Assembly: GCA_964561085.1 (NCBI GenBank)
Contig: CAZLNP010000002.1
Location: 75,440 to 139,439, forward strand
Length of the DNA: 64,000 nt
Direction of reading: 5' to 3'
From: an uncultured Candidatus Saccharibacteria bacterium
GTDB lineage: Bacteria > Patescibacteriota > Doudnabacteria > UBA920
This document shows positions 1 through 64,000 of the stretch, in pieces. How positions within the stretch are numbered: position 1 is the stretch's first letter; the number at the start of each line of letters is the position of its first letter. Under the pieces are notes generated by a model. It worked only from the letters and a program-made list of their open reading frames with translations, was not told where the DNA came from and made no database searches. A program made the position numbers and the translations under genes.

Positions 1-375
1 TCCTCTTTCAACTCAATCTAAATTCGGTTCTTGGTTCACCTTTGTTAGTATTTTAGGTTTGAAAAGATGCGCTTTGTTATATCAAGTAAGAATGGTTAGT
101 GCGAATAGGCTGCAAAGAAGGATAACCGCTCTTGATTCAGAAGATTTTGCTTTGGTAAAACAAAAACTCGAGAAACTACTCGAGCTTTGCAATTATCACT
201 GAGATAATTAAATCTCAGATCGGGGGATTTACCCAAAATTATTATAATCACCAGGACAAATATCCTGGATCGGTGCCAAACGCCAAATATATATTTATTT
301 TACAATTTTAGCAATCAGCCGTCAAGAAAAATTAAAAAATGATAAGAAATTAGTTGCGTATGTTAAAATGAATAT

Positions 376-771
376 ATGAATGAATACAATTGGTACGCGC
401 AACTTATCAAGCCTGAATGGGCACCACCGGCTTGGCTATTTGGCCCTGTGTGGACTGTTCTCTATGTAATCATCGCCATTACGTTTATAACGGTAGTAGT
501 GATGGTGTGGAAGAAAAAATGGCCAAAGAGTATGTTGTGGCCGTTCATGTTGAACTTAGTGTTTAATTTTAGCTTCACGCCGCTTCAATTTGGATTGCAA
601 AATAACTTTTTAGCTGCCATAGATATATTGTTGGTGCTAGGAACTTTGGTGTGGACAATGTACGCAGTTTGGCCAAAGGCGCGCTGGATCACTTACGCGT
701 TAATTCCATATTTGCTATGGGTTAGTTTCGCATCGGTGTTACAACTCTCAATTACTTACTTAAATCTATAG
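376..771 (+). CDS. TspO/MBR-family tryptophan-rich membrane protein
   Basis: 131 aa, about 5 TM helices. The Trp-rich N-terminus (LIKPEWAPPAWLFGPVWTVLY) resembles the TspO signature. Assignment is by motif memory, not search. Confidence 0.55.
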   Translation: MNEYNWYAQLIKPEWAPPAWLFGPVWTVLYVIIAITFITVVVMVWKKKWPKSMLWPFMLNLVFNFSFTPLQFGLQNNFLAAIDILLVLGTLVWTMYAVWPKARWITYALIPYLLWVSFASVLQLSITYLNL

Positions 772-773
772 CT

Positions 774-1088
774 ATGTATTCCGATGAAATTAAAAAAGTT
801 ATCCAACAAGTGAAGGATGGTAAAGCCGTCGTGTTAGATGTGCGTCGACCTGATGAATATAGAGGCGGCCATGCAAAAGATGCGGTGCATTTAGATAGCG
901 ATCGTTTACTTGGTTTAGGGGAGTCTCCAGACATAGATAAAGAAATGCCAATTTACGCATATTGTAAAAGCGGTGGTCGTGCAGGGAGAGTGAAGAATGA
1001 GTTAACTCGCCGTGGTTTTACGAAAGTATATAACTTGGGTGGTTTTGCCGATTGGGAAGCTGCTGGTGGAGAGGTGGGGATAGAATAA
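774..1088 (+). CDS. rhodanese-domain sulfurtransferase
   Basis: Single rhodanese domain: VVLDVRRPDEY...H...A..L, with an active-site Cys loop YCKSGGRAGR. Confidence 0.7.
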   Translation: MYSDEIKKVIQQVKDGKAVVLDVRRPDEYRGGHAKDAVHLDSDRLLGLGESPDIDKEMPIYAYCKSGGRAGRVKNELTRRGFTKVYNLGGFADWEAAGGEVGIE

Positions 1089-1090
1089 TT

Positions 1091-2482
1091 TTGACTAAAA
1101 CAATTTTCAAATGGGACGCGCAGGCAGAGCGAGCGCTGGAACTAATGGAACATGGCAATGACCATGTTTTTATTACTGGGCAAGCAGGAACAGGGAAGTC
1201 GACTTTGCTTGAACACTTTCGTCGTACAACAGAGAAGAACATAGTAGTCTTGGCGCCAACAGGTGTGGCTGCTGCAAATGTTGGGGGTCGCACTATTCAT
1301 TCTTTTTGTGGTATTGGTCCAAGTTCAAACATGACTAAAGCCAATAAGTTAAATCCCAACGATCCGCATAAGGAAGTGGTACAGCATTTGGATATGGTGA
1401 TTATTGATGAAGCCTCCATGGTTCGTGCTGACCTTTTAGACTATTTCGATAAATTCCTGCGTGCTAACACAAACGAACCAAAGCGCGCGTTCGGTGGAGT
1501 GCAGATTGTGTTAGTAGGAGATTTGTATCAGTTGTCACCGGTTGTGACTTCTAATGAAACGCAGATGTTTACGAAGACGTATCCAACGCCATACTTTTTT
1601 TCTGCAAATATTTTTCAACAAATTAGTTTTAAGTTTGTGGAGCTAGATGTAGTGCATAGGCAGAAGGATCGCGCTTTCCTGAAATTGCTTCAGTCTATTC
1701 GCGTGAACTCGGCAAAGACAGATGAGTTGAAGGAAATTAACAGCCGCCTAGTAGACCAAGATGCAAATGACATTGAAGACTTCACCGTGTACCTCTCTAC
1801 TACGAATGCAATTGCGGAGAGAGTGAACGGGTACAAGCTTAGTCAGGTGGATGGCGAAGTAAAAAGTTTCCAAGGAATTTTTACAGGGCGTTCAGATAGC
1901 TTTCAACCACCAGCAGAAAAAGACTTAAAGTTAAAAGTTGGTGCGCAGGTGATGATGCTTAATAACGAAAAAACTGGTAAGTGGGTGAATGGCACAGTCG
2001 GAAAGTTTTTGGGAGTGTATAAACAGACTAAGCAAGAGTTAGAAAAAGAAATGCGCGGCAGTGGAGCAGAAAATGGTGGCGAGTTGTTAATGGTGGAATT
2101 GGAAGATGGCACCACGCAATACATTCCGCGCAATCGGTGGGATATTATTGACTTCGTTTGGGATGAACAAGATGGCGCTGTGGAAAGTGATGTAGTGGGA
2201 ACGTACAGTCAGTATCCGGTTAAATTGGCTTGGGCGATTACGATTCACAAAAGCCAGGGCAAGACTTTTGATAATGTGGTGATAGACCTGGGTAGGGGCG
2301 CTTTTGCTCATGGGCAGCTTTATGTGGCTTTGAGCCGTTGCCGCACGCTAGAGGGCATAGAACTCATCAGAGAGGCTTCTATGGGCGATATTAAGATGGA
2401 TGCGCGCGTAGTTGAATTCCTCGACATTTGCCGTAAATTCGGGGAGCGGAATGTGATGCTTGGGGGTGGGGGGTTGTTTTAG
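1091..2482 (+). CDS. PIF1/RecD-like SF1 helicase (AAA_30 + UvrD_C-like)
   Basis: Walker A FITGQAGTGKST, motif Ia VLAPTGVAAANVGG, Walker B IIDEASMV, and a C-terminal ITIHKSQG...LYVALSRCR block typical of PIF1 family. The ORF track starts at TTG 1052. TTG 1091 sits 2 nt after the rhodanese stop and has an upstream GGAGAGGTGGGGA Shine-Dalgarno (SD) sequence. The start is uncertain; 1052 and 1145 are alternatives. Confidence 0.65.
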   Translation: MTKTIFKWDAQAERALELMEHGNDHVFITGQAGTGKSTLLEHFRRTTEKNIVVLAPTGVAAANVGGRTIHSFCGIGPSSNMTKANKLNPNDPHKEVVQHLDMVIIDEASMVRADLLDYFDKFLRANTNEPKRAFGGVQIVLVGDLYQLSPVVTSNETQMFTKTYPTPYFFSANIFQQISFKFVELDVVHRQKDRAFLKLLQSIRVNSAKTDELKEINSRLVDQDANDIEDFTVYLSTTNAIAERVNGYKLSQVDGEVKSFQGIFTGRSDSFQPPAEKDLKLKVGAQVMMLNNEKTGKWVNGTVGKFLGVYKQTKQELEKEMRGSGAENGGELLMVELEDGTTQYIPRNRWDIIDFVWDEQDGAVESDVVGTYSQYPVKLAWAITIHKSQGKTFDNVVIDLGRGAFAHGQLYVALSRCRTLEGIELIREASMGDIKMDARVVEFLDICRKFGERNVMLGGGGLF

Positions 2483-2535
2483 AAAATTTAGAATTCAATA
2501 ATTTTATATTCTAATTTTTAGTAAAAAATTAGAAT

Positions 2536-2576
2536 TTGACAAATCTGTATAACTAGTTTATGCTTTGTGTATAAGT
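2536..2576 (+). promoter_or_regulatory. putative sigma70-like promoter for the fic-hsdM operon, with upstream AATTAGAAT repeats
   Basis: TTGACA at 2536-2541, a 17-nt spacer, then TATGCT; an overlapping TGTGTATAAG extended -10 lies at 2567-2576. Three direct/inverted copies of AATTAGAAT(T/A) at 2488-2535 could be an operator. No transcript data. Confidence 0.3.
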
Positions 2577-2587
2577 AATACAGAACT

Positions 2588-3727
2588 ATGTCAAAATCTC
2601 GATGGATCTCAGGTTCCTATAAGAAACAATTCGAATACAAAAGCTTTTCACCCGAAATGGTAAATAAGCCTTTTGTATGGACTGATCCAAGCATAGATTT
2701 GCTGATGGCCGATTCTATGCGTTTTCTTGGTGAGCTAAATGCTTATTCGACACTAGTTCCTGATGTAAACTTTTTTATTCAAATGCATGTTATTAAGGAA
2801 GCCACAGTCTCTAGTCGTATTGAAGGAACTAAAACTAACATTAACGAAGCGTTGCTTTCAGAGGAAGATATTAAACCAGAAAAGCGTGATGACTGGGAAG
2901 AAGTTCAAAACTATATCCAAGCAATTAATTTTTCGATAGATAAGTTAAATAGCTTGCCGATTTCTTTCCGTTTAATTAAAGAAACTCACAAAGTATTACT
3001 TTCGGGTGTTCGTGGGTATAGTAAGCTTCCTGGGGAAATTCGAACAAGTCAAAACTGGATTGGTGGATCAAGTATTACAGATGCAGCATTTGTCCCGCCT
3101 CATCACGAGGATCTACCAGAACTTCTTAGTGATATCGAAAAGTTTTGGCATAATAGAGATTTGCAAATACCTGATTTAATTAAAGCAGCGATTACACACT
3201 ACCAATTTGAAACTATTCATCCATTTTTGGATGGTAATGGTAGAATGGGCCGCTTATTGATAACTTTGCAATTAGTAGACCAGGGAATACTCCAAAAACC
3301 AACGTTGTATGTTTCTGAGTTCTTTGAAAAGCATCGCGCACAGTATTATGATGCACTCTCTCAAGTAAGACAGTCCAATGATATTGAGCATTGGATAAAG
3401 TTCTTTCTAACTGGAATTTCTGAAACAGCCAAGAAAGGTAAAATTACTTTTGAGAAAATTATTGTTCTTCGAAAGAAGTACGAAGATGTTATTGAAAGCA
3501 GGCTGAGTCCAGCACGTCAAAAAACTGCTAAGGAACTCTTGAAGAAGTTATTTTCCAAACCAATGGTAACTGTTCGAGAAATTAAGGAAATGATGAATGT
3601 TTCTACTCAAACAGCGGCTGTGTTAGCAAAAGAATTTGAAGAAGCAGGTTTGATTAAAGAAAAAACTGGGCTTTCAAAAAACCGAATTTTCTTTCTTCAA
3701 GAATATATAGATCTATTTATTAAATAA
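2588..3727 (+). CDS. Fic/DOC family protein (Fic_N + Fic core + C-terminal wHTH)
   Basis: Canonical Fic motif [14 protein letters not shown]; 379 aa. Confidence 0.85.
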
Positions 3728-3733
3728 AAAACT

Positions 3734-5722
3734 ATGGAAAACTTTTCACAAAAAACTTCAATGATTTGGAATATCGCGGACATTCTTCGCGGTGGCTGGA
3801 AGCAACATGAATATCAAGATGTAATCTTGCCTTTTGTTGTTCTTAAACGTCTTGATTCGATTTTAGAACCAACTAAGACAAAAGTTCTTGAACAGCATAA
3901 CCAATGGAAAGGCAAGATTAAAGATGTCGAGCCGATTCTAAAAAAAGCTTCAGGATCAGAGTTTTTTAACGTGTCACCATATGATCTCCATAAATTAACT
4001 GAAGACCCAAATAACATTGCTAAAAACTTTGATCAGTACTTACAAGATTACAGTGAAAATATTCGCGATATCATCGAGAAGTTTGATTTTCATAAACAAC
4101 TAGAACGCCTTGAAGGTGGTAATTTGTTGTATTTAATTATTCAAGAATTAAATAAAGTAGATTTACACCCAGACAAAGTAGATAATCATCAAATGGGTTT
4201 AATTTTTGAAGAATTACTTCGAAAATTTTCGGAAATGTCCAATGAGACTGCGGGGGAGCACTATACTCCACGTGATGTAATTAAAATTATGGTGCAAATC
4301 TTGCTTTCACCAGATGCAAAAGAGCTAAATAAACCACATGTAATCAAAAAGATTTATGACCCCGCAGCCGGGACCGGCGGAATGTTAACAGTTGCCAAAG
4401 ACTACATTTTAGAGAACATTAACCCTAAAGCAGATATCTACTTGTACGGCCAAGAGTTAAACTCAGTTACTTATGCTATGGCAAAGTCAGACCTTCTAAT
4501 TAAAGGTGAAGATCCGAACTTGATTCGTGGTGGTGAAAAAGATCACTCTAAAGCAAGCACTCTTTCTAATGACCAATTTTTTGGTGAAGTATTCGACTAT
4601 GGACTTAGTAACCCACCTTATGGAGTAGATTGGAAAAAAGATAAAGATTTTGTAGAACGAGAGGCCACTCGAGGTTTCGCTAGTCGCTTTGGTGCAGGAA
4701 CTCCAAGAATCTCTGATGGGCAATTATTGTTCTTACAGCACTTAGTTTCTAAAATGAAACCTGTAAGCGAAGGTGGGACACGTTTGGCAATTGTTCACAA
4801 TGGCTCCCCATTATTTACCGGAGATGCTGGAAGTGGTGAAAGCGAAATTCGTCGTTGGCTTCTAGAAAAAGATTTATTGGAAACGATAGTAGCTTTACCA
4901 GACCAATTGTTTTACAACACAGGCATAAATACCTATTTGTGGTTTTTAAGTAATAAAAAGTCAGAGCAACGAGCTGGGAAGGTACAGCTAATTGATGGTC
5001 GTAATATGTTCATGAAAATGCGAAAAAGTTTAGGACATAAACGGCACGAAATTGACGATGAATCAAAAAAGAAAATTTTTGATCTGTACGATAAATTTGA
5101 AGAAAATGAATTCTCAAAAATATTCAAAACTACCGATTTCGCTTATAGACAGATTCAAATTGAACGTCCGTTGAGATTGAACTTCCAAGCATCTAAAGAG
5201 CGAATTGATCTAGTAAAAGAAGAAGCTGCTTTTCTAAAACTTAAACCTACTGAACAAGAAGAAATCATTACTATCTTAGAACAATTCCCAAACAAAGATC
5301 TATTTACTAACCGCGAAGAGTTTGTTAAAGTATTTGATCTTCAAACCAAGGAATTAAAACTTAAAGTTCCCGTAAAGAAAGCTATTTTAAACGCGCTTTC
5401 TGAACGTGATGAAAATGCAGATATTTGTTTAGATAGTAGTGATAAACCAGAAGCAGATAGTGAACTACGAGATTACGAAAATGTACCATGGGGAACAAAA
5501 GTAGAAGAATACTTTGAGAAAGAAGTTAAGCCCTATGTTGCAGATGCATGGATTAACGAAACTGTCCGAGATCACAAAGATAATGAGCTTGGTAAAGTTG
5601 GTTATGAGATTCCCTTTACACGGTATTTCTACAAATATGTTCCACTTCGTAGTTTAGAAGAAATTGAAGCTGATATAGAAACAGTGGAAAATGAATTATT
5701 AGATTTGTTAAAGCAACTATAA
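3734..5722 (+). CDS. hsdM: type I restriction-modification N6-adenine DNA methyltransferase subunit M
   Basis: HsdM N-terminal domain (NIADILRGG), SAM-binding motif I DPAAGTGGML, catalytic motif IV NPPYG. At 662 aa it has a C-terminal extension relative to typical HsdM. Confidence 0.9.
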   Translation: MENFSQKTSMIWNIADILRGGWKQHEYQDVILPFVVLKRLDSILEPTKTKVLEQHNQWKGKIKDVEPILKKASGSEFFNVSPYDLHKLTEDPNNIAKNFDQYLQDYSENIRDIIEKFDFHKQLERLEGGNLLYLIIQELNKVDLHPDKVDNHQMGLIFEELLRKFSEMSNETAGEHYTPRDVIKIMVQILLSPDAKELNKPHVIKKIYDPAAGTGGMLTVAKDYILENINPKADIYLYGQELNSVTYAMAKSDLLIKGEDPNLIRGGEKDHSKASTLSNDQFFGEVFDYGLSNPPYGVDWKKDKDFVEREATRGFASRFGAGTPRISDGQLLFLQHLVSKMKPVSEGGTRLAIVHNGSPLFTGDAGSGESEIRRWLLEKDLLETIVALPDQLFYNTGINTYLWFLSNKKSEQRAGKVQLIDGRNMFMKMRKSLGHKRHEIDDESKKKIFDLYDKFEENEFSKIFKTTDFAYRQIQIERPLRLNFQASKERIDLVKEEAAFLKLKPTEQEEIITILEQFPNKDLFTNREEFVKVFDLQTKELKLKVPVKKAILNALSERDENADICLDSSDKPEADSELRDYENVPWGTKVEEYFEKEVKPYVADAWINETVRDHKDNELGKVGYEIPFTRYFYKYVPLRSLEEIEADIETVENELLDLLKQL

Positions 5723-5723
5723 T

Positions 5724-6923
5724 ATGGCCCAAGATAATAATATAATTTGCCCTAACTGTGGAGCATCAATTTCAATTGATGATGCTTTGACACACCAAAT
5801 TGAAAACAAGCTCAAAAAAGAATACGAGGATAAAGAAAAGTCTTTAAGAGAGTCAATTGAGAAAGAATCTTCAAAGAAGCTAGAAGAAGATAAGGCTGAT
5901 ATGGAGATGAAAATAAAAGCGCAGATTCTGAAAGATGCTGAAGCAAGTAAGATAGCGGCTGATGAAAAAAATAAACTTCTTGAGGAACAACTTGCAGACA
6001 AAGATGCAAAACTAAAAGAAGCGCGTCAAAATGAAGTTGTTCTTATTAAAGAACAGCAAAAACTAAAAGACGACAAAGATGCTTTTGAGTTGGATAAGGA
6101 ACGCCAACTTGCTGAAGATAGAAAACAAATTGAAGAAAATGCTTCAAAAAAAGCCACAGATGCAAAACAATCCGAAATAGACCAACTTAATAAGAAGCTT
6201 TCTGATGCTACAAAAGCAAAAGACGAACTAGCTAGAAAACTAGAACAAGGATCTCAACAAACTCAAGGTGAAGTCCAAGAATTAGCTCTTGAGGAACTAC
6301 TTAAAAATGAGTTTATATTTGATGACATCTCACCTGTAGGCAAAGGTGTTAATGGCGCAGATGTTATTCAGACTGTTAAAACAAAGTCTGGTGTTGAGTG
6401 CGGAAAAATAATATGGGAATCTAAGAAAACTAAAACATGGACTGAGGGGTGGATACAAAAACTCAAAGATGATCAAAGACAAGTAAAAGCAGATCTTGCT
6501 GTCATTATAACGTCTGCAATGCCTCAAGGAACAAGCGGTATCACCCAGAAAGATGGTGTATGGATTTGTGATATCAAATTGGCTTTATCAATAGCAATTC
6601 TACTAAGACACTCACTGGAAACTGTTTCCAGAGAAAAGTCTATGTCTGTAGGGAAAAATGAAAAAGTTGAAATACTTTATGCGTACCTCACTGGTACAGA
6701 ATTTAAGCAAAGAATTGAAGTAATAGTAGAGACATTTTCTAGTATGAAAAAATCTCTTGATAAAGAGAAGCTTTACTTCACAAAAATTTGGGCAGAAAAA
6801 GAAAAGCAAATAGATCGAGTTATCCAAAATACTATAGGTATTTATGGTGATTTGAGCGGAGTTGTTCAATTACAAAAGATTGAGTCACTTGAACTACCTA
6901 GTAGAGAAGATAAAGAAGAATAA
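5724..6923 (+). CDS. DUF2130-like protein: N-terminal Zn-ribbon (CPNCG), long coiled coil, C-terminal putative nuclease-like domain
   Basis: N-terminus is ...ICPNCGASISIDD. About 200 aa follow of charged heptad-rich sequence. The C-terminal domain has a D...ExK-like arrangement (GADVIQTV...IIWESKK). Position between hsdM and hsdS. The family call is from memory. Confidence 0.5.
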   Translation: MAQDNNIICPNCGASISIDDALTHQIENKLKKEYEDKEKSLRESIEKESSKKLEEDKADMEMKIKAQILKDAEASKIAADEKNKLLEEQLADKDAKLKEARQNEVVLIKEQQKLKDDKDAFELDKERQLAEDRKQIEENASKKATDAKQSEIDQLNKKLSDATKAKDELARKLEQGSQQTQGEVQELALEELLKNEFIFDDISPVGKGVNGADVIQTVKTKSGVECGKIIWESKKTKTWTEGWIQKLKDDQRQVKADLAVIITSAMPQGTSGITQKDGVWICDIKLALSIAILLRHSLETVSREKSMSVGKNEKVEILYAYLTGTEFKQRIEVIVETFSSMKKSLDKEKLYFTKIWAEKEKQIDRVIQNTIGIYGDLSGVVQLQKIESLELPSREDKEE

Positions 6924-6924
6924 T

Positions 6925-8235
6925 ATGCAAACACTTAATCTTACAAAAAAATACGAAGTTTACCCTGAATACAAAGATTCAGGTGTTGAGTGGTTAGGGA
7001 TGATTCCAAAAGAATGGAGAGTGGGAAAAGTTAAAGAAGTTTTTAAACTTTTAAAAGAAAGATCCTTCAATAATTCTGAATCTGAAATATTATCGCTCAC
7101 ATTAAATGGTATAAAAACTAGAGATGTTTCAAATAATGAAGGACAAATCGCTGCGAGTTATGAGGGTTATAGAAAAATAATCAAGGGAGATATTGTATTA
7201 AACCCGATGGATCTTGTGAGGGGTTTTGTTGATTCTTCTAAGTATGAAGGCATTATTAGCCCTGCTTATGCTACATTAAGAAAAAAAGATAAAGAGATAA
7301 ATTCACAATATTATAATTATTTTTTTCAAAAACATTACTTTGAAGGCATATTTCACCCTTTTGGTAATGGTGTTTCAGTAGATCATCGTTGGACGCTAAA
7401 AGATGATACGTTAGTTAATTTCCCAGTTCTAACAATTCCATTTGAACAACAAACAAAAATTGCAAAATTCTTAGACCAGAAAACTATTTTGATTGATAAG
7501 ATTATTGAGAAAAAGAAAAAGCAAATTGAGTTAATAAAGGGGGAAAGGAGAGTAATAATAAATAATGCTATTACAAAAGGGCTGGGTAAAAGTGTAGAGA
7601 TGTTTGATAGCGGAGTTGAATGGATCGGAAAGATACCTAAAGGATGGAGTATCGAGAAATTAAAAAATAGAACAACTTTTCTTAATGGTTATTCATTTGA
7701 TAGTGGTGAATATGTAAATGATGGTTTACCAATAATAAGAATATCTGATGTAGGGCAAGAAGTTGATTTTACTAAGGTTAAAAGAGTTCCTTATATTTTG
7801 AGAGCAAAAATTAATAGATTTTTAGTTAAAAAAAATGATTTACTGATTGCTTTAACTGGAGGAACAATAGGTAAGACATCTATTTACGACAAACTTGACG
7901 AAGTCTATTTGAATCAGAGAGTTGGAATCATAAGACCAAACAATGAATTAGACTTAACCTTCTTAAAATTTCAGATTGCTTCAAATGTTTTCAAAAAAAA
8001 TATAGATTTACTTTGTATCGGAGGAGCACAACCTAATATAGGAAAAAATGAAATAGGGAATATTTTATTCCCATTTCCAAGCAAAGACGAACAAAAGGAA
8101 ATATCAAGATATCTTGAAGTGAAAAATAGAGTTTGTGATGAGGCTATAAGTAAGATAGAGTCTACAATAGAAAAATTAAATGAGTACAAAATTTCTCTTA
8201 TTTCCGATGTTATAACAGGAAAGGTAAAAGTATAA
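6925..8235 (+). CDS. hsdS: type I restriction-modification specificity subunit S (two target recognition domains, TRDs)
   Basis: Two TRDs separated by conserved coiled-coil repeats: LIDKIIEKKKKQIELIKGERR centrally and ESTIEKLNEYKISLISDVITGKV at the C-terminus. Very AT-rich. ATG 6925 lies 1 nt after the upstream stop; the ORF-track start 6862 overlaps the previous gene. Confidence 0.85.
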   Translation: MQTLNLTKKYEVYPEYKDSGVEWLGMIPKEWRVGKVKEVFKLLKERSFNNSESEILSLTLNGIKTRDVSNNEGQIAASYEGYRKIIKGDIVLNPMDLVRGFVDSSKYEGIISPAYATLRKKDKEINSQYYNYFFQKHYFEGIFHPFGNGVSVDHRWTLKDDTLVNFPVLTIPFEQQTKIAKFLDQKTILIDKIIEKKKKQIELIKGERRVIINNAITKGLGKSVEMFDSGVEWIGKIPKGWSIEKLKNRTTFLNGYSFDSGEYVNDGLPIIRISDVGQEVDFTKVKRVPYILRAKINRFLVKKNDLLIALTGGTIGKTSIYDKLDEVYLNQRVGIIRPNNELDLTFLKFQIASNVFKKNIDLLCIGGAQPNIGKNEIGNILFPFPSKDEQKEISRYLEVKNRVCDEAISKIESTIEKLNEYKISLISDVITGKVKV

Positions 8236-8237
8236 AC

Positions 8238-8687
8238 ATGTCTCAATTTCAACTTACAACTGAATTAATTAAACTTAGTTTTTCCCCAATATGGGATGAA
8301 GCTAAATTAGAGTGGGAACTAATCGGAGTTGAAAAAGTCTCTGAGTCAGATGCTGAAGAATGTGTCTGCGGCAAGTACCCAATATTGGAGATTTGCACAA
8401 TTAAAAATAAGATAAACAATAATACAGCCAGAGTTGGTAATTCTTGTGTAAAGAAGTTCATTAATGAGTCAGATAAGATATTTCGATCTATTTCTCAAAT
8501 TAAGAAAAGTATTGATAAGTCACTTAACGCAGAAACAATCAGCTTTGCTTTTGAGAAGCATTGGATTACACAAAAGGATAGAAATTTTTACATTGACATA
8601 TTCAGAAAAAGAAATCTTTCAGAAAAACAAAGTAATTGGAAGACTTCAATAAATAAAAAAATTCTGAATAGGATAAAATATGAGTGA
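8238..8687 (+). CDS. hypothetical small protein with a Cys cluster (CxC-x8-C-x~15-C)
   Basis: 149 aa, starts 3 nt after the hsdS stop. Sequence EECVCGKYPILEICT...VGNSCVKKF is a possible Zn-binding site. Lys-rich C-terminus. I recognise no family. Confidence 0.4.
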   Translation: MSQFQLTTELIKLSFSPIWDEAKLEWELIGVEKVSESDAEECVCGKYPILEICTIKNKINNNTARVGNSCVKKFINESDKIFRSISQIKKSIDKSLNAETISFAFEKHWITQKDRNFYIDIFRKRNLSEKQSNWKTSINKKILNRIKYE

Positions 8688-9777
8688 TATAAAAGCAATA
8701 AAACTAAATCAGACATCAAGAAACACATCAGAAATACCTGATGTAATTTTGGTGTCGCCCAATAATCCCAACTTCAAGACTAGGCAGATTCTTCGCTCAA
8801 AAGTAATTAACAACACAAGAACACCTGAGGATACCTTGAGTGTTGATTTGATACACGAAAAAGTCGCTGACGACGGAATTTGGAGCACTTCCTATCAGGA
8901 CTTGAGAAAGTTAAAGGAGGGAGAGTCTATACGAATACAATTAGACTCTGCTCAGACGAGAGAACTCTATAACAATATTGGTGAGCATTACGACGTAAGT
9001 AAGCTTGGTGTTAAGGGTGGAACTAGATATGTTATTTCAAATCAGAAAGATGTTGAGAACATCATCTTTGCTGAAAGTTCTGACAAAAAAGCACTTGCAG
9101 AGAAAGTTTTATCAGAAATAACTGATGCAGAAGCCAAAGACATCGTCGCCTCAGATAACAAATTAATTAAAGGTTTCTTTAATGCATTACCACAGATAAG
9201 AGTTGATATCCTTAAAAGTCTTAAAACACAACTTGAAGGAAATTTAAATAACAACGAAAAGAATCTTCAGAAGTGGATTGATGAGAATAAAAAAGTTCGA
9301 TGTATGATTTTTGGCCTTGAGTTCATTGATTACAAGAGAGAGGTTTCGTTTGGTAACTCCCGTTTTGATATTTTAACCGAACAATCTGGTCTTGATCATG
9401 TAATCATTGAGATGAAATCTCCAAATGTTAAATTGTTTGATGTTGTAAGAAAAACCACTACTAACGGTGAGAAAGATGAGTACGTTATTTCAAAAGATTT
9501 AGGAGAAGCTATACCCCAAGTAATAAAGTACTTTGATGAGTATCAAAGAGAGAATGATGAAACTTTTAAGAAGAATGGAGTATCAAAAAAGAGAGTGTCG
9601 AAAGCGATTATTTTAATAGGAAGAAATGAAAAAGATAATTCAGTTTGGCAAGAAAATTTTAACCGGTTACGACATAGGCTTTCTGGAATAGAAATACTAA
9701 CCTACGACCATTTAGTAGAAAAGATCAGTAACCAAATTGATAATCTGAAGATGCTAAGTAACGAAGAAAATATATGA
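8680..9777 (+). CDS. PD-(D/E)xK-fold nuclease-domain protein, Shedu/DUF4263-like, with an uncharacterised N-terminal domain
   Basis: C-terminal half has a beta-strand ending in D (SRFDIL) followed by DHVIIEMKSP (ExK). Downstream come QVIKYF, then ...KAIILIGRNE...IEILTYDHLV, which resembles the C-terminal end of DUF4263 proteins. Its start overlaps the upstream gene by 8 nt and its stop overlaps the hsdR start by 4 nt. Confidence 0.45.
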   Translation: MSDIKAIKLNQTSRNTSEIPDVILVSPNNPNFKTRQILRSKVINNTRTPEDTLSVDLIHEKVADDGIWSTSYQDLRKLKEGESIRIQLDSAQTRELYNNIGEHYDVSKLGVKGGTRYVISNQKDVENIIFAESSDKKALAEKVLSEITDAEAKDIVASDNKLIKGFFNALPQIRVDILKSLKTQLEGNLNNNEKNLQKWIDENKKVRCMIFGLEFIDYKREVSFGNSRFDILTEQSGLDHVIIEMKSPNVKLFDVVRKTTTNGEKDEYVISKDLGEAIPQVIKYFDEYQRENDETFKKNGVSKKRVSKAIILIGRNEKDNSVWQENFNRLRHRLSGIEILTYDHLVEKISNQIDNLKMLSNEENI

Positions 9778-12719
9778 AAACTAACACACTAGAGTCAGGC
9801 TTCGAGGAATTTATTGAAGAACAACTAAATCAACTGCATAGTTATAGAATTCGTACAGCGAGTGATTACGATAAGAATGTTGCAATGGATGTAGATTTAG
9901 TTGCTGAGTTCATTCAAAAAAGCCAACCCAAAATATGGGAACAATTAGAAGCTCAGTACGGAGAAGATGCCCTTGCTAATACTGTAGAGCGTATCGATAG
10001 AGAAATCACAGAACGTGGTCTTTTAAATGTACTTCGAAGTGGTGTGAGCGACCGAGGGATTCGTTATAGGCTTGCATTCTGGCAACCTCAAAATTATTTA
10101 AATCCACAAACTGTCGAAGAATATGGTACAAATATTCTAAGTATCACTCGTCAGGTGAAATATAGTAATAAGAACGAAAACTGTATTGATATTGTTATAT
10201 TTCTAAATGGTCTACCAATTTTTACTATTGAGTTAAAGAATTTATTTACTGGTCAAGGTGTATCTAATGCGATTCAGCAATATCGTACAGACAGAGACCC
10301 AAAAGAAAAACTTTTGTCTTTTAAACGTTGTCTAACTCACTTTGGTGTTGGTGATCAAGAAGTCCATATGACAACCAAACTTGCGGGTTTAAAAACTCGT
10401 TTCCTTCCTTTTAATAAAGGTAACAACGGTTTAGCGGGAAATCCTGTTGTTGATGGAAAATATAAGACAAGTTACTTTTGGGAAGATGTTTTAGCTAAAG
10501 ACAGTTTAATGGATTTACTAGCTAATTTCGTACAAGATCAAGAAGAAGAAATTGAAGATAGTAAAGGTAAGAAAGTTAAAGAGAAAAAGTTAATTTTTCC
10601 TAGGTATCACCAGATGGATACTGTCAGAAGAATTGTTGCTGATGCAAAAACTTTAGGACCGGGAAAAACTTATTTAATTCAGCATAGTGCTGGTTCTGGT
10701 AAAAGTAATACTATTGCATGGACTGCTCATAGACTTGCGGAGCTACACAATGAACAGAATGAAAGTATTTTTGACTCTGTAATTGTGATTACAGATAGAC
10801 GTATTTTAGATAGGCAACTTTCCGAAACCGTAAATAGTTTTTCTCAGGTTTCTGGCGTTGTTAAACATGTAGAGTCTTCTAAAGAGTTATTAGAAGCTTT
10901 AGAGAAAGGGACTAGAATAATTTCTAGTACTCTACAGAAGTTTCCTGTAATTGTGGATGCTGTAGAAAAAACAGCAGGCAAAAAGTTTGCTGTTATTGTA
11001 GATGAAGCTCATTCTTCTCAATCCGGTGAATCCGCTGCGGACCTGCGCCAAGTTTTAACTTTAGATGATGCGGCTGATGAGGCTTTGCGAGAAGAAAAAG
11101 CTTTTAAAACAACCGAGGATTTAATTGTTGAGAGAATGAAAGCCCGTAAGGTTAAAACCCCAAATATTAGTTTTTTGGCATTTACAGCAACTCCAAAACA
11201 AAAGACGTTAGAGTTATTCGGTACCGAAGATACTTTGACCGGAAAATTTGTGCCGTTTTCGTTGTACTCTATGAAGCAAGCAATAGACGAAGGTTTTATT
11301 CTTGATGTTCTAAAAAACTACACAACTTACGAAACATATTTTGCTTTGTTAAAGCGCATTGAAGATGATCCGGAATATGATAAGAAAAAGGCTCAAAGAC
11401 TTTTAATAGGTTATGTTGAAAAACATGAACATGCCATTGAAAAGAAAATTCAGATTATGGTTGAACATTTTGAGGAAAAGATTCGTAGTACAATTTATGG
11501 GAAAGCTAAGGCTATGGTTGTCACAAAATCACGATTACACGCCGTTCGTTATAAGCTAGCTTTCGATAAATATCTTGCTGAAAAAGGCTATGGTCATAAA
11601 GCTCTTGTTGCGTTCTCCGGAACAGTGAAAGATGATGGTAAAGAATTTACAGAAGCAGGTATGAATCATATACCTGAAAAACAGACACCTGAAGAATATA
11701 AAAAAGATGAATTCAAGTTTTTGATTGTTGCAGAAAAATATCAAACCGGTTTTGATCAACCCTTGCTTTCTGCAATGTATGTTGATAAAAAGTTGAGCGG
11801 TGTTAATGCTGTTCAGACACTGTCGCGCTTAAATAGAACAACTTCTGGAAAAGAAGAGGTTTTTGTTTTGGATTTTGTAAACGACATTGATCAAATTAAA
11901 GAATCATTCCAACCGTATTATACAACAACTATTTTATCCGAAGCGACTGACCCAAATATTCTTCACGATTTAGAAAGAGATGTTTTGAACTTTAAATTAT
12001 TCTCAAACTTTGAAGTTAATGGATTCGTCGATGAATATATGCATGGAGCAACTCCAGACAAGTTAAATGCAATTATAGATGCTGTGGTTGAACGAGCGAA
12101 CGAAGAAAAAAATGAAGAAGAGATTGAAGAGTTTAAAACTTTAATTGCTGATTATTTGCGCAAATACGCTTTTGTAGCGCAGATAGTGACTTTTGACGAT
12201 CCTCAGCTTGAAAAATTGTTTATCTTTTTAAAGTTCTTAATTAAGAAATTGCCGAAGCGTAACGAGCCCTTGCCGTACGAAGTATTGGAAGCAGTGGACA
12301 TGGATACGTACAAAGTACAAAAAACATTAGAGACTTCTGTGGTTCTTGATGACGAAGAAGGAATTATTGAACCTATGGGTGGTGGAGGGACTCATGATCT
12401 TCCAGGAGATGAAAGTGATGCATTATCAAGAATTATTGCAGAAATTAATGAGCGTTTCGGTACTAATTTTTCAAATGAAGACAAAATTATCATCAATACT
12501 CTAAGTCGCAAACTTGTAGAAAATGAAGGCCTAGAAGGTTCGATCAAAAATAATAGCAAGGATTCTGCTAAAATTAAGTTTGACGAGCTATTTCAAGATG
12601 AACTCATAGGAATGTTGAATAATCATTTCGACTTGTACAAAAAACTTGATGAAAACCCTGAAATGAAAAAGTATGTAGGAGAAAGAGTTTTTGAATATGT
12701 GGTTAGACAATTAAAGTAG
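9774..12719 (+). CDS. hsdR: type I restriction enzyme endonuclease/helicase subunit R
   Basis: 981 aa. SF2 motor motifs: motif I HSAGSGKSNTIAW, motif II VIVDEAHSSQSG, helicase-C QTGFDQPLLSAMYVDKKLSG...VQTLSRLNR. The N-terminal nuclease region has ...IDIVIFLNGLPIFTIELK (D...ExK). Confidence 0.9.
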   Translation: MKTNTLESGFEEFIEEQLNQLHSYRIRTASDYDKNVAMDVDLVAEFIQKSQPKIWEQLEAQYGEDALANTVERIDREITERGLLNVLRSGVSDRGIRYRLAFWQPQNYLNPQTVEEYGTNILSITRQVKYSNKNENCIDIVIFLNGLPIFTIELKNLFTGQGVSNAIQQYRTDRDPKEKLLSFKRCLTHFGVGDQEVHMTTKLAGLKTRFLPFNKGNNGLAGNPVVDGKYKTSYFWEDVLAKDSLMDLLANFVQDQEEEIEDSKGKKVKEKKLIFPRYHQMDTVRRIVADAKTLGPGKTYLIQHSAGSGKSNTIAWTAHRLAELHNEQNESIFDSVIVITDRRILDRQLSETVNSFSQVSGVVKHVESSKELLEALEKGTRIISSTLQKFPVIVDAVEKTAGKKFAVIVDEAHSSQSGESAADLRQVLTLDDAADEALREEKAFKTTEDLIVERMKARKVKTPNISFLAFTATPKQKTLELFGTEDTLTGKFVPFSLYSMKQAIDEGFILDVLKNYTTYETYFALLKRIEDDPEYDKKKAQRLLIGYVEKHEHAIEKKIQIMVEHFEEKIRSTIYGKAKAMVVTKSRLHAVRYKLAFDKYLAEKGYGHKALVAFSGTVKDDGKEFTEAGMNHIPEKQTPEEYKKDEFKFLIVAEKYQTGFDQPLLSAMYVDKKLSGVNAVQTLSRLNRTTSGKEEVFVLDFVNDIDQIKESFQPYYTTTILSEATDPNILHDLERDVLNFKLFSNFEVNGFVDEYMHGATPDKLNAIIDAVVERANEEKNEEEIEEFKTLIADYLRKYAFVAQIVTFDDPQLEKLFIFLKFLIKKLPKRNEPLPYEVLEAVDMDTYKVQKTLETSVVLDDEEGIIEPMGGGGTHDLPGDESDALSRIIAEINERFGTNFSNEDKIIINTLSRKLVENEGLEGSIKNNSKDSAKIKFDELFQDELIGMLNNHFDLYKKLDENPEMKKYVGERVFEYVVRQLK

Positions 12720-12724
12720 ATAGT

Positions 12725-13555
12725 ATGACACAAGCCCTTCAAATGTTGGTCCCTAGTGGTAATCCAAATGGAATGAAAATAGTAGAACTTGCTGGATGGT
12801 CTGGTAAATGTTTTGTCGTACCTAGGCAAAGCCTTAAAGAATTGAAAGATAGATCAGAAGTAAACCAACCAGGTATATATTTACTTTTTGGCCCAGATGA
12901 GGAATCTATCAATGACCTTGCTTATATAGGAGAATCTGAAAATTTTTATTCACGAATAGCTACCCATGATTCAGGAAAAGATTTTTGGGATGTTGCTGTA
13001 GTTTTTACAGGTGGATTGAATCGGGCATTCGTAAAATATTTAGAATACAAATCTACTCTCCTTGCTCAGCAAGCTAAGCGAATGGTCATAACTAACAAAG
13101 TTAATCCACAAGAAAATACATTATCTGAATTTGAGAAAGTCACAGCAGATCAATACTTTGAAAATATGCAATTTATTTTAAGTGCTTTTAATTACGAATT
13201 ATTTGAAACTGTTTCCGAAGCAATTGTTAGTGATAAAATGTATTTTTTCAAAGCAGGTGGCGTAGATGCTAAAGCACAATTACTAGATAATGGTAATTTA
13301 AATGTTTTGAAAGGCTCTTTGGGTAGGATTAAGGAAGTAGCTTCATTTGGGGGTTGGTCTTTAGCTGCGCGTAAACGATTTTTGGAAGATGGCACTTTAA
13401 TTAAAAATGATGATACTTCTTATCTTTTTACAAAGGATGTTATCTTTAAAAGCCCATCAGCCGCCGCTGCGACAGTTATAGGACGTTCCGCAAATGGTTG
13501 GACTAAGTGGAAAGATGAATTTGGAAATACTTTGGATGATAATTTACGAAAATAA
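12725..13555 (+). CDS. GIY-YIG nuclease-family protein with a DUF4357-like C-terminal domain
   Basis: GIY-YIG module is PGIYLLFG...LAYIGESENFYSRIATH. The ~120-aa C-terminal domain ends in ...SPSAAAATVIGRSANGWTKWK. The gene begins 6 nt after hsdR. Confidence 0.55.
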   Translation: MTQALQMLVPSGNPNGMKIVELAGWSGKCFVVPRQSLKELKDRSEVNQPGIYLLFGPDEESINDLAYIGESENFYSRIATHDSGKDFWDVAVVFTGGLNRAFVKYLEYKSTLLAQQAKRMVITNKVNPQENTLSEFEKVTADQYFENMQFILSAFNYELFETVSEAIVSDKMYFFKAGGVDAKAQLLDNGNLNVLKGSLGRIKEVASFGGWSLAARKRFLEDGTLIKNDDTSYLFTKDVIFKSPSAAAATVIGRSANGWTKWKDEFGNTLDDNLRK

Positions 13556-13651
13556 ATAAGTTATGTTTCTAAATTAATCATGCTGAGGGAATCCAATTTG
13601 AATGGATCAACCAATGCCATCATTCTATGTAAATAGGTGTATAATTAAACC

Positions 13652-14290
13652 ATGATAAAAATAATTTTAATTGTAATCGCAGTGTTACTCGTTGTTTGGT
13701 CTTTGTACGGTTATTTTGCTGCTCGAGTTGAACAAGCTGAGTATTCAGTGTTAAGTGAAAATAAAGTTTACGAAGTACGAAAATATCCTGAGCATATTGT
13801 TGCGCAGGCCACAGTATCTGGTGAGTATACAGAATCTTTAAACGAAGGTTTTACTATTGTTGCTGGATACATCTTTGGTGGTAATAAAAAGCAAGAGCCA
13901 ATCGCTATGACTGCTCCAGTTGTAATAGGGAACGAAGAAGATACTTCCACTCCTATTGCCATGACTGCCCCTGTAGTTGCTGGTGGTACTGAGCAATCGC
14001 GCACTGTATCTTTTGTTATGCCAAAAAAATATTCAATGGAAACTTTGCCTGTACCTACAGACCCGAGAGTTAAAATAGTAAAAGTTCCAGAGCAGACCTT
14101 CGCAGTTCTCAAGTTTAGCTGGTGGCGAACTACTTCTCGTATTGAAAAAAATGGCAAAAAGCTCTTAGAAGCTTTAAATACAGATGGCGTGAGGATTGTT
14201 AACCCCGAAGTAAAATACGCAGGATACAACGCACCATTCACTCCACCATGGATGAACAGAAACGAAGTAATGGTAGAAATACAACCGTAA
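13652..14290 (+). CDS. SOUL heme-binding-family protein (N-terminal TM anchor)
   Basis: A TM helix is followed by the SOUL/HBP-like block AEYSVLSENKVYEVRKYPEHIVAQATV... There is an internal duplication PIAMTAPVVIG / PIAMTAPVVAG. Confidence 0.55.
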   Translation: MIKIILIVIAVLLVVWSLYGYFAARVEQAEYSVLSENKVYEVRKYPEHIVAQATVSGEYTESLNEGFTIVAGYIFGGNKKQEPIAMTAPVVIGNEEDTSTPIAMTAPVVAGGTEQSRTVSFVMPKKYSMETLPVPTDPRVKIVKVPEQTFAVLKFSWWRTTSRIEKNGKKLLEALNTDGVRIVNPEVKYAGYNAPFTPPWMNRNEVMVEIQP

Positions 14291-14315
14291 TCAAATTGAA
14301 AGCTTTTTATATCTT

Positions 14316-14768
14316 ATGAAAAAATTTATATTAACAATCGCAATAATTTCGCTTGCAGCATTGGGCTGTAGTAAAACATCTACAGAAAACCAGAGTACTA
14401 ACACAGCTCCTGCACGATTTTCAATCCCACAATCTAAATTAGAAATTAAAGTTGATGGCTCAAGTGACGTAATCAATGAGACTCATATTGAAACTGTACG
14501 AGTAGGGACTGATCCAGATGCTTCTGTTTTGAGAATCAAATTAAATCCAGAAGGTGCACAAGTACTCACTAAAATGACTACCGAAAACAAGGGTAAGAAA
14601 ATTGCAATTAAAATTGATGGAGAATTAATTTCTTCACCAGTAGTAGATAAGCCAATAACTGAAGGAGCTTTTATAATCTCTAATGGTGAATTTACTTACG
14701 AAGAAGCTTTTGCGCTTAAAGAAAAGTTGCAAGGATACCAGGAAGTACCAGCTAATACTAAGAAATAA
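14316..14768 (+). CDS. lipoprotein with a SecD-P1-head-like domain
   Basis: Signal peptide and lipobox LAALGC. KIAIKIDGELISSPVVDKPITEGAFIISNGEFTYEEAFAL resembles the periplasmic head of SecD. Confidence 0.45.
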   Translation: MKKFILTIAIISLAALGCSKTSTENQSTNTAPARFSIPQSKLEIKVDGSSDVINETHIETVRVGTDPDASVLRIKLNPEGAQVLTKMTTENKGKKIAIKIDGELISSPVVDKPITEGAFIISNGEFTYEEAFALKEKLQGYQEVPANTKK

Positions 14769-14771
14769 ATC

Positions 14772-15311
14772 ATGAGTTCAAATTTAAAAACCGCAGTATT
14801 CGCCGGAGGATGCTTTTGGTGCACTGAAGCAGTGTTCCAGAAGCTTCGTGGTGTGACTGGTGTGTTGCCCGGATATGCCGGTGGTACAGTAGACAATCCA
14901 ACCTACGAGCAAGTCTCTATGGGCAATACGAATCATGCTGAAGCAATTCAGTTTGAATATAATCCCGAAGAAATTTCTTACTCAGATTTATTATCTGTGT
15001 TTTTTGCTACGCACAATCCGACTACTTTAAATAGGCAAGGTGCAGATGTTGGCACGCAGTACAGATCAACAATTTTCTATTCAAGCGAAGAAGAAAAACA
15101 AGAAGCGCAGAGCTACATAGACCAGCTGGAAAAAGATGGTGTGTTTGCAGATCCAATTGTTACAACGCTTGAACCTCTAACAAAGTTCTACGAAGCAGAG
15201 GACTATCATAAAAATTATTATGAACGTAATTCTGGTCAAGGCTACTGCCAAATTGTTATTGGTCCAAAGATTGCTAAGTTAAAAGAAAAGTTCGCGAGTT
15301 TGTTGAAGTAA
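14772..15311 (+). CDS. msrA: peptide methionine sulfoxide reductase A
   Basis: Canonical active-site motif GGCFWCTEAVF; 179 aa. Confidence 0.9.
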   Translation: MSSNLKTAVFAGGCFWCTEAVFQKLRGVTGVLPGYAGGTVDNPTYEQVSMGNTNHAEAIQFEYNPEEISYSDLLSVFFATHNPTTLNRQGADVGTQYRSTIFYSSEEEKQEAQSYIDQLEKDGVFADPIVTTLEPLTKFYEAEDYHKNYYERNSGQGYCQIVIGPKIAKLKEKFASLLK

Positions 15312-15315
15312 AAGA

Positions 15316-15335
15316 GCGGAACTTGTTAGTTCCGC
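15316..15335. terminator. hairpin between convergent msrA and the minus-strand acidic-protein gene
   Basis: GCGGAAC-ttgtta-GTTCCGC, a 7-bp perfect stem. T-rich flanks are weak. Confidence 0.4.
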
Positions 15336-15363
15336 CGAATAGTATCTTATCTTCTTAGCTAGA

Positions 15364-15870
15364 TTAGCGTCCGGCAGCCTTTGCCATAGCCATTACGGGT
15401 TTGGTTTCCACAATTTCTCCGACTGGATCATCGTCATCGCCATCATCACGATCGTCAGGATCAAAATCAGTCGAGTCGAAAGTGTAAACCGTGAATATGA
15501 ATGGAGTCTGATATTCCTCCATTTCTGGCATTTCTACTTCCTCTTTCGTTATGATGTCCACACTGAGGCCAAGCGGTGAACAAATTTCGTTTAGAGCCAT
15601 ATAGATGGAGCTCTTGTCTTCTTCCTCGTCCAAAAGTTTGATTTGTGCAATTAGATCTTGATCAAGGATTGGGATGTTTAACACATCACGTTTATCGATC
15701 AAGAATTTAGCGTGCTCATCTGAAATATTGACGAGATATAATTCCATGATTCTTTGAACCACACTTGCGATCAAATTCATTCTGGAAAATAGATCTTTCA
15801 AGTTCTCAATTGTAAATGATTTATTGAACATAATTTCCTCCTGCTGCACGTCTAGAATATCACATGCCAC
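15364..15870 (-). CDS. hypothetical acidic protein (Asp/Glu-rich C-terminal half)
   Basis: 168-aa ORF with an SD-like sequence. No recognisable motif. Contains a DDRDDGDDDDP run. Confidence 0.4.
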   Translation of the reverse strand: MACDILDVQQEEIMFNKSFTIENLKDLFSRMNLIASVVQRIMELYLVNISDEHAKFLIDKRDVLNIPILDQDLIAQIKLLDEEEDKSSIYMALNEICSPLGLSVDIITKEEVEMPEMEEYQTPFIFTVYTFDSTDFDPDDRDDGDDDDPVGEIVETKPVMAMAKAAGR

Positions 15871-15889
15871 TGATTATTGTAAAATCAAT

Positions 15890-16624
15890 TTAAGCTCCAT
15901 GGTTTCCAATCGCAGTGCGCTTTAAATGTAGTAGTAGACCGCCTAGCTCATGTGCTAGTGTGCGGATGTATGTGCCTGAAGAAACTGTAAACTTTACAGA
16001 AATAACTCGCACTTCATCTGTAGGCTCAAACTTCTTATCTATCTCATTCCATTGTTTCAAGATGATCTCTTGTCTAAAGTCACCGTTCACTAAGCTAATT
16101 GAACTAGTAATTTCTGAGTAAATTTTTTGCCAAGGCGTATCTTGTATTTCAATACTTTCAGCAGCCAACACAGTCATCTTGCGCTTTGGTAATTCCTCCG
16201 CGCTAATTTTCCCTGCGCGAGTTAAAAGCCATAACGGTTTTCCATCAATAGTTTTAGAAGAGTAAGGGGGGTAAGAAAAATTATGCGTTCCAACTAAATT
16301 TTTAACCGCAGTGATAAGTTCCTGCGGGTTTTTGTTTTGTAGCTTGCTTTGTTGTAGCGAAGCGAGACCAAGAATGTCGAAAGTGTCGGAAGAAAATCCA
16401 AGAAGAATCTTAGCTTCGTAAGTTTTCGGTAAATCCAAAAATTCTTGTTTGCGATGCACTGCATCTCCTGCAAGAAGAATCAACAAGCCTTCGGCCATCG
16501 GATCTAGCCGTCCTGCATAAGTAATGGGAACATCAGCTAATTCAAGCCGCTCTGATTTTAATTTCTCAATCGCTTGAAGAGGAGTTAGCCCCAATGGTTT
16601 ATAGTAAGGAATTACATTTTGCAT
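15890..16624 (-). CDS. truB: tRNA pseudouridine(55) synthase TruB (short form)
   Basis: Motif ...ITYAGRLDPMAEGLLILLAGDA, where the catalytic Asp lies in GRLDP. Start is placed at the internal ATG (MQNVIPYYKPLG...), which avoids overlap with msrB. The ORF-track extension to 16801 is probably not translated. Confidence 0.75.
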   Translation of the reverse strand: MQNVIPYYKPLGLTPLQAIEKLKSERLELADVPITYAGRLDPMAEGLLILLAGDAVHRKQEFLDLPKTYEAKILLGFSSDTFDILGLASLQQSKLQNKNPQELITAVKNLVGTHNFSYPPYSSKTIDGKPLWLLTRAGKISAEELPKRKMTVLAAESIEIQDTPWQKIYSEITSSISLVNGDFRQEIILKQWNEIDKKFEPTDEVRVISVKFTVSSGTYIRTLAHELGGLLLHLKRTAIGNHGA

Positions 16625-16703
16625 ACTGCATTGTACCTCAGTAAAGCGCTTCGTGAAAAGTAATATAGAAGTGGTATAATTACAACATATTAATATATAG
16701 ATT

Positions 16704-17108
16704 ATGGATAAAATTACAAAAAGCGAAGAAGAATGGCAAAAGGATTTAACGCCTGAGCAATACGCTATTTTGCGTGAAAAGGGCACTGAGGCACCTGGCA
16801 CTGGAAAGTATGTAGATTTTTACGATGATGGTATGTATCATTGCGCAGCGTGTGCCCAAGCTTTATTTAAAAGTGATACTAAATATGAATCAACCACGCC
16901 CGGTTTAATAGGTTGGCCGGCATTCACAGAAGCTGCTGAAGCTGGCGCTGTCGAGTTGCGCGATGACGATAGCATGTCTATGCGCCGCACAGAAGTTATC
17001 TGCAAAAAGTGTGGCAGTCATCTAGGGCATCTGTTTCAGGATGATTCTTCACCAAATGGACAACATTACTGTATTAATTCCTGCGCATTAAATTTTCAAA
17101 AGAAATAA
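16704..17108 (+). CDS. msrB: peptide methionine sulfoxide reductase B (SelR), Zn-binding
   Basis: CxxC...CxxC zinc site (CAACAQ...CKKCGSHLGHLF); catalytic Cys in HYCINSCAL. Confidence 0.9.
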   Translation: MDKITKSEEEWQKDLTPEQYAILREKGTEAPGTGKYVDFYDDGMYHCAACAQALFKSDTKYESTTPGLIGWPAFTEAAEAGAVELRDDDSMSMRRTEVICKKCGSHLGHLFQDDSSPNGQHYCINSCALNFQKK

Positions 17109-17123
17109 AGGATAGAGGAAAAT

Positions 17124-17846
17124 ATGAATAGTGTAATTAAACAATTTCAGCAGGCTATAAAGAAGGCTGGTAGCGCAGAACGCGCAAAGACCTATCAGTG
17201 GTTTTTTAAAACTGGAAAAGGTGAGTATGGTGAAGGCGATTTGTTTTACGGAATCACTGTGCCAGTACAAAGAAAGATCGCTAAGCACTTTTACTTAGAC
17301 CTCACGCTCACAGATTTGGCAAAAACTTTGCAGTCGAAATATCACGAGGATCGCTTCACAACTTTGGAAGCGTTGGTCATGAAATTTGATCGTGCCAAAG
17401 CGCAACAAGATGATAAAGCTCAAAAAGCGATTTATGATCTGTATTTGAAGTCGACCAAGTATGTAAATAACTGGGACTTGGTAGATACTTCGGCTGAATA
17501 TATTGTCGGCGCCTATTTACAAAATAAACCCCGCGCTATCTTGAAGAAGTTAGCAAGGTCTAAAAGTTTGTGGGAAAAGCGCATCGCTATGATCTCTTGT
17601 TTTCATTTTATCCGTCAGAAAGATTTTACCGATGCTTTGCAAATCGCGGAAGTTTTGTTGAAAGACAAACATGATTTAATTCACAAAGCTGTTGGGTGGA
17701 TGCTTCGAGAAATCGGGAATCGTGATTTGAAAACAGAACTAAAATTTTTGGACAAGTATGCCTTGCAAATGTCTCGCACAACTTTGCGTTATTCCATCGA
17801 AAGGTTCCCAGAAAAACTTCGCTTAAAATACTTGAAATTAAAATAA
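17124..17846 (+). CDS. DNA alkylation repair protein (AlkD/AlkC-like HEAT-repeat glycosylase family)
   Basis: Matches family blocks: ...ERAKTYQWFFKTGKGEYGEGDLFYGITVP..., NNWDLVDTSAEYIVG, and WMLREIG. 240 aa. Confidence 0.7.
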   Translation: MNSVIKQFQQAIKKAGSAERAKTYQWFFKTGKGEYGEGDLFYGITVPVQRKIAKHFYLDLTLTDLAKTLQSKYHEDRFTTLEALVMKFDRAKAQQDDKAQKAIYDLYLKSTKYVNNWDLVDTSAEYIVGAYLQNKPRAILKKLARSKSLWEKRIAMISCFHFIRQKDFTDALQIAEVLLKDKHDLIHKAVGWMLREIGNRDLKTELKFLDKYALQMSRTTLRYSIERFPEKLRLKYLKLK

Positions 17847-17918
17847 CTTGTTTTATAAAGATTTTATCTGGATTTGATGTGGGTTTTGTTATATTGGATG
17901 TGATATAATTAACGCACT

Positions 17919-18230
17919 ATGTTTATGACCAGCATACAATATAATGAGCTATTTAATTTCTTAGTTAAGCGTTTTGATAGCGTCGACTCGAGACTTGATC
18001 GATTAGAAGATAGAGTTGGTAGCCTTGAAAATAAGGTAGACAGCCTAGAAACCAAAGTAGGTGTTCTAGAGAACAAAATGGGTGTAGTAGAAATCACCCA
18101 AGATTCTATACTTGGTCAATTACAAACATTGAATCAAGAAATGGCTATCTCTAATCATAGAATGGCTCGAATTGAAAACTGGACTATTAAAGCAGCTAAA
18201 AAAATTAATTTACCATATCATCCACAATGA
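17919..18230 (+). CDS. small coiled-coil protein encoded by 21-bp tandem repeats
   Basis: Heptads RLDRLED/RVGSLEN/KVDSLET/KVGVLEN/KMGVVE. A TGTGATATAAT extended -10 lies upstream, at about 17895-17905. Confidence 0.4.
   Translation: MFMTSIQYNELFNFLVKRFDSVDSRLDRLEDRVGSLENKVDSLETKVGVLENKMGVVEITQDSILGQLQTLNQEMAISNHRMARIENWTIKAAKKINLPYHPQ
17991..18104 (+). repeat. about 5.4 copies of an imperfect 21-bp tandem repeat, in-frame and heptad-encoding
   Basis: agacttgatcgattagaagat / agagttggtagccttgaaaat / aaggtagacagcctagaaacc / aaagtaggtgttctagagaac / aaaatgggtgtagtagaaatc. Confidence 0.6.
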
Positions 18231-18577
18231 ACGATTTACAAGAAGTATTTAACCGCATTCGCGAAACACGACAGAAAACCAAAGAGATCCGCAAGATGTA
18301 CAAAGATTCACTGATAGCTCATCAGGAGTATCAACAAGTTGTGGAGAAGTTGGACAACTTAAAAATCCGCAAAAAGCAGATTGAAACAGAGATCAAGGAA
18401 GATCAAATGGCTGACTTCCAAAAGCTTGACGCCTACAACATGAATGTTAAAAACGACATTGAATTAATGTCAGACATGGCGTTAAACAAGTTAGTATCTG
18501 GTGAGACAGTTGAAGTTGTTGATGAAGCAGGAGATAAGTACGAACCTCTATTCACAGTAAAGTTCAAGAAATCATAA
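18227..18577 (+). CDS. hypothetical coiled-coil protein
   Basis: 116 aa. 4-nt overlap with the upstream gene; charged and helical; no motif. Confidence 0.4.
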   Translation: MNDLQEVFNRIRETRQKTKEIRKMYKDSLIAHQEYQQVVEKLDNLKIRKKQIETEIKEDQMADFQKLDAYNMNVKNDIELMSDMALNKLVSGETVEVVDEAGDKYEPLFTVKFKKS

Positions 18578-18578
18578 A

Positions 18579-18959
18579 ATGCCTGGCGGTTTCATTAAAA
18601 TATATCCTACAGTTGATTTACCAAAGTTGCGCAGCTTACTAGAGTTGCGCATTTTGGTACGTAAGTGCATTGCTGAGTCAGAAGCGGTAATTGGCAAAGC
18701 TCCTGCAGGGTTGAGATTCAAACCAATGAAGTCTCAGTGGGGAAGTTGTAATAGCGCTGGGGTCATTGCGCTTAACACGCGGCTCATGTTTTTACCGGAA
18801 CGATTGGTCGCTTACATTGTGCATCATGAAGTAGCGCATTTGAAAATTAGAGCACATGACCGCGCCTTTAGGCAGGCCGTAGAATTATTATTCCCAGACC
18901 GAATCTCACTAGATAGACAGCTCCACGCTGCCGGTCCTATCCTTCGTCAGAAAATTTAA
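18579..18959 (+). CDS. DUF45/YgjP-family Zn-dependent hydrolase (short; C-terminal catalytic half only)
   Basis: WGSC motif (QWGSCNSAGVIALNTRLMFLP) and HExxH (YIVHHEVAHL). 126 aa, whereas typical members are about 160-240 aa. Confidence 0.5.
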   Translation: MPGGFIKIYPTVDLPKLRSLLELRILVRKCIAESEAVIGKAPAGLRFKPMKSQWGSCNSAGVIALNTRLMFLPERLVAYIVHHEVAHLKIRAHDRAFRQAVELLFPDRISLDRQLHAAGPILRQKI

Positions 18960-19016
18960 CCCTTTTAGAAAAATATAAAACCACAACCATTTGGCTGCGG
19001 TTTTTAAAAATTTGAG

Positions 19017-19529
19017 TTATTGTGAAACTGAGAACATTATTTGTAGAGGAAGACCGTCTTTCATTGCGATGGCATCAGCAGGGTAGGTGTATTTTTTATC
19101 ACCATTATCTACATGGATTACCGCAAAGTATTTTGCTCCTGGTTTAATAGGTGCATTAATTTCTAGATCTTGTTTTGCCCCTACACCTAATAATCCACTA
19201 GCACCAATGCTCTTGCCGGGTTGGCCATTGCTTGTAGATTCATGGATATCGATAAACCCAGGCTTAGAAAGAAATACGTTATCGATTGTAACTGAGTCTC
19301 CAGGAATTTGAGTACTGACTGCGATGGTGTCAGATGTTGGGATAGTCGGATTTGTTTCTGGAGCATCACCAGGAACATCTCCAGGAGGAAGCTCTGTATT
19401 TGTGTTGGCGCTCTGAGAGGTTTCGTTATTCATTTCTGGAGCTATTGCTTTTTGAGCAGATACGTACCAGATCACAGCTCCTAGAATTATTATGACTGCC
19501 ACAATGGCAATAATTACCTTTTGTTTCAT
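19017..19529 (-). CDS. hypothetical secreted/membrane-anchored protein (N-terminal TM, Pro/Thr-rich linker)
   Basis: N-terminal TM KVIIAIVAVIIILGAVIWYV. Low-complexity linker. C-terminal beta-rich domain. Confidence 0.4.
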   Translation of the reverse strand: MKQKVIIAIVAVIIILGAVIWYVSAQKAIAPEMNNETSQSANTNTELPPGDVPGDAPETNPTIPTSDTIAVSTQIPGDSVTIDNVFLSKPGFIDIHESTSNGQPGKSIGASGLLGVGAKQDLEINAPIKPGAKYFAVIHVDNGDKKYTYPADAIAMKDGLPLQIMFSVSQ

Positions 19530-19623
19530 ATATTTATATACTTAATACTACTGCTATTTTAGCATAAACTTTGTTCTGTGGGTAAAATTTGCAAATATAT
19601 TTAGATTTTTCCATAATACAGAT

Positions 19624-20031
19624 ATGGAAAACGAAATCTTTCAACCAAATTTTTTTGATGAAGAACTCCCGGCAGAAAAACCGGCAGAAAAACCAGAAGC
19701 GGAGAGCTTTGAGGGAGTGATTATTAACAAAGATAGATTAGAAGAAGCAGTTCAGAATTGTCTTGATGGCAAGATAGTTAACGAAATTAGAGGTTTGTAT
19801 GCCAAAGCTACAAAGGAACAACCTTCTGGGTATGAATTTTTTGTTTTGAAAAAAATCAGTGCTGAGGCAGCTAAGTTCTATAAGACAGACATAGTACCAG
19901 AGCCCTTGCCAGAAGATGTACAAGAAACTTGCCAAAAAATTATTGCCCCAGAGAAGTTCCAAGAAGTTTCAAATCAGGATGATGAAGACGATCGCCGTCC
20001 TTGGGTTCCAGGCAAGGGCTATGTAAATTAA
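19624..20031 (+). CDS. hypothetical acidic protein
   Basis: 135 aa ORF with no recognisable motif. Confidence 0.35.
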   Translation: MENEIFQPNFFDEELPAEKPAEKPEAESFEGVIINKDRLEEAVQNCLDGKIVNEIRGLYAKATKEQPSGYEFFVLKKISAEAAKFYKTDIVPEPLPEDVQETCQKIIAPEKFQEVSNQDDEDDRRPWVPGKGYVN

Positions 20032-20060
20032 AACACGCCTTTCGTGCTAAAATAAGTTAT

Positions 20061-21155
20061 ATGCACATAGGAATAGAAGCCCAAAGAGCCAATAACCGGG
20101 TAAAGACCGGTGTTGAGCACTATGTAAAAGAACTCATTTTACAATTGGCTAAAATTGATAGTACTAACGAGTACACCCTTTATTTACAAACCCAGCCAGA
20201 AGACTGGTTTTTAAATCTACCTAAAAATTTCAAATTAAAAGTTATTCCATTTCCAAAGTTCTGGACTCAGATTAGGTTAAGCTGGGAGATGTTCATTTCG
20301 CCACCAGATGTACTATTTGTTCCAGCATCAACTTTGCCTTTAATCCATCCTAAAAGCGTTTACACCGAACATGATGTCGCTTGGATTTATTACCCAGAAG
20401 TTTTTACTTGGTACATGTTGCAGTTTCATCGGATTTTTTCATGGCTTGCCAGACGTGGTGCAACAAAAATTATTTCAATATCAGAATCTACAAAGAAGGA
20501 CTTAATAAATCATTATCAAGTTGATCCAGAAAAGATCGCTGTTGTTCCTCATGGGTACACAGAGAATACCAATGCTGCAAATGAGCTATCCGAGGAAGTG
20601 AAAGCGAAGTTGCCTGATAGATACATTTTATTTTTATCTACTTTGCAGCCTCGTAAGAACCTTGAACTATTAATAGATGCGTTTAAGGAGTTGAAGGCTG
20701 AGCATCCTGAATTGCCTCACAAACTAGTTGTGGTGGGGAAGCCGGGCTGGAAATTTCAGGAAATCTTAAGGAAAGTAGATGATAATAAAGATATAGTCGC
20801 TTACTTAGGCCATATTTCAGATAGCGACCGTTGGCCTGTGTTCAAGAAAGCAGATTTGTTCGTGTGCCCAAGCTTGTATGAAGGTTTTGGAATGCCTTTG
20901 CTTGAAGCGTTTGAGTGCAATGTTCCAGTAGCTACCTCAAATAGTTCTAGTCTGCCAGAAGTCGGGGGCGATGCCGTAGTATACTTTGACCCAACGAGTA
21001 AAGAAGAGATGAAGCAAGCAATCTTAAAAGTTCTCAATAGCGCTGAATTGCGTGCTGAATTAGTTGCAAAGGGAAGAGGGCAGTTAGCAAAATTCAGCTG
21101 GGAAAAATGTGCTAGAGAAACCTTGGCCGTATTAGAAGAAGCTGCTAAAAAATAG
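20061..21155 (+). CDS. glycosyltransferase family 4 (GT1 fold)
   Basis: C-terminal motif EGFGMPLLEAFECNVPVATSNSSSLPEVGGDA (the E-x7-E region). Start at ATG 20061 (MHIGIEAQRANNR...). Confidence 0.8.
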   Translation: MHIGIEAQRANNRVKTGVEHYVKELILQLAKIDSTNEYTLYLQTQPEDWFLNLPKNFKLKVIPFPKFWTQIRLSWEMFISPPDVLFVPASTLPLIHPKSVYTEHDVAWIYYPEVFTWYMLQFHRIFSWLARRGATKIISISESTKKDLINHYQVDPEKIAVVPHGYTENTNAANELSEEVKAKLPDRYILFLSTLQPRKNLELLIDAFKELKAEHPELPHKLVVVGKPGWKFQEILRKVDDNKDIVAYLGHISDSDRWPVFKKADLFVCPSLYEGFGMPLLEAFECNVPVATSNSSSLPEVGGDAVVYFDPTSKEEMKQAILKVLNSAELRAELVAKGRGQLAKFSWEKCARETLAVLEEAAKK

Positions 21156-21162
21156 AATAAAT

Positions 21163-22830
21163 ATGAATTTTAAAACTACAACTCAAAAAATTATCGCTGC
21201 GCTAGTTTTGTGGCAGTTGATTAGTGTTGGTCTAATGGCCGTCGGTACTTGGCCGAACGAAGTGGCTATTGTAAACGCTTTACTTTTGGCCGGCTTCATA
21301 CTATTTGCAACACCATTTAATAGTGTGTTGTTGATGATTGTTTCAATTCCATTTTTTGTTGTATTACCGAATCCGCTTTTGGCTAATTTGCCAATGTGGC
21401 GTCCACTTTTTGCTTTTTTGTTCATTGTTTGGTTGATGAGACTGCTGGTGAGTCAGCGCGCGTGGTTATTAAAGTTTTTTGCTATTAAGCGTTGGAACTC
21501 AGATGGACCAATGTCTGGTGCCAAGTTTCGCGAAATTGTATCGCACGCATTTAGTAGAATTAACTCGCGGCTACGAGCCTGGGATAAAGTCGCAATATTA
21601 TTTTTGGCACTCGCGTTTTGCTCTTTGTTAATTGCTAGGTTCCCAATTCATGGTTTAAAGCAGATTTTGTTTTTGGTGAACGTCTATTTGTTCTACATAG
21701 TTATAGTTAATGTTGTCACCGATGAGTCTAAGTTGAAACAACTTATTCGTTATACGCGCTACTCATTAATAATCATGGTTGCGTTGGGCTTTGTTCAGTA
21801 CCTCTCTACATTGTTTGCAATGCCATACTATTTCTGGCAGTACTGGGCGACAATGGTTTCTAGTTTGTACTATGGCATACCATTAGGGAACGTTTTGGCG
21901 TATTCGAACTCTTGGTTCTCAGCTTCGGGCGGTAATCAGGCTCTTCGTATGTTTGGAATTTTGCCGGACACGCATGCTTTTGGCGTTGTTTGTATTTTCT
22001 TGCTTGCGTATTTAGTTCCATTTTTGAATCGTGCAAAAGCTGTAATTGCTAATCAAAGATATTGGTTGGCTGGTATTTTCTTGGCAGGATTCGGCGTAAT
22101 GGCTAGTGGTACTCGTGGCGTGTGGGCGAGTATGCTTGCTCCAATTGGTTTGGCAGTACTTTTCTATTTCCGCGGACCCATTAAACCCTTCTTTAAAAAA
22201 ATGCTAATTGTTTACGCGATGATCATTGCTTTGTTCATCGTATCACCTTTAGTTTCAAAAGGTTTAAACTTTGTTCGCACCTTCGATGTGAATGACAATT
22301 TCTTAGATCGCGCTGGAAGTATTTATGATCTATCTGAAAGTTCTAACGCTGGTAGATTAGAAATTTGGAAGAATAGCGCCATGTTTGCAGCCTCACATCC
22401 TTTTGGGGTAGGGTATGGAAATTTCATTACTTCGATTGTTTCGTCGATTCCTGAAAACGCGACTTACGAACAACTTTCAGCGATGAAGAATTTGCGTTAT
22501 AACTTGCCAGAAGGTTTTATTACAGCGCATAGTTTGTATTTGCAACTATTAGTAGAGCTTGGCTTCGCTGGCTTGCTCGCATTTGCTTTATATTGGTGGG
22601 AGTATTTTGAAAAGCTCTGGAAATTTATTAAAAAGCATGGTGCTGAGATGACTTTGTATTCTAGTCTGGTAGTTAGCTTGGGATTGGCTTTCGTGTGGAT
22701 TTTGGCGTACGGAGTCTTCGATCTTACAATCTTAAACGATAGAGTTCTGCAATATGTGTTCGTATCTTTAGCTATTAGCGGACTGATATTTGCAAAATAT
22801 GAAAGTTTTTCAGAAGTCGATAGCGAATAA
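21163..22830 (+). CDS. polytopic membrane protein, O-antigen ligase/polymerase (Wzy_C)-like
   Basis: At least 10 TM helices. An ASGTRGVWASMLAPIGLAV segment resembles the Wzy_C periplasmic loop. Adjacent to the GT4 gene. Confidence 0.55.
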   Translation: MNFKTTTQKIIAALVLWQLISVGLMAVGTWPNEVAIVNALLLAGFILFATPFNSVLLMIVSIPFFVVLPNPLLANLPMWRPLFAFLFIVWLMRLLVSQRAWLLKFFAIKRWNSDGPMSGAKFREIVSHAFSRINSRLRAWDKVAILFLALAFCSLLIARFPIHGLKQILFLVNVYLFYIVIVNVVTDESKLKQLIRYTRYSLIIMVALGFVQYLSTLFAMPYYFWQYWATMVSSLYYGIPLGNVLAYSNSWFSASGGNQALRMFGILPDTHAFGVVCIFLLAYLVPFLNRAKAVIANQRYWLAGIFLAGFGVMASGTRGVWASMLAPIGLAVLFYFRGPIKPFFKKMLIVYAMIIALFIVSPLVSKGLNFVRTFDVNDNFLDRAGSIYDLSESSNAGRLEIWKNSAMFAASHPFGVGYGNFITSIVSSIPENATYEQLSAMKNLRYNLPEGFITAHSLYLQLLVELGFAGLLAFALYWWEYFEKLWKFIKKHGAEMTLYSSLVVSLGLAFVWILAYGVFDLTILNDRVLQYVFVSLAISGLIFAKYESFSEVDSE

Positions 22831-22886
22831 GAGTTAGCTCAGTGAATGGTGGTATAATAATCAAGTGTTAATTTATAAAAATATTT

Positions 22887-24182
22887 ATGGATAATTTTGA
22901 ATCAATTTCTAATCAACCTCAAGTAAGTAGCGACCCTGGTCAAAGACCTCCGTGTTTGCCAAAATACCCACTAAAAAAATGGATTCTCGGCGCGTTAATT
23001 GCCTTTGTTGTTATTGGCGGTGCTTTTCGTGTTGGATACATTTCAGGTTCACGCGGTTACTCAATAGATGGTAAAACTTTTTCAGTTGTTAATAAAGGTA
23101 GTACTCCAACAGAAGTAGACTATGGTTTGCTTTGGGAGGCAATTAAAATTGTTCAGAATAAGTACATTGATTCTGGAAATATCGATCCACAGAAAATTCT
23201 TTATGGCGCTATCGCTGGAGCCATTTCAGCATCTGGTGATGAATACACTCAATTCTTTGACCCAACAGCCTATGCTGATTTTAGAACTGAGTTACAAGGA
23301 AGCTTCTCAGGAATTGGTGCAGAAATTGGTGAAGGTGAAGGTGGAATTGTTATTGTTGCACCTTTGGAAGAGAGCCCAGCAGAGAAGGCTGGCCTAAGAG
23401 CTAAAGATTATATTTTGAAGATCAACGGGGAAGACACATCAGAAATGACTTCTGAACAAGCCGCTAACAAGATCCGTGGAGAAGAAGGTTCTCAAGTTAC
23501 TTTAAATATTTTCCGTGAAGGCGGCACAGAGAGTTTTGATGTCACCATAACTCGCCAGAAGATTGAAATTAAGAGCGTAAAGCTTTCATATCAAGAAGTT
23601 AGTGGAAAACGGATTGCGGTAATTAAACTTTCTCGTTTCGGGGATGATACTGAAAGTTTGTTCAATGCTGCTGTAGCAGATATCCAAAAAAATAATCCTG
23701 CTGGAATTGTATTAGATTTGCGAAACGATCCAGGTGGATACCTAGAAACTTCCGTAGCCGTTGCATCTGAGTGGTTAGAAAAAGGTAAGTTAATAGTTAA
23801 AGAAGATCATAGTGAAAAAGATGAAATTATCTATAACTCTGACGGTAGAAATGGACTTGGTAAATTTAAGACTGTTGTATTAATTAATGGCGGTTCTGCT
23901 AGTGCCGCAGAAATATTAGCAGGCGCTTTGAAAGACAATGGGATTGCTCAGTTGATTGGAGAGAAGAGTTTCGGTAAGGGTAGTGTTCAAGAGCTAGTAC
24001 CATTTGGTCCAAATAATGAAATGGCTGTAAAAGTTACTATTGCTAAGTGGATTACTCCTGGCGGTAAGAACTTAAATAATGGCGGCCTTGAACCAGATAT
24101 TAAAGTTGAGCTAACTGAAGATGATGCCAAAAATGATCGCGATCCGCAGTTACAAAAAGCATTAGAAGAAGTGGCTAAATAG
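22887..24182 (+). CDS. S41 C-terminal processing peptidase (PDZ + S41)
   Basis: PDZ motif ...GIGAEIG...GIVIVAPLEESPAEKAGL. S41 catalytic region GGSASAAEILAGALKD...KSFGKGSVQ (Ser/Lys dyad). N-terminal TM anchor. Confidence 0.85.
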   Translation: MDNFESISNQPQVSSDPGQRPPCLPKYPLKKWILGALIAFVVIGGAFRVGYISGSRGYSIDGKTFSVVNKGSTPTEVDYGLLWEAIKIVQNKYIDSGNIDPQKILYGAIAGAISASGDEYTQFFDPTAYADFRTELQGSFSGIGAEIGEGEGGIVIVAPLEESPAEKAGLRAKDYILKINGEDTSEMTSEQAANKIRGEEGSQVTLNIFREGGTESFDVTITRQKIEIKSVKLSYQEVSGKRIAVIKLSRFGDDTESLFNAAVADIQKNNPAGIVLDLRNDPGGYLETSVAVASEWLEKGKLIVKEDHSEKDEIIYNSDGRNGLGKFKTVVLINGGSASAAEILAGALKDNGIAQLIGEKSFGKGSVQELVPFGPNNEMAVKVTIAKWITPGGKNLNNGGLEPDIKVELTEDDAKNDRDPQLQKALEEVAK

Positions 24183-24219
24183 TTAAATACTGAACAGCTA
24201 AGACAAAGTAAAAAGTTTT

Positions 24220-24250
24220 AAAGCCCTGGGACTTGATCTTAGGGCTTTTT
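24220..24250 (+). terminator. rho-independent terminator after the S41 peptidase gene
   Basis: AAGCCCT-gggacttgatctt-AGGGCTT, followed by TTTTTT. Confidence 0.6.
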
Positions 24251-24264
24251 TGTGATACAATTTT

Positions 24265-24516
24265 TTGTTCTTATACGAACTATGTAAGGAGGTAAGTACG
24301 ATGAGCACTTATCTTTTATTCTATGATCATTACGAAGAAGACAATAAAGGAGGCGAACAATCTGTGTATACTGATGACGAGCAAGATCCAGATGCGTGGG
24401 TAGAAGATCCTAAAAATCCGAGTAGGGATATTCGGGATAGGCACAAGCAAGAGTTTGAACCAGGGTCCCATCCTTCGGAAGCGGGCGAGTGCAAAGATGA
24501 AGTTCTAGAAGAATAA
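24265..24516 (+). CDS. hypothetical small acidic protein
   Basis: 83 aa. AGGAGG SD at 24287-24292. Two stem-loops follow at about 24530-24600. Confidence 0.35.
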   Translation: MFLYELCKEVSTMSTYLLFYDHYEEDNKGGEQSVYTDDEQDPDAWVEDPKNPSRDIRDRHKQEFEPGSHPSEAGECKDEVLEE

Positions 24517-24636
24517 GCCGCCTGCTTGGTGGCTAGAGACAGGCGCGATTAGAATGAATACCCTTCATTCTGCTCGCGCTTTTATTATTCTATAACCTTT
24601 GCTTAATCTAAAGATTTTCGCTAAAATTAGTTATAT

Positions 24637-26418
24637 ATGACAAAAATTACTGCACAAGACTTACGTAACAAATGGCTAGAATTTTTCAAAGAGAAAGGCC
24701 ATACAATTATTCCTTCAAGTTCACTAGTCCCGGAAAATGATCCTTCCGTGCTTTTCACAATGGCAGGCATGTTTCCACTAGTACCATATTTGATGGGGCA
24801 AGAACATCCAGGTGGCACTCGCGTTGCTAATGTACAAAAATGTATTCGTACTATCGACATTGATGAAGTCGGTGACAACACTCATCTGACATTTTTTGAA
24901 ATGCTTGGTAACTGGAGTTTTGGAGACTATTTCAAAGAAGATGCAATCAAGTGGAGCTATGAATTTTTAACAGATGAAAAATGGTTAGGGATTCCTTTGG
25001 ACCGTTTAGCTTTTTCAGTTTTTGCTGGTGATGAAGACGCGCCATTCGACGAAGAAAGCTACAATCATTGGAAAGCTCTTGGGGTTCCAGAAGCGCGCAT
25101 TGCAAAACTTCCAAAAGAAGATAACTGGTGGATTGCTGGAACAACTGGTCCATGCGGGCCTGACACCGAAATGTTCTACTGGATTGACGATGGCACGCCA
25201 GCTCCTGAAAATTTCCAAGAAACTGCTAGCGATCCTCGTTGGGTAGAAATTTGGAATGATGTTTTCATGCAGTTTGAGAAAAAAGCTGACGGATCACTTA
25301 CTCCTCTTGAAAAACAAAATGTAGACACAGGTATGGGTCTTGATCGCGTTGTGGCTGTATTAAATGGTCACCGCTCTGTTTATGATACAGAATTTTTCAC
25401 TGGCATGTTCGACGTCATCGGTAAGTCTCAAGAAATCCTAAGTGGTGATGAACTTCGCCAAGCAAGAATTATTGTAGACCATATTCGCGCTAGCGTTTTT
25501 ATTGCAGGTGATGGTGTAGAGCCTTCAAACAAAGAAAGAGGTTACATTTTACGTAGATTACTTCGTCGTTCAATGGTTTACGCCCGCACTTTAAATTTGC
25601 AGGGTGAATGGTTAAAAGGTTTGGTAGGCAAAGTGATGGCTGAATATTCCGACGCATATCCAGAACTCATAACTAACTCCGCAAAGATTTTTGAATTGTT
25701 AGAAACTGAAGAAAAGAAATTTGGTAATACTGTTGAAAAAGGTCTTCGTGAATTCGAAAAAATCTTCCAAAAGCAAGGTCAACTTTCTGGCACTGATGCG
25801 TTTAATTTGTATCAGAGTTTTGGTTTCCCGTTGGAGCTGACAGAAGAGTTGGCGACTGCGGCTGGCCAAGAGGTCAATCGTAAAGAATTTGAAGAAGGTT
25901 TCCGCGCTCATCAAGATTTGTCACGAACTGCTTCCGCAGGAACTTTTAAAGGTGGATTGGCTGATCATAGTGAAATAGTTGTTCGCTACCACACTGCTAC
26001 TCACTTACTACAAAAAGCGTTACGTGATGTACTCGGACCAGATGTATGGCAAAAAGGAAGCAACATCACTTCAGAACGAACTCGTTTTGACTTTACGTAT
26101 CCACAAAAGATGACTGATGAGCAAAAGAAGCAAGTTGAGGACTTGGTAAACAAATGGATTGCTTTGGATGCAGAAATGAAACAAGAAATGATGCCTCTTG
26201 AAAAAGCTCAAGAACTTGGCGCGATTGGTTTATTCGGTGAAAAGTATGCTGATGTCGTTTCTATATATACCGCAACTGACAAAGATGGCAATGTAATTTC
26301 TCGAGAATTCTGTGGTGGTCCACACGTGGAACACACAGGTCTTGTAGGAAAATTCCGCATCGCTAAAGAAGAAGCTGTATCTGCTGGCGTTCGCAGAATT
26401 AAAGCTGTGATTGAGTAA
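24637..26418 (+). CDS. alaS: alanyl-tRNA synthetase (catalytic + tRNA-recognition + editing domains), lacking the C-terminal C-Ala/DHHA1 region
   Basis: AlaRS N-terminus MTKITAQDLRNKWLEFFKEKGHTIIPSSSLVP; editing-domain HxxxH motif HTATHLLQKALRD; CGGPHV near the end. 593 aa versus about 870 aa in typical bacteria. Confidence 0.85.
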   Translation: MTKITAQDLRNKWLEFFKEKGHTIIPSSSLVPENDPSVLFTMAGMFPLVPYLMGQEHPGGTRVANVQKCIRTIDIDEVGDNTHLTFFEMLGNWSFGDYFKEDAIKWSYEFLTDEKWLGIPLDRLAFSVFAGDEDAPFDEESYNHWKALGVPEARIAKLPKEDNWWIAGTTGPCGPDTEMFYWIDDGTPAPENFQETASDPRWVEIWNDVFMQFEKKADGSLTPLEKQNVDTGMGLDRVVAVLNGHRSVYDTEFFTGMFDVIGKSQEILSGDELRQARIIVDHIRASVFIAGDGVEPSNKERGYILRRLLRRSMVYARTLNLQGEWLKGLVGKVMAEYSDAYPELITNSAKIFELLETEEKKFGNTVEKGLREFEKIFQKQGQLSGTDAFNLYQSFGFPLELTEELATAAGQEVNRKEFEEGFRAHQDLSRTASAGTFKGGLADHSEIVVRYHTATHLLQKALRDVLGPDVWQKGSNITSERTRFDFTYPQKMTDEQKKQVEDLVNKWIALDAEMKQEMMPLEKAQELGAIGLFGEKYADVVSIYTATDKDGNVISREFCGGPHVEHTGLVGKFRIAKEEAVSAGVRRIKAVIE

Positions 26419-26426
26419 ATAATTTT

Positions 26427-26861
26427 ATGAATAAACCCGTTGTCCATATTGGCGCTACAACAATCCTTACTTCTGAAGGAAAAATTTTGCTTGGAAAAAG
26501 ATTGAATAAAGCAGGTGCGGGACAATGGGGATTCCCAGGTGGACATGTCGAGTTTGGAGAATCAATTATTGAGGCCGCTAAGCGAGAGATATTAGAAGAA
26601 ACTAGCTTGGTAGCTAATGAACTAAAATTTATTGGAGCGATAAACCAACCGTCTCAAGTTAACTCATCTGGCGAGAAAAAGCACTATCTGCAAATGGTTT
26701 TTACTTCGGATGATTTTGATGGAGAGCTCCAAAATCTTGAACCAGAAGAATGTGAAGAATGGAGATGGTTCGAGATGGACAGCCTACCAGAAAATATTTT
26801 CTTTGCCCATGTTGATTTCCTTACCTTGCTTAAGAGTCCTGGACAACTATTAGAAAAATAG
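26427..26861 (+). CDS. NUDIX hydrolase
   Basis: NUDIX box GGHVEFGESIIEAAKREILEETSL. Confidence 0.8.
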   Translation: MNKPVVHIGATTILTSEGKILLGKRLNKAGAGQWGFPGGHVEFGESIIEAAKREILEETSLVANELKFIGAINQPSQVNSSGEKKHYLQMVFTSDDFDGELQNLEPEECEEWRWFEMDSLPENIFFAHVDFLTLLKSPGQLLEK

Positions 26862-26885
26862 AAACCCAAAATTTAAAAACAAAAA

Positions 26886-28052
26886 ATGAAAATAGAATTT
26901 TACAATTGTCCTGAACCCAAAGAACTTGATGTTTCTAAATTACCAGAAGCACCTGCTTTTTTGTCTGCAGAAATAAATTTTGATGAGATCGAGAAATTAG
27001 CCAACGAATATACTCACTATAAAAATATTCTTATTATAGGGCATGGCGGAAGCATCTCTAGTTTTTACGGAATTTATCATGGCCTTCGAGAAAAGTCTAC
27101 AAAACAAGCATACGTGCTGAGCACAGTAGACCCCGACTATATTTTGGAACTAAAGAAATTCTTAACCCCTGAAGAAACTCTAGTAATTGCAATTAGTAAG
27201 TCTGGCGAAACAGTTACGCAAATAGAAGCTCTGCTCCAATTCGCAGATTATCCTTTATTATTTATTACCGGCTTAGTCGGTCCGTTAGCAGAACTTGCGG
27301 AAAAACTTAAGTCGAAAACTGTTCTGCATAAACCAATTGGCGGGCGCTACACAGGTTTAACAGAAGTTGCATTAGTGCCTGCGGCAATTTGTGGATTCGA
27401 TATTCGCGCTATGCACGCAGCGGGCCAAAAAGTTTATCAAAATTTTACAGCTAGTAATGATGCCTTCCGCGCTGCAAGTATTGCTTGCCAATTAGAAGAG
27501 CAGGGGATTGTAGATGTCTTCATGCCAATTTATGACTCCCACTTATTCGGGATGAGTAGTTTAATAGTGCAGTTGTGTCATGAGAGTTTTGGAAAAGATG
27601 GTAAAGGTCAGACTTACTTTGCGCATCATGCTCCTGAATCGCAACATCATACAAATCAACGTTTCTTAGGTGGTAGAAAGAATATTGCTGGATGGTTCAT
27701 TTCTAGTGAAAAAACTTTGGATGACGCCATTACGAATGTACCAGAATCTGCAAAAAATATTTCTTTAAAAGATCACACCTTCGATGCTCTCAACGGGATC
27801 CCGCTTTCATATGCTTTGCAAGCAGAACGTGATGCAACTATAGAAGATGCACGCCTGCAAAATATTCCGGTTATAAATCAAATTATAACTAAGCGCGATG
27901 AAGTTGAAATAGCCAGCTTGATTGCTTTTTGGCAACTGTACGCAGTCTATTCATCAGTTTTGCGCGGTGTAAATCCATTTGATCAGCCTCAAGTAGAGAA
28001 CAGCAAGAAAATTTCATTCACCAAGCGCTTGCAGCAAAAAGGATTGCTATAG
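26886..28052 (+). CDS. pgi: glucose-6-phosphate isomerase, short SIS-type
   Basis: ILIIGHGGSISS (GxGGS); ISKSGETVT; PIGGRYTGLT matches the PGI signature GGR[FY]S/T. Confidence 0.6.
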   Translation: MKIEFYNCPEPKELDVSKLPEAPAFLSAEINFDEIEKLANEYTHYKNILIIGHGGSISSFYGIYHGLREKSTKQAYVLSTVDPDYILELKKFLTPEETLVIAISKSGETVTQIEALLQFADYPLLFITGLVGPLAELAEKLKSKTVLHKPIGGRYTGLTEVALVPAAICGFDIRAMHAAGQKVYQNFTASNDAFRAASIACQLEEQGIVDVFMPIYDSHLFGMSSLIVQLCHESFGKDGKGQTYFAHHAPESQHHTNQRFLGGRKNIAGWFISSEKTLDDAITNVPESAKNISLKDHTFDALNGIPLSYALQAERDATIEDARLQNIPVINQIITKRDEVEIASLIAFWQLYAVYSSVLRGVNPFDQPQVENSKKISFTKRLQQKGLL

Positions 28053-28172
28053 TTTCGCTAAAAGCCTCTAGTTGCGCCATCTTCAGAAAATCTTTAGAAT
28101 AAATATAGAAATAGCTTAAAAATCCTTGAAATAAAGGATTTTTTGAGTATTGGAAACCCAAGAAACCTAGAT

Positions 28173-29933
28173 ATGGCAAAAACTATTTATCTAAATTTGG
28201 AAGATGATGTAGCTAAGGTTATAGCTAAGCTTAAGCGTGAATCAGGTACGGACGTGGTTTTAGTGTTTCCAAAAAAGAGCTTCATTTTTTCTGATAGCAT
28301 CAATCTGCGACTTCTAAAGAAGCAGGTAGATATGATTAATAAGAAAGCCTTCATCCTCACTATGGATGAACGCGGCCAAAATTATGCACAAGAAGCTGGT
28401 TTTGAATTAAAGCGTATGCCGGCTAAAACTCGCTCTAATTCTTTTTCAGATATTCGTCCACGCACCACGCGCGTGCCTCGAACAGTGGCTGACGCTTCCG
28501 CCGCCGCTGCAACTGCAGCCGCTGCTACTTCGGCGTTAAAATCTAAAAAATCTTTAACCCCCGCTGAGTCTATATCGTCAGCACCAACACGTGTTCGAAA
28601 AATTGCGCGCCCAATTTCTAGTCAGCGAGTTGCACCAGTCGAACCTGACCCGATCCCACGCCGCGCTACTCGTACCAACCCTCCTGTTAGCGCATCCGCT
28701 AAGGCGCATAGCGAAACTCGATTCGTGGCGCCAGTTCGCGCTAGCGACAATGTATACATCCCAGCCGATTCTAAAGTCACTCAACCAAAACGACGTAAGT
28801 CGTATCGAGCTTATGTTGTTGGGTTCATCGCGTTAGCATTAATAATTGCGTTATTGCTACTTTTAGTAGTACTCCCAAGCGCAAACGTAGTTGTGTACGC
28901 TAAATCTCAAACAGTTGCTCGAGACATTGATGTTATGGCCGATGTTCAAACTAAAGTTGCCGATAGCTCTAAGTTAGCAATTCCTGCAGTAGCAGTTGAT
29001 GAAAATCAAACCATAGTAGATACATTTCAAACAAACGGGAAAAAAGAGTTAGGTAGTAAAGCAGAGGGGCGCGTGGCTTTGTATAATTTAACTGGTAGCC
29101 CAATGGCGTTGAAAGCGGGAACTACCACACTAACTGTTGGCAGTAAAACTTACACTTTTAAAGAAGATCAACCTAATGTAAAAGCATTAACTAATGCATC
29201 AAACGATGCTAATGCAACTGTTGCAGACATAGTTGCAACCGATGGAGGGGAGTCATTTAATGTCCCTGCCGGTACTCGTGTGGAAATTACTAACCAAGCA
29301 TTCGGTAGTCAACCACAAAGGCTATATGCTAAAACTGTCACGCAAGTTATTGGTGGAAACTCACGCTTTGTATCTGCCATCTCTAAAGAAGATTTAGATG
29401 GAGCGCAAAAAGAACTAACTAAGAAAGTTGTTGATGGCATCAATGCTAACTTAGCTGGCAGCAATGTAAAACTAGTTGAAGGCGCATACAATGTGAGCGT
29501 AACTTCTTTTACACCAGATAAAGCAGAAGGTACAGAAGCACAAAGTTTCTCCGCTGAATTAAGAGTCGTAGTAACTGGTTTGGCCTTCGATGAAAATGGT
29601 TTAAAAAATATGATCCGCCAAAGATTGTTAATGTCTTTGGGAGCAGGGAAAAATCTCCAAGAGCTGGAAAAGGATACTGTCATTTACAAAATTAAGAATC
29701 TAGATGCTCAGAATGGCATTATGCAATTAGCTTTACATTACGAGTCTAACGCTAAGCCTAATATCCAGCCGAGTGATTTAAAGAATAAGCTAACTGGTAA
29801 GAGCAAGCAGGAAGCATCAGATTTAATTCTTTCAGATACAGATATTGATAGAGTAGAGATTTCAGTTCAGCCAGCGTGGCAATCTAGTTTACCCAGGTTT
29901 GGCAGTAAGATTAACTTGGAAATTCGCGAATAG
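28173..29933 (+). CDS. hypothetical bitopic membrane protein: cytoplasmic N-domain, Ala/Pro-rich linker, single TM, large extracytoplasmic C-domain
   Basis: Start at ATG 28173 (MAKTIYLNLEDD). Low-complexity stretch AAAATAAAATSALKSKK. TM FIALALIIALLLLLVVL near residue 230. No family recognised. Confidence 0.45.
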   Translation: MAKTIYLNLEDDVAKVIAKLKRESGTDVVLVFPKKSFIFSDSINLRLLKKQVDMINKKAFILTMDERGQNYAQEAGFELKRMPAKTRSNSFSDIRPRTTRVPRTVADASAAAATAAAATSALKSKKSLTPAESISSAPTRVRKIARPISSQRVAPVEPDPIPRRATRTNPPVSASAKAHSETRFVAPVRASDNVYIPADSKVTQPKRRKSYRAYVVGFIALALIIALLLLLVVLPSANVVVYAKSQTVARDIDVMADVQTKVADSSKLAIPAVAVDENQTIVDTFQTNGKKELGSKAEGRVALYNLTGSPMALKAGTTTLTVGSKTYTFKEDQPNVKALTNASNDANATVADIVATDGGESFNVPAGTRVEITNQAFGSQPQRLYAKTVTQVIGGNSRFVSAISKEDLDGAQKELTKKVVDGINANLAGSNVKLVEGAYNVSVTSFTPDKAEGTEAQSFSAELRVVVTGLAFDENGLKNMIRQRLLMSLGAGKNLQELEKDTVIYKIKNLDAQNGIMQLALHYESNAKPNIQPSDLKNKLTGKSKQEASDLILSDTDIDRVEISVQPAWQSSLPRFGSKINLEIRE

Positions 29934-29947
29934 AAGAACTAAATGAA

Positions 29948-29980
29948 AAGACCTGTCCATAAAGTTGGGCAGGTCTTTTG
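29948..29980. terminator. bidirectional rho-independent terminator
   Basis: AGACCTGtCC-ataaagttg-GGCAGGTCT followed by TTTT. On the opposite strand it is followed by a T-run for the minus-strand gene ending at 30004. Confidence 0.6.
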
Positions 29981-30003
29981 CGAAACTATTAATAACTCTT
30001 CAT

Positions 30004-30294
30004 CTAACGATTCTTCAGCCACTTGAATTTTTGCTCTGATGTTAACATCCAGCTAATCTTCTTTGGGGGATTGGTCCAAATGATCCGGTATCCGTCACTT
30101 ACCTCAAAAGTGAAAGTAAGTGGTTGCTTAGTCTGATCAAAGCTTTTCTGAGCAGTTATAGCAGTAGGAGTTCTGCTAGGTGTTATCTTGGACTTGTTAG
30201 GAACGTTCTTTATCGAAAGATAGGCTGTGAGTCCTATCGCTATCATTCCTAAACACAGAGCTGTCTGAAAGAATTGAGTAAAAGTAAATTTCAT
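30004..30294 (-). CDS. hypothetical small membrane protein
   Basis: 96 aa with an N-terminal TM helix. No motif. Confidence 0.35.
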   Translation of the reverse strand: MKFTFTQFFQTALCLGMIAIGLTAYLSIKNVPNKSKITPSRTPTAITAQKSFDQTKQPLTFTFEVSDGYRIIWTNPPKKISWMLTSEQKFKWLKNR

Positions 30295-30427
30295 GGTTCC
30301 CTCCTCAAGGATTTACACAAGTGGTGCGTACGGGTAAATGTTGCGCGTAGGTTTACGAAAATATTATGGAACATAATGACAATTTAGTCAATAATCCCGA
30401 AAGGCCTTAAATTTTAGTCCAAATATG

Positions 30428-30455
30428 TTGACAAAACTCGAAGATGTGTTAAAAT
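30428..30455 (+). promoter_or_regulatory. sigma70-like promoter of the infA-rpmJ-rpsM-rpsK-rpsD-rpoA-rplQ-rplM-rpsI operon
   Basis: TTGACA at 30428-30433, a 16-nt spacer, then TGTTAAAAT (extended -10) at 30447-30455, about 50 nt upstream of infA. Confidence 0.45.
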
Positions 30456-30503
30456 TAACCAGTTAAGTCAGAGAAGTTAAATTTCCTAAGAAAACTCAAT
30501 CAT

Positions 30504-30734
30504 TTGAGCAGCAACGATCCAAATAAACAGACAATTGAACTTGAAGGCAAGGTTATTGAAAGCTTGCCGAACGCAGTTTTTCGCGTTCAATTGGACTCAG
30601 GACAGGTAATTATCGGCCATTTGGCAGGTAAAATGCGAATCCACAGGATTAGAGTGTTACCAGGTGATAAAGTTTTGTTGGAAGTGACTCCTTACGACCT
30701 ATCAAAAGGACGTATTACTCGTCGATTACGCTAG
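30504..30734 (+). CDS. infA: translation initiation factor IF-1
   Basis: S1-like OB fold: [62 protein letters not shown] start. Confidence 0.85.
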
Positions 30735-30892
30735 TTAATAGCCAATCTACGAATGTCCGCGTTATCTATTTTATAAATATTTAGCGGCCTCAAAAGCTGC
30801 GGGAACCCAAGTTTTTACAAAAAACTGAGCTCCCTGAATTGCGCCATCTACTATCATTTTTGATGGGGATATGAGGCTTGCAAGGATTACAA

Positions 30893-31006
30893 ATGAAAGT
30901 ACGAGCAAGTGTAAAACCAATGTGTAAGAAGTGTAAAATCGTAAAGCGATTCGGTCGTGTTTACGTTATTTGTGATGTACCGAAACATAAACAGCGTCAA
31001 GGCTAA
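30893..31006 (+). CDS. rpmJ: 50S ribosomal protein L36
   Basis: 37-aa ORF absent from the ORF track (<60 aa): [37 protein letters not shown]. Zn-ribbon C-x2-C...C...H. Canonical position between infA and rpsM. Confidence 0.85.
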
Positions 31007-31044
31007 GTGCTTTGCGCATTTTCTAATTAACTAAGAATAACAGT

Positions 31045-31434
31045 ATGGCTCGTATCGCCGGAGTAAACATTCCGAACGAAAAAAGAATAGAAATCTCACT
31101 TCAGTACATTTTTGGAGTAGGACCAACTTTATCAAAGAAAGCTCTTGCTTTTACTAAAGTAAGTCCAGACATCCGCACTAAAGATCTAACTGAAGATGAT
31201 TTGAATAAGTTGCGTGAATATATTGATCAGAACGTAAAGACTGAAGGTAACCTTCGCCAAGAAGTTCTACTAAACATCAAGCGCTTAAAGGAAATTGGAT
31301 CTTATCGTGGCAACCGCCACAGCCGTTCATTACCGGTTCGCGGTCAACGTACTAAGACCAACTCTCGTACTCGCCACGGAAACGTTCGTCGTACAGCTGG
31401 ATCAGGACGTAAGAAATCAGCAGAAAAGACCTAA
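31045..31434 (+). CDS. rpsM: 30S ribosomal protein S13
   Basis: [26 protein letters not shown]...; Arg-rich C-terminus. Confidence 0.95.
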
Positions 31435-31457
31435 ACCCCCGAAATAATTATAGAACT

Positions 31458-31958
31458 ATGAAATTAGAAGAAGAATTAACAACTGAATCTGCGTCTGATG
31501 CTGCTGCTCAGGTTTCTGCTGAACTAGCTGCAAAAGCTGCTGAATCTGCATCTCCGGCAGCTGCAATAGCTTCCAAGATTAAAGGCAGCAAGAAGAAGCG
31601 ATCCAAGATCAAAATTCCTAAAGGAAAGATCTTCATCAACTCTACTTATAACAATACTATTATTGCTGCAACTGACCCGTTGGGTAATGTATTTGCTTGG
31701 GGAAGTGCTGGTAAAGCTGGTTTTAAAGGATCAAAGAAATCTACTCCTTACGCTGGTGGCAAAACCATGGAAGACGTTTTGGTACGAATTAAAGAACGTG
31801 GCCTAACAGAAGTAGAAATTTTTATTAAAGGTATTGGCTCAGGACGTGAATCAGCGATTCGTGCTCTACAAGCTTCTGGCCTTACAGTTTTGACGATTAA
31901 GGATCGTACTCCTACCCCTCACGGTGGCGTTCGCCAAAAGAAGGTGCGCCGCGTTTAG
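31458..31958 (+). CDS. rpsK: 30S ribosomal protein S11 with an approximately 45-aa Ala/Ser-rich N-terminal extension
   Basis: Core KGKIFINSTYNNTIIAATDPLGNVFAWGSAGKAGFKGSKKSTPYAG...; the extension reads ESASDAAAQVSAELAAKAAESASPAAAIASK. Confidence 0.9.
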   Translation: MKLEEELTTESASDAAAQVSAELAAKAAESASPAAAIASKIKGSKKKRSKIKIPKGKIFINSTYNNTIIAATDPLGNVFAWGSAGKAGFKGSKKSTPYAGGKTMEDVLVRIKERGLTEVEIFIKGIGSGRESAIRALQASGLTVLTIKDRTPTPHGGVRQKKVRRV

Positions 31959-31972
31959 GCAATAACTAATAT

Positions 31973-32581
31973 ATGAGATATACAGGACCAAAAGTTAAAA
32001 AAGCGCGTCGCTTAGGATTTGCATTCACTGAAAAAGATGCTCGCATTATGCAACGCCGTCCAACGCCTCCAGGGCAACACGGTGCAAACCGCGTACGTAT
32101 TTCTGAATACGGTATGCAGTTACGCGAAAAGCAAAAGGCGAAGATCAACTACGGTGTTGCTGAAAAGCAGTTCCTTCGTTACTTCGACAAAGCTATCAAC
32201 CGCCCAGGTGTTACCGGTGACTTGTTGCTAGAAATGCTTGAACTAAGATTGGATAACATTGTTTTCCGTTTAGGTTTCGCAGAAACTCGAGCACAATCCC
32301 GTCAGCTAGTAAATCATGGATTCTTTGAAGTTAACGGCAAGCGCGTAGACATTCCTTCATATGCTACAAAACCAGGTGACGTGATCACAGTTCGTGAAAG
32401 CAAGAAAGCTGGTAAGTACATGGAAGCTCGTAAAGAGAAGATGAAAGGTTTCAAGTCACAGGAATGGATTGAGTTAAACCCAACAACTTTATCTGGTAAA
32501 GTACTTTCCGTACCAACTCCAGATCAAATTGGAAACTTGATCAATACTCAGTTGATTGTTGAACACTACAGTAGAATTTAG
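31973..32581 (+). CDS. rpsD: 30S ribosomal protein S4
   Basis: MRYTGPKVKKARRLG...; S4 domain GFAETRAQSRQLVNHGFFEVNGKRVDIPSY. Confidence 0.95.
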   Translation: MRYTGPKVKKARRLGFAFTEKDARIMQRRPTPPGQHGANRVRISEYGMQLREKQKAKINYGVAEKQFLRYFDKAINRPGVTGDLLLEMLELRLDNIVFRLGFAETRAQSRQLVNHGFFEVNGKRVDIPSYATKPGDVITVRESKKAGKYMEARKEKMKGFKSQEWIELNPTTLSGKVLSVPTPDQIGNLINTQLIVEHYSRI

Positions 32582-32702
32582 TAGCACCTCAATTTATTAT
32601 CAAATTAATTTTTAATTAATTGCTGCCAAGGGATCGCCCCCGCAAGATTATTGGACGTTTGGAATAAAGACAGAGCCCAACAGCAGCAAAAAGAAGGTTT
32701 AT

Positions 32703-33683
32703 ATGGAACAAATTCCATTACCAAATCAAGCCCGCGTCGAAAACGTAGGCGGCAATACTTACGAAGTTACTCTAGAACCTCTTTACCCAGGTTTTGGTGT
32801 TACTATCGGAAATGCAATGCGTCGTGTGTTGTTATCTTCTATGCCAGGTGCAGCTGTGACTGCGGTCAAGATCAAGTATGTTGACCACGAGTTCTCAACT
32901 GTTCCAAACGTAAAAGAAGATGTAATTCAAATTATTTTGAATTTAAAGCAACTCCGATTGCGTAGCTTCTCTCGCGAACCAGTTCGTCTACAGCTACAAG
33001 CTAAGGGTGAAGGTGTGGTTACTGCAGAAATGATCGAAGGTACAGACCAAGTTGAAGTGGTAAACAAAGACTTGTACATTTGTACCCTAGATAACAAAAA
33101 CGCAGACTTCGACATGGAGATCATCGTTGAACAAGGTCGCGGTTATGTTCCTGTAGAATCTCGTGAAGGTAAAGAAAAGCTAGAAGCTGGAATGCTTTCT
33201 ATCGATGCTATCTACACTCCAGTTCGTTCAGTTTTCTTTGATGTATCAAACGTTCGTGTTGGTCAAATTACTAACTTCGACAAATTGGTACTTCGCATGG
33301 AAACAGATGGAACTATCACTGGTCAAGAAGCTATCGATATTGCATCTCACATTCTAGTGGATCACTTCTCAATGTTATTTAACAACGAAGGTGCTGCTCG
33401 TATTGAAATGATGGCAACTCCTGCTGTTGAAGAATCTGTAATGGAGAATGATGGATCTGAAGCAATTGAACCTACTTTCGAAGCTACTGCTCAAGTTGAA
33501 AACGGCACTAGCCTAGATGAATTAAACCTTTCTAATCGTGCTAAGAATGCTTTGACTAAAGCCGGTATCGGTTCAGTAGAAGCACTTCAAGGCTTAACCA
33601 ATGATGAAATCACTAATACTGCTGGTTTAGGTGAAAAGACTATCACTGAAATTCTAGAAGTATTGGGACGTAATCAAAGCTAA
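32703..33683 (+). CDS. rpoA: DNA-directed RNA polymerase alpha subunit (N-terminal domain + alpha-C-terminal domain, CTD)
   Basis: N-terminal assembly domain (EPLYPGFGVTIGNAMRRVLLSSMPG) and C-terminal HhH domain (LDELNLSNRAKNALTKAGIGSVEAL). Confidence 0.95.
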   Translation: MEQIPLPNQARVENVGGNTYEVTLEPLYPGFGVTIGNAMRRVLLSSMPGAAVTAVKIKYVDHEFSTVPNVKEDVIQIILNLKQLRLRSFSREPVRLQLQAKGEGVVTAEMIEGTDQVEVVNKDLYICTLDNKNADFDMEIIVEQGRGYVPVESREGKEKLEAGMLSIDAIYTPVRSVFFDVSNVRVGQITNFDKLVLRMETDGTITGQEAIDIASHILVDHFSMLFNNEGAARIEMMATPAVEESVMENDGSEAIEPTFEATAQVENGTSLDELNLSNRAKNALTKAGIGSVEALQGLTNDEITNTAGLGEKTITEILEVLGRNQS

Positions 33684-33709
33684 TATTGTAAACGTAATTA
33701 ATTAATCGC

Positions 33710-34054
33710 ATGAGACACTTAAACAAGAAAAAATTCGGTAAGGGAATGGACCATCGCAGAAAGCTGTTACGTACTTTAGCGTCTTCCGCGATTCTTTATG
33801 AACGTATTGAAACCTCTTACTCTAACGCTCGCGCTGTAAAGCCTTACATCGAACGAATCATTACTCGTGCTAAAGTTGATTCTTTGCACAACCGTCGTCA
33901 GATTCTTTCTAAGCTAACTAAGAATGCAGCAGCAAAGGCTCTTGAAGTATATGGACCAAAGTACGCAAGCCGTAATGGTGGATATGTACGTATGATTAAA
34001 TTAAATGATCCTAAAGCCGGTAAGTCTAAAGCCGTATTGGAGTTTGTAGAATAA
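33710..34054 (+). CDS. rplQ: 50S ribosomal protein L17
   Basis: MRHLNKKKFGKGMDHRRKLLRTLASS...RNGGYVRMIKL. Confidence 0.9.
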   Translation: MRHLNKKKFGKGMDHRRKLLRTLASSAILYERIETSYSNARAVKPYIERIITRAKVDSLHNRRQILSKLTKNAAAKALEVYGPKYASRNGGYVRMIKLNDPKAGKSKAVLEFVE

Positions 34055-34055
34055 T

Positions 34056-34499
34056 ATGTTAAAGAATCAGAAAATTACATTACCGAAAACAGTTACTCGT
34101 GTATGGCATGAAATCGATGCTTCTACTTTGCCAATGGGACGTATTGCAACTCAGGTTGCAAACCTTCTTCGTGGTAAGCACAAGCGTGATTTTACTCCAC
34201 ATATGGATATGGGTGATTTCGTTGTAGTGACTAATGTTGATAAGATGAAGTTCACTGGTCGTAAGATTGAACAAAAGAAGTACTATCATCACTCTGGCTA
34301 CTTAGGCGGTTTGAAGACAAAGACTTTGAAAGATGAAATCGTTCGTAGCCCAGAAACAGTTCTTCGTAAAGCAGTATGGTCAATGATCGATGACATCAAA
34401 TTCCGTAAGACTATTCTATCTCGCATGAAGATGGTTAAAGGAACTTCCCACACTTATAACACCACTAAGAAAGAAGCTAAGAAAGTAATCGCTAAATAA
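34056..34499 (+). CDS. rplM: 50S ribosomal protein L13
   Basis: ...TRVWHEIDASTLPMGRIATQVANLLRGKHKRDFTPHMDMGDFVVVTN... Starts 2 nt after rplQ. Confidence 0.9.
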   Translation: MLKNQKITLPKTVTRVWHEIDASTLPMGRIATQVANLLRGKHKRDFTPHMDMGDFVVVTNVDKMKFTGRKIEQKKYYHHSGYLGGLKTKTLKDEIVRSPETVLRKAVWSMIDDIKFRKTILSRMKMVKGTSHTYNTTKKEAKKVIAK

Positions 34500-34500
34500 T

Positions 34501-35076
34501 ATGGCTACAGAAACTACAACTACAAAGAAGCCAGCAGCTGCTAAGAAGGTTGCTGCAGCAAAGAAGCCAGCAGCTAAGAAAGCTGTTGCTGAAGAAGTGG
34601 CTAAGCCAGTTCGTAAGACTGCTCCAGTTGCTCCAGTAGAAACTGCTGTTGAACCTGCGATCACTTTTGAAAAGCCAACTCTACCTAAGGGCCGTTACGT
34701 ATATGCTACTGGCCGTCGTAAGACTGCAGTTGCTAACGTTCGCTTGTTTGCCGGATCTGAAAAGAGCCAAGTTAACAAGAAAGAACTAGAAGCTTTCTTT
34801 GATACAGAAAACTTACGTACTACTGCTATCCGTCCATTGGCTCTAGTTGGATTACTAGGTGATTTCTACTTCTTGGCTAGCGTTAATGGTGGCGGTACAA
34901 ATGCTCAAACCGAAGCTATTCGTCATGGAATCGCTCAAGCATTGGCTTCTATGAATGAAGACATGAGAAACGTTCTAAAGAAAAATGGTTTTCTAACTCG
35001 TGATGATCGTAAGAAAGAACGTAAGAAGCCAGGTCTACGTGGTGCGCGTCGTGCTCCTCAATGGGCTAAGCGTTAA
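34501..35076 (+). CDS. rpsI: 30S ribosomal protein S9 with an approximately 60-aa Ala/Lys-rich (histone-H1-like) N-terminal extension
   Basis: Core YVYATGRRKTAVANVRLFAGS...GGGTNAQTEAIRHGIAQAL...KKPGLRGARRAPQWAKR. Extension: TTTTKKPAAAKKVAAAKKPAAKKAVAEEVAKPVRK. Confidence 0.9.
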   Translation: MATETTTTKKPAAAKKVAAAKKPAAKKAVAEEVAKPVRKTAPVAPVETAVEPAITFEKPTLPKGRYVYATGRRKTAVANVRLFAGSEKSQVNKKELEAFFDTENLRTTAIRPLALVGLLGDFYFLASVNGGGTNAQTEAIRHGIAQALASMNEDMRNVLKKNGFLTRDDRKKERKKPGLRGARRAPQWAKR

Positions 35077-35087
35077 TTTATATACAA

Positions 35088-35182
35088 AAATCCTAACCAT
35101 TTATCAGCTCACTTAGTTTCGCTTTCGCATGTCGAATGCTCAGCTCAGATGCGTTCGCTAGATAAAGGTTAGGATTTTTAGT
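35088..35182 (+). terminator. long structured element/terminator at the 3' end of the ribosomal operon
   Basis: Outer stem AAATCCTAACC (35089-35099) pairs with GGTTAGGATTT (35169-35179), followed by a T-run. They enclose about 70 nt with internal pairing potential. This could be a compound terminator or a small structured RNA. Confidence 0.45.
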
Positions 35183-35385
35183 ATCTGTTTACTCCTCGAA
35201 AGGGGAGTTTTTTGTTTCTTTTATAGGGAAATATTTTTGAAGATACATTACAACATCCCGCTTAAATAAAGTCAATATTGACAATTATTGCTCAGAGTGC
35301 CATATTACTAGCATAGATCAATCAATTTTTAATAAAGTCCTCATAAAGAAGGGCTATTATTGTAATAATTAAACAGACTAAACAG

Positions 35386-38300
35386 ATGAGCAAAAGCGAA
35401 CCTACAGCGGCACAAGCCCGCTATCGCATGAGATTTAGTACTCATGTCGTACCAGATTCCGCAAGAAAGACTGTATCTAAATTCAACCGTATGTGGTTGG
35501 GTAAAGCTATGGCTTTTGTTGCGGTTTTTTCATTAATTCTTAGCAGTGTTGCCCCGGTAGATGCATTAGCCGCTGTTGCACCAACTGTGACCGTTTGTCA
35601 TTTGGAAGGAAATGGGACATATCAGTCTCTAACTTTCAATTCAAATGCTTTGCAAGGTCATCTTGGCCACGGTGATGTTTATCCAGTTCCAGCTTTGGGC
35701 TGTGACTCTTTAAACCAAGTACCTCAAGCAATCCCAACAGAAACAATAATTGTTAATCAGAACACATCAGCTGGTGAAAACCTTCCTGGATGGATGTTTA
35801 ACCGTGATGCTTCTACAGATACTCCATATGTTTTTAACACTGGGAATGCAAGCATTGGTTCTGGTAGCTTAAACATTTTGCCAATTGGTGCGACAGCTGC
35901 AGACAAAATGGTTGCTGAAAACTTCATCAACTCACCAATTTCTACCATCACTGGAATTTACTACGACTTTAAGATTGGTGCCGGTGGATTAGCTACTCAA
36001 GAAGAGCAGTTCTACATGAATGTATATGCAAACTTCGGTGTGTCTCCAGATAATAAGTTCTATGACTGTCGATACAATGTAGTTCCTACTATCGGTTCTA
36101 CTGGTAGCTATACAACTGTTTCTTTTGACCCTAACTTAACTTACCCTGTAACTCAGAGCGGATCTTCTCCGTTTGCTTGTCCTGCATCTCCTGCGGCTAT
36201 GGAAGGCATGAGCGCTGGATCCAACATTCGTATGTTCTCCCTTAACGTAGGGGATACTTCTGCATCTGACCTTGGTTTAGATGGATATTTAGATAAAGTA
36301 GTAGTGTCTAAAACTACACTTATTACAACATATGACTTTGAACCAGCTCCTCCACGAATTGCTTCTAAAGTAGCGATTCAAAAAGTTTGGCAAAACTCTG
36401 CTGGTCAGCCAATCCCTGCACCAGATAACAAAGATGATATTACAATCACTGTAACTACTGAAAATCAGAATCAAGATGTTTGTACTTACGATGCACAAGG
36501 TGTTTTGACTTGTAGTGGCATTGTAAACAGCTACACAGACGAAACAATCAAAGTAGAAGAAACTGGTTTGCCGGTTGGTTGGGAAGTGGATCCTGCAACT
36601 GTTGGTAATGCTGTTAATCCAGTTTGTCCTGTGCCAGACCCTCAAGGACAGCGCTCAATTGATTGTACTCATACAGTTATTAACAAATTAAAAACTGCAT
36701 CTCCTTGTGGACTTGAATTAGTAACTAATGGTGGTTTTGAACTTCCTGAAGTAACTGACGGTAACAAGTGGCAGGTTTTTGACTCAGGCGCTGCTGGCTT
36801 AGGCTGGTCTGTTGACTGGGTTCGTCCAAGCGGAGCTCCAGCAAAAGCGAAAGCTGAATTGCACGAAGGCGTGAACTCTTGGAACTCTCACGGCGGTAAT
36901 CAGCATACAGAAATTGATTCTGACTGGGCTGGTCCTTCTAGTGGTCCAGACGGTGAAGATGCATCTGCGACACTTTTCCAAGACCTTATTACTAAAAATG
37001 GTGGCGTATACACAGTAAGTCTGTGGACATCACCTCGTCCAGGAACTGGAACTTCTGAAAATAAGACTGAAGTGAAAATGGGCTCAACTGTACTAGATAC
37101 TATCATCGAAGATGGCTCTGCTAACTCACAAACAGTTTGGACAAAACATACATACACATTCACAGCTACTTCTGGTGTAACTCGTTTGAGTTTGACCGAT
37201 CTAGGAACTGGAAATTCTCTAGGTGCTTTCTTAGACGACGTTAGCGTAAAAGAAGAATGTCTATCAGATGTAACAATCTGTAAATTAGATCAAAACCAAA
37301 ATCCACTTTCTGGATGGGATGTATTCTTGAAAGGTCCAATCGCAGATACAGTAGTGGTTTCTGGAACTTCTAATACTCCAGCTTTGTCTGATCCTCTTGC
37401 TGCTGGTGACTACGTTCTAGAAGCTTCTGGAACATACACATACCGCGCAGGCAGCGCAGGCGACATTAGTGACGCTGCATATTCTGAACGTCAGCCTTCC
37501 GATGCTGGCATTGACTCTAGCTTCTACTCTGGGGCACATTTGCCATGGGTACGAAATCTTGATCTAGGTGCTGGTTACGGTGGCTACTTAGGCATTCGTG
37601 TTGACGGTGCTAACTTCAACTGGGGTACTGAATATGAATCTAGCCATGAGTATGCTGCTTTCAAGAATGTTGCTGCTTTGGCTCCGCTATCTTTCTATAT
37701 TGAAGATGGAAATAGCTATGCAGATAACGCAGGAAGCTTAACTGTTGATATTTATCCTATTGTTAAAGGCACTACTGGCCAAAATGGTTGTGTGACTTTA
37801 CAAGATGTTGATTACGGTACTTACGATCTTGATGAACTAATGAAAGATGGTTGGGTTAATGTATCTGGTAAGGGCACTAATGCAGTTGTCGATATGCCAA
37901 CTGAAAACTTTACTCTAGTTAACCGATGTACTAACAACTGTGAATCTACTGTAAAAATTTGTAAGGTAAACGATCAAGGTACTCCGTTGCCAGGTTGGAA
38001 TGTTTACTTAAAAGGAGATAACTTAGAAACACTTGACGTTGACTCCGCTGACGTTGCAGGTGAAACTACCACCGATGTGCTTGAAGCAGGACAAGAATAT
38101 GTTGTTGAAATAGAAGGGGAATGGCAGAACCGTGGATTTGAAACTGTTGATGCTAGCTTTACTACTCCAGATGGTTGGACTACTGTCCTAGCTGCACCAC
38201 AAGGTGGTTATTCAGATGACCTACTAGAAACTCAAATTAACCAAGCATTCGTAAACTGGGGTCCTTACTCTGGTGAACCAGATCACAAGTACAGCTTGGT

Positions 38301-39903
38301 AATGACTGGTACTGGAACTACTGCTAATTTCCGTGTTTACGATGCGGCTAGCGGCAATCCTGCAGACATGAGCCCAGCTTGGTATGGTGATAATGTTGGC
38401 GAGCTAACTGTTAAAATTTATCCAATCTACCAGGGCACAACTGGTGCAGATGGCTGTGTGACTATTGATGGTGTTCCATTTGGGACTTACACTCTTGGCG
38501 AAACAATGCAAGAAGGTTGGGAAAACGAACGTGGTAATGGTTCTACTGTAATTGTTAACGAACCATACGAACCTGGTACAAACTTGAATGAAAATCCATT
38601 CGTACTAGTTAACACTTGTACTGGTGAAGATTGTCAAGATATTGGACCATGTACTGTTGCTCCTATTAATGTAATTAGCGGTGCTGCAACTTTCTTCTCT
38701 GGTTTGAAAGAGGGTGGTCCAGCTCCAATTGCTTTGAATAACGCTAATAACTATCCTTCTGGCACTACTGGTGTTGCACAACCTGCAGCTCCTACTGGGT
38801 ACGCAGGAGCATGGGATGGATCTATCAATGATCCTGACATTGCTGGTTCTGGCGCAGTATACATAAGCAACGATTCAACTCAGCCTACTCTTGCAGGCGG
38901 ACCTGGATACGATGGTTCAGTTGATTCTTGGAGATTATTCAAACACACCTTTACTATTCCAGCTGGCGCTACAAACATCAGCCTTCCAGTATTGCACTTC
39001 GCTGCAGACAATGAAGTTAGTGTGTTCCTAGACGAAGCGTTCATTGGTTTCAATGATAGCTTCTCTACTGTAGTTGATACTGCTCCGTTAGCGTTAACTC
39101 CTGGTACTCATACTTTGGAATTCGCTGTAAAGAACTATGCGTTTGATCAAACAAACAACCCAACTGGTGTAATCTACAAGCTAGATACTATTACTTACGA
39201 ATGTCCAGATGGTGGCGATGATGAACGCTACTCTGTTAATGGTTTAGTTTACACAGATTCAGATCAAGATGGCACTCAAGATGGTGGTGAATCTGCATTA
39301 CCTGGAATGACAATTAAGCTGCTAGAAGCAACTCCAGATGGTGAAGATGCTGGAACTGACCTAGATGAAGCAGAAGTAGCTACTGATGTTTCTGATGCAA
39401 ATGGTCTATACTCATTTGATCTAATTCCTGCTGGTTGCTACATCGTTCGTGAAATTCCTGATGGATACACACAAACTGAACCTGCTGTAGCGGGACACGA
39501 ATATTACATTAATGTTGGTGGCGCAGACTGTGTCTTCAACAATGCTGATGAGAAGAAGTCTCTTGTTGGTTCACTCTTCATCAAGACAGCTCAAGCTGCA
39601 ACTGTTGATACAGTATTCGTAGCTTACGTAGGCCAACAATTAAAGTTTGGTAACTACACTACAAATGGCGGCGGCGGTTCTGGTGGGTCCGGTGGATCTG
39701 GTTCATCTTCTGATGACGATGAAACTCCACTTGTTCCAACTGTTTTGGGTGACTCTACTAACACTCCATCAGATCCAGTTGGCCAAGTATTAGGCGCTAC
39801 TACATTGCCTCGTACAGGAAGCCCAACATGGGCATTGCTAATGATCGTTCTATTAGCAGCTCCAATGTTATACTTCCGTAAACTTGCTGTGAAGAAAGCC
39901 TAG
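35386..39903 (+). CDS. large cell-surface protein with tandem Cna-B/SdrD-B-like domains and a C-terminal LPxTG sorting signal
   Basis: C-terminus LPRTGS + hydrophobic WALLMIVLLAAPMLYF + RKLAVKKA is a classical sortase substrate. Internal ~220-aa tandem repeats occur (TICKLDQNQNPLSGWDVFLKG... / VKICKVNDQGTPLPGWNVYLKG...; SLTVDIYPIVKGTTGQNGCVTLQDV... / ELTVKIYPIYQGTTGADGCVTIDGV...). There is an SdrD-B-like block (NGLVYTDSDQDGTQDGGESALPGMTIKLL...GLYSFDLIPAGCYIV) and a GGGSGGSGGSGSSSDDD linker. The true start may be an internal Met (35428 or 35491) preceding the signal peptide. Confidence 0.7.
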   Translation: MSKSEPTAAQARYRMRFSTHVVPDSARKTVSKFNRMWLGKAMAFVAVFSLILSSVAPVDALAAVAPTVTVCHLEGNGTYQSLTFNSNALQGHLGHGDVYPVPALGCDSLNQVPQAIPTETIIVNQNTSAGENLPGWMFNRDASTDTPYVFNTGNASIGSGSLNILPIGATAADKMVAENFINSPISTITGIYYDFKIGAGGLATQEEQFYMNVYANFGVSPDNKFYDCRYNVVPTIGSTGSYTTVSFDPNLTYPVTQSGSSPFACPASPAAMEGMSAGSNIRMFSLNVGDTSASDLGLDGYLDKVVVSKTTLITTYDFEPAPPRIASKVAIQKVWQNSAGQPIPAPDNKDDITITVTTENQNQDVCTYDAQGVLTCSGIVNSYTDETIKVEETGLPVGWEVDPATVGNAVNPVCPVPDPQGQRSIDCTHTVINKLKTASPCGLELVTNGGFELPEVTDGNKWQVFDSGAAGLGWSVDWVRPSGAPAKAKAELHEGVNSWNSHGGNQHTEIDSDWAGPSSGPDGEDASATLFQDLITKNGGVYTVSLWTSPRPGTGTSENKTEVKMGSTVLDTIIEDGSANSQTVWTKHTYTFTATSGVTRLSLTDLGTGNSLGAFLDDVSVKEECLSDVTICKLDQNQNPLSGWDVFLKGPIADTVVVSGTSNTPALSDPLAAGDYVLEASGTYTYRAGSAGDISDAAYSERQPSDAGIDSSFYSGAHLPWVRNLDLGAGYGGYLGIRVDGANFNWGTEYESSHEYAAFKNVAALAPLSFYIEDGNSYADNAGSLTVDIYPIVKGTTGQNGCVTLQDVDYGTYDLDELMKDGWVNVSGKGTNAVVDMPTENFTLVNRCTNNCESTVKICKVNDQGTPLPGWNVYLKGDNLETLDVDSADVAGETTTDVLEAGQEYVVEIEGEWQNRGFETVDASFTTPDGWTTVLAAPQGGYSDDLLETQINQAFVNWGPYSGEPDHKYSLVMTGTGTTANFRVYDAASGNPADMSPAWYGDNVGELTVKIYPIYQGTTGADGCVTIDGVPFGTYTLGETMQEGWENERGNGSTVIVNEPYEPGTNLNENPFVLVNTCTGEDCQDIGPCTVAPINVISGAATFFSGLKEGGPAPIALNNANNYPSGTTGVAQPAAPTGYAGAWDGSINDPDIAGSGAVYISNDSTQPTLAGGPGYDGSVDSWRLFKHTFTIPAGATNISLPVLHFAADNEVSVFLDEAFIGFNDSFSTVVDTAPLALTPGTHTLEFAVKNYAFDQTNNPTGVIYKLDTITYECPDGGDDERYSVNGLVYTDSDQDGTQDGGESALPGMTIKLLEATPDGEDAGTDLDEAEVATDVSDANGLYSFDLIPAGCYIVREIPDGYTQTEPAVAGHEYYINVGGADCVFNNADEKKSLVGSLFIKTAQAATVDTVFVAYVGQQLKFGNYTTNGGGGSGGSGGSGSSSDDDETPLVPTVLGDSTNTPSDPVGQVLGATTLPRTGSPTWALLMIVLLAAPMLYFRKLAVKKA

Positions 39904-39981
39904 GCTAACTTTTAGCAAGCTGTAACTGCTATAATAAAACTACCTTCGAAAGAGGGTAGTTTTTATTTTCCCACCTTAACC

Positions 39982-40590
39982 ATGGTCAAATTAACTATGA
40001 TAAAAAAGATCGCTTTAGTAATAGTTTTAGTCATTCTTGGATTCGGTTTATTGAATGCTCCTTTTTTATGGCAGCAAATTAAATTTACTTTTAGTAGTCC
40101 TGACTCTTCTGTAGAACAAGCTCCTGTAGGGGATGACCTGGGGTCTGAAGCCAAGGTTTCCCCGAATACTATTAATATTCCAAGTTTGGGTATTTCAGCG
40201 CCAATTGTAGAATCTGTAGAATCTAATGAAGATTCTTATCAAGAAGCGCTTCAGAATGGCGTTGTGCACTTCCCAGGCACCGCTGTGGCGGGGGAATTAG
40301 GTAATGCCTACTACTTTGGCCACTCGTCAGATTTTGCTTTTGCCAAGGGAAATTACAAGACTGTATTTGCTCTATTGCCACGAATTGAAATGGGCGCTGA
40401 GATTCGCATAAGTAATCCTGATGGACAAGAATTTAAATACACTGTAATCGATAAGAAAGTGGTGAGTAATAATGATGTTAGCGTGTTAGAGCAAGGGGAG
40501 CGTAAGGAAAAACTGCTTAGCTTGCAAACATCGTATCCGGTTGGAACTGCTTTGCAAAGATATGTTGTTGTTGCGAAGTTGGTTGAGTAA
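39982..40590 (+). CDS. sortase-fold protein with Ser in place of the catalytic Cys (TLxTC -> SLQTS)
   Basis: N-terminal TM anchor. Layout is sortase-like: conserved His region YYFGHSSDF, then ...GAEIRIS...QEFKYTVIDKKVV...KLLSLQTSYPVGTALQRYVVVAKLVE. The nucleophile position is encoded by TCG (Ser); the conserved Arg is retained. Confidence 0.6.
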   Translation: MVKLTMIKKIALVIVLVILGFGLLNAPFLWQQIKFTFSSPDSSVEQAPVGDDLGSEAKVSPNTINIPSLGISAPIVESVESNEDSYQEALQNGVVHFPGTAVAGELGNAYYFGHSSDFAFAKGNYKTVFALLPRIEMGAEIRISNPDGQEFKYTVIDKKVVSNNDVSVLEQGERKEKLLSLQTSYPVGTALQRYVVVAKLVE

Positions 40591-40597
40591 ATTAATA

Positions 40598-40626
40598 TTG
40601 ACAAGAAGAGCAAGAAAAGTTAATAT
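40598..40626 (+). promoter_or_regulatory. promoter-like element (TTGACA-17-TAATAT) in a convergent intergenic region
   Basis: TTGACA at 40598-40603, a 17-nt spacer, TAATAT at 40621-40626. No ORF follows, only a strong hairpin. Confidence 0.35.
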
Positions 40627-40655
40627 AGGAGTATAAAAGCACCTTCGGGCTCCGA

Positions 40656-40685
40656 GAAACCCGCTCTAAAATTAGAGCGGGTTTC
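40656..40685. terminator. strong bidirectional hairpin terminator
   Basis: GAAACCCGCTCT-aaaatt-AGAGCGGGTTTC, a 12-bp perfect stem. It lies between convergent genes: the sortase-like gene (+) and the MazF-like gene (-). Confidence 0.6.
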
Positions 40686-40689
40686 GGCT

Positions 40690-41091
40690 TTATACACTGA
40701 GCATATTTTTTAACCTCTGAATGACGTGACTGAATTCTTTTTCTTTTAAAACATAAGATTTTCTGTAAAGTCTTTTAGTACTCAGTAATTTTAATTGTGC
40801 TAATACGGCTGCGACTTGATTGCTGTTGTTATCTACGTAATTGTAATAAAAGTCTAAACTCTTTTGCATAGATGTTAATGGTACAACCCATACCATGTTC
40901 CTATTAAATTTTTTTATAATTAGAACAGGTCTAAGAAAATCACTGCCTTTCCCATTTTGTTCATAGCCAATATTCTTACCGACTGAAGCTATCCAAACAT
41001 CCCTGATTTTCGGAAAGGACCTTGTCGGCTTACCGAAATGCATTTCTTGTTTTTTCTTATTCCAAATTTCGAAACTTTCTAATTCATTCAT
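40690..41091 (-). CDS. MazF/PemK-like (type II toxin fold) protein, with no cognate antitoxin ORF detected
   Basis: ...IRDVWIASVGKNIGYEQNGKGSDFLRPVLIIKKFNRNMVWVVPLTS... parallels the MazF/PemK pattern (GxxIWxVDfxPxxGxEQxGxRPxLVlS...PiTs). Confidence 0.5.
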   Translation of the reverse strand: MNELESFEIWNKKKQEMHFGKPTRSFPKIRDVWIASVGKNIGYEQNGKGSDFLRPVLIIKKFNRNMVWVVPLTSMQKSLDFYYNYVDNNSNQVAAVLAQLKLLSTKRLYRKSYVLKEKEFSHVIQRLKNMLSV

Positions 41092-41235
41092 TATTGAAAT
41101 TTAACATTAGTCAGATAAAATCTGCATAAAGATTTTATTTATTTGAAAAACCTCTTAAATAAGCCATTTTTTTGTTAGCAACAATAAATTTTCTTAAGTT
41201 TTCTTAGCAAACCCTTGACATGATCAGAAAAAACC

Positions 41236-41264
41236 TTGATTTTACAGGGGATTTTGTATAATAT
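41236..41264 (+). promoter_or_regulatory. putative promoter of the HU gene (extended -10)
   Basis: TTGATT...TGTATAAT at 41257-41264. The -35/-10 spacing is short (about 15 nt), so the call rests mainly on the extended -10. About 100 nt upstream of hup. Confidence 0.3.
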
Positions 41265-41362
41265 GAAGTCGTAATCAATTTTTCCATAAATCAATTAGGA
41301 AAAAACTTATTAATCAAATCCATGCGCTAAATTATTAGAGCTTAGGATTTAAGGATACAAAC

Positions 41363-41635
41363 ATGACTAAGTCAGAGACTTTAGTAGCCTTGGCAGAAAC
41401 AACTGGCAAGACAAAAAAAGAAGTAGTAGAAATGCTTGATGCAATCGTTGCATTGGCTTACAAAGAAACTAAGAAGTCCGGTGAATTCACACTTCCTGGT
41501 CTAGGTAAGTTGAAGAAGAAGCATCGTGATGCTCGCCAAGGACGCAACCCTGCAACTGGCGAAACTATTCAAATCGCTGCTAAGACAGTTATCAAGTTCA
41601 CAGTAGCTAAAGCTGCTAAGGACGCTATCCTATAA
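41363..41635 (+). CDS. hup: HU/IHF-family nucleoid-associated DNA-binding protein
   Basis: 90 aa. MTKSETLVALAETTGKTKKEVVEMLDAIVAL...GRNPATGETIQIAAKTVIKFTVAKAAK (beta-arm with RNP). Confidence 0.9.
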   Translation: MTKSETLVALAETTGKTKKEVVEMLDAIVALAYKETKKSGEFTLPGLGKLKKKHRDARQGRNPATGETIQIAAKTVIKFTVAKAAKDAIL

Positions 41636-41657
41636 TCCTGAATTAGAAGATAAAATA

Positions 41658-41686
41658 AAGCCCCGCTAATGCGGGGCTTTTAAATT
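41658..41686. terminator. bidirectional rho-independent terminator (hup on + strand, response-regulator gene on - strand)
   Basis: AAAGCCCCGC-taat-GCGGGGCTTT with T-runs on both strands. Confidence 0.65.
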
Positions 41687-41708
41687 GATTAGTTTTGTAG
41701 ATTGCTGC

Positions 41709-42155
41709 TTAGTTAAGTTTAGGAGCACCAGCCTCAGCAGGAGTTTCTGCGGTCACTGTAGGGTTGGCGAGGATATCATTTACTTTCTTGAGAATCTCTT
41801 CAGTGGTGAAATAAGCTTTTACTAAGTAAGCTTGAACTTTAAGCGCTTTTGTTTTTAAAATATCTTTATTACTCCAAAGGTTAGATAGGACGATAATTGG
41901 AGTAGAAGCAATTTGCTTATCTTCGTGGGAACGAATTTTTTCTAGGACTTGAAAGCCATCAACTTCAGGAAGCATCAGGTCTAATAGAACTAAGTCAGGA
42001 CGTTCGGAAATGATTAAATCAATGCCTTGTTGGCCATCGGCAGCTTCTTTCACGATGAATCCATTAGCGGCTAGTTTGTGAACAACAATATCGCGCATGG
42101 CGATGTTGTCTTCTACCATTAAGATTTTCTTTTGTTTCTCTGGAGCTTCAGTCAT
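41709..42155 (-). CDS. stand-alone response-regulator receiver domain (CheY-like)
   Basis: KKILMVEDNIAMRD...LVLLDLMLPEVDGFQVLEKIR...VLSN; phospho-acceptor Asp in LLDLMLP. 148 aa, no output domain. Confidence 0.8.
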   Translation of the reverse strand: MTEAPEKQKKILMVEDNIAMRDIVVHKLAANGFIVKEAADGQQGIDLIISERPDLVLLDLMLPEVDGFQVLEKIRSHEDKQIASTPIIVLSNLWSNKDILKTKALKVQAYLVKAYFTTEEILKKVNDILANPTVTAETPAEAGAPKLN

Positions 42156-42341
42156 TTTTTTGACTAATTTATTACTTAATCATTATAACATGATTTTGTG
42201 GATATCTTTTATTCTACTGTTGACTAGGCCAAAAAATTGTTGCTTTCCATTAAAATTTTAACTATAATTGATGAGTATGAATTGCAGGCAGAAACAAAAA
42301 TAAACACTAATTTTGATAATCTTAAACCTAAGCCTTAAAGT

Positions 42342-43253
42342 ATGAACTGGTTTTTAATTGCTTTAATCAATCCGATACTACTTTCCGCAGTCAATCATTT
42401 TGATAAGTTTTTACTTTCTAAATACATTAAGGGTGGCACAGTAGGGGCGTTGATTCTATTTTCAGCGCTCTTTGCTTTTATAGCTCTTCCGATTATTTTT
42501 CTAATTAGCCCTAATGTACTAAGCTCTGTAAGCCTCCTTCAAGGATTAGCGTTGATGGGAAATGGTGGTTTGTTAACCTTGGCCATTTTGCTTTATTTGT
42601 ATGCGATGGATAGCGACGAAGCTTCTTACGTAGTACCTTTTTTCGAACTAATCCCTGTGTTCGGGTTCTTGCTAGGGTTCGCTATTCTGGGTGAAGTGCT
42701 TACTATGAACCAGTTTATTGCCTCTATTACAATTATCTTGGGAAGTTTGATAATTTCTATTGATGTTAAAACTGAGCGGTACCATCTTAAAAAGAAGTTA
42801 ATTCTTTTAATGGTTGGCTCATCATTCTTTTATGCAATCAATGCCGTTATATTTAAATCCATAGCCAGCTCTCAAGGATTTGTAGATTCTTTGTTTTGGG
42901 ACATGCTTGGGAAATTTTTACTGGGGGTTATACTTTTCTTTGTAGTTAAATCTTACAGAACTCAATTCATCTCCTTAGTGAAAAGCAATGGGCGCAAAAT
43001 AATGAGTTTGAATGTACTTAACGAAATAATGGGAATCGCGGGAGAGATATCTTTGATATTTGCTGTTTTGCTTGCCCCTGTAGCATTAGTACAATCTGTG
43101 GGTAGCATCCAGTCTCCATTAGTGTTCCTTTTTGGAATTATATTAACTTTATTTTTCCCACACTTGGGTGAAGAGTCATTGGAAAGAAAGGTTTTAATCC
43201 AAAAAATACTTGGAATTGGCGTAATAAGTTTAGGAATTTATTTCTTAAAGTAA
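42342..43253 (+). CDS. EamA/DMT-superfamily transporter
   Basis: About 10 TM helices in a 2 x 5 duplicated layout typical of EamA. Confidence 0.6.
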   Translation: MNWFLIALINPILLSAVNHFDKFLLSKYIKGGTVGALILFSALFAFIALPIIFLISPNVLSSVSLLQGLALMGNGGLLTLAILLYLYAMDSDEASYVVPFFELIPVFGFLLGFAILGEVLTMNQFIASITIILGSLIISIDVKTERYHLKKKLILLMVGSSFFYAINAVIFKSIASSQGFVDSLFWDMLGKFLLGVILFFVVKSYRTQFISLVKSNGRKIMSLNVLNEIMGIAGEISLIFAVLLAPVALVQSVGSIQSPLVFLFGIILTLFFPHLGEESLERKVLIQKILGIGVISLGIYFLK

Positions 43254-43263
43254 ATTTTTATCT

Positions 43264-44172
43264 ATGATTCCTAAATTTCCACAGTTCAAGAGTATTCAAA
43301 TTTCTGATCGATCTGACATAGAAAAAATAGCTAACAAGTATGATCCATATTCAGAGTATGATTTCGCTAGTCTTTGGAGTTGGGATGTTAGTCAGCAGCA
43401 CAAGATATCTGAGTTGAACGGGAATATAGTTTTAATTCTAAGCGATCATTTTAGCGAAGAGTTGTTCTATACATTCTTGGGCAATAATATGCTCAGTCAG
43501 ACTTTAAAACAAATTTTTGCATTTCCAATAGAAGGTAGTAGTAATGGGCCTATTCTTAAATTAGTCCCTGAAGTATCTCTAAGTGGGATAGATTTAAGTA
43601 AGATAATTATTGAAATTGATCTTGATAATTATGACTATATATTTGATTTAAAGGAGCACTCAGTCTTTGAAGGTTCTAAGTATGGGACGAAAAGGAAATC
43701 GGCAAACAGATTTCATAGAAACAATCCAGAAAGCGTCGTAGAGGTATTAGATTTGAAATTAGATTCAAGTAAGCAACGAATACTTGAGCTATCAAAAAAA
43801 TGGATTGATAGTAAATCCACCCATGACTACGGTGTAAATTTAGAGAAAGAGTTTAAAGCGCTAAACAGATTTTTAGATGCTGAGTTCGAGCATGCCTTAT
43901 GCGTGGGGATTTCTATCGGGAAAAAACTCATTGCGTATGAGATTTTCACTTTGGGGAATAATGGATATTCGATAAGTCATTTTTCCAAGATAGACAGTAA
44001 TTATAGCGGTGTGTATGAATATTTAGTAAACCAAAGTGCTATAATACTTTTAGAAAAGGGGATAAATTTCCTTAACGCAGAAGAAGATATGGGTTTGCCA
44101 GCTCTTAGGTATTCAAAAAATTCTTACAGGCCAACTTCATTTTTGAGAAAATATACACTTAGAGAGTTATAA
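43264..44172 (+). CDS. hypothetical protein, possibly an acyltransferase-fold (DUF2156/GNAT-like) domain
   Basis: 302 aa, cytoplasmic. No diagnostic motif. The family guess is weak. Confidence 0.35.
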   Translation: MIPKFPQFKSIQISDRSDIEKIANKYDPYSEYDFASLWSWDVSQQHKISELNGNIVLILSDHFSEELFYTFLGNNMLSQTLKQIFAFPIEGSSNGPILKLVPEVSLSGIDLSKIIIEIDLDNYDYIFDLKEHSVFEGSKYGTKRKSANRFHRNNPESVVEVLDLKLDSSKQRILELSKKWIDSKSTHDYGVNLEKEFKALNRFLDAEFEHALCVGISIGKKLIAYEIFTLGNNGYSISHFSKIDSNYSGVYEYLVNQSAIILLEKGINFLNAEEDMGLPALRYSKNSYRPTSFLRKYTLREL

Positions 44173-44207
44173 CTTATGTTATAATGTATATAAATAATAA
44201 GAGATAA

Positions 44208-45041
44208 ATGTTTAATTACTATTACGAGCAATTCAAGCAAAATAAGCCATTCAAATTGATAGTTTTGGTTTTCGTCGCCCTAACAATTTGGTGGGTTAGT
44301 ATTTTTGTAAGAGGCTTGACTGAGGGTATTGAGAATGATGCCTTCACGATTATCTATCCAGTACTAGCTCTGATGGGTGGCATTATGGGGTGGATTTTTT
44401 CACGAAAGTGGGGCGGATTCAAAAGCACTTTAGGAAAATCAATAGGAATGTTCTCCCTTGGTTTATTGGCTCAATTTTTAGGACAAGTATTATATAATTA
44501 CTATATTTTTGTTCTAGGAATAGATGAGCCATATCCATCTATTGGTGATGTGAGCTATTTCGCTAGTGTTATATTCTATATATTCGGTGTCTGGTACTTA
44601 GCGAAAGTCAGCGGAGTCAAGAGTTCTGTTAAATCGTTTAATGGAAAGTTAAAAGCAGTAGCAATCCCTGTAATTATTCTGTTATCCTCTTATCTGCTAT
44701 TGCTTAAGGACTATGAGTTAGACTTCTCCGATAAGACTTTGTTATTTTTAGATTTCGGATTCCCTATAGGACAAGCGATTTTTGTATCAATAGCATTTAT
44801 GGCGCTCTTTATATCTAAGGATATTTTGGGTGGGATGATGAGGAAGCCAATAATGTTGTTAATCATCGCATTAATTTTCCAATATGTAGCAGACTTTGCA
44901 TTCTCGTATCAGTTTAGTGTAAATCCCGAGTCTACATATGTTGGTGACTTCTTAGACTATTTATATTGCGCCTCATATTTCTTTATGGCTATCTCACTCT
45001 TCTCCATAGGCAATATGTTTTATAAGGTTCAGGAATCATAA
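44208..45041 (+). CDS. hypothetical polytopic membrane protein
   Basis: About 7-8 TM helices. No motif. Confidence 0.45.
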   Translation: MFNYYYEQFKQNKPFKLIVLVFVALTIWWVSIFVRGLTEGIENDAFTIIYPVLALMGGIMGWIFSRKWGGFKSTLGKSIGMFSLGLLAQFLGQVLYNYYIFVLGIDEPYPSIGDVSYFASVIFYIFGVWYLAKVSGVKSSVKSFNGKLKAVAIPVIILLSSYLLLLKDYELDFSDKTLLFLDFGFPIGQAIFVSIAFMALFISKDILGGMMRKPIMLLIIALIFQYVADFAFSYQFSVNPESTYVGDFLDYLYCASYFFMAISLFSIGNMFYKVQES

Positions 45042-45045
45042 ATAT

Positions 45046-45351
45046 ATGACAGAAACACTTCAACAAGAACTATCTATCTTTGATCAAATCTCCATCCGTA
45101 TCATTAAGGAACAGGAGCTTGTTATTGGTCCGGTGGCTTGGGAAGAAGCAAAAAAGGTTTCTGGTTTCCATGTGGTTGATAAAGATAAAGGCGAAGTCAC
45201 CTTCGACGGTGACCCTAAAGAAGTACTAAACAGATTAGTAGCTCAGTACTCTCGTTTGTTTGGTCAGGTATCAAAAGAAGTTTGTAAAGAAGCAGTTCAA
45301 GATTTGATTGCGGAATTACCACAGACCGATGTCCCAGATAGCTTAAAATAA
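45046..45351 (+). CDS. hypothetical small protein
   Basis: 101 aa, directly upstream of the GAF-histidine kinase gene. Confidence 0.4.
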   Translation: MTETLQQELSIFDQISIRIIKEQELVIGPVAWEEAKKVSGFHVVDKDKGEVTFDGDPKEVLNRLVAQYSRLFGQVSKEVCKEAVQDLIAELPQTDVPDSLK

Positions 45352-45388
45352 AATTTTTCCTAGTTACGCTAGTAAATAGAAACAAAAA

Positions 45389-46807
45389 ATGCCTACAGAA
45401 GATGGCAAAGGCCCAGATTTACAGTCGCTCAATGAGCAATTGTACAAGCATAGTTTAGAGCTGGCCGTTGTTAATAAAACGCTTTCGCTTTTGCGAAAGC
45501 TTTATCAGATTAGCTTGCTTTCTCTTGAGCCAGCTACTCTATCCGAAAAAGTTTCCGAAACCGTGCGGGTGGATTTAAACATGGAAGTTGTCGGCGTTTT
45601 TTTATTAGAAGAGGATACCAATAGCTTAATTCCATTTAAATTTTCAAAGTCGAAACGATTCGAAGAAAGCGCTAAAGCAGAAAAACTAGATGTAGATGCC
45701 TATAAGCTTTCAGTAGATGCTAAGAACTTGGTTTTAAATAGAGTTATTGAAGGAAAAGAGTCTGGCGTTATTGCTAATCTGGAAGATATTTGGATGGATC
45801 ATGTCACTTTAAAGCAGATGAATGCAGTCAAGGAAAGCTCTAACTTAAAGACTGTTTTACTCTATCCACTTGTGATGCAAGACAAAGTAATTGGAATGTT
45901 ATTACTGGCTTTAAACCGCGAGTACGAAATTCTAAGCGATCATGAGAAAGAATCAATTAATAGTTTCATCGACGTAGTAGCCGTTGCTTTGGATAAAGCT
46001 TTGTTGTACGAAAAATTGCGCGTAGCTAATGAGCAATTGCAAATTCTGGACAAAGCGCGTGCGGAATTCCTTTCTATCGCTAGTCATCAGCTGCGCACTC
46101 CTCCAGCAACCATAAAATGGTATTTGGGGGCAGTCCTGGATGGGGATTTTGGAGCGCTCTCAGAGGACCTAAAAGCCGCTCTACAGCGCACAAATGTCAC
46201 AAATGATGCTCAGATTGCCACAATCGATGACTTGCTCAATGCGTCCCGTATTGAGCGAGGCAAGCTTGAATTCTTCTTTGAGGAAAATCCTTTGGAACCA
46301 GTGGTTTCTGTTTTGGTTGAACAAATGCAACCTTTGGCTCAAATGAAGAAAATGACCATTGAATATGTGAAACCAAGCCAGGTTCTTCCAAATATTTTGA
46401 TGGATAAAGAAAAGGTCCGCCAGGTTATCAACAACATGATTGATAACGCCATAAAGTATTCTAATGATGGCGTCATCGGTGTCAGTTTAAAATTAGAAGG
46501 GGAGAGCTTAGTCGTAAGAGTGAAAGATACTGGTAAAGGAATTTCTCCAGAAGAGATTAACTCCATTTTTGATAAGTATGCCCGTGGTCACGATTCAGTT
46601 ACTCATGCTACCGGACTCGGATTGGGGATGTATGTAGCAAAAGTAATTGTAGAACAGCATAATGGTAAGATCTGGGCGGAGAGTGAAGGGGTTGGCAAAG
46701 GTTCTACTTTTGCGTTTAGCTTGCCACTTCACAGCGATTTGCGCCCGACTACAGTTGACTTAGCTGAAGATATGGCTAAGCGTGCGGCTGTTATTGCATC
46801 AAAATAA
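45389..46807 (+). CDS. cytoplasmic sensor histidine kinase (GAF + HisKA + HATPase_c)
   Basis: H-box LSIASHQLRTPPATIKWYL; N-box VINNMIDNAIKYS; G-boxes DTGKGIS and GLGLGMYVAKVIVEQHNGKIWAESEGVGKGSTFAFSLP. No TM segments. Confidence 0.8.
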   Translation: MPTEDGKGPDLQSLNEQLYKHSLELAVVNKTLSLLRKLYQISLLSLEPATLSEKVSETVRVDLNMEVVGVFLLEEDTNSLIPFKFSKSKRFEESAKAEKLDVDAYKLSVDAKNLVLNRVIEGKESGVIANLEDIWMDHVTLKQMNAVKESSNLKTVLLYPLVMQDKVIGMLLLALNREYEILSDHEKESINSFIDVVAVALDKALLYEKLRVANEQLQILDKARAEFLSIASHQLRTPPATIKWYLGAVLDGDFGALSEDLKAALQRTNVTNDAQIATIDDLLNASRIERGKLEFFFEENPLEPVVSVLVEQMQPLAQMKKMTIEYVKPSQVLPNILMDKEKVRQVINNMIDNAIKYSNDGVIGVSLKLEGESLVVRVKDTGKGISPEEINSIFDKYARGHDSVTHATGLGLGMYVAKVIVEQHNGKIWAESEGVGKGSTFAFSLPLHSDLRPTTVDLAEDMAKRAAVIASK

Positions 46808-46940
46808 ATATGATATAATGTATATATGAATCCTGCTTTCAAAAATAGGTTTCAGAATAGTGACAATTTATATACTTTGGGCTCACAGAGTCGAAATTGC
46901 GGTTTCTTTTTCGCCCAAATCAATTCAACACTTAGTGTGT

Positions 46941-46965
46941 AAGAGGCTTTTTAGCCTCTTTTTAT
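46941..46965 (+). terminator. rho-independent terminator in the 240-nt spacer after the GAF kinase
   Basis: AAGAGGCT-tttt-AGCCTCTT followed by TTTTATT. Confidence 0.5.
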
Positions 46966-47048
46966 TATTCGTAATTCCGGCCAGGTCGATACCGGAACCA
47001 AACTAAATTAGGCTCAAGCAAAAAAGCTAAAGCCTTGAAAGGTATACT

Positions 47049-47747
47049 ATGATCAGTGATTATTACAGCGACTATCCAGACGTTGTACAAAATTCCATTA
47101 CCAATCTTTATGATCAGGTAATTCAGTACTTGCCTAATATTATTGCAGCTCTAATTGTGTTGTTAATAGGTTGGGCATTAGGATTGTTTTTAGGAAATAT
47201 AGTTAAGCGCGGACTGCAAGCCATCGGAATTGATGGCCTGGGAGATCAGCTTGGGTTAAAGCGACTTTCAGAACGTAGTGGCCGTACTATTCGTATTTCT
47301 GCAATAGTTCAGTGGATAATTAAATGGTTCTTTATCTTGGCTAGCATTATTGCTGCCGCTGATATCTTGGGCCTTAACACAGTTAGTAACTTCTTCTACT
47401 CCGATGTCCTTGGCTATGCAGGGCACGTAGTAATTGCCATGGCAATTTTGTTAATTGGTTTACTAGCTGCTAACTTCCTAAGTGATGTCGTAGAAGGCAC
47501 TGTTCGTGCTGGTGGTTTTGAAACTGCACGCTTACTAGGATCAATTACTCGTTGGGCAATTACTGTATTCGCGATTATTGCAGCTCTTTCTGAGCTACAG
47601 ATTGCTGCGGATTTCCTTAATTACCTATTCATTGGTGTAGTAGTGATGCTTGCTCTTGCCGGTGGTTTGGCTTTCGGCCTAGGTGGTCGCGACCATGCAC
47701 GTAAAGTTTTAGATAGCATCGAAAATGGAATCAAAAAGCGTTCTTAG
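47049..47747 (+). CDS. membrane protein with repeated conserved TM-helix modules (MscS-N-terminal-like)
   Basis: Four similar hydrophobic helix units, e.g. IIAALIVLLIGWALGLFLGNIV and VIAMAILLIGLLAANFLSDVV. Confidence 0.45.
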   Translation: MISDYYSDYPDVVQNSITNLYDQVIQYLPNIIAALIVLLIGWALGLFLGNIVKRGLQAIGIDGLGDQLGLKRLSERSGRTIRISAIVQWIIKWFFILASIIAAADILGLNTVSNFFYSDVLGYAGHVVIAMAILLIGLLAANFLSDVVEGTVRAGGFETARLLGSITRWAITVFAIIAALSELQIAADFLNYLFIGVVVMLALAGGLAFGLGGRDHARKVLDSIENGIKKRS

Positions 47748-47761
47748 TTAAAATATTTAAA

Positions 47762-47795
47762 AACCTCGTAGGAAAATCCTGCGAGGTTTTTTATT
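47762..47795 (+). terminator. rho-independent terminator
   Basis: ACCTCGTAGG-aaaat-CCTGCGAGGT followed by TTTTTTATTT. Confidence 0.6.
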
Positions 47796-47820
47796 TCGGG
47801 TCAAATGCTATAATAAGAAC

Positions 47821-48657
47821 ATGATAAAAAAATCGATTAGTATATTGTTTTTATTAGTATTTATTGGTGGTTCTATTGGTATCTGGAGCGCTTATAAAGC
47901 ATACAACAACCGCAAAATTGAACGTCAGGCTCGCTTAGTTCAGCAGGTAGAGGAAACTAAGGCTACTGTGATTGAGGGCTGGGATGTAGATCAAATTGCT
48001 GAATATTACGAGAAGCAAGACCTATTTTCCCAAAAAGATTTTATTAAGGCTACTCAGGAGTTTGATAGTAGTGCCTATCCATTAATTACTCGCCCAAATT
48101 CTAAATCTTTAGAGGGATATCTATTTCCTGATACCTATAGGTTTACAAAAAATTCTACTCCAGAGGAAGTGATTACTAAAATGCTTGAGAACTTTTCTGC
48201 TAGAGTAGCGACTTTAGGAATTGAAGATCCAACAGAAAAGCACAACGGTTTGTCACTATATGAAATTATTATATTGGCTTCTATAATCGAAAAGGAGAGT
48301 GGGGGAGAAGGCGCAACCACTGGCGAACTTTCATTGCAAGATGAGCGCAATTTAGTGGCGAGCGTTTTCTATAATCGCATGGCAATCGGCCAAGGCTTAG
48401 AGAGTGATGCAACCGTAAACTACGTTACTGGCAAATCTACTCCAGGAGTTAGTTTAAAAGATTTAGAAGTTGATTCACCGTACAATACCTATAAATATGC
48501 TGGACTTCCACCAGGGCCAATTTGTAATCCATCACTTGGAAGTATTAAGGCAGCGCTTCAACCAGCTAAGAGTGACTACTTTTACTTCCTTCATAAGCAA
48601 CCTTCTGGGCAGGTAGATTTTAGTCGTACTTTCCAAGAGCACGTCAGTAAGAAGTAA
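47821..48657 (+). CDS. mltG: endolytic murein transglycosylase MltG (YceG-like)
   Basis: N-terminal TM. LEGYLFPDTYRF...VFYNRMAIGQGLESDATVNYV...LPPGPICNPS are YceG family blocks. Confidence 0.8.
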   Translation: MIKKSISILFLLVFIGGSIGIWSAYKAYNNRKIERQARLVQQVEETKATVIEGWDVDQIAEYYEKQDLFSQKDFIKATQEFDSSAYPLITRPNSKSLEGYLFPDTYRFTKNSTPEEVITKMLENFSARVATLGIEDPTEKHNGLSLYEIIILASIIEKESGGEGATTGELSLQDERNLVASVFYNRMAIGQGLESDATVNYVTGKSTPGVSLKDLEVDSPYNTYKYAGLPPGPICNPSLGSIKAALQPAKSDYFYFLHKQPSGQVDFSRTFQEHVSKK

Positions 48658-48757
48658 AATACGCTTATATAAGCCAATTTTAGCTTCACTTTATCATCAT
48701 AAGTCTCTCATAGTATTAGTATGAAGATTTAAGGTAGAATTAAGTAAAGGAGCAAAT

Positions 48758-49432
48758 ATGGTTATTTTACTAATTGAAGATGAGAAAAAGCAATCAGAGT
48801 TTATACAACGAGCTTTAGAACAAGACTACTACAAAGTAGATGCTCTATTTGATGGTAAAGAGGCAATGGATCGCATTGAGGTGCGAGACTATGATTTAAT
48901 TATTGTCGATTTGCAGTTGCCTCAAGTCAGCGGTGTAGACATAGTGAAGCGGATTCGCGAGTTAAAATTAAAAACTCCGGTTTTGGTTCTGACTGCTAAT
49001 GACGATACATCAATGAAGGTTGCAAACTTAGATAATGGCGCTGATGATTATTTAACCAAGCCATTTGCTTTAGATGAATTACTGGCTCGCGTTCGAGCAT
49101 TGCTTCGTCGCGAAGCTACTCCAATCCCTCAAACCTTCAAACAAGGAAATTTGGAATTAATGTACGCTACTCATGAAGTCAAAGTTGATGGTTCTCCCGT
49201 TAAACTAACTAAGAATGAATTCCGCCTACTAGATTTCTTAAGCCGTAAACCTGATCGTGTTTGTACTCGTGCCATGATTGAGGAACACGTTTGGGGGTAC
49301 AATACAGATAATCAAAGCAATGTTATTGAAGCGTCGATATATAACCTTCGTCGCAAATTGGGACCTAAAAATAAAGGATTAATTCAGACTGTTCAGAATA
49401 TCGGTTATCGGTTTAAAGCAGCTACAGCTTAG
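48758..49432 (+). CDS. OmpR/PhoB-family response regulator (receiver + winged-helix)
   Basis: Receiver ILLIEDE...LIIVDLQLPQVSG...VLVLTAND; wHTH KLTKNEFRLLDFLSRKPDRVCTRAMIEEHVWG...IGYRF. Confidence 0.85.
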   Translation: MVILLIEDEKKQSEFIQRALEQDYYKVDALFDGKEAMDRIEVRDYDLIIVDLQLPQVSGVDIVKRIRELKLKTPVLVLTANDDTSMKVANLDNGADDYLTKPFALDELLARVRALLRREATPIPQTFKQGNLELMYATHEVKVDGSPVKLTKNEFRLLDFLSRKPDRVCTRAMIEEHVWGYNTDNQSNVIEASIYNLRRKLGPKNKGLIQTVQNIGYRFKAATA

Positions 49433-49446
49433 TTTAAATTTATACA

Positions 49447-50520
49447 ATGTTTGACTCAGATTTTACACATGCTTTACTGGAGCGAATGGGTGGCAATTCC
49501 GCAACGGTTGTAATAGATAGCGATGGAGTTTGTGTTTTCGCGAACTCTAATGTTAAAAGTGTGTTAAATAAAAACGCGGAAGATTTGCATCAGAAAAATT
49601 TTGCAGATGTTTTTTCTATTTTTACTTTAGATAATGCAGAAGTGGTTCCAGAAAAGCATCCGATTCACAAAGCACTCTACTCAAAAGAGTTTACTCAAAC
49701 AACCCCATTCTTCTGCAAGCTTCCTGGTTTGGATGACACCTTCGCTTTAACAACCATCCCAATTCAAGGTACAGCTGGACAGACTAATTTTGTAATAGTT
49801 CAAATTCGTAAGGCAAAACGTGAAGTCCAAGTAGGAGAAATGAAATCTCTTTTTGTTTCTTTTGCAGCGCATCAGTTGAAAACACCCAGCTCTGTAGTTA
49901 AAGGTTTTTTGGAATTGATGATTCGTCAGGGAGAGAGCGCTTATTCTAAAGATCAATGGCATTTTCTTACTTCCGCCTTTGAGTCTAATGAGAACTTGAT
50001 AGGAGTTTCTAAAACTCTATTAAATATGGCTAGGTTAGAAGGGGGCTTAATTGAGCCAGCTATGCATAGTTTCGACCCACATTCTGTATTGCAAGCGAAA
50101 ATAAATAGTTATTCTCCTGTTTATTCGGTAAAAAACTTGAATATTACTTTAGCAGGAGTTGATCGCGATTCTGAGTTAAGTTTAAACAGTGATGAAAGTT
50201 TTTTTACCGAAGTGTTTGGAATTTTGCTTGGCAATGCTATTAAACATTCGCCAGGCAATTCTGAAATTTTAGTTACCTACACACTGTCCAAAGATAAATG
50301 CGAGGTGCATGTAATTGACAACGGGCCAGGGATCTCTTTAGCTATTAGAGAGAAATTATTTACAAAAGAGCAAGATACTACCCCTGACGAAAATAGTCAT
50401 GGCTTGGGTTTATATATGGCTAAAAAGTATATTGCATTGCTTGGTGGCTCGATTGGGTTGGAGGAACCTAGTGCAGATGCAGTTGGAAGTGATTTTTATT
50501 TCACTGTTCCGAATATATAA
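49447..50520 (+). CDS. cytoplasmic sensor histidine kinase (PAS-like + HisKA + HATPase_c)
   Basis: H-box FAAHQLKTPSSVVKGF; N-box GNAIKHS; G-boxes DNGPGIS and GLGLYMAKKYIALLGGSI. No TM segments. Starts 15 nt after the response-regulator gene. Confidence 0.75.
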   Translation: MFDSDFTHALLERMGGNSATVVIDSDGVCVFANSNVKSVLNKNAEDLHQKNFADVFSIFTLDNAEVVPEKHPIHKALYSKEFTQTTPFFCKLPGLDDTFALTTIPIQGTAGQTNFVIVQIRKAKREVQVGEMKSLFVSFAAHQLKTPSSVVKGFLELMIRQGESAYSKDQWHFLTSAFESNENLIGVSKTLLNMARLEGGLIEPAMHSFDPHSVLQAKINSYSPVYSVKNLNITLAGVDRDSELSLNSDESFFTEVFGILLGNAIKHSPGNSEILVTYTLSKDKCEVHVIDNGPGISLAIREKLFTKEQDTTPDENSHGLGLYMAKKYIALLGGSIGLEEPSADAVGSDFYFTVPNI

Positions 50521-50529
50521 AAAGATCTG

Positions 50530-51450
50530 CTATTGCAGATCTTTTGTTTTAAACTCTCGTTGTCCGTTAAGGAAGTCGCGCATACTCATTGGCTTTTTGC
50601 CAGCTGGCTGCAGTCTCACTAATCGAAGGTAAGTATTATTGCCACACTTTACTATATCTGCGGCATCGTTTGTTTCTAACTCAGCCTCACTTATAACCTC
50701 AGCCTCCAAAATTTTAACTACTTGTTCTTTCCAAGTTGTCCAAATTCCTGGCCATGGGGTGTAAGCTCTGAGCATATTATAAATTTCTGAAGCTGGTTTC
50801 GACCAGTCTACACGACCATGTTCTTTTTTAATTAGCTTTGTAAAAGTTGCCTCATTATGGTTTTGAACCTGTGGAGTAATGGAACCACTTTCGTATTTGG
50901 GTAATAAATCAATTAATAAATCGGTCGATACATCAGCAAGCTTTTTAGCTAAAGTCTCAAAAGTATCTTTTGGATCAATTGGGTATTCCTGCTGAGCTAA
51001 AATAGGGCCATGATCAACTAATTCATCTAGAATGAAGATGGTAGTACCAGTTACAGTTTCGCCATTTAGCAGTGCATACTGAATAGGCGCGGCCCCGCGA
51101 TACTTTGGCAACAAAGAAAAATGCACGTTCAAAGTTTTAAGAGGCGGAATGTCTAGTAATTCGATTGGAAGAATTTTTCCGTAAGAAACTACAATAAAAA
51201 TATCTGCGTTTAGAGTTTTTAAAAAATCAATAAACTCAGAGTTGTTTTTTACACGTTCTGGTTTTTGAACAGGGAGGTTTAGGGAGGTGGCTAAATTAGC
51301 AATTGCACTAGCCTGCATTTCCTGTTTTCTTCCAACCATGGCGTCTGGGCTAGTGATAACTTGAACAACTTCATGCCCAGATTCTTTCTGAGCTAAAGCC
51401 TCTAAAATGGGCAATCCTACATCGGATGTGCCAAAAAATACTATTTTCAA
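50530..51450 (-). CDS. fmt: methionyl-tRNA formyltransferase
   Basis: MKIVFFGTSDVGLPILEAL...; formyltransferase core NVHFSLLPKYRGAAPIQYALLNGETVTG. Confidence 0.9.
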   Translation of the reverse strand: MKIVFFGTSDVGLPILEALAQKESGHEVVQVITSPDAMVGRKQEMQASAIANLATSLNLPVQKPERVKNNSEFIDFLKTLNADIFIVVSYGKILPIELLDIPPLKTLNVHFSLLPKYRGAAPIQYALLNGETVTGTTIFILDELVDHGPILAQQEYPIDPKDTFETLAKKLADVSTDLLIDLLPKYESGSITPQVQNHNEATFTKLIKKEHGRVDWSKPASEIYNMLRAYTPWPGIWTTWKEQVVKILEAEVISEAELETNDAADIVKCGNNTYLRLVRLQPAGKKPMSMRDFLNGQREFKTKDLQ

Positions 51451-52010
51451 AACTTCATTCTCTTAATAATTTGACGAAGTACTTCGGCCTGAACTCGGCA
51501 ATCAACCAGTGCGGTATGGCGACCTTCAGGAACTTCAATTTTAAAATGCTTAGCTGCATCATCTAAACCAAAGCGGCTAAATCTTTTTTTGTCCTTCAAA
51601 AGTTTTTTAGTAGCCATGTAGCTGTAGAGCAAAGGCCATACATCAAAGACGTGGTAATCAAACTTGTACTTCATTGCTGATTTCCGGTAGCTAATTCGCA
51701 GCATCAGCGTGTCTAGAATTGTGCCGTATGGGGCTAAAATCACATCTGTTCCAAAAGTTTTCTCAAACTTTTTAAGCACAGTTTTTAGTGAAGGAGCATC
51801 TTTTAGAGTATCCCAAGTGATGTTATTGACTGCCATCGCTTCCTTCTCACGATTATTCCAGTGGCTTGGACGAATGTAGGAATTAAAATGCTTTTTTTCC
51901 TTCAAAGTTTTTTTATCTAATAAAACGCCTGCAAGTTGAATAAGCTCATGCTTAGTAAAGTCTAAGCCTGTAGCTTCTATATCTAGAACTAGTACGTCTT
52001 TATGAAACAT
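51447..52010 (-). CDS. DEDDh-type 3'-5' exonuclease domain protein
   Basis: Exo I VLDIEATGLD; Exo III HTALVDCRVQAEVL. 4-nt overlap with fmt. Confidence 0.6.
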   Translation of the reverse strand: MFHKDVLVLDIEATGLDFTKHELIQLAGVLLDKKTLKEKKHFNSYIRPSHWNNREKEAMAVNNITWDTLKDAPSLKTVLKKFEKTFGTDVILAPYGTILDTLMLRISYRKSAMKYKFDYHVFDVWPLLYSYMATKKLLKDKKRFSRFGLDDAAKHFKIEVPEGRHTALVDCRVQAEVLRQIIKRMKF

Positions 52011-52052
52011 GAGCGCTAAGTTTATTAATTAGTTTATTTAGTAGGGAAATTT

Positions 52053-52586
52053 TTATCCAATGACAATCCTTCTAAATACTTCTGCAGAGAGTCGGGCTTT
52101 TTCCAACGAATCGTGCGGGTTAGCTTGCTTTAAATTAAAGTGTTGAAACAAAGTTTGCATTGTCGGCATCTTTTTAAGACCATAGTGCAGAGTGTAAACG
52201 TAGCCTAAGGACCACAAATCTAAAACATGCGAGTCATAGTTGTAGGGCAGGAAAGTTTTTTTAAATGCTTGTCTTAAAAACTGGACGTTGGAAACAGAAT
52301 GAGTGGCTAGCAGGGGAGTGTCCCCGAATTTACTACTGAAAGATTTAATCACTTCGTATAACTTTGGGCTCTTTTGCAGCGTTTCAAATGGAACTTGAAG
52401 CATATCCGCGTGTTGAGTAATAGTGTTATCTAGAAAACTTACTTTAACGTATGAATTGAAAAAGTTTTTTTCGAGTAAGTTATCTTTGTCTAAAAGAACA
52501 GCTGACAATTGAATTATGGAATCTCGATCTACATTTTGACCAGTGACTTCGATTTGGAAAAGCAGAATATCTTTAATAAATTTCAT
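52053..52586 (-). CDS. paralogue of the DEDDh exonuclease with a degenerate active site (Exo I Asp -> Gln)
   Basis: Aligns with the downstream gene (YNYDSHVLDLWSLGY versus FDYHVFDVWPLLY), but motif I reads LFQIEVTGQ. Confidence 0.5.
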   Translation of the reverse strand: MKFIKDILLFQIEVTGQNVDRDSIIQLSAVLLDKDNLLEKNFFNSYVKVSFLDNTITQHADMLQVPFETLQKSPKLYEVIKSFSSKFGDTPLLATHSVSNVQFLRQAFKKTFLPYNYDSHVLDLWSLGYVYTLHYGLKKMPTMQTLFQHFNLKQANPHDSLEKARLSAEVFRRIVIG

Positions 52587-52598
52587 ATGGATCAGCTG

Positions 52599-53096
52599 TT
52601 ATTTTGTTTCTGAGTAGTTAGGTAGGATATCTTCTCCTTTAGTTATTTTCTCGAGCTTATCGTAGATTAAAGTATTTTGTAAGTGGTCGTATTCATGCTG
52701 AAGCACTCGGGCAAGAAAAGTGTCATCTGTGATGGTAAATTTTTGACCATCAATGTCGTAAGCCTCCATAGTAATTTTCTTCGGTCGACGAACCATTCCA
52801 AACACTCCCGGCATAGAAAGACAGCCTTCTTCCATCTCTGAAGTTTCTTTGGAGTAGTGAGTAATTTTTGGATTGATAATAGGGAAGGCTGGAATGTCAG
52901 CATCTTCTAAATAGATCAATGCCATGTTCAAGTTTTTGCTAACTTGGGGAGCAGCTAATCCTACGCCCTGCGCAGAGATAACAGTATCGAGCATATTCTT
53001 AAGAAGCTTAACTACATCTTTCTTTAGAGGGAAAGTCAGGTCTTCAACAGGGGTGCGTAAAACTTTAGCTGGGAGTTTAGAAATTGGTAATACCAT
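52599..53096 (-). CDS. def: peptide deformylase
   Basis: Motif 1 GVGLAAPQV; motif 2 EGCLSMPG; motif 3 HEYDHL. Confidence 0.9.
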   Translation of the reverse strand: MVLPISKLPAKVLRTPVEDLTFPLKKDVVKLLKNMLDTVISAQGVGLAAPQVSKNLNMALIYLEDADIPAFPIINPKITHYSKETSEMEEGCLSMPGVFGMVRRPKKITMEAYDIDGQKFTITDDTFLARVLQHEYDHLQNTLIYDKLEKITKGEDILPNYSETK

Positions 53097-53098
53097 GG

Positions 53099-53377
53099 TT
53101 AAGTTTTGGGTTTAAGTGATTCGTTATGTTTCTTTATTAGGTAGGAAAATAGTCTGCCACGATTTGTGACCTTTGGATTTTCCAGAATTTCTCCAGCAAT
53201 TTTGCGAAGCAAATCGTGATTATATGTCACAGCCATTTTTAAATAGAGGCCAAAATGGGCTTTGTCATTCATTTGCTGAGTTAATTCGTCCGCCAAAAGA
53301 TGTGAAGCGGAATGTAGGTGTGGATTTCGCTTTTTTACTAGCTTATGTTTATTGGCTACATCTTTTAGTGAGTCCAT
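53099..53377 (-). CDS. hypothetical small protein
   Basis: 92 aa ORF ending 3 nt before the def start. No motif. Confidence 0.35.
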   Translation of the reverse strand: MDSLKDVANKHKLVKKRNPHLHSASHLLADELTQQMNDKAHFGLYLKMAVTYNHDLLRKIAGEILENPKVTNRGRLFSYLIKKHNESLKPKT

Positions 53378-53434
53378 ACCCTCATTATACCGAAACTAGG
53401 CTAAAAATGCGAAAAAAGCTATAATATAGCTAAT

Positions 53435-54292
53435 ATGAGTAAAAAAATCCTTGGCACAGTTCTATTTGTTTTGATTATCACGATTGTGGTTTTTGAAGGT
53501 ATCCCAAAACAGGCTTTTGATTGGGTTCGCAAAACCGAAGTTGGAGCACGGGTTTTGAGCTATGTTCAAAATGATCAGAATCTTTCTGGGCTACTTCGTG
53601 GTCCTTTGGATGGATTAAATTCAAGTGAGCTAACGTCATCTGGGATTATTACTTGGACAAATACTCAGCGTGAAGCTCAAGGACTTATCCCGCTTCATGA
53701 AAATGCACAGCTTAGGAAAGCTGCAGAAGCAAAAGTTGATGATATGTTTGCAAAGCAATATTTCGAACATGAGTCACCTGATGGAAAGACACCTGCAGAT
53801 GTAATTCGCAAAGCTGGTTATGCCTACATTGTTGTAGGAGAAAATTTAGCTTTGGGAAATTTTAAAGATGATGAAACTTTAGTACAAGCATGGATGGATA
53901 GCCCGGGACACCGCGCAAATATTTTGAACGGGAAGTATCAGGAAATTGGCACTGCGGCAAAAAAAGGAATGTTCGAAGGTAAAGAAGTATGGTTGGCAGT
54001 TCAAGAGTTTGGCGCGCCACTTTCTGCTTGTCCAACTACGGGAACAGGCGTGAAAGCACAGATTGATTCTAATCGTAATCAACTAGCGGTTAATCAAGCT
54101 GAGCTGCAAAAGCAAAAAGCTGCGTTAAATGCTAATCGTTATAAAAGCCAAGATGAATACAATACCGCTGTTGCTAAGTACAATGCATTGGTAGAACGAA
54201 CTAATGCTTTGGCAGATGATACGCAGAGACTTGTGACTGATTACAACAATAGTGTTAATCAGTTTAATAAATGCTTGGAGTCAAATTCATGA
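53435..54292 (+). CDS. CAP/SCP/PR-1-like domain protein with N-terminal TM and C-terminal coiled coil
   Basis: CAP signatures HYTQVVW-like (GHRANILNGKYQEIGTAA) and ...SPGHRANI. TATAAT at 53417-53422 upstream. Confidence 0.65.
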   Translation: MSKKILGTVLFVLIITIVVFEGIPKQAFDWVRKTEVGARVLSYVQNDQNLSGLLRGPLDGLNSSELTSSGIITWTNTQREAQGLIPLHENAQLRKAAEAKVDDMFAKQYFEHESPDGKTPADVIRKAGYAYIVVGENLALGNFKDDETLVQAWMDSPGHRANILNGKYQEIGTAAKKGMFEGKEVWLAVQEFGAPLSACPTTGTGVKAQIDSNRNQLAVNQAELQKQKAALNANRYKSQDEYNTAVAKYNALVERTNALADDTQRLVTDYNNSVNQFNKCLESNS

Positions 54293-55596
54293 AAATTGAT
54301 GTCGCTGGTTTAAAGATTGATGCTATTACAAAAGTAGAGTTGCTTGAGCAGATTAAGCAAAGAGTCTCGGCAAAGCAAAAAACTTTTGTCACTACTCCTT
54401 ACTCTGAATTTTTATATGCGAGTTTGCGTAGCAAAGAAACACGAGCGCTTTTAAACAGTGCAGATTTTTCTATTCCAGATGGCATAGGGATTTTGTGGGC
54501 GCAAGTGTTTATGTCACAACCATTCACTTTCTCCAACTTCTACTTAAAGATTGTACAAGCGTGGTGCCAGGTTGTGTGGACCGGGGCATCTATATTGATG
54601 AAGCCAAGTCGTATATATAAAGATATACCTGAAAAAATTGTCGGCGCAGATTTAGCGTGGGATTTAGCTGAGTTGGCTGCTAAAAATAATTTCTCGATTT
54701 ATTTGCTTGGTGCAAGAGGGGATATTGCAAATAAAGTGGCTGATAAGTTTATGAGTAAATTCCCAGGTATAAAAATTGCCGGCACTTCTAATAAAGATAT
54801 TTCAGACCCATCAATTTTTTCTGATATCACAAAAGTAGCCCCAGATATAATATTCGTGGCGTTTAGTAGACTCTCCTCTGAAGCATGGATAAAAGAAAAC
54901 CTAAAAGACTTGCCTGCATCTTTGGCAATTGGCTTAGGTGGAACTTTTGATTATATTGCAGGGGCTAAGATAGCTCCGCCGAAGTTCATTCGCGCAATTG
55001 GTTTGGAGTGGCTCTATAGACTTATAACTCAACCTTCTAGATTGAAAAGAATCATCGATGCCACTTGGGGGTTAGTGCTGGGATTAGTTAGATATAAAGT
55101 TTGGACATCTACTCCGCTAAGAAAAAATGGTGTGGCAGTAGTGGTAAATAAATACGGCAAAATTTTGTTATGCAGAAGAGTGCCAGCCCCAGCAAAACAT
55201 GGGGGAGACCCTCATGTAATACTTAATGATTATTGGCAATTTCCTCAGGGGGGATTAGACGAAGGTGAAGATCCTTTGGAAGGAACCAAAAGAGAATTGT
55301 TCGAAGAAACTTCTATAAAAAGTATTGAGCTTATTAAAGTTGCGGAATACATTAATACTTATGAATGGAATAATGCAAACCGCCCATTTATAACTAATCG
55401 GTTTAAGCATCGGGGTCAGGAACAGATAACTGCGATTCTTAAGTTTACGGGTAGTGATGAAGAGATTCATCTTGATCAACGTGAACTAATTGATTACAAA
55501 TGGGTAAATTCTCAAGATGTAGATAAAATTATATCGCCTGATAGGCGTAGGCACGCCGAGATTATCCTTGCAGAATTGGCCGAAATTCAACTATAA
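54289..55596 (+). CDS. fusion protein: WecB/TagA/CpsF (GT26) glycosyltransferase domain + C-terminal NUDIX hydrolase domain
   Basis: GT26-like N-terminal region (IYLLGARGDIANKVADKF...PDIIFVAFSRLSSEAWI...). C-terminal NUDIX box QFPQGGLDEGEDPLEGTKRELFEETS. The ATG overlaps the upstream stop (ATGA). Confidence 0.6.
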   Translation: MKIDVAGLKIDAITKVELLEQIKQRVSAKQKTFVTTPYSEFLYASLRSKETRALLNSADFSIPDGIGILWAQVFMSQPFTFSNFYLKIVQAWCQVVWTGASILMKPSRIYKDIPEKIVGADLAWDLAELAAKNNFSIYLLGARGDIANKVADKFMSKFPGIKIAGTSNKDISDPSIFSDITKVAPDIIFVAFSRLSSEAWIKENLKDLPASLAIGLGGTFDYIAGAKIAPPKFIRAIGLEWLYRLITQPSRLKRIIDATWGLVLGLVRYKVWTSTPLRKNGVAVVVNKYGKILLCRRVPAPAKHGGDPHVILNDYWQFPQGGLDEGEDPLEGTKRELFEETSIKSIELIKVAEYINTYEWNNANRPFITNRFKHRGQEQITAILKFTGSDEEIHLDQRELIDYKWVNSQDVDKIISPDRRRHAEIILAELAEIQL

Positions 55597-55616
55597 TTCA
55601 GTACTAACCTAAATTT

Positions 55617-57152
55617 ATGACCGATTCAAAACCACAGATCAATAAACCAATCCGTGCTCGATTTGCACCAAGCCCAACCGGGTTTGTGCATATTGGGAGT
55701 GTTCGAACAGCGTTATTCAATTTCTTATTGGCACGCCATTTTGGCGGAACTAGTATTCTCCGTATAGAAGATACAGATCAATCTCGTTTCGTAGATGGGT
55801 CTGTAGCAAATTTACTTTCAGTTATGAAAACCCTGGGCATCGAATTCGATGAAGGTCCTAGTGTTGATGAATCAGGTAATTTGAAAGAGCTTGGCGACTT
55901 CGGACCTTATACTCAATCGGCTCGTTTAGACATTTACAAAAAGCATATTCAAACTTTGCTTGATAGCAAAAATGCTTACTATTGTTTTTGTAGTTCAGAG
56001 AGACTAGATGAACTTCGCAAAGAACAGATGGCTCTTAAGCAACCAGCTATGTACGATCGTTTGTGTCGTAACCTGAGTGAAGAAGAGTTGGCTGGCAAAC
56101 AAGAAGAATTTAAGGTTGCAGGTAAAAATGCCGTAATCCGTTTTGCTGTGCCTTTGGAAGGGGAGACAGTTGTAAACGATTTAGTGTTTGGTGACATGAA
56201 ATATCAGAATGCTCTGTTGGATGATCATGTTCTAATAAAGTCTGATGGCTTTCCGACTTATCACTTCGCAGTCGTAGTGGATGATCATTTAATGCAAATT
56301 ACTCATGTAGTCCGCGGTGAGGAGTGGATCCCTTCAACACCAAAACACCTCTTAACTTACAAGGCTTTTGGATGGGAACCGACTCAATTTGCCCATATGC
56401 CACTAATCTTGAATCCAGATAAATCCAAGCTGTCTAAGCGCCAAGGTGATGTTGCTGCAGAGGACTTTTTGAACAAAGGTTATTTACCAGAAGCCTTAAT
56501 TAACTTTGTGGCTTTGTTAGGTTGGAATCCAAAAACAGAGCAAGAGATTTTTTCTATGGAAGAACTTATTGCTCAGTTTGATTTAGCAAAAGTAAACAAG
56601 TCAGGCGCAGTGCTAGACACAGTAAAACTAGACTGGATGAACGCTGAATATATTCGAACTCAAACAAATTCAGATTTAGTAGAACTTGCAAAACCTTATT
56701 GGTTAGAAGCGGGTGTAGATTTTAATAAGTACAGCAATGAATACTTCGAAGCAATCATAGCTTTAGAAAAAGAACGGTTGAAAAAACTTTCTGATCTTCC
56801 AGATATCACTAAATACTTTTTCGAAGAGTTGCCAAAAATTGAAGCAGAAAAATTAGTTTGGAAAAAAAGCAATCCAAAAGATACTAAACATAATTTAGTC
56901 TTACTTCAAGACCTATTTAGAATTTCTGATGACGAAGTAATGTTGTCTTCACAAAAATTAGAAGAAACAGTTAAGGCGTTTATTGCAGAGCATGAGTTAG
57001 ATAATGGCTCCGTGCTTTGGCCTCTTCGTTATGGAATGACTGGAGAAGATAAAAGTCCAAGTCCTTTCGAAGTCACTGCTACAATTTTCTTAGGTTTAGG
57101 GCGCGAAAATGTAATGAGTCGCCTACAACAGGGGATAGATTTATTAGCGTAA
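55617..57152 (+). CDS. gltX: glutamyl-tRNA synthetase
   Basis: HIGH motif (RFAPSPTGFVHIGSVRTALFN) and KMSKS motif (KLSKRQG). Confidence 0.9.
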   Translation: MTDSKPQINKPIRARFAPSPTGFVHIGSVRTALFNFLLARHFGGTSILRIEDTDQSRFVDGSVANLLSVMKTLGIEFDEGPSVDESGNLKELGDFGPYTQSARLDIYKKHIQTLLDSKNAYYCFCSSERLDELRKEQMALKQPAMYDRLCRNLSEEELAGKQEEFKVAGKNAVIRFAVPLEGETVVNDLVFGDMKYQNALLDDHVLIKSDGFPTYHFAVVVDDHLMQITHVVRGEEWIPSTPKHLLTYKAFGWEPTQFAHMPLILNPDKSKLSKRQGDVAAEDFLNKGYLPEALINFVALLGWNPKTEQEIFSMEELIAQFDLAKVNKSGAVLDTVKLDWMNAEYIRTQTNSDLVELAKPYWLEAGVDFNKYSNEYFEAIIALEKERLKKLSDLPDITKYFFEELPKIEAEKLVWKKSNPKDTKHNLVLLQDLFRISDDEVMLSSQKLEETVKAFIAEHELDNGSVLWPLRYGMTGEDKSPSPFEVTATIFLGLGRENVMSRLQQGIDLLA

Positions 57153-57195
57153 AAATTGTTTAGAATTTTGCCCCAAATGTGATATAATTTGAGTA

Positions 57196-58500
57196 ATGTT
57201 TACTCAAAGATTAGAAACCAAAACTATCTATAAAATCGTTATTTTAACCGCATTAATTGGTTTAATTAGTGTTGGATTTTTTGTTTTCTTGCTTACTTCA
57301 GCGGGGAACTCGGCTTTAGCCGCTAATGATCAAAAAGATATCTTAAACGATAAGCTGCGCAGGCTTCAAGATCAGATTAATAGCTATCAACAGTCTATTA
57401 ACCAAACCAGGAAACAAGGGGCTAGTTTGCAGAACGAAATTAGTATTTATGACAACCAGATTGCGTCTTTAGAACTCCAAATTCAAGCTAATGAGACTCA
57501 GACTGAAGACACTAATTTACAAATTGCTGAGTTGCAGACTCAAATCGATCGCCGTCGTTTAGAAATTGAAGAAAATAGAGTTATATTAGGTCAGCTAGTT
57601 GTTCAGCTCGCTGAGTTGGACGATAAATCTTTCTTGAATATTGGTTTAGGCACAGACAACTTTTCATCATTCTTAGATCAAATTCAGTACAACCGAAGCA
57701 TTACACAACAAGTTTATACTTTAGTTGCGAAAATTAAGGAAATTAAAACAAAGCTAGAAGTTCAGCAAGAAGATTTGAAGAAGTCATTACAGAAGCTCAA
57801 GGAGCTTTCGGGGCAACTTGATATCGCAAGGCAAGCATTAGATGAAGACCGTTCTTCCAAAGCTAATTTGCTAGCTCAAACTAAAGGAACAGAAGCTAAT
57901 TACAAAAAACTTCTTAACGCTAGTAATGCCGAAGAAGATAAGATTCAAGCCGAGCTCTATAACTTAGATGCAGGTGCTCGTCAGCGCGCTGGTAACCCAA
58001 CAATTTCTGCAAAGAAAGGTGTGTTAGGCTGGCCAATGGACGGCATAATGACCCAGGGATATGGTAATACAGGATTTACATCACTTGGATATAATTTCCA
58101 CAATGGAATTGACTTAGCCGCTCCTGCTGGTAAACCAATTTATGCTGCAGCAGATGGTACAGTAGCTCATTGTAATTCTAGCCAGTCTGCATATGGTAAC
58201 TGGTGTACTATCTATCATACGGTAGATACAAACAGTGGCGCGCGCGATATTGTAACTTTGTATGCTCACATGCGTTCTATGGTGGTATCACCAGGAGCAA
58301 ATGTTAAGCTTGGCGATTTAATTGGCTATGAAGGTAATACTGGAAATACAACAAGATTATTATATGGACCTGATCGAGGGTATCACTTGCACTTCACTGT
58401 GTTCGACAGAAAAGGATATACCGTAACTAAAGGGTCTTATGGAAACTATATGGTGCCGTCAGGCGTAACTTACAACCCACTTAGCTTCCTTGGTAGATGA
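57196..58500 (+). CDS. M23/LytM peptidase with an N-terminal TM and long coiled coil (EnvC-like layout)
   Basis: M23 motifs HNGIDLAAPAGKPIYAAADGTV and GYHLHF. An extended -10 TGTGATATAAT lies just upstream. Confidence 0.8.
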   Translation: MFTQRLETKTIYKIVILTALIGLISVGFFVFLLTSAGNSALAANDQKDILNDKLRRLQDQINSYQQSINQTRKQGASLQNEISIYDNQIASLELQIQANETQTEDTNLQIAELQTQIDRRRLEIEENRVILGQLVVQLAELDDKSFLNIGLGTDNFSSFLDQIQYNRSITQQVYTLVAKIKEIKTKLEVQQEDLKKSLQKLKELSGQLDIARQALDEDRSSKANLLAQTKGTEANYKKLLNASNAEEDKIQAELYNLDAGARQRAGNPTISAKKGVLGWPMDGIMTQGYGNTGFTSLGYNFHNGIDLAAPAGKPIYAAADGTVAHCNSSQSAYGNWCTIYHTVDTNSGARDIVTLYAHMRSMVVSPGANVKLGDLIGYEGNTGNTTRLLYGPDRGYHLHFTVFDRKGYTVTKGSYGNYMVPSGVTYNPLSFLGR

Positions 58501-59648
58501 TCAAACCATTCCTAAATTTTTTGAAAAACTTAGCGCCTAGTCGCCAAACAGGGCGGGCAATACTTACTGGTTTTTTCATTGTGCAATTACTGTTTGGGTA
58601 CATGGGAGCAATGCAGGTTAATACTGTTCACGCCCAACTAATACCTAACGCATTAAACTCAAATACAAATAGTAGCCCGGCTGCTATTAAGGTTCCGGTG
58701 TATAATGGAGTTGAGGATAGTATTAAAAACTTTCTTTGTGTGCCGGATGACAATAATTTAGGCACAGCTCTTTTTGATTGTATAAGTAAAGTTTACAGAT
58801 TCGGAATTGCTTTTGGTGGTATTGCGCTAGTTTTCTTCATTGTCTTTGCCGGGTATTTGTACATTGCCGGTGGGGAAGCGAGCAAGGGCAAAGGTAAAAC
58901 GATTTTCACTACGGCGCTCACAGGTATGGCCATCATTCTTTCCAGTTATGTGCTGTTAAGGTTTATCAATCCAAATTTAGTAATAATTAAACCGATTCAA
59001 ACTCCAATTTTTCAGGCAGGGGATTTACCTAGATGTGAGGATGTAGGGTTCCAAGGTAATTGTGTGCTGCCGAGTGGTAACGTACAGATTACTTCAAATG
59101 GTGGAAACGGTGCCGCGTATGGTGGCAGAGGCTGTAAGCCAATCACAAATAATAATTCTCCAGCTTCTATTGATAACCTCTCTAAAACATGTTGGGGAAA
59201 ATTTGGAGCACAGGTTGTAAAGAATGCTTCTATAGTTGCTGCGAACGAAACAGGTGGCCGTCCGATCGATGTTTTCGCGGGATCTTGTGGAGCTGGTAAA
59301 AAACCTGCTAGGTGCTCTGGTGGAGAAATTCCTGTGTTTGGAGTTTTCCAAATCAATATAGCCGCCCATCCAATCCCTGATGGTAAAGGGAATTTATTAG
59401 ATTGCCCTTCTGCATTTACACGAGGTAGCGCAAGTTTTTGCAGTAATGGATGTCAGGTGAAGGCTGATAAAAAGGATTTGTATAACCAATGTTATCAAGC
59501 ACTTAAAAATTTAAACAACGAGTTCGAGGTGGCTTGTAGGTTGTATAAAGCTAATTTGGGAAATCCAAGAGGTAAAACTGGAAAAGGGTTAGGGTTTGAT
59601 GATTGGGGGAATACGGCCAATGAACATGGAAACAAGTGTGGATTCTAA
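58497..59648 (+). CDS. secreted protein: N-terminal VirB2/TrbC-pilin-like module + Cys-rich C-terminal domain (possibly lysozyme-like)
   Basis: N-terminal module (VPVYNGVEDSIKNFLCVPDD...YRFGIAFGGIALVFFIVFAGYLYIAGGEASKGKGKTIFTTALTGMAIILSSYVLL...CEDVGFQGNCVLP) is paralogous to the genes at 60909 and 62078. The C-domain has 12 Cys and an ...ANETGG...VFGVFQINIAAH stretch reminiscent of the E...G[LV]MQ motif of lytic transglycosylases. Confidence 0.5.
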   Translation: MIKPFLNFLKNLAPSRQTGRAILTGFFIVQLLFGYMGAMQVNTVHAQLIPNALNSNTNSSPAAIKVPVYNGVEDSIKNFLCVPDDNNLGTALFDCISKVYRFGIAFGGIALVFFIVFAGYLYIAGGEASKGKGKTIFTTALTGMAIILSSYVLLRFINPNLVIIKPIQTPIFQAGDLPRCEDVGFQGNCVLPSGNVQITSNGGNGAAYGGRGCKPITNNNSPASIDNLSKTCWGKFGAQVVKNASIVAANETGGRPIDVFAGSCGAGKKPARCSGGEIPVFGVFQINIAAHPIPDGKGNLLDCPSAFTRGSASFCSNGCQVKADKKDLYNQCYQALKNLNNEFEVACRLYKANLGNPRGKTGKGLGFDDWGNTANEHGNKCGF

Positions 59649-59659
59649 TATAAAATTAC

Positions 59660-60187
59660 ATGTTTAAAAACAAGATATACATATTCATCATTGTCGGGAC
59701 AATAATCCTACTCGGATTGTTGGCTTTGCTGTATTTCTTGCCTGAAGATGAAACTAAAAATTCTTCCACAGAAGGTGGCTACCCAGTAGGTGTTTTAGAT
59801 ATCATCAAGAGCCCTGCAGAAAGAATAAATGATAATTTCAACCATTCAATTGTAGATGACAAGTACGTAATTTCTTACGGTGGCGATTTAGAGCAAGGAA
59901 CTTTTTTTATCACAGTAAACGCTGAGCCTGTAGTTGAAGTTTCAAAAATGGCTGAGAAAGTTTTCTTAGAAAAATTGGAAATTGATGAAACATACGCCTG
60001 CGAGTTATATGTAGTCTTAAATGTTCCATCGACTATAGATAGCGATTTGGCAGACTACGATTTTGGCTTGAGTTTCTGTCCTGGACGGATTCACATTGAA
60101 GACGTTCCTCGTAAAAGTATGGAACGAACTCGTTATTACGATGACTCTGACTCATCTTCAAGCACTAGCACTAATCAAATAAGATAA
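59660..60187 (+). CDS. hypothetical membrane-anchored protein
   Basis: N-terminal TM, Ser-rich C-terminus, no motif. Confidence 0.4.
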   Translation: MFKNKIYIFIIVGTIILLGLLALLYFLPEDETKNSSTEGGYPVGVLDIIKSPAERINDNFNHSIVDDKYVISYGGDLEQGTFFITVNAEPVVEVSKMAEKVFLEKLEIDETYACELYVVLNVPSTIDSDLADYDFGLSFCPGRIHIEDVPRKSMERTRYYDDSDSSSSTSTNQIR

Positions 60188-60191
60188 ATAT

Positions 60192-60896
60192 ATGGATTCA
60201 GAAAATAATTCTAGAAACATTTGGCCTTGGATATTAACTATTTTAATTGCGGCATGGTTGATTGGAATGAGTATCATTACAGCAGGGTGGTTAATTTCTA
60301 AAGAGGTTGCGAAGAACTCAAGCGAAACAATTGTAAGTGAGGAAGTAGGAATTCAAAATTTTGATATAGAAATCCCTGCAGGTCTTCCTGTCTTGGGAGA
60401 TAATAACGCTAAAGTAACTATTGTTGAGTTTGCAGACTTTCAATGTCCATTCTGTGGCGATTGGCATAAGAATGTATTTCCTAAAATCAAAGAAAAATAC
60501 ATAGATACTGGCAAAGCCCGTTTTGTTTACATGGATTATGCCTTTTTGGGAGAAGAATCTTATCAGTCAGCGCAGGCATCAAAGTGTGCGCAAGATCAAA
60601 ACAAGTTTTGGGAATATCACGATAAACTGTACGAATCTCAAAACGGTGAAAATGAGGGAGCATTTAGCTCGGCAAACCTTAAAAAATTTGCACTCGACAT
60701 TGGCTTGAACACTTCAGATTTTAATTCTTGCATGGATAATAATAAGTACCTCGGTGAGGTGAGCTCAGATTTAGAAAAAGCTTCCAATTACGATGTGCAA
60801 TCTACTCCAACAGTCTTCATTAATGGTGATAAGTACGAAGGGGTAATGCCATTTGAGACTTACGAGCAAATAATTGAAGAAAAACTAGCTCAGTAA
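60192..60896 (+). CDS. DsbA-family thiol:disulfide oxidoreductase (membrane-anchored)
   Basis: Thioredoxin-fold CxxC (FQCPFCGDWH) with the DsbA-type helical insertion. N-terminal TM. Confidence 0.75.
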   Translation: MDSENNSRNIWPWILTILIAAWLIGMSIITAGWLISKEVAKNSSETIVSEEVGIQNFDIEIPAGLPVLGDNNAKVTIVEFADFQCPFCGDWHKNVFPKIKEKYIDTGKARFVYMDYAFLGEESYQSAQASKCAQDQNKFWEYHDKLYESQNGENEGAFSSANLKKFALDIGLNTSDFNSCMDNNKYLGEVSSDLEKASNYDVQSTPTVFINGDKYEGVMPFETYEQIIEEKLAQ

Positions 60897-60908
60897 AAAA
60901 TAAAAGTA

Positions 60909-62069
60909 GTGCAAAAACTAAAACAAACATTATTTATATCCCTGCTTTGTGTACTTACAGTTATTCCTTATACTGTTCTAGCTCAAGGAACTGCCAACAC
61001 CAATGCTAATGCTAATACCAACAAGGCTACCTATGCTGGAATGGAAGTCCCCAAGTACGGAGGCGTTCAAGATAGCATAGCTCAATTCCTTTGTACTCCT
61101 AGCGAAGGAGCTGCTGATGGAAAAGACCTAGAAAGATGCATTAACAAGATGTACAGATTTGGTATTTCTTTTGGTGGAATAGCTTTGGTATTCTTCCTAG
61201 TATTTGCAGGCTATATGTACATCATGGGAGGGGAATCAGGCAAAACCAAAGCTAAAGGTATTGTGCAGAACGCTTTAGTTGGTATTGCCATACTTTTGGG
61301 TACTTACGTTTTGTTAGGATTCATCAATCCTAATCTTTTGATATTTAAATCTATCCAACCGCCGATCTTTAACGCAGGAAGTTTACCTAAATGCGACGCA
61401 GTTGGATTAGGACAGCAGTGTGTTTTGCCTGGTGGAGGTGTTGCTACTGGTGATGGTCAAGGTGGTGGTACTCCAGTTGGGTCTGTAAATGGGAAAGGTT
61501 TAGAGGGGAAAAAAGTTTTCATTTTTGGTGACTCTCTTACAAAAGGTTTTGCAGCTCAGCTTCAAACTCAAGTGAAGATGGCAAAGCTTGATGTATTGGG
61601 TAAAGGAGGTTCTACTATTGAAGATTGGTTAAATGGTGGAACTTCTTTGAATGGGTCTGTGCCTAAGATATCTGATCATCTTGCTTCGCTATCATCCAAG
61701 CCAGATGTTGTTATAGTTATGCTAGGAACAAACAATACACGAGGTGGAGTTAAGCCTGCCAGTGTTAAGTTGATGGATCAAAAATTAAGCGGGTATAGCG
61801 CTATCTGGATAGCACCTCCAAAATTTAGCCAGCCAAGTTGTTATGGAATTACCCATCAAAATAGTTCCGACGCAGATAATTCCATAGCCTCTGAGTTCAC
61901 TGGCAGCGGTCATTCTGTATTTAAATCGGCAGATAGCAACATTGATTTACAACTCGGTAAATTAAGCGATTGCTCCAAAGCACTAAAAGGAGCCTCTGGT
62001 AGTGGTTACGAGATCCATCCTGGGGTTCCCGGTCATACTAATTGGGCAAAATCATTCTTGGGGAATTAA
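60909..62069 (+). CDS. secreted protein: VirB2/TrbC-pilin-like N-terminal module + SGNH/GDSL hydrolase domain
   Basis: Module EVPKYGGVQDSIAQFLCTP...MYRFGISFGGIALVFFLVFAGYMYIMGGESGKTKAKGIVQNALVGIAILLG... GDSL block I KKVFIFGDSLTKGF; block III VIVMLGTNN. Confidence 0.6.
   Translation: MQKLKQTLFISLLCVLTVIPYTVLAQGTANTNANANTNKATYAGMEVPKYGGVQDSIAQFLCTPSEGAADGKDLERCINKMYRFGISFGGIALVFFLVFAGYMYIMGGESGKTKAKGIVQNALVGIAILLGTYVLLGFINPNLLIFKSIQPPIFNAGSLPKCDAVGLGQQCVLPGGGVATGDGQGGGTPVGSVNGKGLEGKKVFIFGDSLTKGFAAQLQTQVKMAKLDVLGKGGSTIEDWLNGGTSLNGSVPKISDHLASLSSKPDVVIVMLGTNNTRGGVKPASVKLMDQKLSGYSAIWIAPPKFSQPSCYGITHQNSSDADNSIASEFTGSGHSVFKSADSNIDLQLGKLSDCSKALKGASGSGYEIHPGVPGHTNWAKSFLGN
61044..61302 (+). repeat. 259-bp perfect direct repeat, copy 1 (within the 60909 gene)
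   Basis: By reading, identical base-for-base to 62174-62432, including all synonymous positions. Flanking sequence diverges immediately on both sides. Confidence 0.85.
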
Positions 62070-62077
62070 AAATCAAT

Positions 62078-63637
62078 ATGAACAAAATAAAACAAATTCT
62101 AATTGCTATAACTTTAGGGCTGATATTTGCGAATCCCGTGATGGTAATCGCCCAAACTACAAGTAACGCCATCGAAGTCCCCAAGTACGGAGGCGTTCAA
62201 GATAGCATAGCTCAATTCCTTTGTACTCCTAGCGAAGGAGCTGCTGATGGAAAAGACCTAGAAAGATGCATTAACAAGATGTACAGATTTGGTATTTCTT
62301 TTGGTGGAATAGCTTTGGTATTCTTCCTAGTATTTGCAGGCTATATGTACATCATGGGAGGGGAATCAGGCAAAACCAAAGCTAAAGGTATTGTGCAGAA
62401 CGCTTTAGTTGGTATTGCCATACTTTTGGGTAGCTATGTAATTCTTTACTTCATTAACCCAAATTTAACAATTCTTAAGTCCATACAGCCACCAATTTTT
62501 GATGCCGCTAATTTACCAAGATGTGATGAGGTTGGTTTCGGAGAACAATGCGTAGTTCCTTCCGGAGGAGTTAGTAGTGGAGGCGGTGGTAAATGTGTAG
62601 TTCCAATTGCTGAATCATCTCTTAACGGAGCATTTAATAATACTATACACGGTCGCTCTGGACATGGACCAGTTCGTGATGCTCCAAATAGCCCTCCACC
62701 AGAAGGTATTGTTGATGTTGGTGGTAAGGGAGGCTCTCCTGTATTCTCTGCTATAACTGGAAAAGTTGTGCACGAAGGAGACTTAGGCAGAACTGGTAAA
62801 TATGTTTCAATTATTTCTGATCCTGCTGGTGATAGGTACGGTTGCGAGAAGTCTGATGCATGCGCTAATCAAGCCCATATTGACCCAAGCGTTAAAGTTG
62901 GAGACATGGTAACTGCTGGTCAACAGATTGGTGTTCTGACTAACTACTCTACTAATGGGGGAATGGGTCCACACTTGCACATGGAACTAAAACTTGGTGG
63001 GCAGTGGGTTTTAGGTGATGGTTTTAAGGCAACCTGGACTGCAATGAAAACAGCTTGCGCTAATTCCGGGGCGGGGAATGGCGGGGGCGGTGAAGCCCCT
63101 GCAGGAACAGTTGCTGTAAACGATGTTGTAGTGGATATGCAGTATGTTAAAGCTAGCCCCTCAAGTCATAATTTTATGAGCACAGCGTTGTACGTCGGCG
63201 AATTTAGTAAATATGGAAGCGTTTGTTATTTAGCCAGTGACACGGCTGCTAAAATTGCTAAAGCCGCTAAAGCGTTAGAATCTAAAAAGTGGAAAATTAA
63301 AGCATGGGATTGTTATCGACCAATCGAGATTCAAAAAAAGATGTATGATTGGGCTGCAAAAAATGGTAAATCAGGCCTAGTTGCCGTACCAGGGAACGGT
63401 AAGCACCCTAAAGGCATGGCCATTGATGCCACATTGGTTGATGAAAATGGAAAAGATGTTTTAATGCCAACTCACTTTGACTATTTTGTTAAAAATGGCA
63501 TGCAGCATCCCGGCTCTGCAGCATATAATGCAACGCCAAAAGAAGCACGAGATAATGCCGCTTTGTTAAATAAGATCATGACTGACGCTGGTCTTAAACG
63601 AGCTGGTAATGAGTGGTGGCATTTCGAAGAAAAATAA
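62078..63637 (+). CDS. secreted protein: VirB2/TrbC-pilin-like module + M23 peptidase domain + VanX/M15-type D-Ala-D-Ala dipeptidase-like domain
   Basis: Same N-module as 60909, with a 259-nt identical DNA segment. M23-like HLHMELK. VanX-like motifs GKHPKGMAIDATL and NEWWHFE. Start at ATG 62078 (MNKIKQIL...). Confidence 0.6.
   Translation: MNKIKQILIAITLGLIFANPVMVIAQTTSNAIEVPKYGGVQDSIAQFLCTPSEGAADGKDLERCINKMYRFGISFGGIALVFFLVFAGYMYIMGGESGKTKAKGIVQNALVGIAILLGSYVILYFINPNLTILKSIQPPIFDAANLPRCDEVGFGEQCVVPSGGVSSGGGGKCVVPIAESSLNGAFNNTIHGRSGHGPVRDAPNSPPPEGIVDVGGKGGSPVFSAITGKVVHEGDLGRTGKYVSIISDPAGDRYGCEKSDACANQAHIDPSVKVGDMVTAGQQIGVLTNYSTNGGMGPHLHMELKLGGQWVLGDGFKATWTAMKTACANSGAGNGGGGEAPAGTVAVNDVVVDMQYVKASPSSHNFMSTALYVGEFSKYGSVCYLASDTAAKIAKAAKALESKKWKIKAWDCYRPIEIQKKMYDWAAKNGKSGLVAVPGNGKHPKGMAIDATLVDENGKDVLMPTHFDYFVKNGMQHPGSAAYNATPKEARDNAALLNKIMTDAGLKRAGNEWWHFEEK
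62174..62432 (+). repeat. 259-bp perfect direct repeat, copy 2 (within the 62078 gene)
   Basis: See copy 1. Encodes VPKYGGVQDS...GIAILLG of the pilin-like module. Confidence 0.85.
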
Positions 63638-63659
63638 CCATTCATTTGCTTAGTTAAAT

Positions 63660-63965
63660 CTAAACTAGTTTATTAACTAAATTAACTTTCTCCTTGCGAG
63701 AAAGTTTTTTTATTTCTGCTTCACGAGTAGCAGCTTCTTTTTGATTTTTATGTTCTTCGAAGAAGACAATTTCTTTGGCTCCGTGCGCACGAGTATACTT
63801 AGAACCGGTACCTGACTTGTGAGCTTCTAGTCGGCTATTCAGATCTACAGTGATCCCTGTGTAGTAAGTATCATCTGCACATAGGAGGATGTATACATAC
63901 CAAGGCTTAGCATTGTTTGGGTTGTCTTTAAACATACATAGATTATAACATTCAACACAGGTCAA
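63660..63965 (-). CDS. small GIY-YIG nuclease-family protein (UPF0213/Slx1-like)
   Basis: KPWYVYILLCADDTYYTGITVDLNSRLEAHKSG; 101 aa. Confidence 0.6.
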   Translation of the reverse strand: MTCVECYNLCMFKDNPNNAKPWYVYILLCADDTYYTGITVDLNSRLEAHKSGTGSKYTRAHGAKEIVFFEEHKNQKEAATREAEIKKLSRKEKVNLVNKLV

Positions 63966-64000
63966 TTTAGAGCTATATACCTTACCAACGACCGTCGCTA

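Follow-up and report, generated by a model that had tools for sequence, protein, structure and literature searches.

Shedu is described as a single-component defence system in two published mechanistic studies. In the SduA protein of B. cereus B4264 (PDB 8TI8; Doron 2018; Gu et al. 2023) an SduA_N domain is followed by the nuclease domain SduA_C, and the N-terminal domains of Type 1A proteins have an sPC4/Whirly fold and are likely sensors of single-stranded nucleic acid (Gu et al.). KELShedu of E. coli has two genes: a small dsDNA-binding partner is encoded 3 bp from a 361-aa DUF4263 nuclease, and defence needs both. The partner, KELA, is a 110-aa WYL/Sm-type SH3-like beta-barrel.

Many Shedu genes (602 of 5,499) reside inside restriction-modification (R-M) systems, type I included (Gu et al.). 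Other defence genes have been described in similar places: DarTG2 lies between hsdS and hsdR in EPEC, at a site that was called a potential recombination hotspot, and TgvAB is found inside the type I R-M operon of V. cholerae VPI-2. A 'guilt-by-embedding' survey collected genes of this sort from type I R-M operons, and a series of PADLOC candidates goes back to it. That Shedu can reside in type I R-M operons, and that the hsdS-hsdR junction is an embedding hotspot, is therefore already published.

Here we analysed a stretch of 64,000 nt (the window) from an uncultured bacterium, in which two genes, ORF-149 and ORF-365, lie between hsdS and hsdR. The nearest taxon-labelled relatives come from candidate-phyla genomes (Yonathbacteria, Saccharibacteria, Paceibacteria). 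In our best explanation, to which we give a probability of roughly 55%, the two genes are separable passengers in a known hsdS-hsdR slot: a canonical SduA, and ORF-149 as an independent module.

A composite operon around the type I genes

All genes of the cluster are on the + strand, in the order SoFic, hsdM, DUF2130, hsdS, ORF-149, SduA (ORF-365), hsdR and GIY-YIG/DUF4357. The features are as follows:

2536..2564, + strand: sigma-70-like promoter match (TTGACA-17-TATGCT, 10/12 consensus), the best in the scan, just 5' of the Fic gene
2588..3727, + strand: SoFic-type Fic protein (Fic_N, Fic and a C-terminal wHTH), opening the cluster; Pfam Fic_N 1.3e-21, Fic 5.2e-19
3734..5722, + strand: hsdM, type I R-M methyltransferase subunit; Pfam HsdM_N and N6_Mtase, 3.4e-59
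5724..6923, + strand: DUF2130 protein with an N-terminal Zn-ribbon-like CxxC, between hsdM and hsdS; Pfam DUF2130 2.4e-62
6925..8235, + strand: hsdS, specificity subunit; Pfam Methylase_S, start read from the sequence
8238..8687, + strand: ORF-149, small basic Cys4 putative Zn-binding protein of 149 aa, from a large unannotated family
8361..8447, + strand: ORF-149 codons C42, C44, C53 and C70 with the invariant G45, P48, E51, N57 and V66-G67-N68 core
8680..9777, + strand: ORF-365, Shedu nuclease SduA of Type 1A architecture, 365 aa; Pfam, PADLOC and PDB 8TI8 matches
8713..9003, + strand: SduA_N domain, aa 12-108; Pfam PF21407, 43.7 bits (cut-off 27)
9250..9714, + strand: SduA_C/DUF4263 PD-(D/E)xK nuclease domain, aa 191-345; Pfam PF14082, 46.5 bits (cut-off 27)
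9256-9258, 9367-9369, 9409-9411, 9415-9417 and 9517-9519, + strand: SduA catalytic codons E193, D230, E244, K246 and Q280
9774..12719, + strand: hsdR, restriction/translocase subunit; Pfam HSDR_N, SWI2_SNF2, ResIII, T1R_D3-like
12725..13555, + strand: GIY-YIG and DUF4357 protein, closing the cluster; Pfam DUF4357 7e-22, weak GIY-YIG match

An earlier note, made from the sequence, had placed the two ORFs between hsdS and hsdR, given the gene order from hsdM to hsdR, put every junction at an overlap or at 6 nt or less, and proposed co-transcription. Positions, order and junctions are all correct. The hsdS stop codon (TAA, 8233-8235) is followed after a 2-nt gap by the ATG of ORF-149 at 8238; ORF-149 and ORF-365 overlap by 8 nt (ATGAGTGA), and ORF-365 and hsdR by 4 nt (ATGA; hsdR start 9774). 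The remaining gaps measure 6 nt (Fic/hsdM), 1 nt (hsdM/DUF2130), 1 nt (DUF2130/hsdS) and 5 nt (hsdR/DUF4357). ORF-149 and ORF-365 are most likely co-transcribed with the R-M operon. The match at 2536-2564 is a suggestive candidate, by its consensus, for a promoter in front of the cluster; shuffled sequences contain more promoter-like sites than the region does, and the scan found no excess of terminator-like sites within the cluster. Rfam and tRNA scans over the whole window found nothing.

As a whole, this operon is a composite defence island. The SoFic gene matches the PADLOC SoFic model (8e-115), and related operons have a Fic gene at the equivalent position; the GIY-YIG/DUF4357 gene directly after hsdR is PADLOC candidate PDC-S14 (3.7e-81). 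The true start of hsdS is ATG 6925, not TTG 6862, and this gene is only 27% identical to its counterpart in the closest related operon, where the other genes are 63-93% identical. The hsdM-hsdS gap is a second embedding slot of the operon, filled in relatives by an NYN protein or a small unannotated ORF, or empty.

The Shedu nuclease

ORF-365 matches 17 PADLOC SduA models, one of which (PDLC00399, 4.3e-25, aa 5-356) is covered end to end. Residues 12-353 align colinearly with residues 12-377 of B. cereus SduA (PDB 8TI8, E=7e-14), so that E193, D230, E244, K246 and Q280 fall on E204, D249, E264, K266 and Q295 of the B. cereus protein. These five catalytic residues are invariant in 28 of 28 homologues and include the D(SRFDIL) and ExK(VIIEMK) motifs (D230 and E244/K246) that the earlier note had singled out. 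Its assignment of the gene to the DUF4263/Shedu PD-(D/E)xK nucleases, borne out by the PF14082 profile and by PDB 8TI8, was right; the N-terminal ~200 aa, which it had left unrecognised, match Pfam SduA_N, and aa 12-108 are by this match the predicted sensor/regulatory N-terminal domain of Type 1A. Comparison with the closest relative gives a dN/dS of 0.029, a sign of purifying selection.

Judged by its sequence, ORF-365 is a full-length canonical Type 1A SduA of the B. cereus kind and not a novel nuclease; the defence system is therefore one already described, and the idea of an undescribed module falls on this side of the pair, its embedding in R-M operons being published as well. From published Shedu work, the protein would form a homotetramer whose PD-(D/E)xK sites are held inactive by the N-terminal domains; upon infection, phage nucleic-acid features would switch it on and DNA would then be cut. 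The trigger may be single-stranded nucleic acid, as for Type 1A, or free DNA ends, as in E. coli SduA. Such a nuclease would act as a second, methylation-independent layer that is co-expressed with the R-M system and needs neither the R-M proteins nor ORF-149. For the suggestion that the R-M complex serves as its sensor, in the manner of PrrC (an ABC-ATPase plus anticodon-nuclease protein that its association with the R-M complex keeps silent), we found nothing supportive: both mechanistic studies describe Shedu as a single component, and neither ORF has ATPase or PrrC similarity in Pfam or PADLOC.

ORF-149 and its relation to SduA and to restriction

ORF-149 encodes a 17.5-kDa protein with exactly four cysteines (C42, C44, C53 and C70, spaced CxC-x8-C-x16-C). 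In an alignment of 34 homologues (42-87% identity) all four belong to the 24 invariant columns. The protein had been called uncharacterised with a conserved Cys cluster, and so it is: profile searches against Pfam (E<=10, HTH families included), NCBIfam, PHROGs and PADLOC gave no match. The AF2 model (pLDDT 91.6) predicts two helices, a three-stranded sheet with the Cys4 site and then four helices, and the C-terminal half has a pI of 10.2. No solved structure matched this predicted fold, and the family profile against PDB sequences returned a chance match only (ribosomal protein S20, E=0.51). Several candidate identities were rejected. An HNH or similar nuclease was dismissed because no histidine is invariant, H46 of most members being K in ORF-149's clade; a resemblance to SWIM or GRF zinc fingers has no profile match in Pfam; KELA has a different fold; and the repeated C-terminal 'LSxKQ...I..K' helix is one residue off the canonical register of an RPA32C-type motif.

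The family is large, with 61 close clusters and 2,284 distant representative clusters from bacteria, phages, conjugative plasmids and protists; 83 plasmids carry a homologue, 74 of them conjugative. No match was obtained by tblastn against the INPHARED phage collection, nine phage homologues gave nothing significant against PHROGs, and a Pfam search of ten longer homologues for domain fusions yielded one sub-threshold Nuc_deoxyrib_tr-like match only. Its small size and missing database annotation are all that speaks for an ORF that arose by chance or for a decaying, non-functional remnant; the number of homologues, the invariant columns, a dN of 0.066 to the closest relative (with dS saturated, no dN/dS ratio is computable, and the values point to purifying selection) and the confident model reduce this probability to a negligible one. 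ORF-149 is thus a real, strongly conserved, structured Cys4 protein and the new part of the locus, from a family without an entry in the curated libraries searched.

It is possible to see ORF-149 as the required small partner of SduA, like KELA for KELB, forming a complex with the nuclease and supplying DNA binding or regulation; a nuclease with a dedicated Zn-binding partner was also what the earlier note had in mind. The pair does recur beyond this locus. ORF-149 always adjoins SduA in the lineage of the window's SduA, and related operons keep the pair in both gene orders. SduA is found within 3 genes of 11 of the 117 ORF-149 clusters, far above chance, and Shedu genes of several very divergent lineages adjoin ORF-149 or lie within 3 genes of it, some outside hsd operons (L013, L025, L033, L037, L086 and L177); at least four other, very divergent Shedu lineages directly adjoin it (L025, L033, L037 and L086). 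KELShedu offers a precedent for such a partner. The 8-nt overlap of the two genes might also be counted in favour, but it is uninformative on partnership because all genes of this compact operon overlap or nearly touch.

Against this stands a double dissociation. In four hsdM-hsdS-SduA-hsdR operons the slot is filled by an SduA of 53-54% identity, equal in domains and length, and ORF-149 is absent, whereas ORF-149 at 58-75% identity precedes hsdR at two loci without SduA. Elsewhere its neighbour is a reverse transcriptase, an AAA_15 ATPase (two loci), a UvrD-like helicase or an unknown gene, and members of one 90%-identity ORF-149 cluster have a reverse transcriptase at one locus (L017) and SduA at another (L135). 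The two proteins do not co-diverge: where an ORF-149 of 61% identity adjoins an SduA, that SduA scores 26 bits against the profile of the window's type. In addition, published work treats Shedu of the B. cereus type as a defence made up of one protein, the WYL/SH3-like fold of KELA is not that of ORF-149, and Gu et al. reported no such partner among 5,499 neighbourhoods. The dedicated-partner model therefore fails, and ORF-149 is not an obligate Shedu partner. A two-component Shedu is improbable here, although the adjacency to divergent Shedu genes (11 of 117 clusters) keeps a specific link alive.

Type I R-M genes, like several divergent Shedu lineages, are found next to ORF-149 more often than expected by chance. 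Ten of the 15 clusters in the close clade (at least 58% identity to ORF-149) lie in hsd operons, in at least six arrangements (S-149-R, S-149-X-R, S-X-149-R, M-149-X-R, S-SduA-149-R and M-149-S-R), always on the hsdR strand and always 5' of hsdR. The hsd backbones form at least three identity groups, with HsdR about 70%, 40% and 23-26% identical to the window's, and where two operons share no more than 23-28% identity in HsdR and HsdM, their ORF-149 proteins still share 61-65%. ORF-149 is mobile between unrelated hsd backbones.

Its constant place upstream of hsdR looks more like that of a dedicated R-M accessory than of a random passenger. ORF-149 could then act on the restriction system itself, either by delaying or limiting the expression or activity of hsdR, following the controller logic of C proteins, or as a restriction-alleviation or modification-enhancing factor of the Ral/Lar kind. 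With such a factor a mobile R-M operon could become established on entering a new host, and the copies on plasmids and in phage early/replication regions would be anti-restriction tools. Beyond the close clade this association fades: only 6 of 102 clusters below 58% identity are near hsd genes, and for about 100 of all 117 both hsd and SduA are missing from the nearest 3 genes. Many copies stand alone amid housekeeping genes, and one copy, 77% identical, is flanked by genes for an S24-peptidase protein and a KAP NTPase, hsd genes being absent. ORF-149 moreover has no HTH and no Pfam similarity, and the aligned hsdS/ORF-149 junctions contain no conserved repeats or operator-like elements. We regard a role as an R-M accessory as rather unlikely.

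Defence and mobile-element families are frequent among the neighbours (OLD, KAP NTPase, AbiEii, Abi_C, FRG and DUF3800; further TIR_2, ThiF/Multi_ubiq, pP_pnuc_1, IS110 and integrases). This heterogeneous company, the lone copies and the logic of guilt by embedding would fit a stand-alone, single-gene defence or anti-defence protein that shares with hsd and Shedu no more than a niche. A protein of this size, in which no enzymatic domain is recognisable and the Cys4 site is the only set of invariant residues of a catalytic type, would nevertheless be an unlikely sole effector; it is also missing from the PADLOC candidates that come from embedding in type I R-M operons, and its place beside primases in phage replication modules is untypical of defence cargo. 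We consider this alternative doubtful.

Other observations hint, indirectly, at binding to DNA or to replication forks. On phage contigs the family adjoins a T7-type primase-helicase, Prim-Pol and a protein with a BT4734-like N-terminal domain, which we take to be a primase, as well as RNR, and it sits between Mu B and Gam. In one phage member the ORF-149 domain is fused to a T7-primase zinc-binding domain that is itself duplicated. A protist member has an extra C-terminal motif, presumably RPA32C-binding, that matches the TIPIN C-terminal region and the SMARCAL1 peptide of PDB 4MQV.

Returning to ORF-149 as an independent module, we propose that C42, C44, C53 and C70 would together coordinate one Zn ahead of the basic helical half, and that the protein would bind DNA, probably single-stranded or fork DNA. 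In these operons it might serve as an accessory of general use, either detecting foreign DNA as it replicates or enters, or tuning the nuclease genes downstream (hsdR, SduA or other cargo), and not as a Shedu subunit. This assignment, made from gene context, charge and the two fusion proteins with neither a fold nor a sequence match, is tentative. A broader and less probable reading makes ORF-149 the founder of a widespread Cys4 family that recognises replication-associated (single-stranded or fork) DNA, as a sensor/adaptor shared by nuclease defences. Phages would use the family beside their primases, and bacteria would have recruited it against replicating foreign DNA, to license type I HsdR, several Shedu lineages, OLD/AAA_15, and UvrD-like and pPIWI-associated nucleases.

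Comparison with known systems

The Shedu half of the locus is one more case of a published pattern and adds little. The value lies in ORF-149, a conserved zinc-site family with thousands of members that is absent from the curated libraries searched, with a confidently predicted fold that lacks a solved relative and a non-random placement just 5' of hsdR and beside nuclease-type defence genes. Should it prove to be a modulator of restriction or of Shedu, it would add a new regulatory or sensing layer to the most common bacterial immune systems, and could account for the control of composite R-M islands or for their establishment in new hosts. If it is a replication-fork protein, the phage and protist relatives would make it a candidate for a new DNA-replication accessory module; were the shared-sensor reading true, it would be an accessory common to otherwise unrelated immune systems.

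ORF-365 has the domain order of B. cereus SduA, nearly its length (365 versus 382 aa) and all residues of the catalytic motif. It differs in its low identity to the solved protein (55 bits only) and in being embedded in an hsd operon, with ORF-149 directly before it. As in KELShedu, a small gene stands directly upstream of, and co-directional with, a gene for a DUF4263 nuclease of ~360 aa. Unlike KELA, however, ORF-149 is predicted to be a Cys4 alpha/beta plus helical protein, and unlike the KELShedu genes, ORF-149 and SduA are apart as often as together, with no consistent co-occurrence.

ORF-149 also resembles the C proteins of type II R-M systems and Ral/Lar in being small and encoded just 5' of a restriction gene. 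Lar is a small Zn-ribbon protein. C proteins have an Xre-type HTH and C-box operators; ORF-149 has no HTH, and its upstream junctions have no operator-like repeat. Most members of its family, unlike C proteins and Ral/Lar, are not near R-M genes, and it is not similar to known restriction-alleviation families, because it has no Pfam similarity at all.

In placement the locus resembles the cargo embedded in R-M operons (PrrC, DarTG2, TgvAB and the PADLOC candidates), with which it shares the hsdS-hsdR slot, the common strand and cargo that varies across related operons. Each of the two genes lies between hsd genes, and on their strand, in independent R-M systems: the hsd backbones around SduA are of two unrelated kinds, with HsdR 26% identical, and those around ORF-149 of three or more. 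ORF-149 differs from the PADLOC embedded candidates in matching no PADLOC model. It differs from variable cargo in being the constant element, while the cargo beside it changes.

The gene cluster around ORF-149 and ORF-365

A compact, co-directional gene cluster occupies 2588-13555 of the + strand, from a Fic gene to a GIY-YIG/DUF4357 gene:

2588-3727, +, SoFic-type Fic protein (PADLOC SoFic, 8e-115)
3734-5722, +, hsdM
5724-6923, +, DUF2130 protein (N-terminal CxxC zinc-ribbon-like motif, long coiled-coil-like K/E-rich region, DUF2130 domain)
6925-8235, +, hsdS
8238-8687, +, ORF-149
8680-9777, +, ORF-365
9774-12719, +, hsdR
12725-13555, +, GIY-YIG/DUF4357 protein (PADLOC PDC-S14, 3.7e-81)

Re-reading the junctions from the sequence upheld the gene order and tight spacing described in the earlier note: hsdS and ORF-149 are 2 nt apart, the reading frames of ORF-149 and ORF-365 share 8 nt (ATGAGTGA), those of ORF-365 and hsdR share 4 nt (ATGA), and the remaining intergenic gaps measure 1-6 nt. 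The top promoter-like site lies ahead of the Fic gene (2536-2564); terminator-like sites showed no excess over shuffled sequence. G+C is about 0.29-0.40 in the cluster, and the whole 2.5-13.6 kb block is lower in G+C than the left flank (0.41-0.47 over 500-2500). Directly upstream lies a PIF1/RecD-like helicase gene (1052-2482) with a G+C of 0.42-0.47, above that of the island.

L007, the closest related operon, has the same block in other genomic surroundings, about 1.5 kb upstream of a large serine recombinase, suggesting a mobile island. HsdS of the two loci shares just 27% identity, against 63-93% for the flanking genes, consistent with specificity-subunit swapping. The hsdM-hsdS interval forms a second embedding slot; here it holds the DUF2130 gene, whose product shares 87% identity with its L007 counterpart, against only 71% for hsdM and hsdR. 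Related operons have an NYN-domain protein (L011) or a small unannotated ORF (L134) there, or leave the slot empty (L017). On each side of the hsd operon lies one further defence-type gene, SoFic in front and GIY-YIG/DUF4357 behind.

ORF-365 as a Shedu nuclease

The N-terminal ~200 aa of ORF-365 had been thought to match nothing, which proved wrong: residues 12-108 match SduA_N at 43.7 bits and residues 191-345 match SduA_C/DUF4263 at 46.5 bits (Pfam, curated cut-off 27 for each). The PADLOC SduA model covers residues 5 to 356 (E=4e-25), and in the PDB only B. cereus SduA (8TI8) matches, colinear over residues 12-353 (E=7e-14). After correction for the +2 offset of the deposited 8TI8 chain, E193, D230, E244, K246 and Q280 correspond to the published catalytic residues E204, D249, E264, K266 and Q295, and all five are invariant in 28 of 28 aligned homologues. 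Judged from its sequence, ORF-365 is a predicted Shedu nuclease of canonical type, with the architecture that Gu et al. call Type 1A. These authors proposed that the sPC4/Whirly-like N-terminal domains of Type 1A Shedu detect single-stranded nucleic acid and govern tetramer-to-octamer activation; a second Shedu study showed that E. coli SduA is a tetramer that nicks DNA, with free DNA ends recognised by its N-terminal clamp.

The ORF-149 family and its neighbours

ORF-149 had no match in Pfam (even at E<=10), NCBIfam, PHROGs or PADLOC, and all 61 clusters of close homologues (42-99% identity) are unnamed or "hypothetical protein". An alignment of 34 close homologues has 24 invariant columns, including the only four cysteines of ORF-149 (C42, C44, C53 and C70) and the core G45-P48-E51-N57-V66G67N68. 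Compared with its closest relative, dN is 0.066 with dS saturated. The AF2 model is confident (pLDDT 91.6, pTM 0.81), with two helices, a three-stranded sheet bearing the Cys4 site, then four helices; the protein as a whole is basic (pI 9.1), very strongly so in its C-terminal half (pI 10.2), while the N-terminus is acidic. Among 1.84 billion representatives, a profile search detected 2,284 proteins at E<=1e-3, of which 386 reach E<=1e-30. Relatives were found in 145 species genomes (Pseudomonadota, Acidobacteriota, Cyanobacteria, Planctomycetota, Bacteroidota and candidate phyla), 428 metagenome stretches, 31 viral contigs and 83 plasmids, 74 of them conjugative, and multi-repeat versions are found in protist transcriptomes. 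ORF-149 is a real, unannotated gene, and represents a newly noticed, large, uncharacterised Cys4 family.

Is ORF-149 the partner of SduA? Related operons keep the two genes together in either order. The arrangement hsdS-149-SduA-hsdR recurs in L007 and L134, and with one extra gene before hsdR in L011 and L135, while the L147 contig ends after hsdS-149-SduA; the reversed hsdS-SduA-149-hsdR is found in a Yonathbacteria genome (L013/L139), where the L013 SduA scores 26 bits against the window-type profile. Distantly related Shedu genes adjoin, or lie within three genes of, ORF-149 homologues in this and other loci (for example L025, Saccharibacteria; L033, Halomonas, with an N-terminal nuclease domain; L037, Telmatobacter; L086, Marinomonas; L177). 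Among 117 clusters with at least two called neighbours (of 123 at 90% identity), a Shedu gene lies within three genes in 11 and directly adjacent in 8; a generous background of one Shedu gene per 1,000-gene genome gives at most 0.6% per locus, or about 0.7 expected, so the association is not due to chance. However, SduA homologues of 53-54% identity, alike in domains and in length, occur in hsdM-hsdS-SduA-hsdR operons without ORF-149 (L128-L131), and ORF-149 at 58-75% identity directly precedes hsdR without SduA (L020, L093). ORF-149 also accompanies a reverse transcriptase (L017), AAA_15 ATPases (L019, L145), a UvrD/PcrA-like helicase (L141) or unknown proteins. Within one 90%-identity ORF-149 cluster the neighbour is the reverse transcriptase in L017 and SduA in L135. 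Moreover, ORF-149 retains 61-65% identity across operons in which HsdR and HsdM share 23-28% and SduA can hardly be recognised, and thus does not co-diverge with either neighbour. KELA, the partner in the published two-gene Shedu, is a WYL/SH3-like barrel, a fold different from that of ORF-149. We conclude that ORF-149 and SduA are separable modules in a shared niche; a facultative functional link is possible. In L146, ORF-149 and an unknown 332-aa gene fill the hsdS-hsdR slot and a Shedu gene (12428-13435) follows hsdR, another sign of independent movement.

The main rival is that ORF-149 is an accessory of type I restriction-modification (R-M), since hsd context is the strongest contextual signal for this copy: 10 of 15 clusters in the close clade (>=58% identity) lie in hsd operons, always upstream of hsdR and in the same direction. 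At least six arrangements exist; one of them, hsdM-149-hsdS-hsdR, comes from three viral-collection contigs with ORF-149 at 40-45% identity. Yet a 77%-identical copy sits between a LexA/UmuD-type S24 domain protein and a KAP NTPase, only 6 of 102 clusters below 58% identity are near hsd genes, and lone copies lie between gyrB and glyA, beside ftsZ/dnaJ or adjoining the integrase of a mobilisable element. The other neighbours mix defence and mobile-element families (OLD, AbiEii, Abi_C, FRG, DUF3800, TIR_2, ThiF/Multi_ubiq, IS110, integrases) with some housekeeping genes. The association of ORF-149 with type I R-M, Shedu and other nuclease/NTPase defence genes is significant but facultative.

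pP_pnuc_1, a predicted pPIWI-associated nuclease, recurs near ORF-149 in Halomonas/Marinobacter-type islands. In six such loci (L033, L047, L199, L200, L203, L208) a 293-aa protein, confirmed by Pfam as pP_pnuc_1 in L033 only, is encoded directly upstream; A3, which includes the L047 copy, gave a second member with a pP_pnuc_1 match. Downstream are a 285-aa DUF3800 protein (L033) or 266- and 259-aa proteins (the other five), and L033 has Shedu and Peptidase_U49 (Lit-like) genes just upstream of the arrangement. Large MOBH conjugative plasmids (L132, E. coli pECTOK-001_1; L133, Providencia stuartii pLarge) carry homologues among "hypothetical" genes, that of L133 being a 297-aa protein near umuDC, hok and a DNA polymerase III theta gene.

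Possible role of ORF-149 and comparison with known systems

Bona fide phage contigs carry the family in early or replication modules, where its neighbours are a T7-type primase-helicase on one side and DNA polymerase A on the other, a preceding class II RNR, a following Prim-Pol, a preceding BT4734-like N-terminal-domain protein (a putative primase), or Mu-like B (TniB-type) on one side and Gam on the other. Proteins of the T7-like group have an extra T7 primase zinc-binding domain N-terminal to the ORF-149 domain; it matches 1NUI residues 16-45, keeps all four Cys and duplicates the one in the primase-helicase encoded upstream. This duplicated domain (CSKCGSSD...CYSC) is seen at 5842-6450 of L099, where the order is primase-helicase, ORF-149-family gene, DNA polymerase A, and in L115 and L117; in the related L100-L103 the extension differs, being a CxxC-rich segment. 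Two protist transcripts (P0062, P0066) encode a single Cys4 domain, after which the C-terminal "W[ED]xxFY...LSxKQ...I..K" helical module is repeated 3-4 times. For the C-terminal motif of P0062, short and with weak E-values, the best PDB matches are TIPIN residues 193-226 and the SMARCAL1 peptide of 4MQV, presumably both RPA32C-binding sequences. On Providencia plasmids the homologue lies near umuDC and the Pol III theta gene. From these phage contexts, fusions, protist motif and Providencia neighbours, and from the basic C-terminal half, we infer, tentatively (probability about 0.3), that ORF-149 may be a DNA- or fork-associated zinc module. Such a role would be compatible with an accessory to defences acting on replicating foreign DNA.

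What the earlier note observed is confirmed, and its interpretation holds in part. ORF-365 is a Type 1A Shedu of the ordinary sort at a kind of site already in the literature. As regards Shedu, the finding adds one case to a published pattern, since embedding in R-M systems is already described: Gu et al. counted 602 of 5,499 Shedu genes inside R-M systems, type I among them; in EPEC, DarTG2 lies between hsdS and hsdR, a site termed a potential recombination hotspot in that paper; TgvAB is embedded in a V. cholerae type I operon; and Payne et al. built a discovery method on genes embedded in R-M type I, BREX, DISARM and Hma. SoFic and PDC-S14 of the cluster described here are likewise already in PADLOC.

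Follow-up and report, generated by a model that had tools for sequence, protein, structure and literature searches.

Reviews define sortases as cysteine transpeptidases, and the solved class D, C, E and A enzymes (4d70, C. perfringens SrtD; 8t28 and 2xwg, Actinomyces oris SrtC; 4g1j, GBS SrtC1; 5go5, SrtE) act through a thioester intermediate. In the literature that we searched, the sortases of CPR bacteria receive generic mentions only (PMC3812714, PMC6744442, PMC7143001), and the C184S form of SrtA served solely as a 'cys-less' background in spin-labelling work (PMC5578623). Here we describe a locus in a 64-kb stretch of DNA that was analysed as a whole and is called the window in the following. 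It encodes a protein that has the beta-barrel fold of the solved sortases, with His, nucleophile and Arg in the same order and at the same places, and whose predicted substrate is likewise of the LPxTG type, but it has Ser in place of the Cys. The initial annotation had left the choice between a catalytically dead pseudo-sortase and a serine-nucleophile variant, considering neither to be characterised, and our full-text literature search indeed found no published natural Ser-sortase variant or pseudo-sortase of this kind.

The locus consists of a gene for a large surface protein and a downstream gene for the Ser-type sortase, both located where the initial annotation had placed them. Their coordinates are given in Table 1 together with those of the active-site motifs and the DNA elements discussed below.

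Table 1. Features of the Ser-type sortase locus (positions refer to the window)
Feature	Position	Strand	Remarks
Sigma-70-like promoter match	35278..35306	+	TTGACA-17-CATATT, TG before -10; consensus match only
Large surface-protein ORF, predicted sortase substrate	35386..39903	+	1505 aa
Extended C-terminal sorting signal of the substrate	39739..39900	+	TVLGDST...GQVLGATT-LPRTG-SP, then hydrophobic segment (19 residues), RKLAVKKA
Extended -10-like element TGCTATAAT	39927..39935	+	abuts the intergenic hairpin on its 5' side; read from sequence
Intrinsic-terminator-like hairpin	39936..39970	+	12-bp stem, GAAA loop, then T-run; between substrate and sortase genes
Ser-type sortase ORF	39982..40590	+	202 aa, full-length sortase domain
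H114-S115-S116-D117 (GHSSD) motif	40321..40332	+	His114 = catalytic-His equivalent; Asp117 Ser-clade-specific
Q182-T183-S184-Y185-P186	40525..40539	+	Ser184 at the TLxTC Cys position, end of strand beta7
Arg193, catalytic-Arg equivalent	40558..40560	+	start of strand beta8

The product of the downstream gene matched the Pfam family Sortase (PF04203; MEROPS C60 fold) over the complete model (1-125 of 125; 83.6 bits, the cutoff being 26.6; E 1.2e-23) and scored just below the cutoff of TIGR01076 sortase_fam (38.1 vs 39.35). None of the NCBIfam cutoffs for classes A-F was reached, the best score being that for class D (55 bits vs 165), with lower values for SrtD (52.7 vs 140), class C (36.9 vs 160), class E (34.4 vs 160) and class F (33.9 vs 166). 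A hydrophobic membrane helix preceded by Lys residues is predicted at aa ~3-24 and the sortase beta-barrel spans aa ~60-202, suggesting that the protein is anchored by its N-terminus and exposes its catalytic domain extracellularly. In close relatives the start corresponds to Met6 and the length is 197 aa. When the AlphaFold2 model (pLDDT 89.7, pTM 0.82) was compared to the PDB with Foldseek, the top 50 matches were all sortases (E down to 2.5e-12), the best of them belonging to classes C, D, E and A (E ~1e-11 to 1e-12), and the compact alignments had an rmsd of 2.2-2.7 A over 142-145 columns. The layout of the model is canonical, with His right after beta4, Ser ending beta7 and Arg opening beta8, which bears out the initially proposed sortase fold order with a TM anchor. 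Reading of the sequence revealed neither a recognisable class C lid nor a membrane segment at the C-terminus.

Sequence and profile alignments placed Ser184 on the catalytic Cys of 4d70 (class D, TIVTC), and it likewise fell on the catalytic Cys of 8t28 (A. oris SrtC2, LLTLVTCTPLG) and of 2ln7 (LTLTTCYP). This confirms the replacement of the TLxTC Cys by a Ser encoded by TCG (40531-40533, within agc ttg caa aca TCG tat ccg, SLQTSYP), a codon that requires two substitutions to become TGY for Cys. The other two catalytic residues proved to be conserved: His114 (40321-40323) aligned with the catalytic His of 4d70 (AGHRN) and was present in 151/151 sequences, and Arg193 aligned with the Arg of 4d70 (DRYIV), 8t28 and 2ln7, Arg being found in 148/148 aligned representatives.

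Trivial explanations of the substitution would be an error in sequencing or assembly, decay into a pseudogene, or a misalignment hiding a displaced Cys; the initial annotation had named the error and the displaced Cys as observations that would overturn it. Neither was borne out, and no point in support of any of the three was found. Ser occupied the nucleophile position in 120/120 of the closest homologues, which share 47-98% identity and come from independent assemblies. The protein has no Cys at all, and the catalytic domain is free of Cys in 95 of the 116 Ser-type representatives; error and displaced Cys were rejected on these grounds. Furthermore, the ORF shows no disruption and evolves under purifying selection, and 86 related genes use all four TCN and two AGY codons for this Ser. 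The 86/86 count of Ser itself is no independent evidence because the contig scan for related loci used Ser-containing peptide patterns. We regard this group of explanations as virtually eliminated.

Among the 151 aligned sequences, comprising the query and the 150 best global cluster representatives, 116 had the Ser184 equivalent and the other 32 scorable ones had Cys. The closest Cys-type relatives also belong to CPR bacteria, have GHSS in common with the Ser clade and form its sister group in a neighbour-joining tree that has short internal branches and no support values. A further 116 Cys-type sister proteins all had Cys, with Met or Ile at -2 and with Asp at His+3 in 5 only, and Cys was kept in 148/148 Cys-type CPR sortases examined. 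The two forms differ around the nucleophile as well. Gln182 was found in 99% of the Ser forms, whereas Cys forms have Met, Ile or Val at this position; Asp117 was found in 95% of the Ser forms, whereas Cys forms have N, Y, D or G, mostly Asn, Tyr or Gly; and the same partition is seen for Pro133, Ala190 and a Tyr or Trp at position 185, resulting in the near-invariant Ser-clade signature GHSSD...LQTS[YW]PxGTAxxR. Asp117 was also considered as the determinant for the Arg of LPRTG, a role that found no support, as the Asp is retained in five loci with an LPVTG substrate; it is clade-specific and kept regardless of the x residue in LPxTG. A plain Cys-to-Ser swap generally cripples cysteine peptidases, and the activity of a Ser-sortase would depend on such co-varying active-site residues.

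The Ser-sortase genes are under strong purifying selection, with dN/dS values of 0.06 for L011/L013 (dS 0.52), 0.13 for L030/L047 and 0.17 for the window versus L004. In the tandem duplicates of L041 and L067 both copies are Ser-type. Judged from these alignments, the putative Ser nucleophile is a family-wide trait that defines a large CPR clade, not a peculiarity of a single gene. Genomes that are complete or nearly so are among the carriers of the Ser form (CP064996.1, CP011216.1, OY968788.1, CAZSDS010000001.1 and JGI Ga0672917_0000001). P0246, which reads VTSYP, is a candidate for an intermediate in the transition from Cys to Ser.

These data bear on the possibility that the protein is a catalytically dead pseudo-sortase, which would bind the LPRTG signal via its retained groove, His and Arg and serve as a receptor, chaperone or membrane retention factor, with cleavage and anchoring carried out by another enzyme or absent. 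Although the textbook Cys nucleophile is missing, it is the nucleophile alone that has changed, and to the only residue still able to act as one. The invariant His, Arg and Ser could serve substrate binding in a non-catalytic receptor, but if the position mattered for structure only, replacements such as Ala, Gly or Thr should have accumulated instead of the 100% Ser observed, and the invariant His and Arg are accompanied by new clade-specific polar residues (Gln182, Asp117, Tyr185) that flank the site. Relaxed constraint on the active site was not observed either (dN/dS 0.06-0.13), and duplicated copies retain the Ser. Pseudo-enzymes do have a precedent in sortase-pilus systems (PMC4049620), namely the signal-peptidase-like SipA of S. 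pyogenes pili. On the balance of these points and of the genomic context presented below, we consider a dead enzyme unlikely.

The predicted substrate ends in ...VLGATT-LPRTG-SPTWALLMIVLLAAPMLYF-RKLAVKKA (LPRTG codons, 39805-39819), i.e. in the LPRTG motif, hydrophobic segment and basic tail described at the outset, and a Gly/Ser-rich linker precedes this sorting signal. Its N-terminal extension, which bears the motif YRMRFSTHVVPD, leads into a hydrophobic segment resembling a signal peptide. The motif was detected by a narrow search in 3/53 complete N-termini and by eye in ~8 ORFs in 7 loci; it is therefore a non-universal subfamily feature. The view that the protein is built from Cna-B/SdrD-B-like repeats held only in part. 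Pfam identified a sole SdrD_B/SpaA domain (aa 1286-1367) and two partial SpaA-like stretches (~aa 787-818 and ~1009-1040), the latter two being modules with large insertions that are visible only by Pfam on sub-segments and by eye. The repeats were overstated. Self-BLAST detected no internal repeats at E < 1e-3, aa 445-622 correspond to a DUF642/choice-of-anchor-C region, and the remainder of the 1505 aa had no Pfam match. Orthologous large LPRTG proteins are encoded at the same position in L001, L002 and L004.

Several candidate regulatory elements accompany the two genes. The sigma-70-like promoter match lies ~80 nt 5' of the substrate gene and comes after a terminator-like hairpin (35191-35208) that closes the rpsI operon. 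It constitutes weak evidence, since it is a consensus match only and such matches are rarer in the region than in shuffled sequence. The spacer between substrate and sortase genes, with a median length of 80 nt across related loci, holds a stable hairpin in 52/55 of them, nearly always with a U-run (median z -4.4 vs mononucleotide shuffles, 55 loci). Relatives have the same -10-like element as the window before the hairpin, in the form TGATATAAT in L002 and L006 and TGATACAAT in L001, and a promoter-type function of this element may be proposed. tRNA and Rfam scans of the window found no RNA genes.

The pairing of sortase and substrate, initially proposed for this single locus, was found to be conserved. 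In 60/81 related loci an LPxTG ORF ends at most 400 nt upstream on the same strand, and five more of the 81 have one within 3.5 kb. LPRTG accounts for 52/62 LPxTG tails beside Ser-sortases. The commonest residues at -7 to -4 before the motif are V-L-G-A (34, 29, 37 and 29 of 62, respectively), Thr is found at -2 in 39/62 and Pro at +2 in 35/62 tails, and a second VLG[DE][ST] copy lies upstream of the LPxTG motif in 38/62. P0129, P0131 and P0136 are fusions in a single ORF: a surface protein with LPRTG is followed by a membrane segment and a basic loop, and then by the sortase membrane segment with the Ser-sortase domain. The three are divergent; each comes from a different assembly and falls into its own cluster at 50% identity. 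Moreover, the arrangement murD-ftsW-murG-[Ser-sortase]-murC recurs in seven loci, one of which lies in the complete Kazan genome CP011216.1, linking the gene to the cell wall. The LPxTG pairing, the murG/murC loci and the fusions support that the enzyme-substrate link is real. The Cys-type sister P0217 also comes after a large protein ending in LPKTG, so that the sortases from which the Ser clade descends were paired with LPxTG proteins already.

Conserved LPRTG pairing would equally be expected of a dedicated binding partner without activity, but the substrate-enzyme fusions make most sense if LPRTG is processed in cis. A catalytically dead protein would also be compatible with a Cys sortase elsewhere in the genome doing the actual anchoring. 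However, no canonical Cys sortase was found in the window, and none of Cys type within +/-7 kb of 83 related loci (~1 Mb of flanking sequence), where the extra sortase copies were Ser-type tandem duplicates only. None of 38 larger contigs with Cys-type sisters coincided in length with the listed Ser-type contigs, which is a weak comparison.

A further alternative is an active serine peptidase that only hydrolyses LPRTG, so that the surface protein would be shed or its anchor removed without transfer to peptidoglycan. An ester acyl-enzyme is less reactive toward amines than a thioester and water could therefore be its main acceptor; the fusions would then work as self-cleaving release modules. 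Against this, the sorting signal retains the full tripartite layout typical of anchored proteins, the location between murG and murC in seven loci puts the gene beside lipid II synthesis genes, and penicillin-binding proteins are generally known to resolve Ser-ester intermediates efficiently with peptidoglycan amines. We rate pure hydrolysis as rather improbable.

The explanation that we favour, and hold to be reasonably probable, is that ORF 39982-40590 encodes a membrane-anchored sortase of a CPR-specific clade that uses Ser184 as nucleophile and processes LPRTG proteins via an ester acyl-enzyme. It is preferred over a dead enzyme because of the invariant remodelled site, the strong purifying selection and the conserved LPRTG pairing; the conservation pattern points to a working enzyme rather than to a broken one or a sequencing error. 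According to this model, the 1505-aa protein would be exported and retained in the membrane by its C-terminal hydrophobic segment and basic tail. The Ser-sortase would recognise the extended VLGATT-LPRTG signal, and Ser184, activated by His114 as general base that is possibly oriented by the clade-specific Asp117, would attack the Thr-Gly bond. Arg193, and possibly Gln182, would stabilise the transition state. The resulting ester acyl-enzyme on Ser184 would be resolved by an amine, most likely that of lipid II or a peptidoglycan stem peptide, leading to attachment to the cell wall. Penicillin-binding proteins perform the same kind of ester chemistry. Fold, conserved and co-varying residues, purifying selection and genomic coupling are observed, whereas catalysis, the acceptor and the parts assigned to Asp117, Gln182 and Tyr185 are inferred. 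A small soluble domain (the catalytic domain, aa ~58-202) and a peptide, with VLGATTLPRTGSP as the candidate substrate, would suffice for a direct test of the hypothesis.

Extended to the family, we lean towards the view that large CPR lineages (labelled Saccharibacteria, Doudnabacteria, Kazan and others) anchor surface proteins by a natural serine-nucleophile sortase, which would be the first of its superfamily to have a catalytic type other than cysteine. It would have arisen essentially once from a Cys-type CPR sortase by coordinated remodelling (Cys to Ser, Met/Ile to Gln at -2, Asp at His+3, Tyr at +1), would recognise the extended VLGxxT-LPRTG signal and, in some lineages, would form a self-processing module by fusion with its substrate. 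If true, this adds a second catalytic type to the sortase family and provides a natural experiment on how an active site is retuned when Cys is replaced by Ser. It would also explain why thiol-directed sortase inhibitors and probes should fail on these organisms, and might offer protein engineers a ligase scaffold of LPRTG specificity that lacks cysteine and is insensitive to oxidation. Moreover, it has a bearing on how CPR/Saccharibacteria epibionts display giant surface proteins, which are likely mediators of host attachment.

Among known systems, the penicillin-binding proteins (D,D-transpeptidases) offer a mechanistic analogy only: as is generally known, their Ser ester is resolved by a peptidoglycan amine, but their fold and active-site motifs are unrelated and no C-terminal sorting signal is involved. 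The SipA/LepA-type signal-peptidase-like pseudo-enzymes of sortase-assembled pili resemble the window sortase in being homologues of a processing enzyme that lack a canonical residue and are encoded beside sortase substrates. SipA reportedly lacks both members of the catalytic dyad, whereas in the window sortase Cys-to-Ser is the only change and the rest of the site is invariant. Rhombosortase and its GlyGly-CTERM signal (PMC3237569) likewise combine a serine enzyme with a C-terminal tripartite sorting signal; rhombosortase, however, belongs to the intramembrane rhomboid proteases, whose fold is unrelated to that of sortases, and its signal differs. The closest relatives are the Cys-type GHSS sortases of Berkelbacteria, CPR2 and CPR3 (~36-40% identity), which their sources name 'class E sortase', 'class D sortase' or 'sortase family protein'. 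They share with the window sortase the GNxFxxGHSS and LTLxT-x-P-x-GT...R framework, the N-terminal anchor and the context of a compact CPR genome, and likewise sit downstream of a large LPKTG-ending protein. In contrast, they have Cys, Met/Ile/Val at -2 and mostly Asn/Tyr/Gly at His+3 where the Ser clade has Ser, Gln and Asp.

The initial annotation had read a surface-protein gene followed by a sortase gene in which the TLxTC cysteine is a serine, and two co-directional ORFs were found exactly where it had placed them, in a compact, CPR-type neighbourhood. The 202-aa product covers the entire Pfam Sortase model at 83.6 bits (cutoff 26.6). In pairwise and profile alignments Ser184, encoded by TCG (40531-40533) within SLQTSYP, fell on the catalytic Cys of three solved sortases, 4d70 (class D SrtD, TIVTC), 8t28 (A. 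oris SrtC2, LLTLVTCTPLG) and 2ln7 (LTLTTCYP), in agreement with that reading, and His114 and Arg193 matched the catalytic His and Arg. In the AlphaFold2 model, computed from 51 members of the family (pLDDT 89.7, pTM 0.82), strand 107-113 is followed immediately by His114, strand 177-184 ends with Ser184, and Arg193 stands at the beginning of strand 192-200, a predicted layout that corresponds to the canonical beta4 / beta7 / beta8 arrangement; the top 50 Foldseek matches in the PDB comprised nothing but sortases (classes C, D, E and A). A displaced catalytic Cys was ruled out because the protein contains no cysteine anywhere.

The serine, noted initially for one gene, proved general across the family (120/120): the best 120 homologues, with 47-98% identity and from many independent assemblies, all carry His, Ser and Arg in the corresponding places and share the near-invariant signature GN.Y.FGHSSD ... 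LQTS[YW]P.GTA..R. Searched exhaustively with HMMER, 1.84 billion cluster representatives yielded 4331 sortase relatives at E<=1e-3 and 106 at E<=1e-30. Among 151 aligned sequences, comprising the query and the top 150 representatives, the nucleophile column holds Ser in 116 and Cys in 32, and three are truncated there. When 185,579 species genomes were scanned by pattern, 175 proved to encode a relative; by hand tally, the 80 loci kept were labelled Saccharibacteria (35), Doudnabacteria (17), 'Patescibacteria group' (10), Kazan, Yanofskybacteria and Paceibacter, and a few came from bins that carry a Gammaproteobacteria or Binatia label but look CPR-like in gene content. Since the scan used Ser-containing peptide patterns, the presence of Ser in 86/86 genes of the scanned loci is not independent evidence.

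The active-site Ser codons of these 86 genes (TCT 32, TCG 21, TCC 17, TCA 14, AGT 1, AGC 1) are mixed, which points to long-standing synonymous turnover and not to a recent lesion. The AGT and AGC codons occur in two genes, in loci L038 (ORF 6902-7558) and L053 (6326-7525); a switch between TCN and AGY takes two substitutions, via Thr or Cys. The gene is under strong purifying selection, with dN/dS of 0.06 at dS 0.52 for L011/L013, 0.13 for L030/L047, 0.05-0.07 for two nearly saturated pairs, and 0.17, from only 8 differences, for the window against L004. A sequencing error or pseudogene was excluded.

Within the top 150, the Cys sequences show the greatest distance, at about 36-40% identity; like the Ser forms, they have GHSS and an LTLxT-x-P-x-GT...R framework. 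With the catalytic tetrapeptide masked, a neighbour-joining tree rooted on the Cys group placed 115/115 Ser sequences in one clade, joined by just one Cys sequence, the long-branch P0225, and left the other 31 Cys sequences outside; this tree, which is crude, with short internal branches and without support values, is consistent with a single Cys-to-Ser transition. Seeding a profile search with the Cys group brought up another 116 proteins, every one with Cys, which carry the names of Berkelbacteria, CPR2 and CPR3 sortases in their sources. The Cys sister P0217 adjoins ftsW and lies directly downstream of a 1454-aa protein ending in ...ILPKTG and a short hydrophobic tail, so the Ser clade descends from CPR sortases already paired with LPxTG proteins.

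Column-by-column comparison of the 116 Ser and 32 Cys representatives showed Gly104, Gly107, Asn108, Gly113, His114, Ser115, Ser116, Thr183, Pro186, Gly188, Thr189 and Arg193 to be invariant in both. Only a few positions change along with the nucleophile, and these lie next to it: Gln182 (99% of Ser forms, versus Met/Ile/Val in Cys forms), Tyr185 (88%, the remainder mostly Trp, versus Thr/Trp/Val) and Asp117 (95%, versus Asn/Tyr/Asp/Gly), as well as Pro133 and Ala190. Of the 116 Cys sisters from the profile search, 112 have Met or Ile at position -2 and only 5 have Asp at His+3. This pattern suggests that the active site was remodelled, not abandoned. Gln182 should face the same side as Ser184, because it stands two residues before it on the same strand. 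Asp117 is kept also where the substrate motif is LPVTG instead of LPRTG and is therefore not simply the partner of the motif's Arg; it could plausibly orient or activate His114, as a hydroxyl nucleophile needs.

Gene order couples the enzyme to its putative substrates. Among 81 related loci with upstream sequence, 60 carry an ORF with LPxTG, hydrophobic segment and basic tail ending at most 400 nt upstream on the same strand, and five more have an LPxTG ORF within 3.5 kb; the rest comprise one fusion, seven loci with a different, equally telling context, and eight with nothing. Seven loci, one of them in the complete Kazan genome CP011216.1, have the order murD-ftsW-murG-[sortase]-murC, which puts the Ser-sortase beside genes making lipid II, the acceptor of canonical sortases. 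No LPxTG gene was found adjoining the sortase in those seven loci, which may represent a 'housekeeping' subtype. Two loci carry tandem paralogues; in L067 each copy has its own LPRTG ORF upstream, the second copy having a long Lys-rich N-terminal extension and a small LPRTG ORF (112 aa).

Three representatives fuse both partners in a single ORF: DUF11/CLIPPER surface domains lead into ...E-LPRTG and a hydrophobic segment, which a basic loop (RRLKK, KRR or VRKLK) joins to a second hydrophobic segment and then the Ser-sortase domain. The two membrane segments are predicted to form a hairpin, and LPRTG and the catalytic domain would therefore both lie outside the cell. As the fusions belong to three different 50%-identity clusters from different assemblies, they are maintained and no assembly artefact. 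An in-frame Met at the junction of P0129 and P0136, absent from P0131, could allow separate initiation. The fusions provide Rosetta-stone-type evidence that points to action of the Ser-sortase on the LPRTG signal, and they are potential self-processing modules.

The most economical reading is that the protein is probably an active sortase with Ser184 as nucleophile and an ester acyl-enzyme. His114 would activate Ser184, which would attack the Thr-Gly bond, and the resulting ester would be resolved by a peptidoglycan or lipid II amine; in penicillin-binding proteins an ester acyl-enzyme is resolved by an amine through the same chemistry. The main rival, a non-catalytic pseudo-sortase that binds LPRTG, seems unlikely, fitting less well with Ser as the sole replacement, with the polar residues that co-vary, with an invariant His and Arg and with the substrate-enzyme fusions. 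Less probable still is a 'sheddase' that only hydrolyses.

The LPxTG signal initially described on the 1505-aa protein is a complete tripartite cell-wall sorting signal, ...TVLGDSTNTPSDPVGQVLGATT-LPRTG-SPTWALLMIVLLAAPMLYF-RKLAVKKA (LPRTG codons 39805-39819), and it extends beyond the pentapeptide. Across 62 LPxTG tails beside Ser-sortases, the motif is LPRTG in 52; residues -7 to -4 are most commonly V-L-G-A (34, 29, 37 and 29 tails), -2 is most often Thr (39), -1 is Glu or Thr in 52, Pro follows at +2 in 35, and a second VLG[DE][ST] copy, preceded by a Gly/Ser-rich linker, lies further upstream in 38. The extended signal (window 39739-39804; tails from L001-L083) reads Gly/Ser-rich linker, [QR]VLG[DE]ST, short Pro-rich spacer, QVLGA[ST]T[ET], LPRTG. 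At the other end, the window substrate carries YRMRFSTHVVPD (aa 13-25, 35422-35460) before the hydrophobic core of its signal peptide; this conserved N-terminal extension, with the variants YRMRFSTHVVPD, YFRTHAVPD and GFKTHAVP, is confined to a subset of LPRTG proteins, also in L023, L068, L003 (two genes), L079, L031 and L007.

The spacer between substrate and sortase genes has a median of 80 nt and almost always contains a strong hairpin followed by a U-run (z < -2 in 52/55 loci). This hairpin could be a terminator or attenuator setting the substrate:enzyme expression ratio, could form a stem-loop at the 5' end of an independent sortase transcript, or could do both. In Saccharibacteria-like loci a conserved extended -10-like TGnTATAAT lies directly 5' of it.

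The 64-kb window contains no second sortase-like ORF or further LPxTG tail. The nearest genome in the species collection is L004, a MAG labelled Candidatus Saccharibacteria (97% amino-acid identity), and the order SpaA/SdrD_B large protein - Ser-sortase - HU - response regulator recurs in a 787-kb JGI contig, CP064996.1 and GCA_034680565.1. The PemK/MazF-like ORF, with no adjoining antitoxin-sized ORF (>=60 aa) in the window, is missing from this position in L001-L003; its identity in L004 is 64%, against 96% for the flanking DNA, which gives it the look of an exchanged or fast-evolving cassette. L004 also has about 4.6 kb (~3195-7807) between the HU and response-regulator genes that is missing from the window at ~41639-41657, a strain-level indel. 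Window ORFs 28143-29933 (596 aa), 44208-45041 (277 aa) and 45046-45351 (101 aa) gave no Pfam match at E<=1e-4; the latter two keep their position in L001, with equally unannotated neighbours.

Coordinates of features in the window and in related Ser-sortase loci (L numbers, coordinates within locus)
Feature	Location	Coordinates	Strand	Remarks
rpoA, rplQ, rplM, rpsI	window, upstream	32703-35076		named via Pfam labels on syntenic L001 genes
Substrate ORF	window	35386-39903	+	1505 aa
Hairpin with preceding element	window	39927-39970		equivalent spacers in L001, L002, L004, L006, L012 and ~50 other loci
Ser-sortase ORF	window	39982-40590	+	202 aa, Pfam Sortase
PemK/MazF-like toxin ORF	window, downstream, between sortase and HU genes	40690-41091	-	Pfam E 3.3e-9
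HU gene and response regulator	window, downstream of sortase			L001 Pfam labels
murG/murC-flanked Ser-sortases	L011, L013, L015, L041, L050, L057, L074	~7001-7560 in most		
Tandem Ser-sortase paralogues	L041	6740-7420 and 7455-8060		
Tandem Ser-sortase paralogues	L067	6962-7612 and 8036-8980		
Fusion P0129	L088	4001-5554		517 aa, on 420-kb Doudnabacteria contig
Fusion P0131	L087	3746-5767		673 aa
Fusion P0136	L089	3429-6188		919 aa

CPR genomes are known to contain sortases and LPXTG proteins (PMC3812714; PMC6744442; PMC7143001), a sortase family being reported from more than half of them (PMC6744442), and these three papers make no mention of a Ser variant. In the full-text literature, with most subscription journals outside coverage, nothing relevant was found on serine, atypical or pseudo-sortases. 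Such proteins are named just 'sortase' in databases (QQS22569.1; JGI names), and the family would be surprising to specialists. The N-terminal extension found in the subset of LPRTG proteins is reminiscent of YSIRK-type motifs in the signal peptides of Gram-positive LPXTG proteins. The window protein reaches none of the curated thresholds for sortase classes A-F; by sequence and structure it belongs to the sortase fold family, but it departs from the catalytic Cys by which that family is defined.

Follow-up and report, generated by a model that had tools for sequence, protein, structure and literature searches.

Arrays of VirB2-like pilins are common across Patescibacteria, with a mean identity of 25% (PMC12102498), and the array SEML1_0014-0019 is essential in Southlakia epibionticum (PMC10633639). 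The T4SS is required for epibiotic growth, in a role that is not known (PMC11665869, PMC10633639). Known pilins are small and stand alone, their genes lying inside a T4SS cluster; lengths of 381-435 nt are listed for three of these genes (PMC10633639). The products of three genes, here called a, b and c, in the window (the whole stretch of 64,000 nucleotides that was analysed) resemble these VirB2/TrbC-type pilins (PF18895) in their signal peptide, pair of hydrophobic helices and short basic loop, in homology at the profile level, in their presence in Saccharibacteria and other CPR, and in the arrangement of several paralogues side by side (PMC12102498, PMC10633639). In contrast to the pilins, they are 383-519 residues long, carry enzymatic heads, are encoded outside any T4SS cluster and have extra conserved cysteine pairs and a neck motif, FINPxL...IQPPIF; their modules are also highly conserved, even identical.

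PrgK, TraG and CwlT, of the Gram-positive conjugation systems pCF10, pIP501 and ICEBs1 respectively, are membrane-tethered. According to work cited in PMC12102498, they are VirB1-like peptidoglycan hydrolases that open the wall for the T4SS. Like the window enzymes, they often contain several catalytic domains, and VirB1-like genes adjoin VirB4, as do the fusions of loci L023, L026 and L027. However, they have a plain N-terminal transmembrane segment or lipoprotein anchor instead of a pilin-type hairpin and a fixed set of domains (SLT with CHAP or NlpC/P60), they are encoded within the conjugation operon, and exchange of heads is not described for them. Polymorphic toxin and effector systems, among them Rhs, CDI, LXG and spike-borne wall hydrolases such as VgrG-3, also join a conserved N-terminal trafficking part to a variable C-terminal enzymatic cassette, replaced by recombination at the junction between the two, and in them the cassette co-varies with a small gene downstream, as is the case for gene a. 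Unlike in those systems, all Pfam-matched heads here are of peptidoglycan-active types rather than nucleases or pore formers, b and c are not followed by an immunity gene, the operon is a core chromosomal one and orphan cassettes were not seen. Modular type IV pilins such as PilB of Streptococcus sanguinis (PMC8179133) share the concept of a conserved pilin module with a functional C-terminal module that would be displayed on a filament, but they belong to an unrelated pilin class (type IV with prepilin peptidase, against a VirB2-like hairpin) and the modules described there are adhesive, whereas the window heads are enzymatic. No paper was found that describes the architecture of a pilin module with an enzyme head.

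Organisation of the operon

Genes a, b and c belong to a chromosomal operon of six genes that is conserved in a Saccharibacteria lineage, together with genes for a coiled-coil M23 peptidase, a 175-residue membrane protein and a DsbA-like protein (Table 1). About 360 bases of the window remain on its 3' side. Promoter-like sites such as the one before the first gene show no overall enrichment in the region. The start of gene c was placed at ATG 62078 rather than TTG 62042 after comparison with the homologues P0002 and P0004. The surroundings are of a housekeeping nature (GluRS, deformylase, formyltransferase), and the position between GluRS and housekeeping genes is kept in at least nine loci. 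No T4SS genes were seen in the window, where the large upstream open reading frames were searched with Pfam and the remaining translations inspected by eye, and none are annotated in the syntenic Saccharibacteria loci.

Table 1. Features of the operon and of its module-head genes (window coordinates).
Feature	Position	Strand	Remarks
Promoter-like site	57159..57188	+	TTTAGA-18-TATAAT, TG upstream; consensus match only; immediately 5' of the first gene
Coiled-coil and M23 (LytM) peptidase, membrane-anchored	57196..58500	+	M23 domain ~58096-58407
Gene a	58497..59648	+	383 aa; signal peptide aa 1-47 (long)
Gene a, pilin-like module	58680-59093	+	
Gene a, head	59094-59645	+	
Single-pass membrane protein	59660..60187	+	175 aa; function not assigned
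DsbA-like thiol:disulfide oxidoreductase, membrane-anchored	60192..60896	+	CPFC at 60444-60455
Gene b	60909..62069	+	386 aa; GTG start; signal peptide
Perfect repeat, copy 1	61044..61302	+	259 nt; codons 46-131 of gene b
Gene b, pilin-like module	61047-61466	+	
Gene b, head	about 61500-62066	+	
Gene c	62078..63637	+	519 aa; signal peptide
Gene c, pilin-like module	62168-62581	+	
Perfect repeat, copy 2	62174..62432	+	259 nt; codons 33-118 of gene c
Gene c, M23 domain	62711-63007	+	
Gene c, VanX-type M15 domain	63125-63631	+	
Terminator-like hairpin, then T run	63684..63706	+	consensus match only; downstream of gene c

The first protein matches Pfam Peptidase_M23 with 79.2 bits (cut-off 28.7) and has a predicted N-terminal transmembrane segment. 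Its description as EnvC-like holds for the architecture, shared with E. coli EnvC and pneumococcal PcsB: an N-terminal membrane or signal segment, then a long coiled coil and, at the C-terminus, a domain of the hydrolase type. It does not extend to the inactivity of E. coli EnvC, of which the LytM domain is degenerate and inactive, since the catalytic HxxxD and HxH motifs are retained (FHNGID and YHLHF in the translation). FtsEX genes were not seen in the window. The gene is syntenic, with 61-99% amino acid identity, in L002, L003, L004, L010-L013 and L016, and is likewise annotated in L033, L036 and L037. Between the window and L002, a Saccharibacteria MAG with the same operon, it is 75% identical and GluRS 72%, so that the two evolve at about equal rates.

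The position of the 175-residue protein after gene a is conserved, and its type co-varies with the type of the gene a head, L013 being the exception. The DsbA-like protein scores 141.9 bits with Thioredoxin_4 and 51.4 bits with DSBA. Its linkage to module genes, proposed in the preliminary description, is borne out: a DsbA-like gene lies immediately 5' of a module gene in L013, L014, L019, L020, L021, L026, L031, L033, L036 and L037 and about 1.7 kb downstream of one in L032, and the adjacency recurs in distant CPR loci. The M23, DsbA-like and 175-residue proteins each have a single N-terminal hydrophobic segment.

The pilin-like module and its heads

In the products of genes a, b and c, a signal peptide is followed by a divergent T4SS-pilin (PF18895, VirB2/TrbC-like) module, a glycine-rich linker and a head that differs between the three. 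The features first described all lie at the positions given for them. As originally described, the module is common to the three, which align over about 135 residues with a mean column identity of 82% and four invariant cysteines; a scan with a hidden Markov model found no fourth copy in the window (next best E-value 0.076). Two hydrophobic helices are joined by a basic GGExGKxKxK loop, with a conserved cysteine pair on either side. A signal peptide and two hydrophobic segments are predicted for the module proteins, and in the AF2 model the module is a helical hairpin, which fold searches did not distinguish from generic helical hairpins.

The module is conserved well beyond the window, with 11,086 cluster representatives at E-values of 1e-3 or less, 382 at 1e-10 or less and 81 at 1e-30 or less. 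Nearly all consist of the module and a variable C-terminal head; the best 70 or so of the 11,086 match the full module, located N-terminally, and are 300-800 residues long. Amino acid identity of the module across the family is at least 50%. Individually, the window proteins reach 15-17 bits against PF18895 and TrbC in Pfam, under the thresholds of 26.6 and 27.9, but 67 of 120 family members match PF18895 (T4SS_pilin; best E-value 9.8e-28), and hhalign of the family profile with the PF18895-positive modules gives a probability of 99.7% (E-value 4.9e-26), upholding the proposed pilin kinship. The A4 profile search also brings back proteins already annotated as PF18895. In other CPR lineages, the fusion architecture adjoins VirB4. 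A VirB4-like ATPase is present in L023, L026, L027 and L032; in the first three it is followed by proteins above the PF18895 threshold with SLT or M15 heads, while in L028 a stand-alone homologue of 138 residues adjoins VirB4.

The head of gene a is cysteine-rich and lysozyme-like; it contains ten cysteines, and the whole protein 14, not the 12-cysteine domain first reported. Gene b may tentatively be assigned an SGNH/GDSL-like esterase head because FGDSL and GTNN motifs are present; the Pfam scores stay below threshold (28.4 against 32.9 and 21.1 against 23.6 bits). The head has weak sequence matches to SGNH esterases in the PDB (E-value 0.02) and belongs to a head cluster of eight members. 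Gene c contains M23 (42.2 bits) and Peptidase_M15 (61.8 bits) domains and matches the NCBIfam D-Ala-D-Ala dipeptidase family (2.8e-23); the HxxGxAxD and EWWH motifs line up with PDB entries 9gy1_A and 1r44_A. As read from the sequence, its M23 domain lacks histidine at the customary HxxxD position. Across the family, SLT, M15, M23, C39_2, Amidase_2, VanY, GDSL, M15_4, SLT_3 and CHAP heads occur, in at least 11 head clusters, and every Pfam-matched head is of a peptidoglycan-active type. At position a, the head is always glycan-cleaving.

Heads also differ between genomes at equivalent positions. L007 is 96.6% identical to the window through positions 59079-61396 and then has a different head. 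Head types at syntenic positions vary among L002, L003, L010, L013, L033, L036 and L037, and neighbouring genes in L020 have only module DNA in common. The module DNA thus serves as a recombination substrate, and the cassette downstream of the tract repeated between b and c (the rest of helix 2, the neck and the head) is swapped between strains and species.

Possible functions of the module-head proteins

We consider it probable, at roughly 0.6, that these are peptidoglycan-active heads on a T4SS-pilin stem, exchanged by recombination, with the enzymes coupled to a T4SS or pilus pathway. In the membrane, both ends of the hairpin would face outwards, which would make the heads extracytoplasmic; the cysteine pairs would be oxidised by the co-encoded DsbA and the heads would cleave peptidoglycan. 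More than a plain anchor, the pilin-type module would tie the enzymes to the apparatus, at the passage of which they would open the wall, at least the producer's own and possibly that of the host. With a shared pilin-type stem and recombining enzyme heads, the proteins are candidates for the job of the T4SS that ultrasmall epibionts need to live on their hosts.

An overlapping proposal differs in the target: putative pilus-borne heads would cut host peptidoglycan. The modules would act like T4SS pilins, extracted from the membrane and built into a pilus with the heads on it or at its tip, and they would form a polymorphic effector system, head turnover following the wall chemistry of different Actinobacteria hosts. 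Different heads in strains 96.6% identical are unusual among housekeeping autolysins, and the number of head types on a single conserved stem points the same way. The stem, much more conserved than the published pilin arrays (PMC12102498), suggests a conserved partner; linkage of fusions to the T4SS in other CPR, the essential T4SS of epibiotic growth (PMC11665869, PMC10633639) and the small gene co-varying with the gene a head, like an immunity or partner gene, also fit. However, a head of 200-400 residues per pilus subunit would be bulky, no candidate immunity gene accompanies b or c, the co-variation is broken in L013, and the operon is core and syntenic, with a division-type M23 enzyme as its first gene. 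We regard a host-directed arsenal as possible but rather doubtful.

It is unlikely that the proteins are housekeeping autolysins, in which the hairpin would be a mere membrane anchor of pilin descent, with no present link to a T4SS, and the heads would remodel the producer's own wall in growth and division alongside the M23 coiled-coil protein. The conserved housekeeping neighbourhood without T4SS genes suits ordinary autolysins, as do the similar rates of the M23 coiled-coil gene and GluRS and the constant glycan-cleaving head at position a. Against this, the other three proteins of the operon manage with single-segment anchors, so that a conserved hairpin with cysteine pairs and neck needs another reason; heads turn over between close strains, and VirB4 is linked to fusions in other lineages.

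The repeat between genes b and c

The longest exact match, at an offset of 1130, confirms the 259 nt of identical DNA reported for genes b and c and places them at 61044-61302 and 62174-62432. It begins on a codon boundary in both and covers helix 1, the extracellular cysteine pair before it and the basic loop after it, and also the first half of helix 2. Chance cannot produce such an identity in 64 kb, and the region contains no further repeat longer than 30 nt apart from the module copy of gene a, which is 72% identical. The flanks, said to be completely different, are indeed unrelated in the signal peptides on the 5' side and in the heads; on the 3' side, module homology goes on for about 150 nt at about 59-65% nucleotide identity (58.8% over the next 68 nt).

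L002, an independent MAG, has its own exact tract of 239 nt between its genes b and c, at the equivalent module position and with heads unlike those of the window. Its boundaries lie about two codons or less from those of the window tract, to which it is 73-74% identical. L007 has a single mosaic gene in place of b and c, in which a b-type leader and the shared tract are joined to 36 nt of c-type sequence and a head of its own. That the repeat is an assembly artefact, through collapse or a chimeric join between two strains or loci, is most improbable: the window, like L002, probably comes from a short-read metagenome assembly, in which graph simplification could raise an identity of about 97-99% to 100%, same-strain assemblies break nearby (L001 within the DsbA gene, L004 within gene a) and no other record has the exact products of b and c, but L002 has a perfect repeat of different sequence, L007 independently fuses a b-type leader to the tract, the tract is in frame with sharp boundaries at homologous codons, a segment joining the b head to the c leader would enter the graph only if the repeat flanked it on both sides, and assembly could add a few percent of identity but would not create it.

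The similar tract boundaries in different genomes indicate that neighbouring module copies are homogenised by gene conversion. The repeat itself reflects this homogenisation, while the exchange of heads is read from the comparisons between genomes, not from the repeat alone. The L002 repeat and the L007 mosaic gene show that gene conversion and head replacement are both recurrent, in keeping with the conversion and domain shuffling proposed at the outset; the recurrence is seen in L002, L007 and six further syntenic loci.

The operon and its common N-terminal module

Six plus-strand genes lie in tight series between positions 57196 and 63637 of the window (GC content 38.5%), overlapping or separated by gaps of at most 12 nucleotides. 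A hydropathy scan places a signal or transmembrane segment at the amino-terminus of all six products.

Features of the operon, with positions in the window
Feature	Position	Strand	Remark
Promoter-like site	57159-57188		Consensus match only
Coiled-coil M23 gene	57196-58500	+	
Gene a	58497-59648	+	
175-aa small membrane protein gene	59660-60187	+	
DsbA-like gene	60192-60896	+	
Gene b	60909-62069	+	GTG start
Gene c	62078-63637	+	
Terminator-like hairpin	63684-63706		Consensus match only

The products of genes a, b and c have in common an N-terminal module, or stem, of about 135 amino acids, as the preliminary description had noticed. Its mean column identity in the alignment is 82%, with four invariant cysteines, two ahead of the first hydrophobic helix and two past the second. 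By hydropathy and alignment the module has the organisation of a pilin, a leader, which is probably cleaved, followed by two hydrophobic helices that a short basic loop connects; in the AF2 model these helices form a hairpin (residues 88-124 and 127-157). The proteins are not small stand-alone subunits as pilins are, being 383, 386 and 519 residues long and continuing into variable enzymatic domains ("heads") of 180-350 residues. No fourth copy was found in the 64-kb window by a profile scan.

When 1.84 billion cluster representatives were searched exhaustively with a profile, 11,086 of them matched at E≤1e-3, 382 at E≤1e-10 and 81 at E≤1e-30. The best hits are nearly all 300-800 residues long, with the module close to the amino-terminus. 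The size of this family and the conservation of its motifs rule out a generic signal or transmembrane region confined to the three genes. A word-index protein search was insensitive compared with the exhaustive one, giving a single match with the module and eight with a 35-sequence profile, and a sequence search of PDB chains with the module and the gene a head gave chance matches only.

Taken singly, the window proteins score 17.4, 16.5 and 15.1 bits against PF18895 (T4SS_pilin, cut-off 26.6) and 16.2 and 14.7 bits against TrbC (cut-off 27.9), all below threshold. Among 120 family members scanned, 67 match PF18895, the best at 9.8e-28, and six match TrbC/VirB2. When the 35-sequence module profile is aligned to PF18895-positive modules with hhalign, the probability is 99.7% (E 4.9e-26, 86 columns), and the A4 family profile of the module retrieves proteins already annotated with PF18895 at 1e-11 to 1e-19. 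The earlier characterisation of the module as VirB2/TrbC-pilin-like thus stands as homology of the family profile to PF18895, and not at the level of the single window proteins. Fold searches could not distinguish the predicted hairpin from generic hairpins, and so carry no weight for or against a pilin relationship.

Other arrangements of the module occur outside the window. Five distant family hits (P0072, P0077, P0139, P0084 and P0092) combine, in a single chain, three or four tandem pilin-like hairpin modules with an SLT or lysozyme-like head behind them. In two distant CPR loci (L020, 879-4386, and L030, 7526-11089) the module lies mid-protein, between a cysteine-rich N-terminal domain of about 200 residues and an enzymatic head, so that both protein ends would be outside the membrane. 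Pilin-like module matches, with an M23-like match elsewhere on the contigs, were also found on two contigs of MAGs titled "uncultured Pseudomonadales" (L005 and L006), which may be mis-binned CPR contigs.

Catalytic heads and accompanying proteins

Pfam recognises SLT, M15, M23, C39_2, Amidase_2, VanY, GDSL, M15_4, SLT_3 and CHAP heads among the 120 family members, and clustering separates at least 11 head families. The head of gene a was considered against the features of a lysozyme-like domain, namely a lysozyme fold, a catalytic glutamate in an E-S motif and a G-L-x-Q motif; it matches SLT heads weakly with hhalign (22%), and a Foldseek search of the PDB with the model of gene a returned nothing at E≤0.001. 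For gene b, proposed earlier to carry a GDSL/SGNH esterase, the sequence was compared with the conserved blocks GDS(L), G, GxND and DxxH: FGDSL and GTNN can be read in it, with EIHP instead of DxxH in the last block. The scores against two SGNH/GDSL Pfam models fall below their cut-offs (28.4 against 32.9 and 21.1 against 23.6), and the PDB matches are weak (E 0.02).

The M23 plus VanX-like head assigned to gene c is borne out. Its M23 domain scores 42.2 bits and contains the HLH motif; its activity is uncertain, since E-G-I-V-D is read at the usual HxxxD position. The carboxy-terminus is a VanX-type M15 domain (PF01427, 61.8 bits against a cut-off of 27), in which HPKGMAID and EWWH can be aligned with VanX of known structure (1r44_A). 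The NCBIfam score for D-Ala-D-Ala dipeptidase is 82.5 bits, below the equivalog cut-off of 176, which makes the product a member of the family and not the named enzyme.

The commonest head, family head cluster 1, accounts for 53 of about 150 hits, examples being P0002, P0008, L007 2380-3447 and gene c of L002 (L007 is a locus of a close strain and L002 one of an independent Saccharibacteria MAG). It has no Pfam or PDB sequence matches; a CH...G.C.D...H.H pattern is conserved, and from its CH...D...HxH part this head may be a LAS-type zinc peptidase. The GC fraction of the heads, 0.42-0.45 compared with 0.385 for the window, gives no clear foreign signal.

The first gene of the operon encodes a membrane-anchored protein with a coiled coil and an M23 domain (Pfam, 79.2 bits). 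It is EnvC-like, as it had been called, in architecture only, since the usual zinc motifs HNGID and HLH are readable in its sequence, in place of a degenerate LytM domain; its EnvC equivalog score is 30.5 against a cut-off of 270. The DsbA gene reported beside the module genes is confirmed: its product scores 141.9 bits with Thioredoxin_4 and 51.4 bits with DSBA, and has an N-terminal transmembrane segment and CPFC at residues 85-88. A DsbA-like gene is located immediately upstream of a module gene in ten other loci (L013, L014, L019, L020, L021, L026, L031, L033, L036 and L037) and about 1.7 kb downstream in L032. Such linkage speaks for a functional relation between DsbA and the conserved cysteines outside the cytoplasm.

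The 175-residue membrane protein exists in two sequence types that co-vary with the head type of gene a in eight of nine loci. Type 1 accompanies the lysozyme-like head in the window, L007, L033, L036 and L037, and type 2 the SLT-related head in L002, L003 and L010, L013 being the exception. In polymorphic toxin systems a cognate immunity gene lies immediately downstream of each variable cassette; here a small co-varying gene is present after gene a, and none after b or c. No fold match was obtained with the model of the 175-residue protein, which is a possible partner or inhibitor.

Gene conversion of the stem and replacement of the heads

Genes b and c contain a perfect repeat of 259 nucleotides (61044-61302 and 62174-62432), of the length first described, that starts on a codon boundary in both. 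In the codon alignment of b and c, identity drops from 100% in the tract to 58.8% in the following 68 nucleotides of the same module. In L002, genes b and c contain a perfect tract of their own, of 239 nucleotides (10010-10248 and 11117-11355), with boundaries within about two codons of those in the window and only 73-74% identity to the window's tract. Tracts that are identical between paralogues within a genome and diverged between genomes are a signature of concerted evolution by gene conversion. The modules of gene a are not homogenised with those of b and c, and behave like orthologues across genomes (62-74% identity).

The close strain L007 is 96.6% identical at the nucleotide level to window positions 59079-61396. 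Between its DsbA and GIY-YIG genes, where the window has b and c, it contains one gene of 543 codons, a mosaic of a b-type leader, the shared tract (97.7% identical), 36 nucleotides identical to gene c that begin exactly at the end of the window's repeat, and a head of another family. Between genomes, syntenic position a is occupied by three different lysozyme/SLT-type heads, and positions b and c by SGNH, M15_4, M23+VanX or Cys/His-rich heads, the last without a family match. The gene conversion or domain shuffling proposed from the window alone therefore recurs in the L002 tract, the L007 mosaic and the differing syntenic heads. In L020, module DNA is all that two neighbouring genes have in common (83.7% over 209 nucleotides, including 62 exact); their N- and C-terminal domains are unrelated. 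From these patterns, the unit of exchange runs through the latter half of helix 2 and the neck to the head, and copies of the module stay uniform in their first part. The locus is a clean natural case in which a protein stem evolves in concert while catalytic heads are replaced as cassettes, and the junction between the two, midway along a transmembrane helix, is conserved.

The two perfect tracts were assembled from short reads. Graph simplification in such assemblies could lift an identity of about 97-99% to 100%, but could not create the contrast between tract and flank; an assembly artefact, which would explain the repeat only, is very improbable. To find a second, independent assembly that spans the repeat, the exact products of genes b, c and DsbA were looked up, with no records returned; the 175-residue protein gave only the short contig L001. 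In other assemblies, from near-identical strains, the contig ends inside the cluster or shortly ahead of it, L001 in the DsbA gene and L004 in gene a, as repeats or strain variation downstream would cause.

Genomic neighbourhood, secretion-system linkage and possible function

Close relatives occur in MAGs titled Candidatus Saccharibacteria. The order formyltransferase, deformylase, CAP protein, WecG-NUDIX, GluRS, M23 coiled-coil protein and gene a is kept in L002, L010, L013, L033, L036 and L037, and partly in L003, L004, L011, L012 and L016, which indicates a core chromosomal neighbourhood. The usual operon in relatives consists of the M23 gene, a, the small membrane protein, DsbA and b; gene c is extra in the window, L002 and L003. 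A Pfam scan of ORFs in the window gave no T4SS family, and none was seen in the remaining translations, which were only read by eye; nor are T4SS genes annotated in the syntenic loci L033, L036 and L037. In this coverage no virB4 gene lies near the window's module genes. On the Pfam-scanned gene content and the synteny, a mobile-element or T4SS-island context of the window was rejected.

In four distant CPR loci (L023, L026, L027 and L032), module genes follow a VirB4-like ATPase (P-loop_TraG, AAA_10, CagE_TrbE_VirB) within about 0.7-4 kb. The fusions there combine PF18895, above threshold, with SLT in L023 (34.0 and 75.4 bits) and L027 (29.0 and 47.1 bits), and with M15 in L026 (33.3 and 35.8 bits); in L028, a stand-alone module homologue of 138 residues adjoins VirB4. 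Other CPR lineages thus have the fusion architecture in association with a T4SS, and this Saccharibacteria lineage has it in a separate operon. A RadA-like gene lies after the module genes in L020 (4402-5730), L023 (10571-11920) and L030 (11096-12394), followed in L023 by a RecG gene on the opposite strand (11968-14034); ORFs in L020, L027 and L030 match in size and position.

The topology of VirB2-type pilins serves as the model for the module. By this analogy the two termini of its hairpin would lie on the outer side of the membrane and the basic loop on the inner side. The cysteine pairs and heads would then be extracytoplasmic, within reach of DsbA and of peptidoglycan as the substrate. 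As the three other operon proteins use plain single-pass anchors, the conserved pilin-type stem probably has a specific role. Most likely, it couples the enzymes to a T4SS or pilus pathway, and the coupled enzymes would open the wall where the apparatus passes; this wall may be that of the epibiont itself, of the host, or of both. That the proteins are host-directed polymorphic effectors, a reading favoured by the turnover of heads at strain level, is doubtful, and that they are plain autolysins, in keeping with the housekeeping context of the operon, is unlikely. Still less probable is a more elaborate proposal, in which the VirB2-like modules would be true minor pilins, extracted by the essential Saccharibacteria T4SS and built into a pilus or onto its tip, giving an enzyme-armed conjugative-type pilus that cuts first the epibiont's and then the host's wall, with the swappable heads as polymorphic effectors shaping host range.

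Coupling to a T4SS or pilus pathway can be set beside what has been published. Saccharibacteria need a T4SS with VirB2-like pilins for growth on hosts, and a recent perspective calls its role "completely unknown" (PMC11665869). In the T4SS loci of Patescibacteria, VirB2-like pilin genes are reported to form arrays of 2-11 members, whose mean identity is 25%; separately, S. epibionticum cannot do without the peptidase and lysozyme genes beside its virB4 (PMC12102498; PMC10633639; PMC12857230). The Pam pilus, recently described in a Saccharibacterium, has an Ig fold and is not related. The module-head proteins combine features of VirB2-like pilins, membrane-tethered T4SS wall hydrolases and polymorphic modular effectors. 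No description of pilin modules fused to hydrolases, or of their recombination, was found in open-access papers and preprints, and relatives are named "hypothetical protein" in source records. Pfam contains both PF18895 and a neighbouring lysozyme-like model, PF18896, so the co-occurrence of pilin and lysozyme is visible in databases, though without published discussion. The Patescibacteria make up a large share of bacterial diversity. In the large, previously undiscussed family described here, a pilin-type module is joined to peptidoglycan hydrolases; the family is T4SS-linked in several CPR lineages and diversifies by recombination in Saccharibacteria. Its members are concrete candidates for how a T4SS apparatus crosses one or two cell walls, and offer a possible molecular basis for host specificity.

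Several other features of the window were noted. At 54271-55596, a WecG/TagA-type glycosyltransferase and a NUDIX domain are fused in one ORF; the WecG gene is without the NUDIX part in L037 and apparently in L002. A defence-type island (1052-12719) contains a PIF1-like helicase (1052-2482), a Fic protein (2588-3727) and a type I restriction-modification system (HsdM, 3734-5722; HsdR, 9774-12719), with a DUF2130 gene (5724-6923) and a Shedu SduA gene (8680-9777) between its subunits. A surface protein of 1505 residues with SpaA/SdrD-type domains (35386-40590) ends in an LPRTG-like sorting motif, read from the sequence, and a hydrophobic tail. A sortase gene directly follows it, and a MazF/PemK-type toxin gene is located at 40690-41091 on the minus strand.
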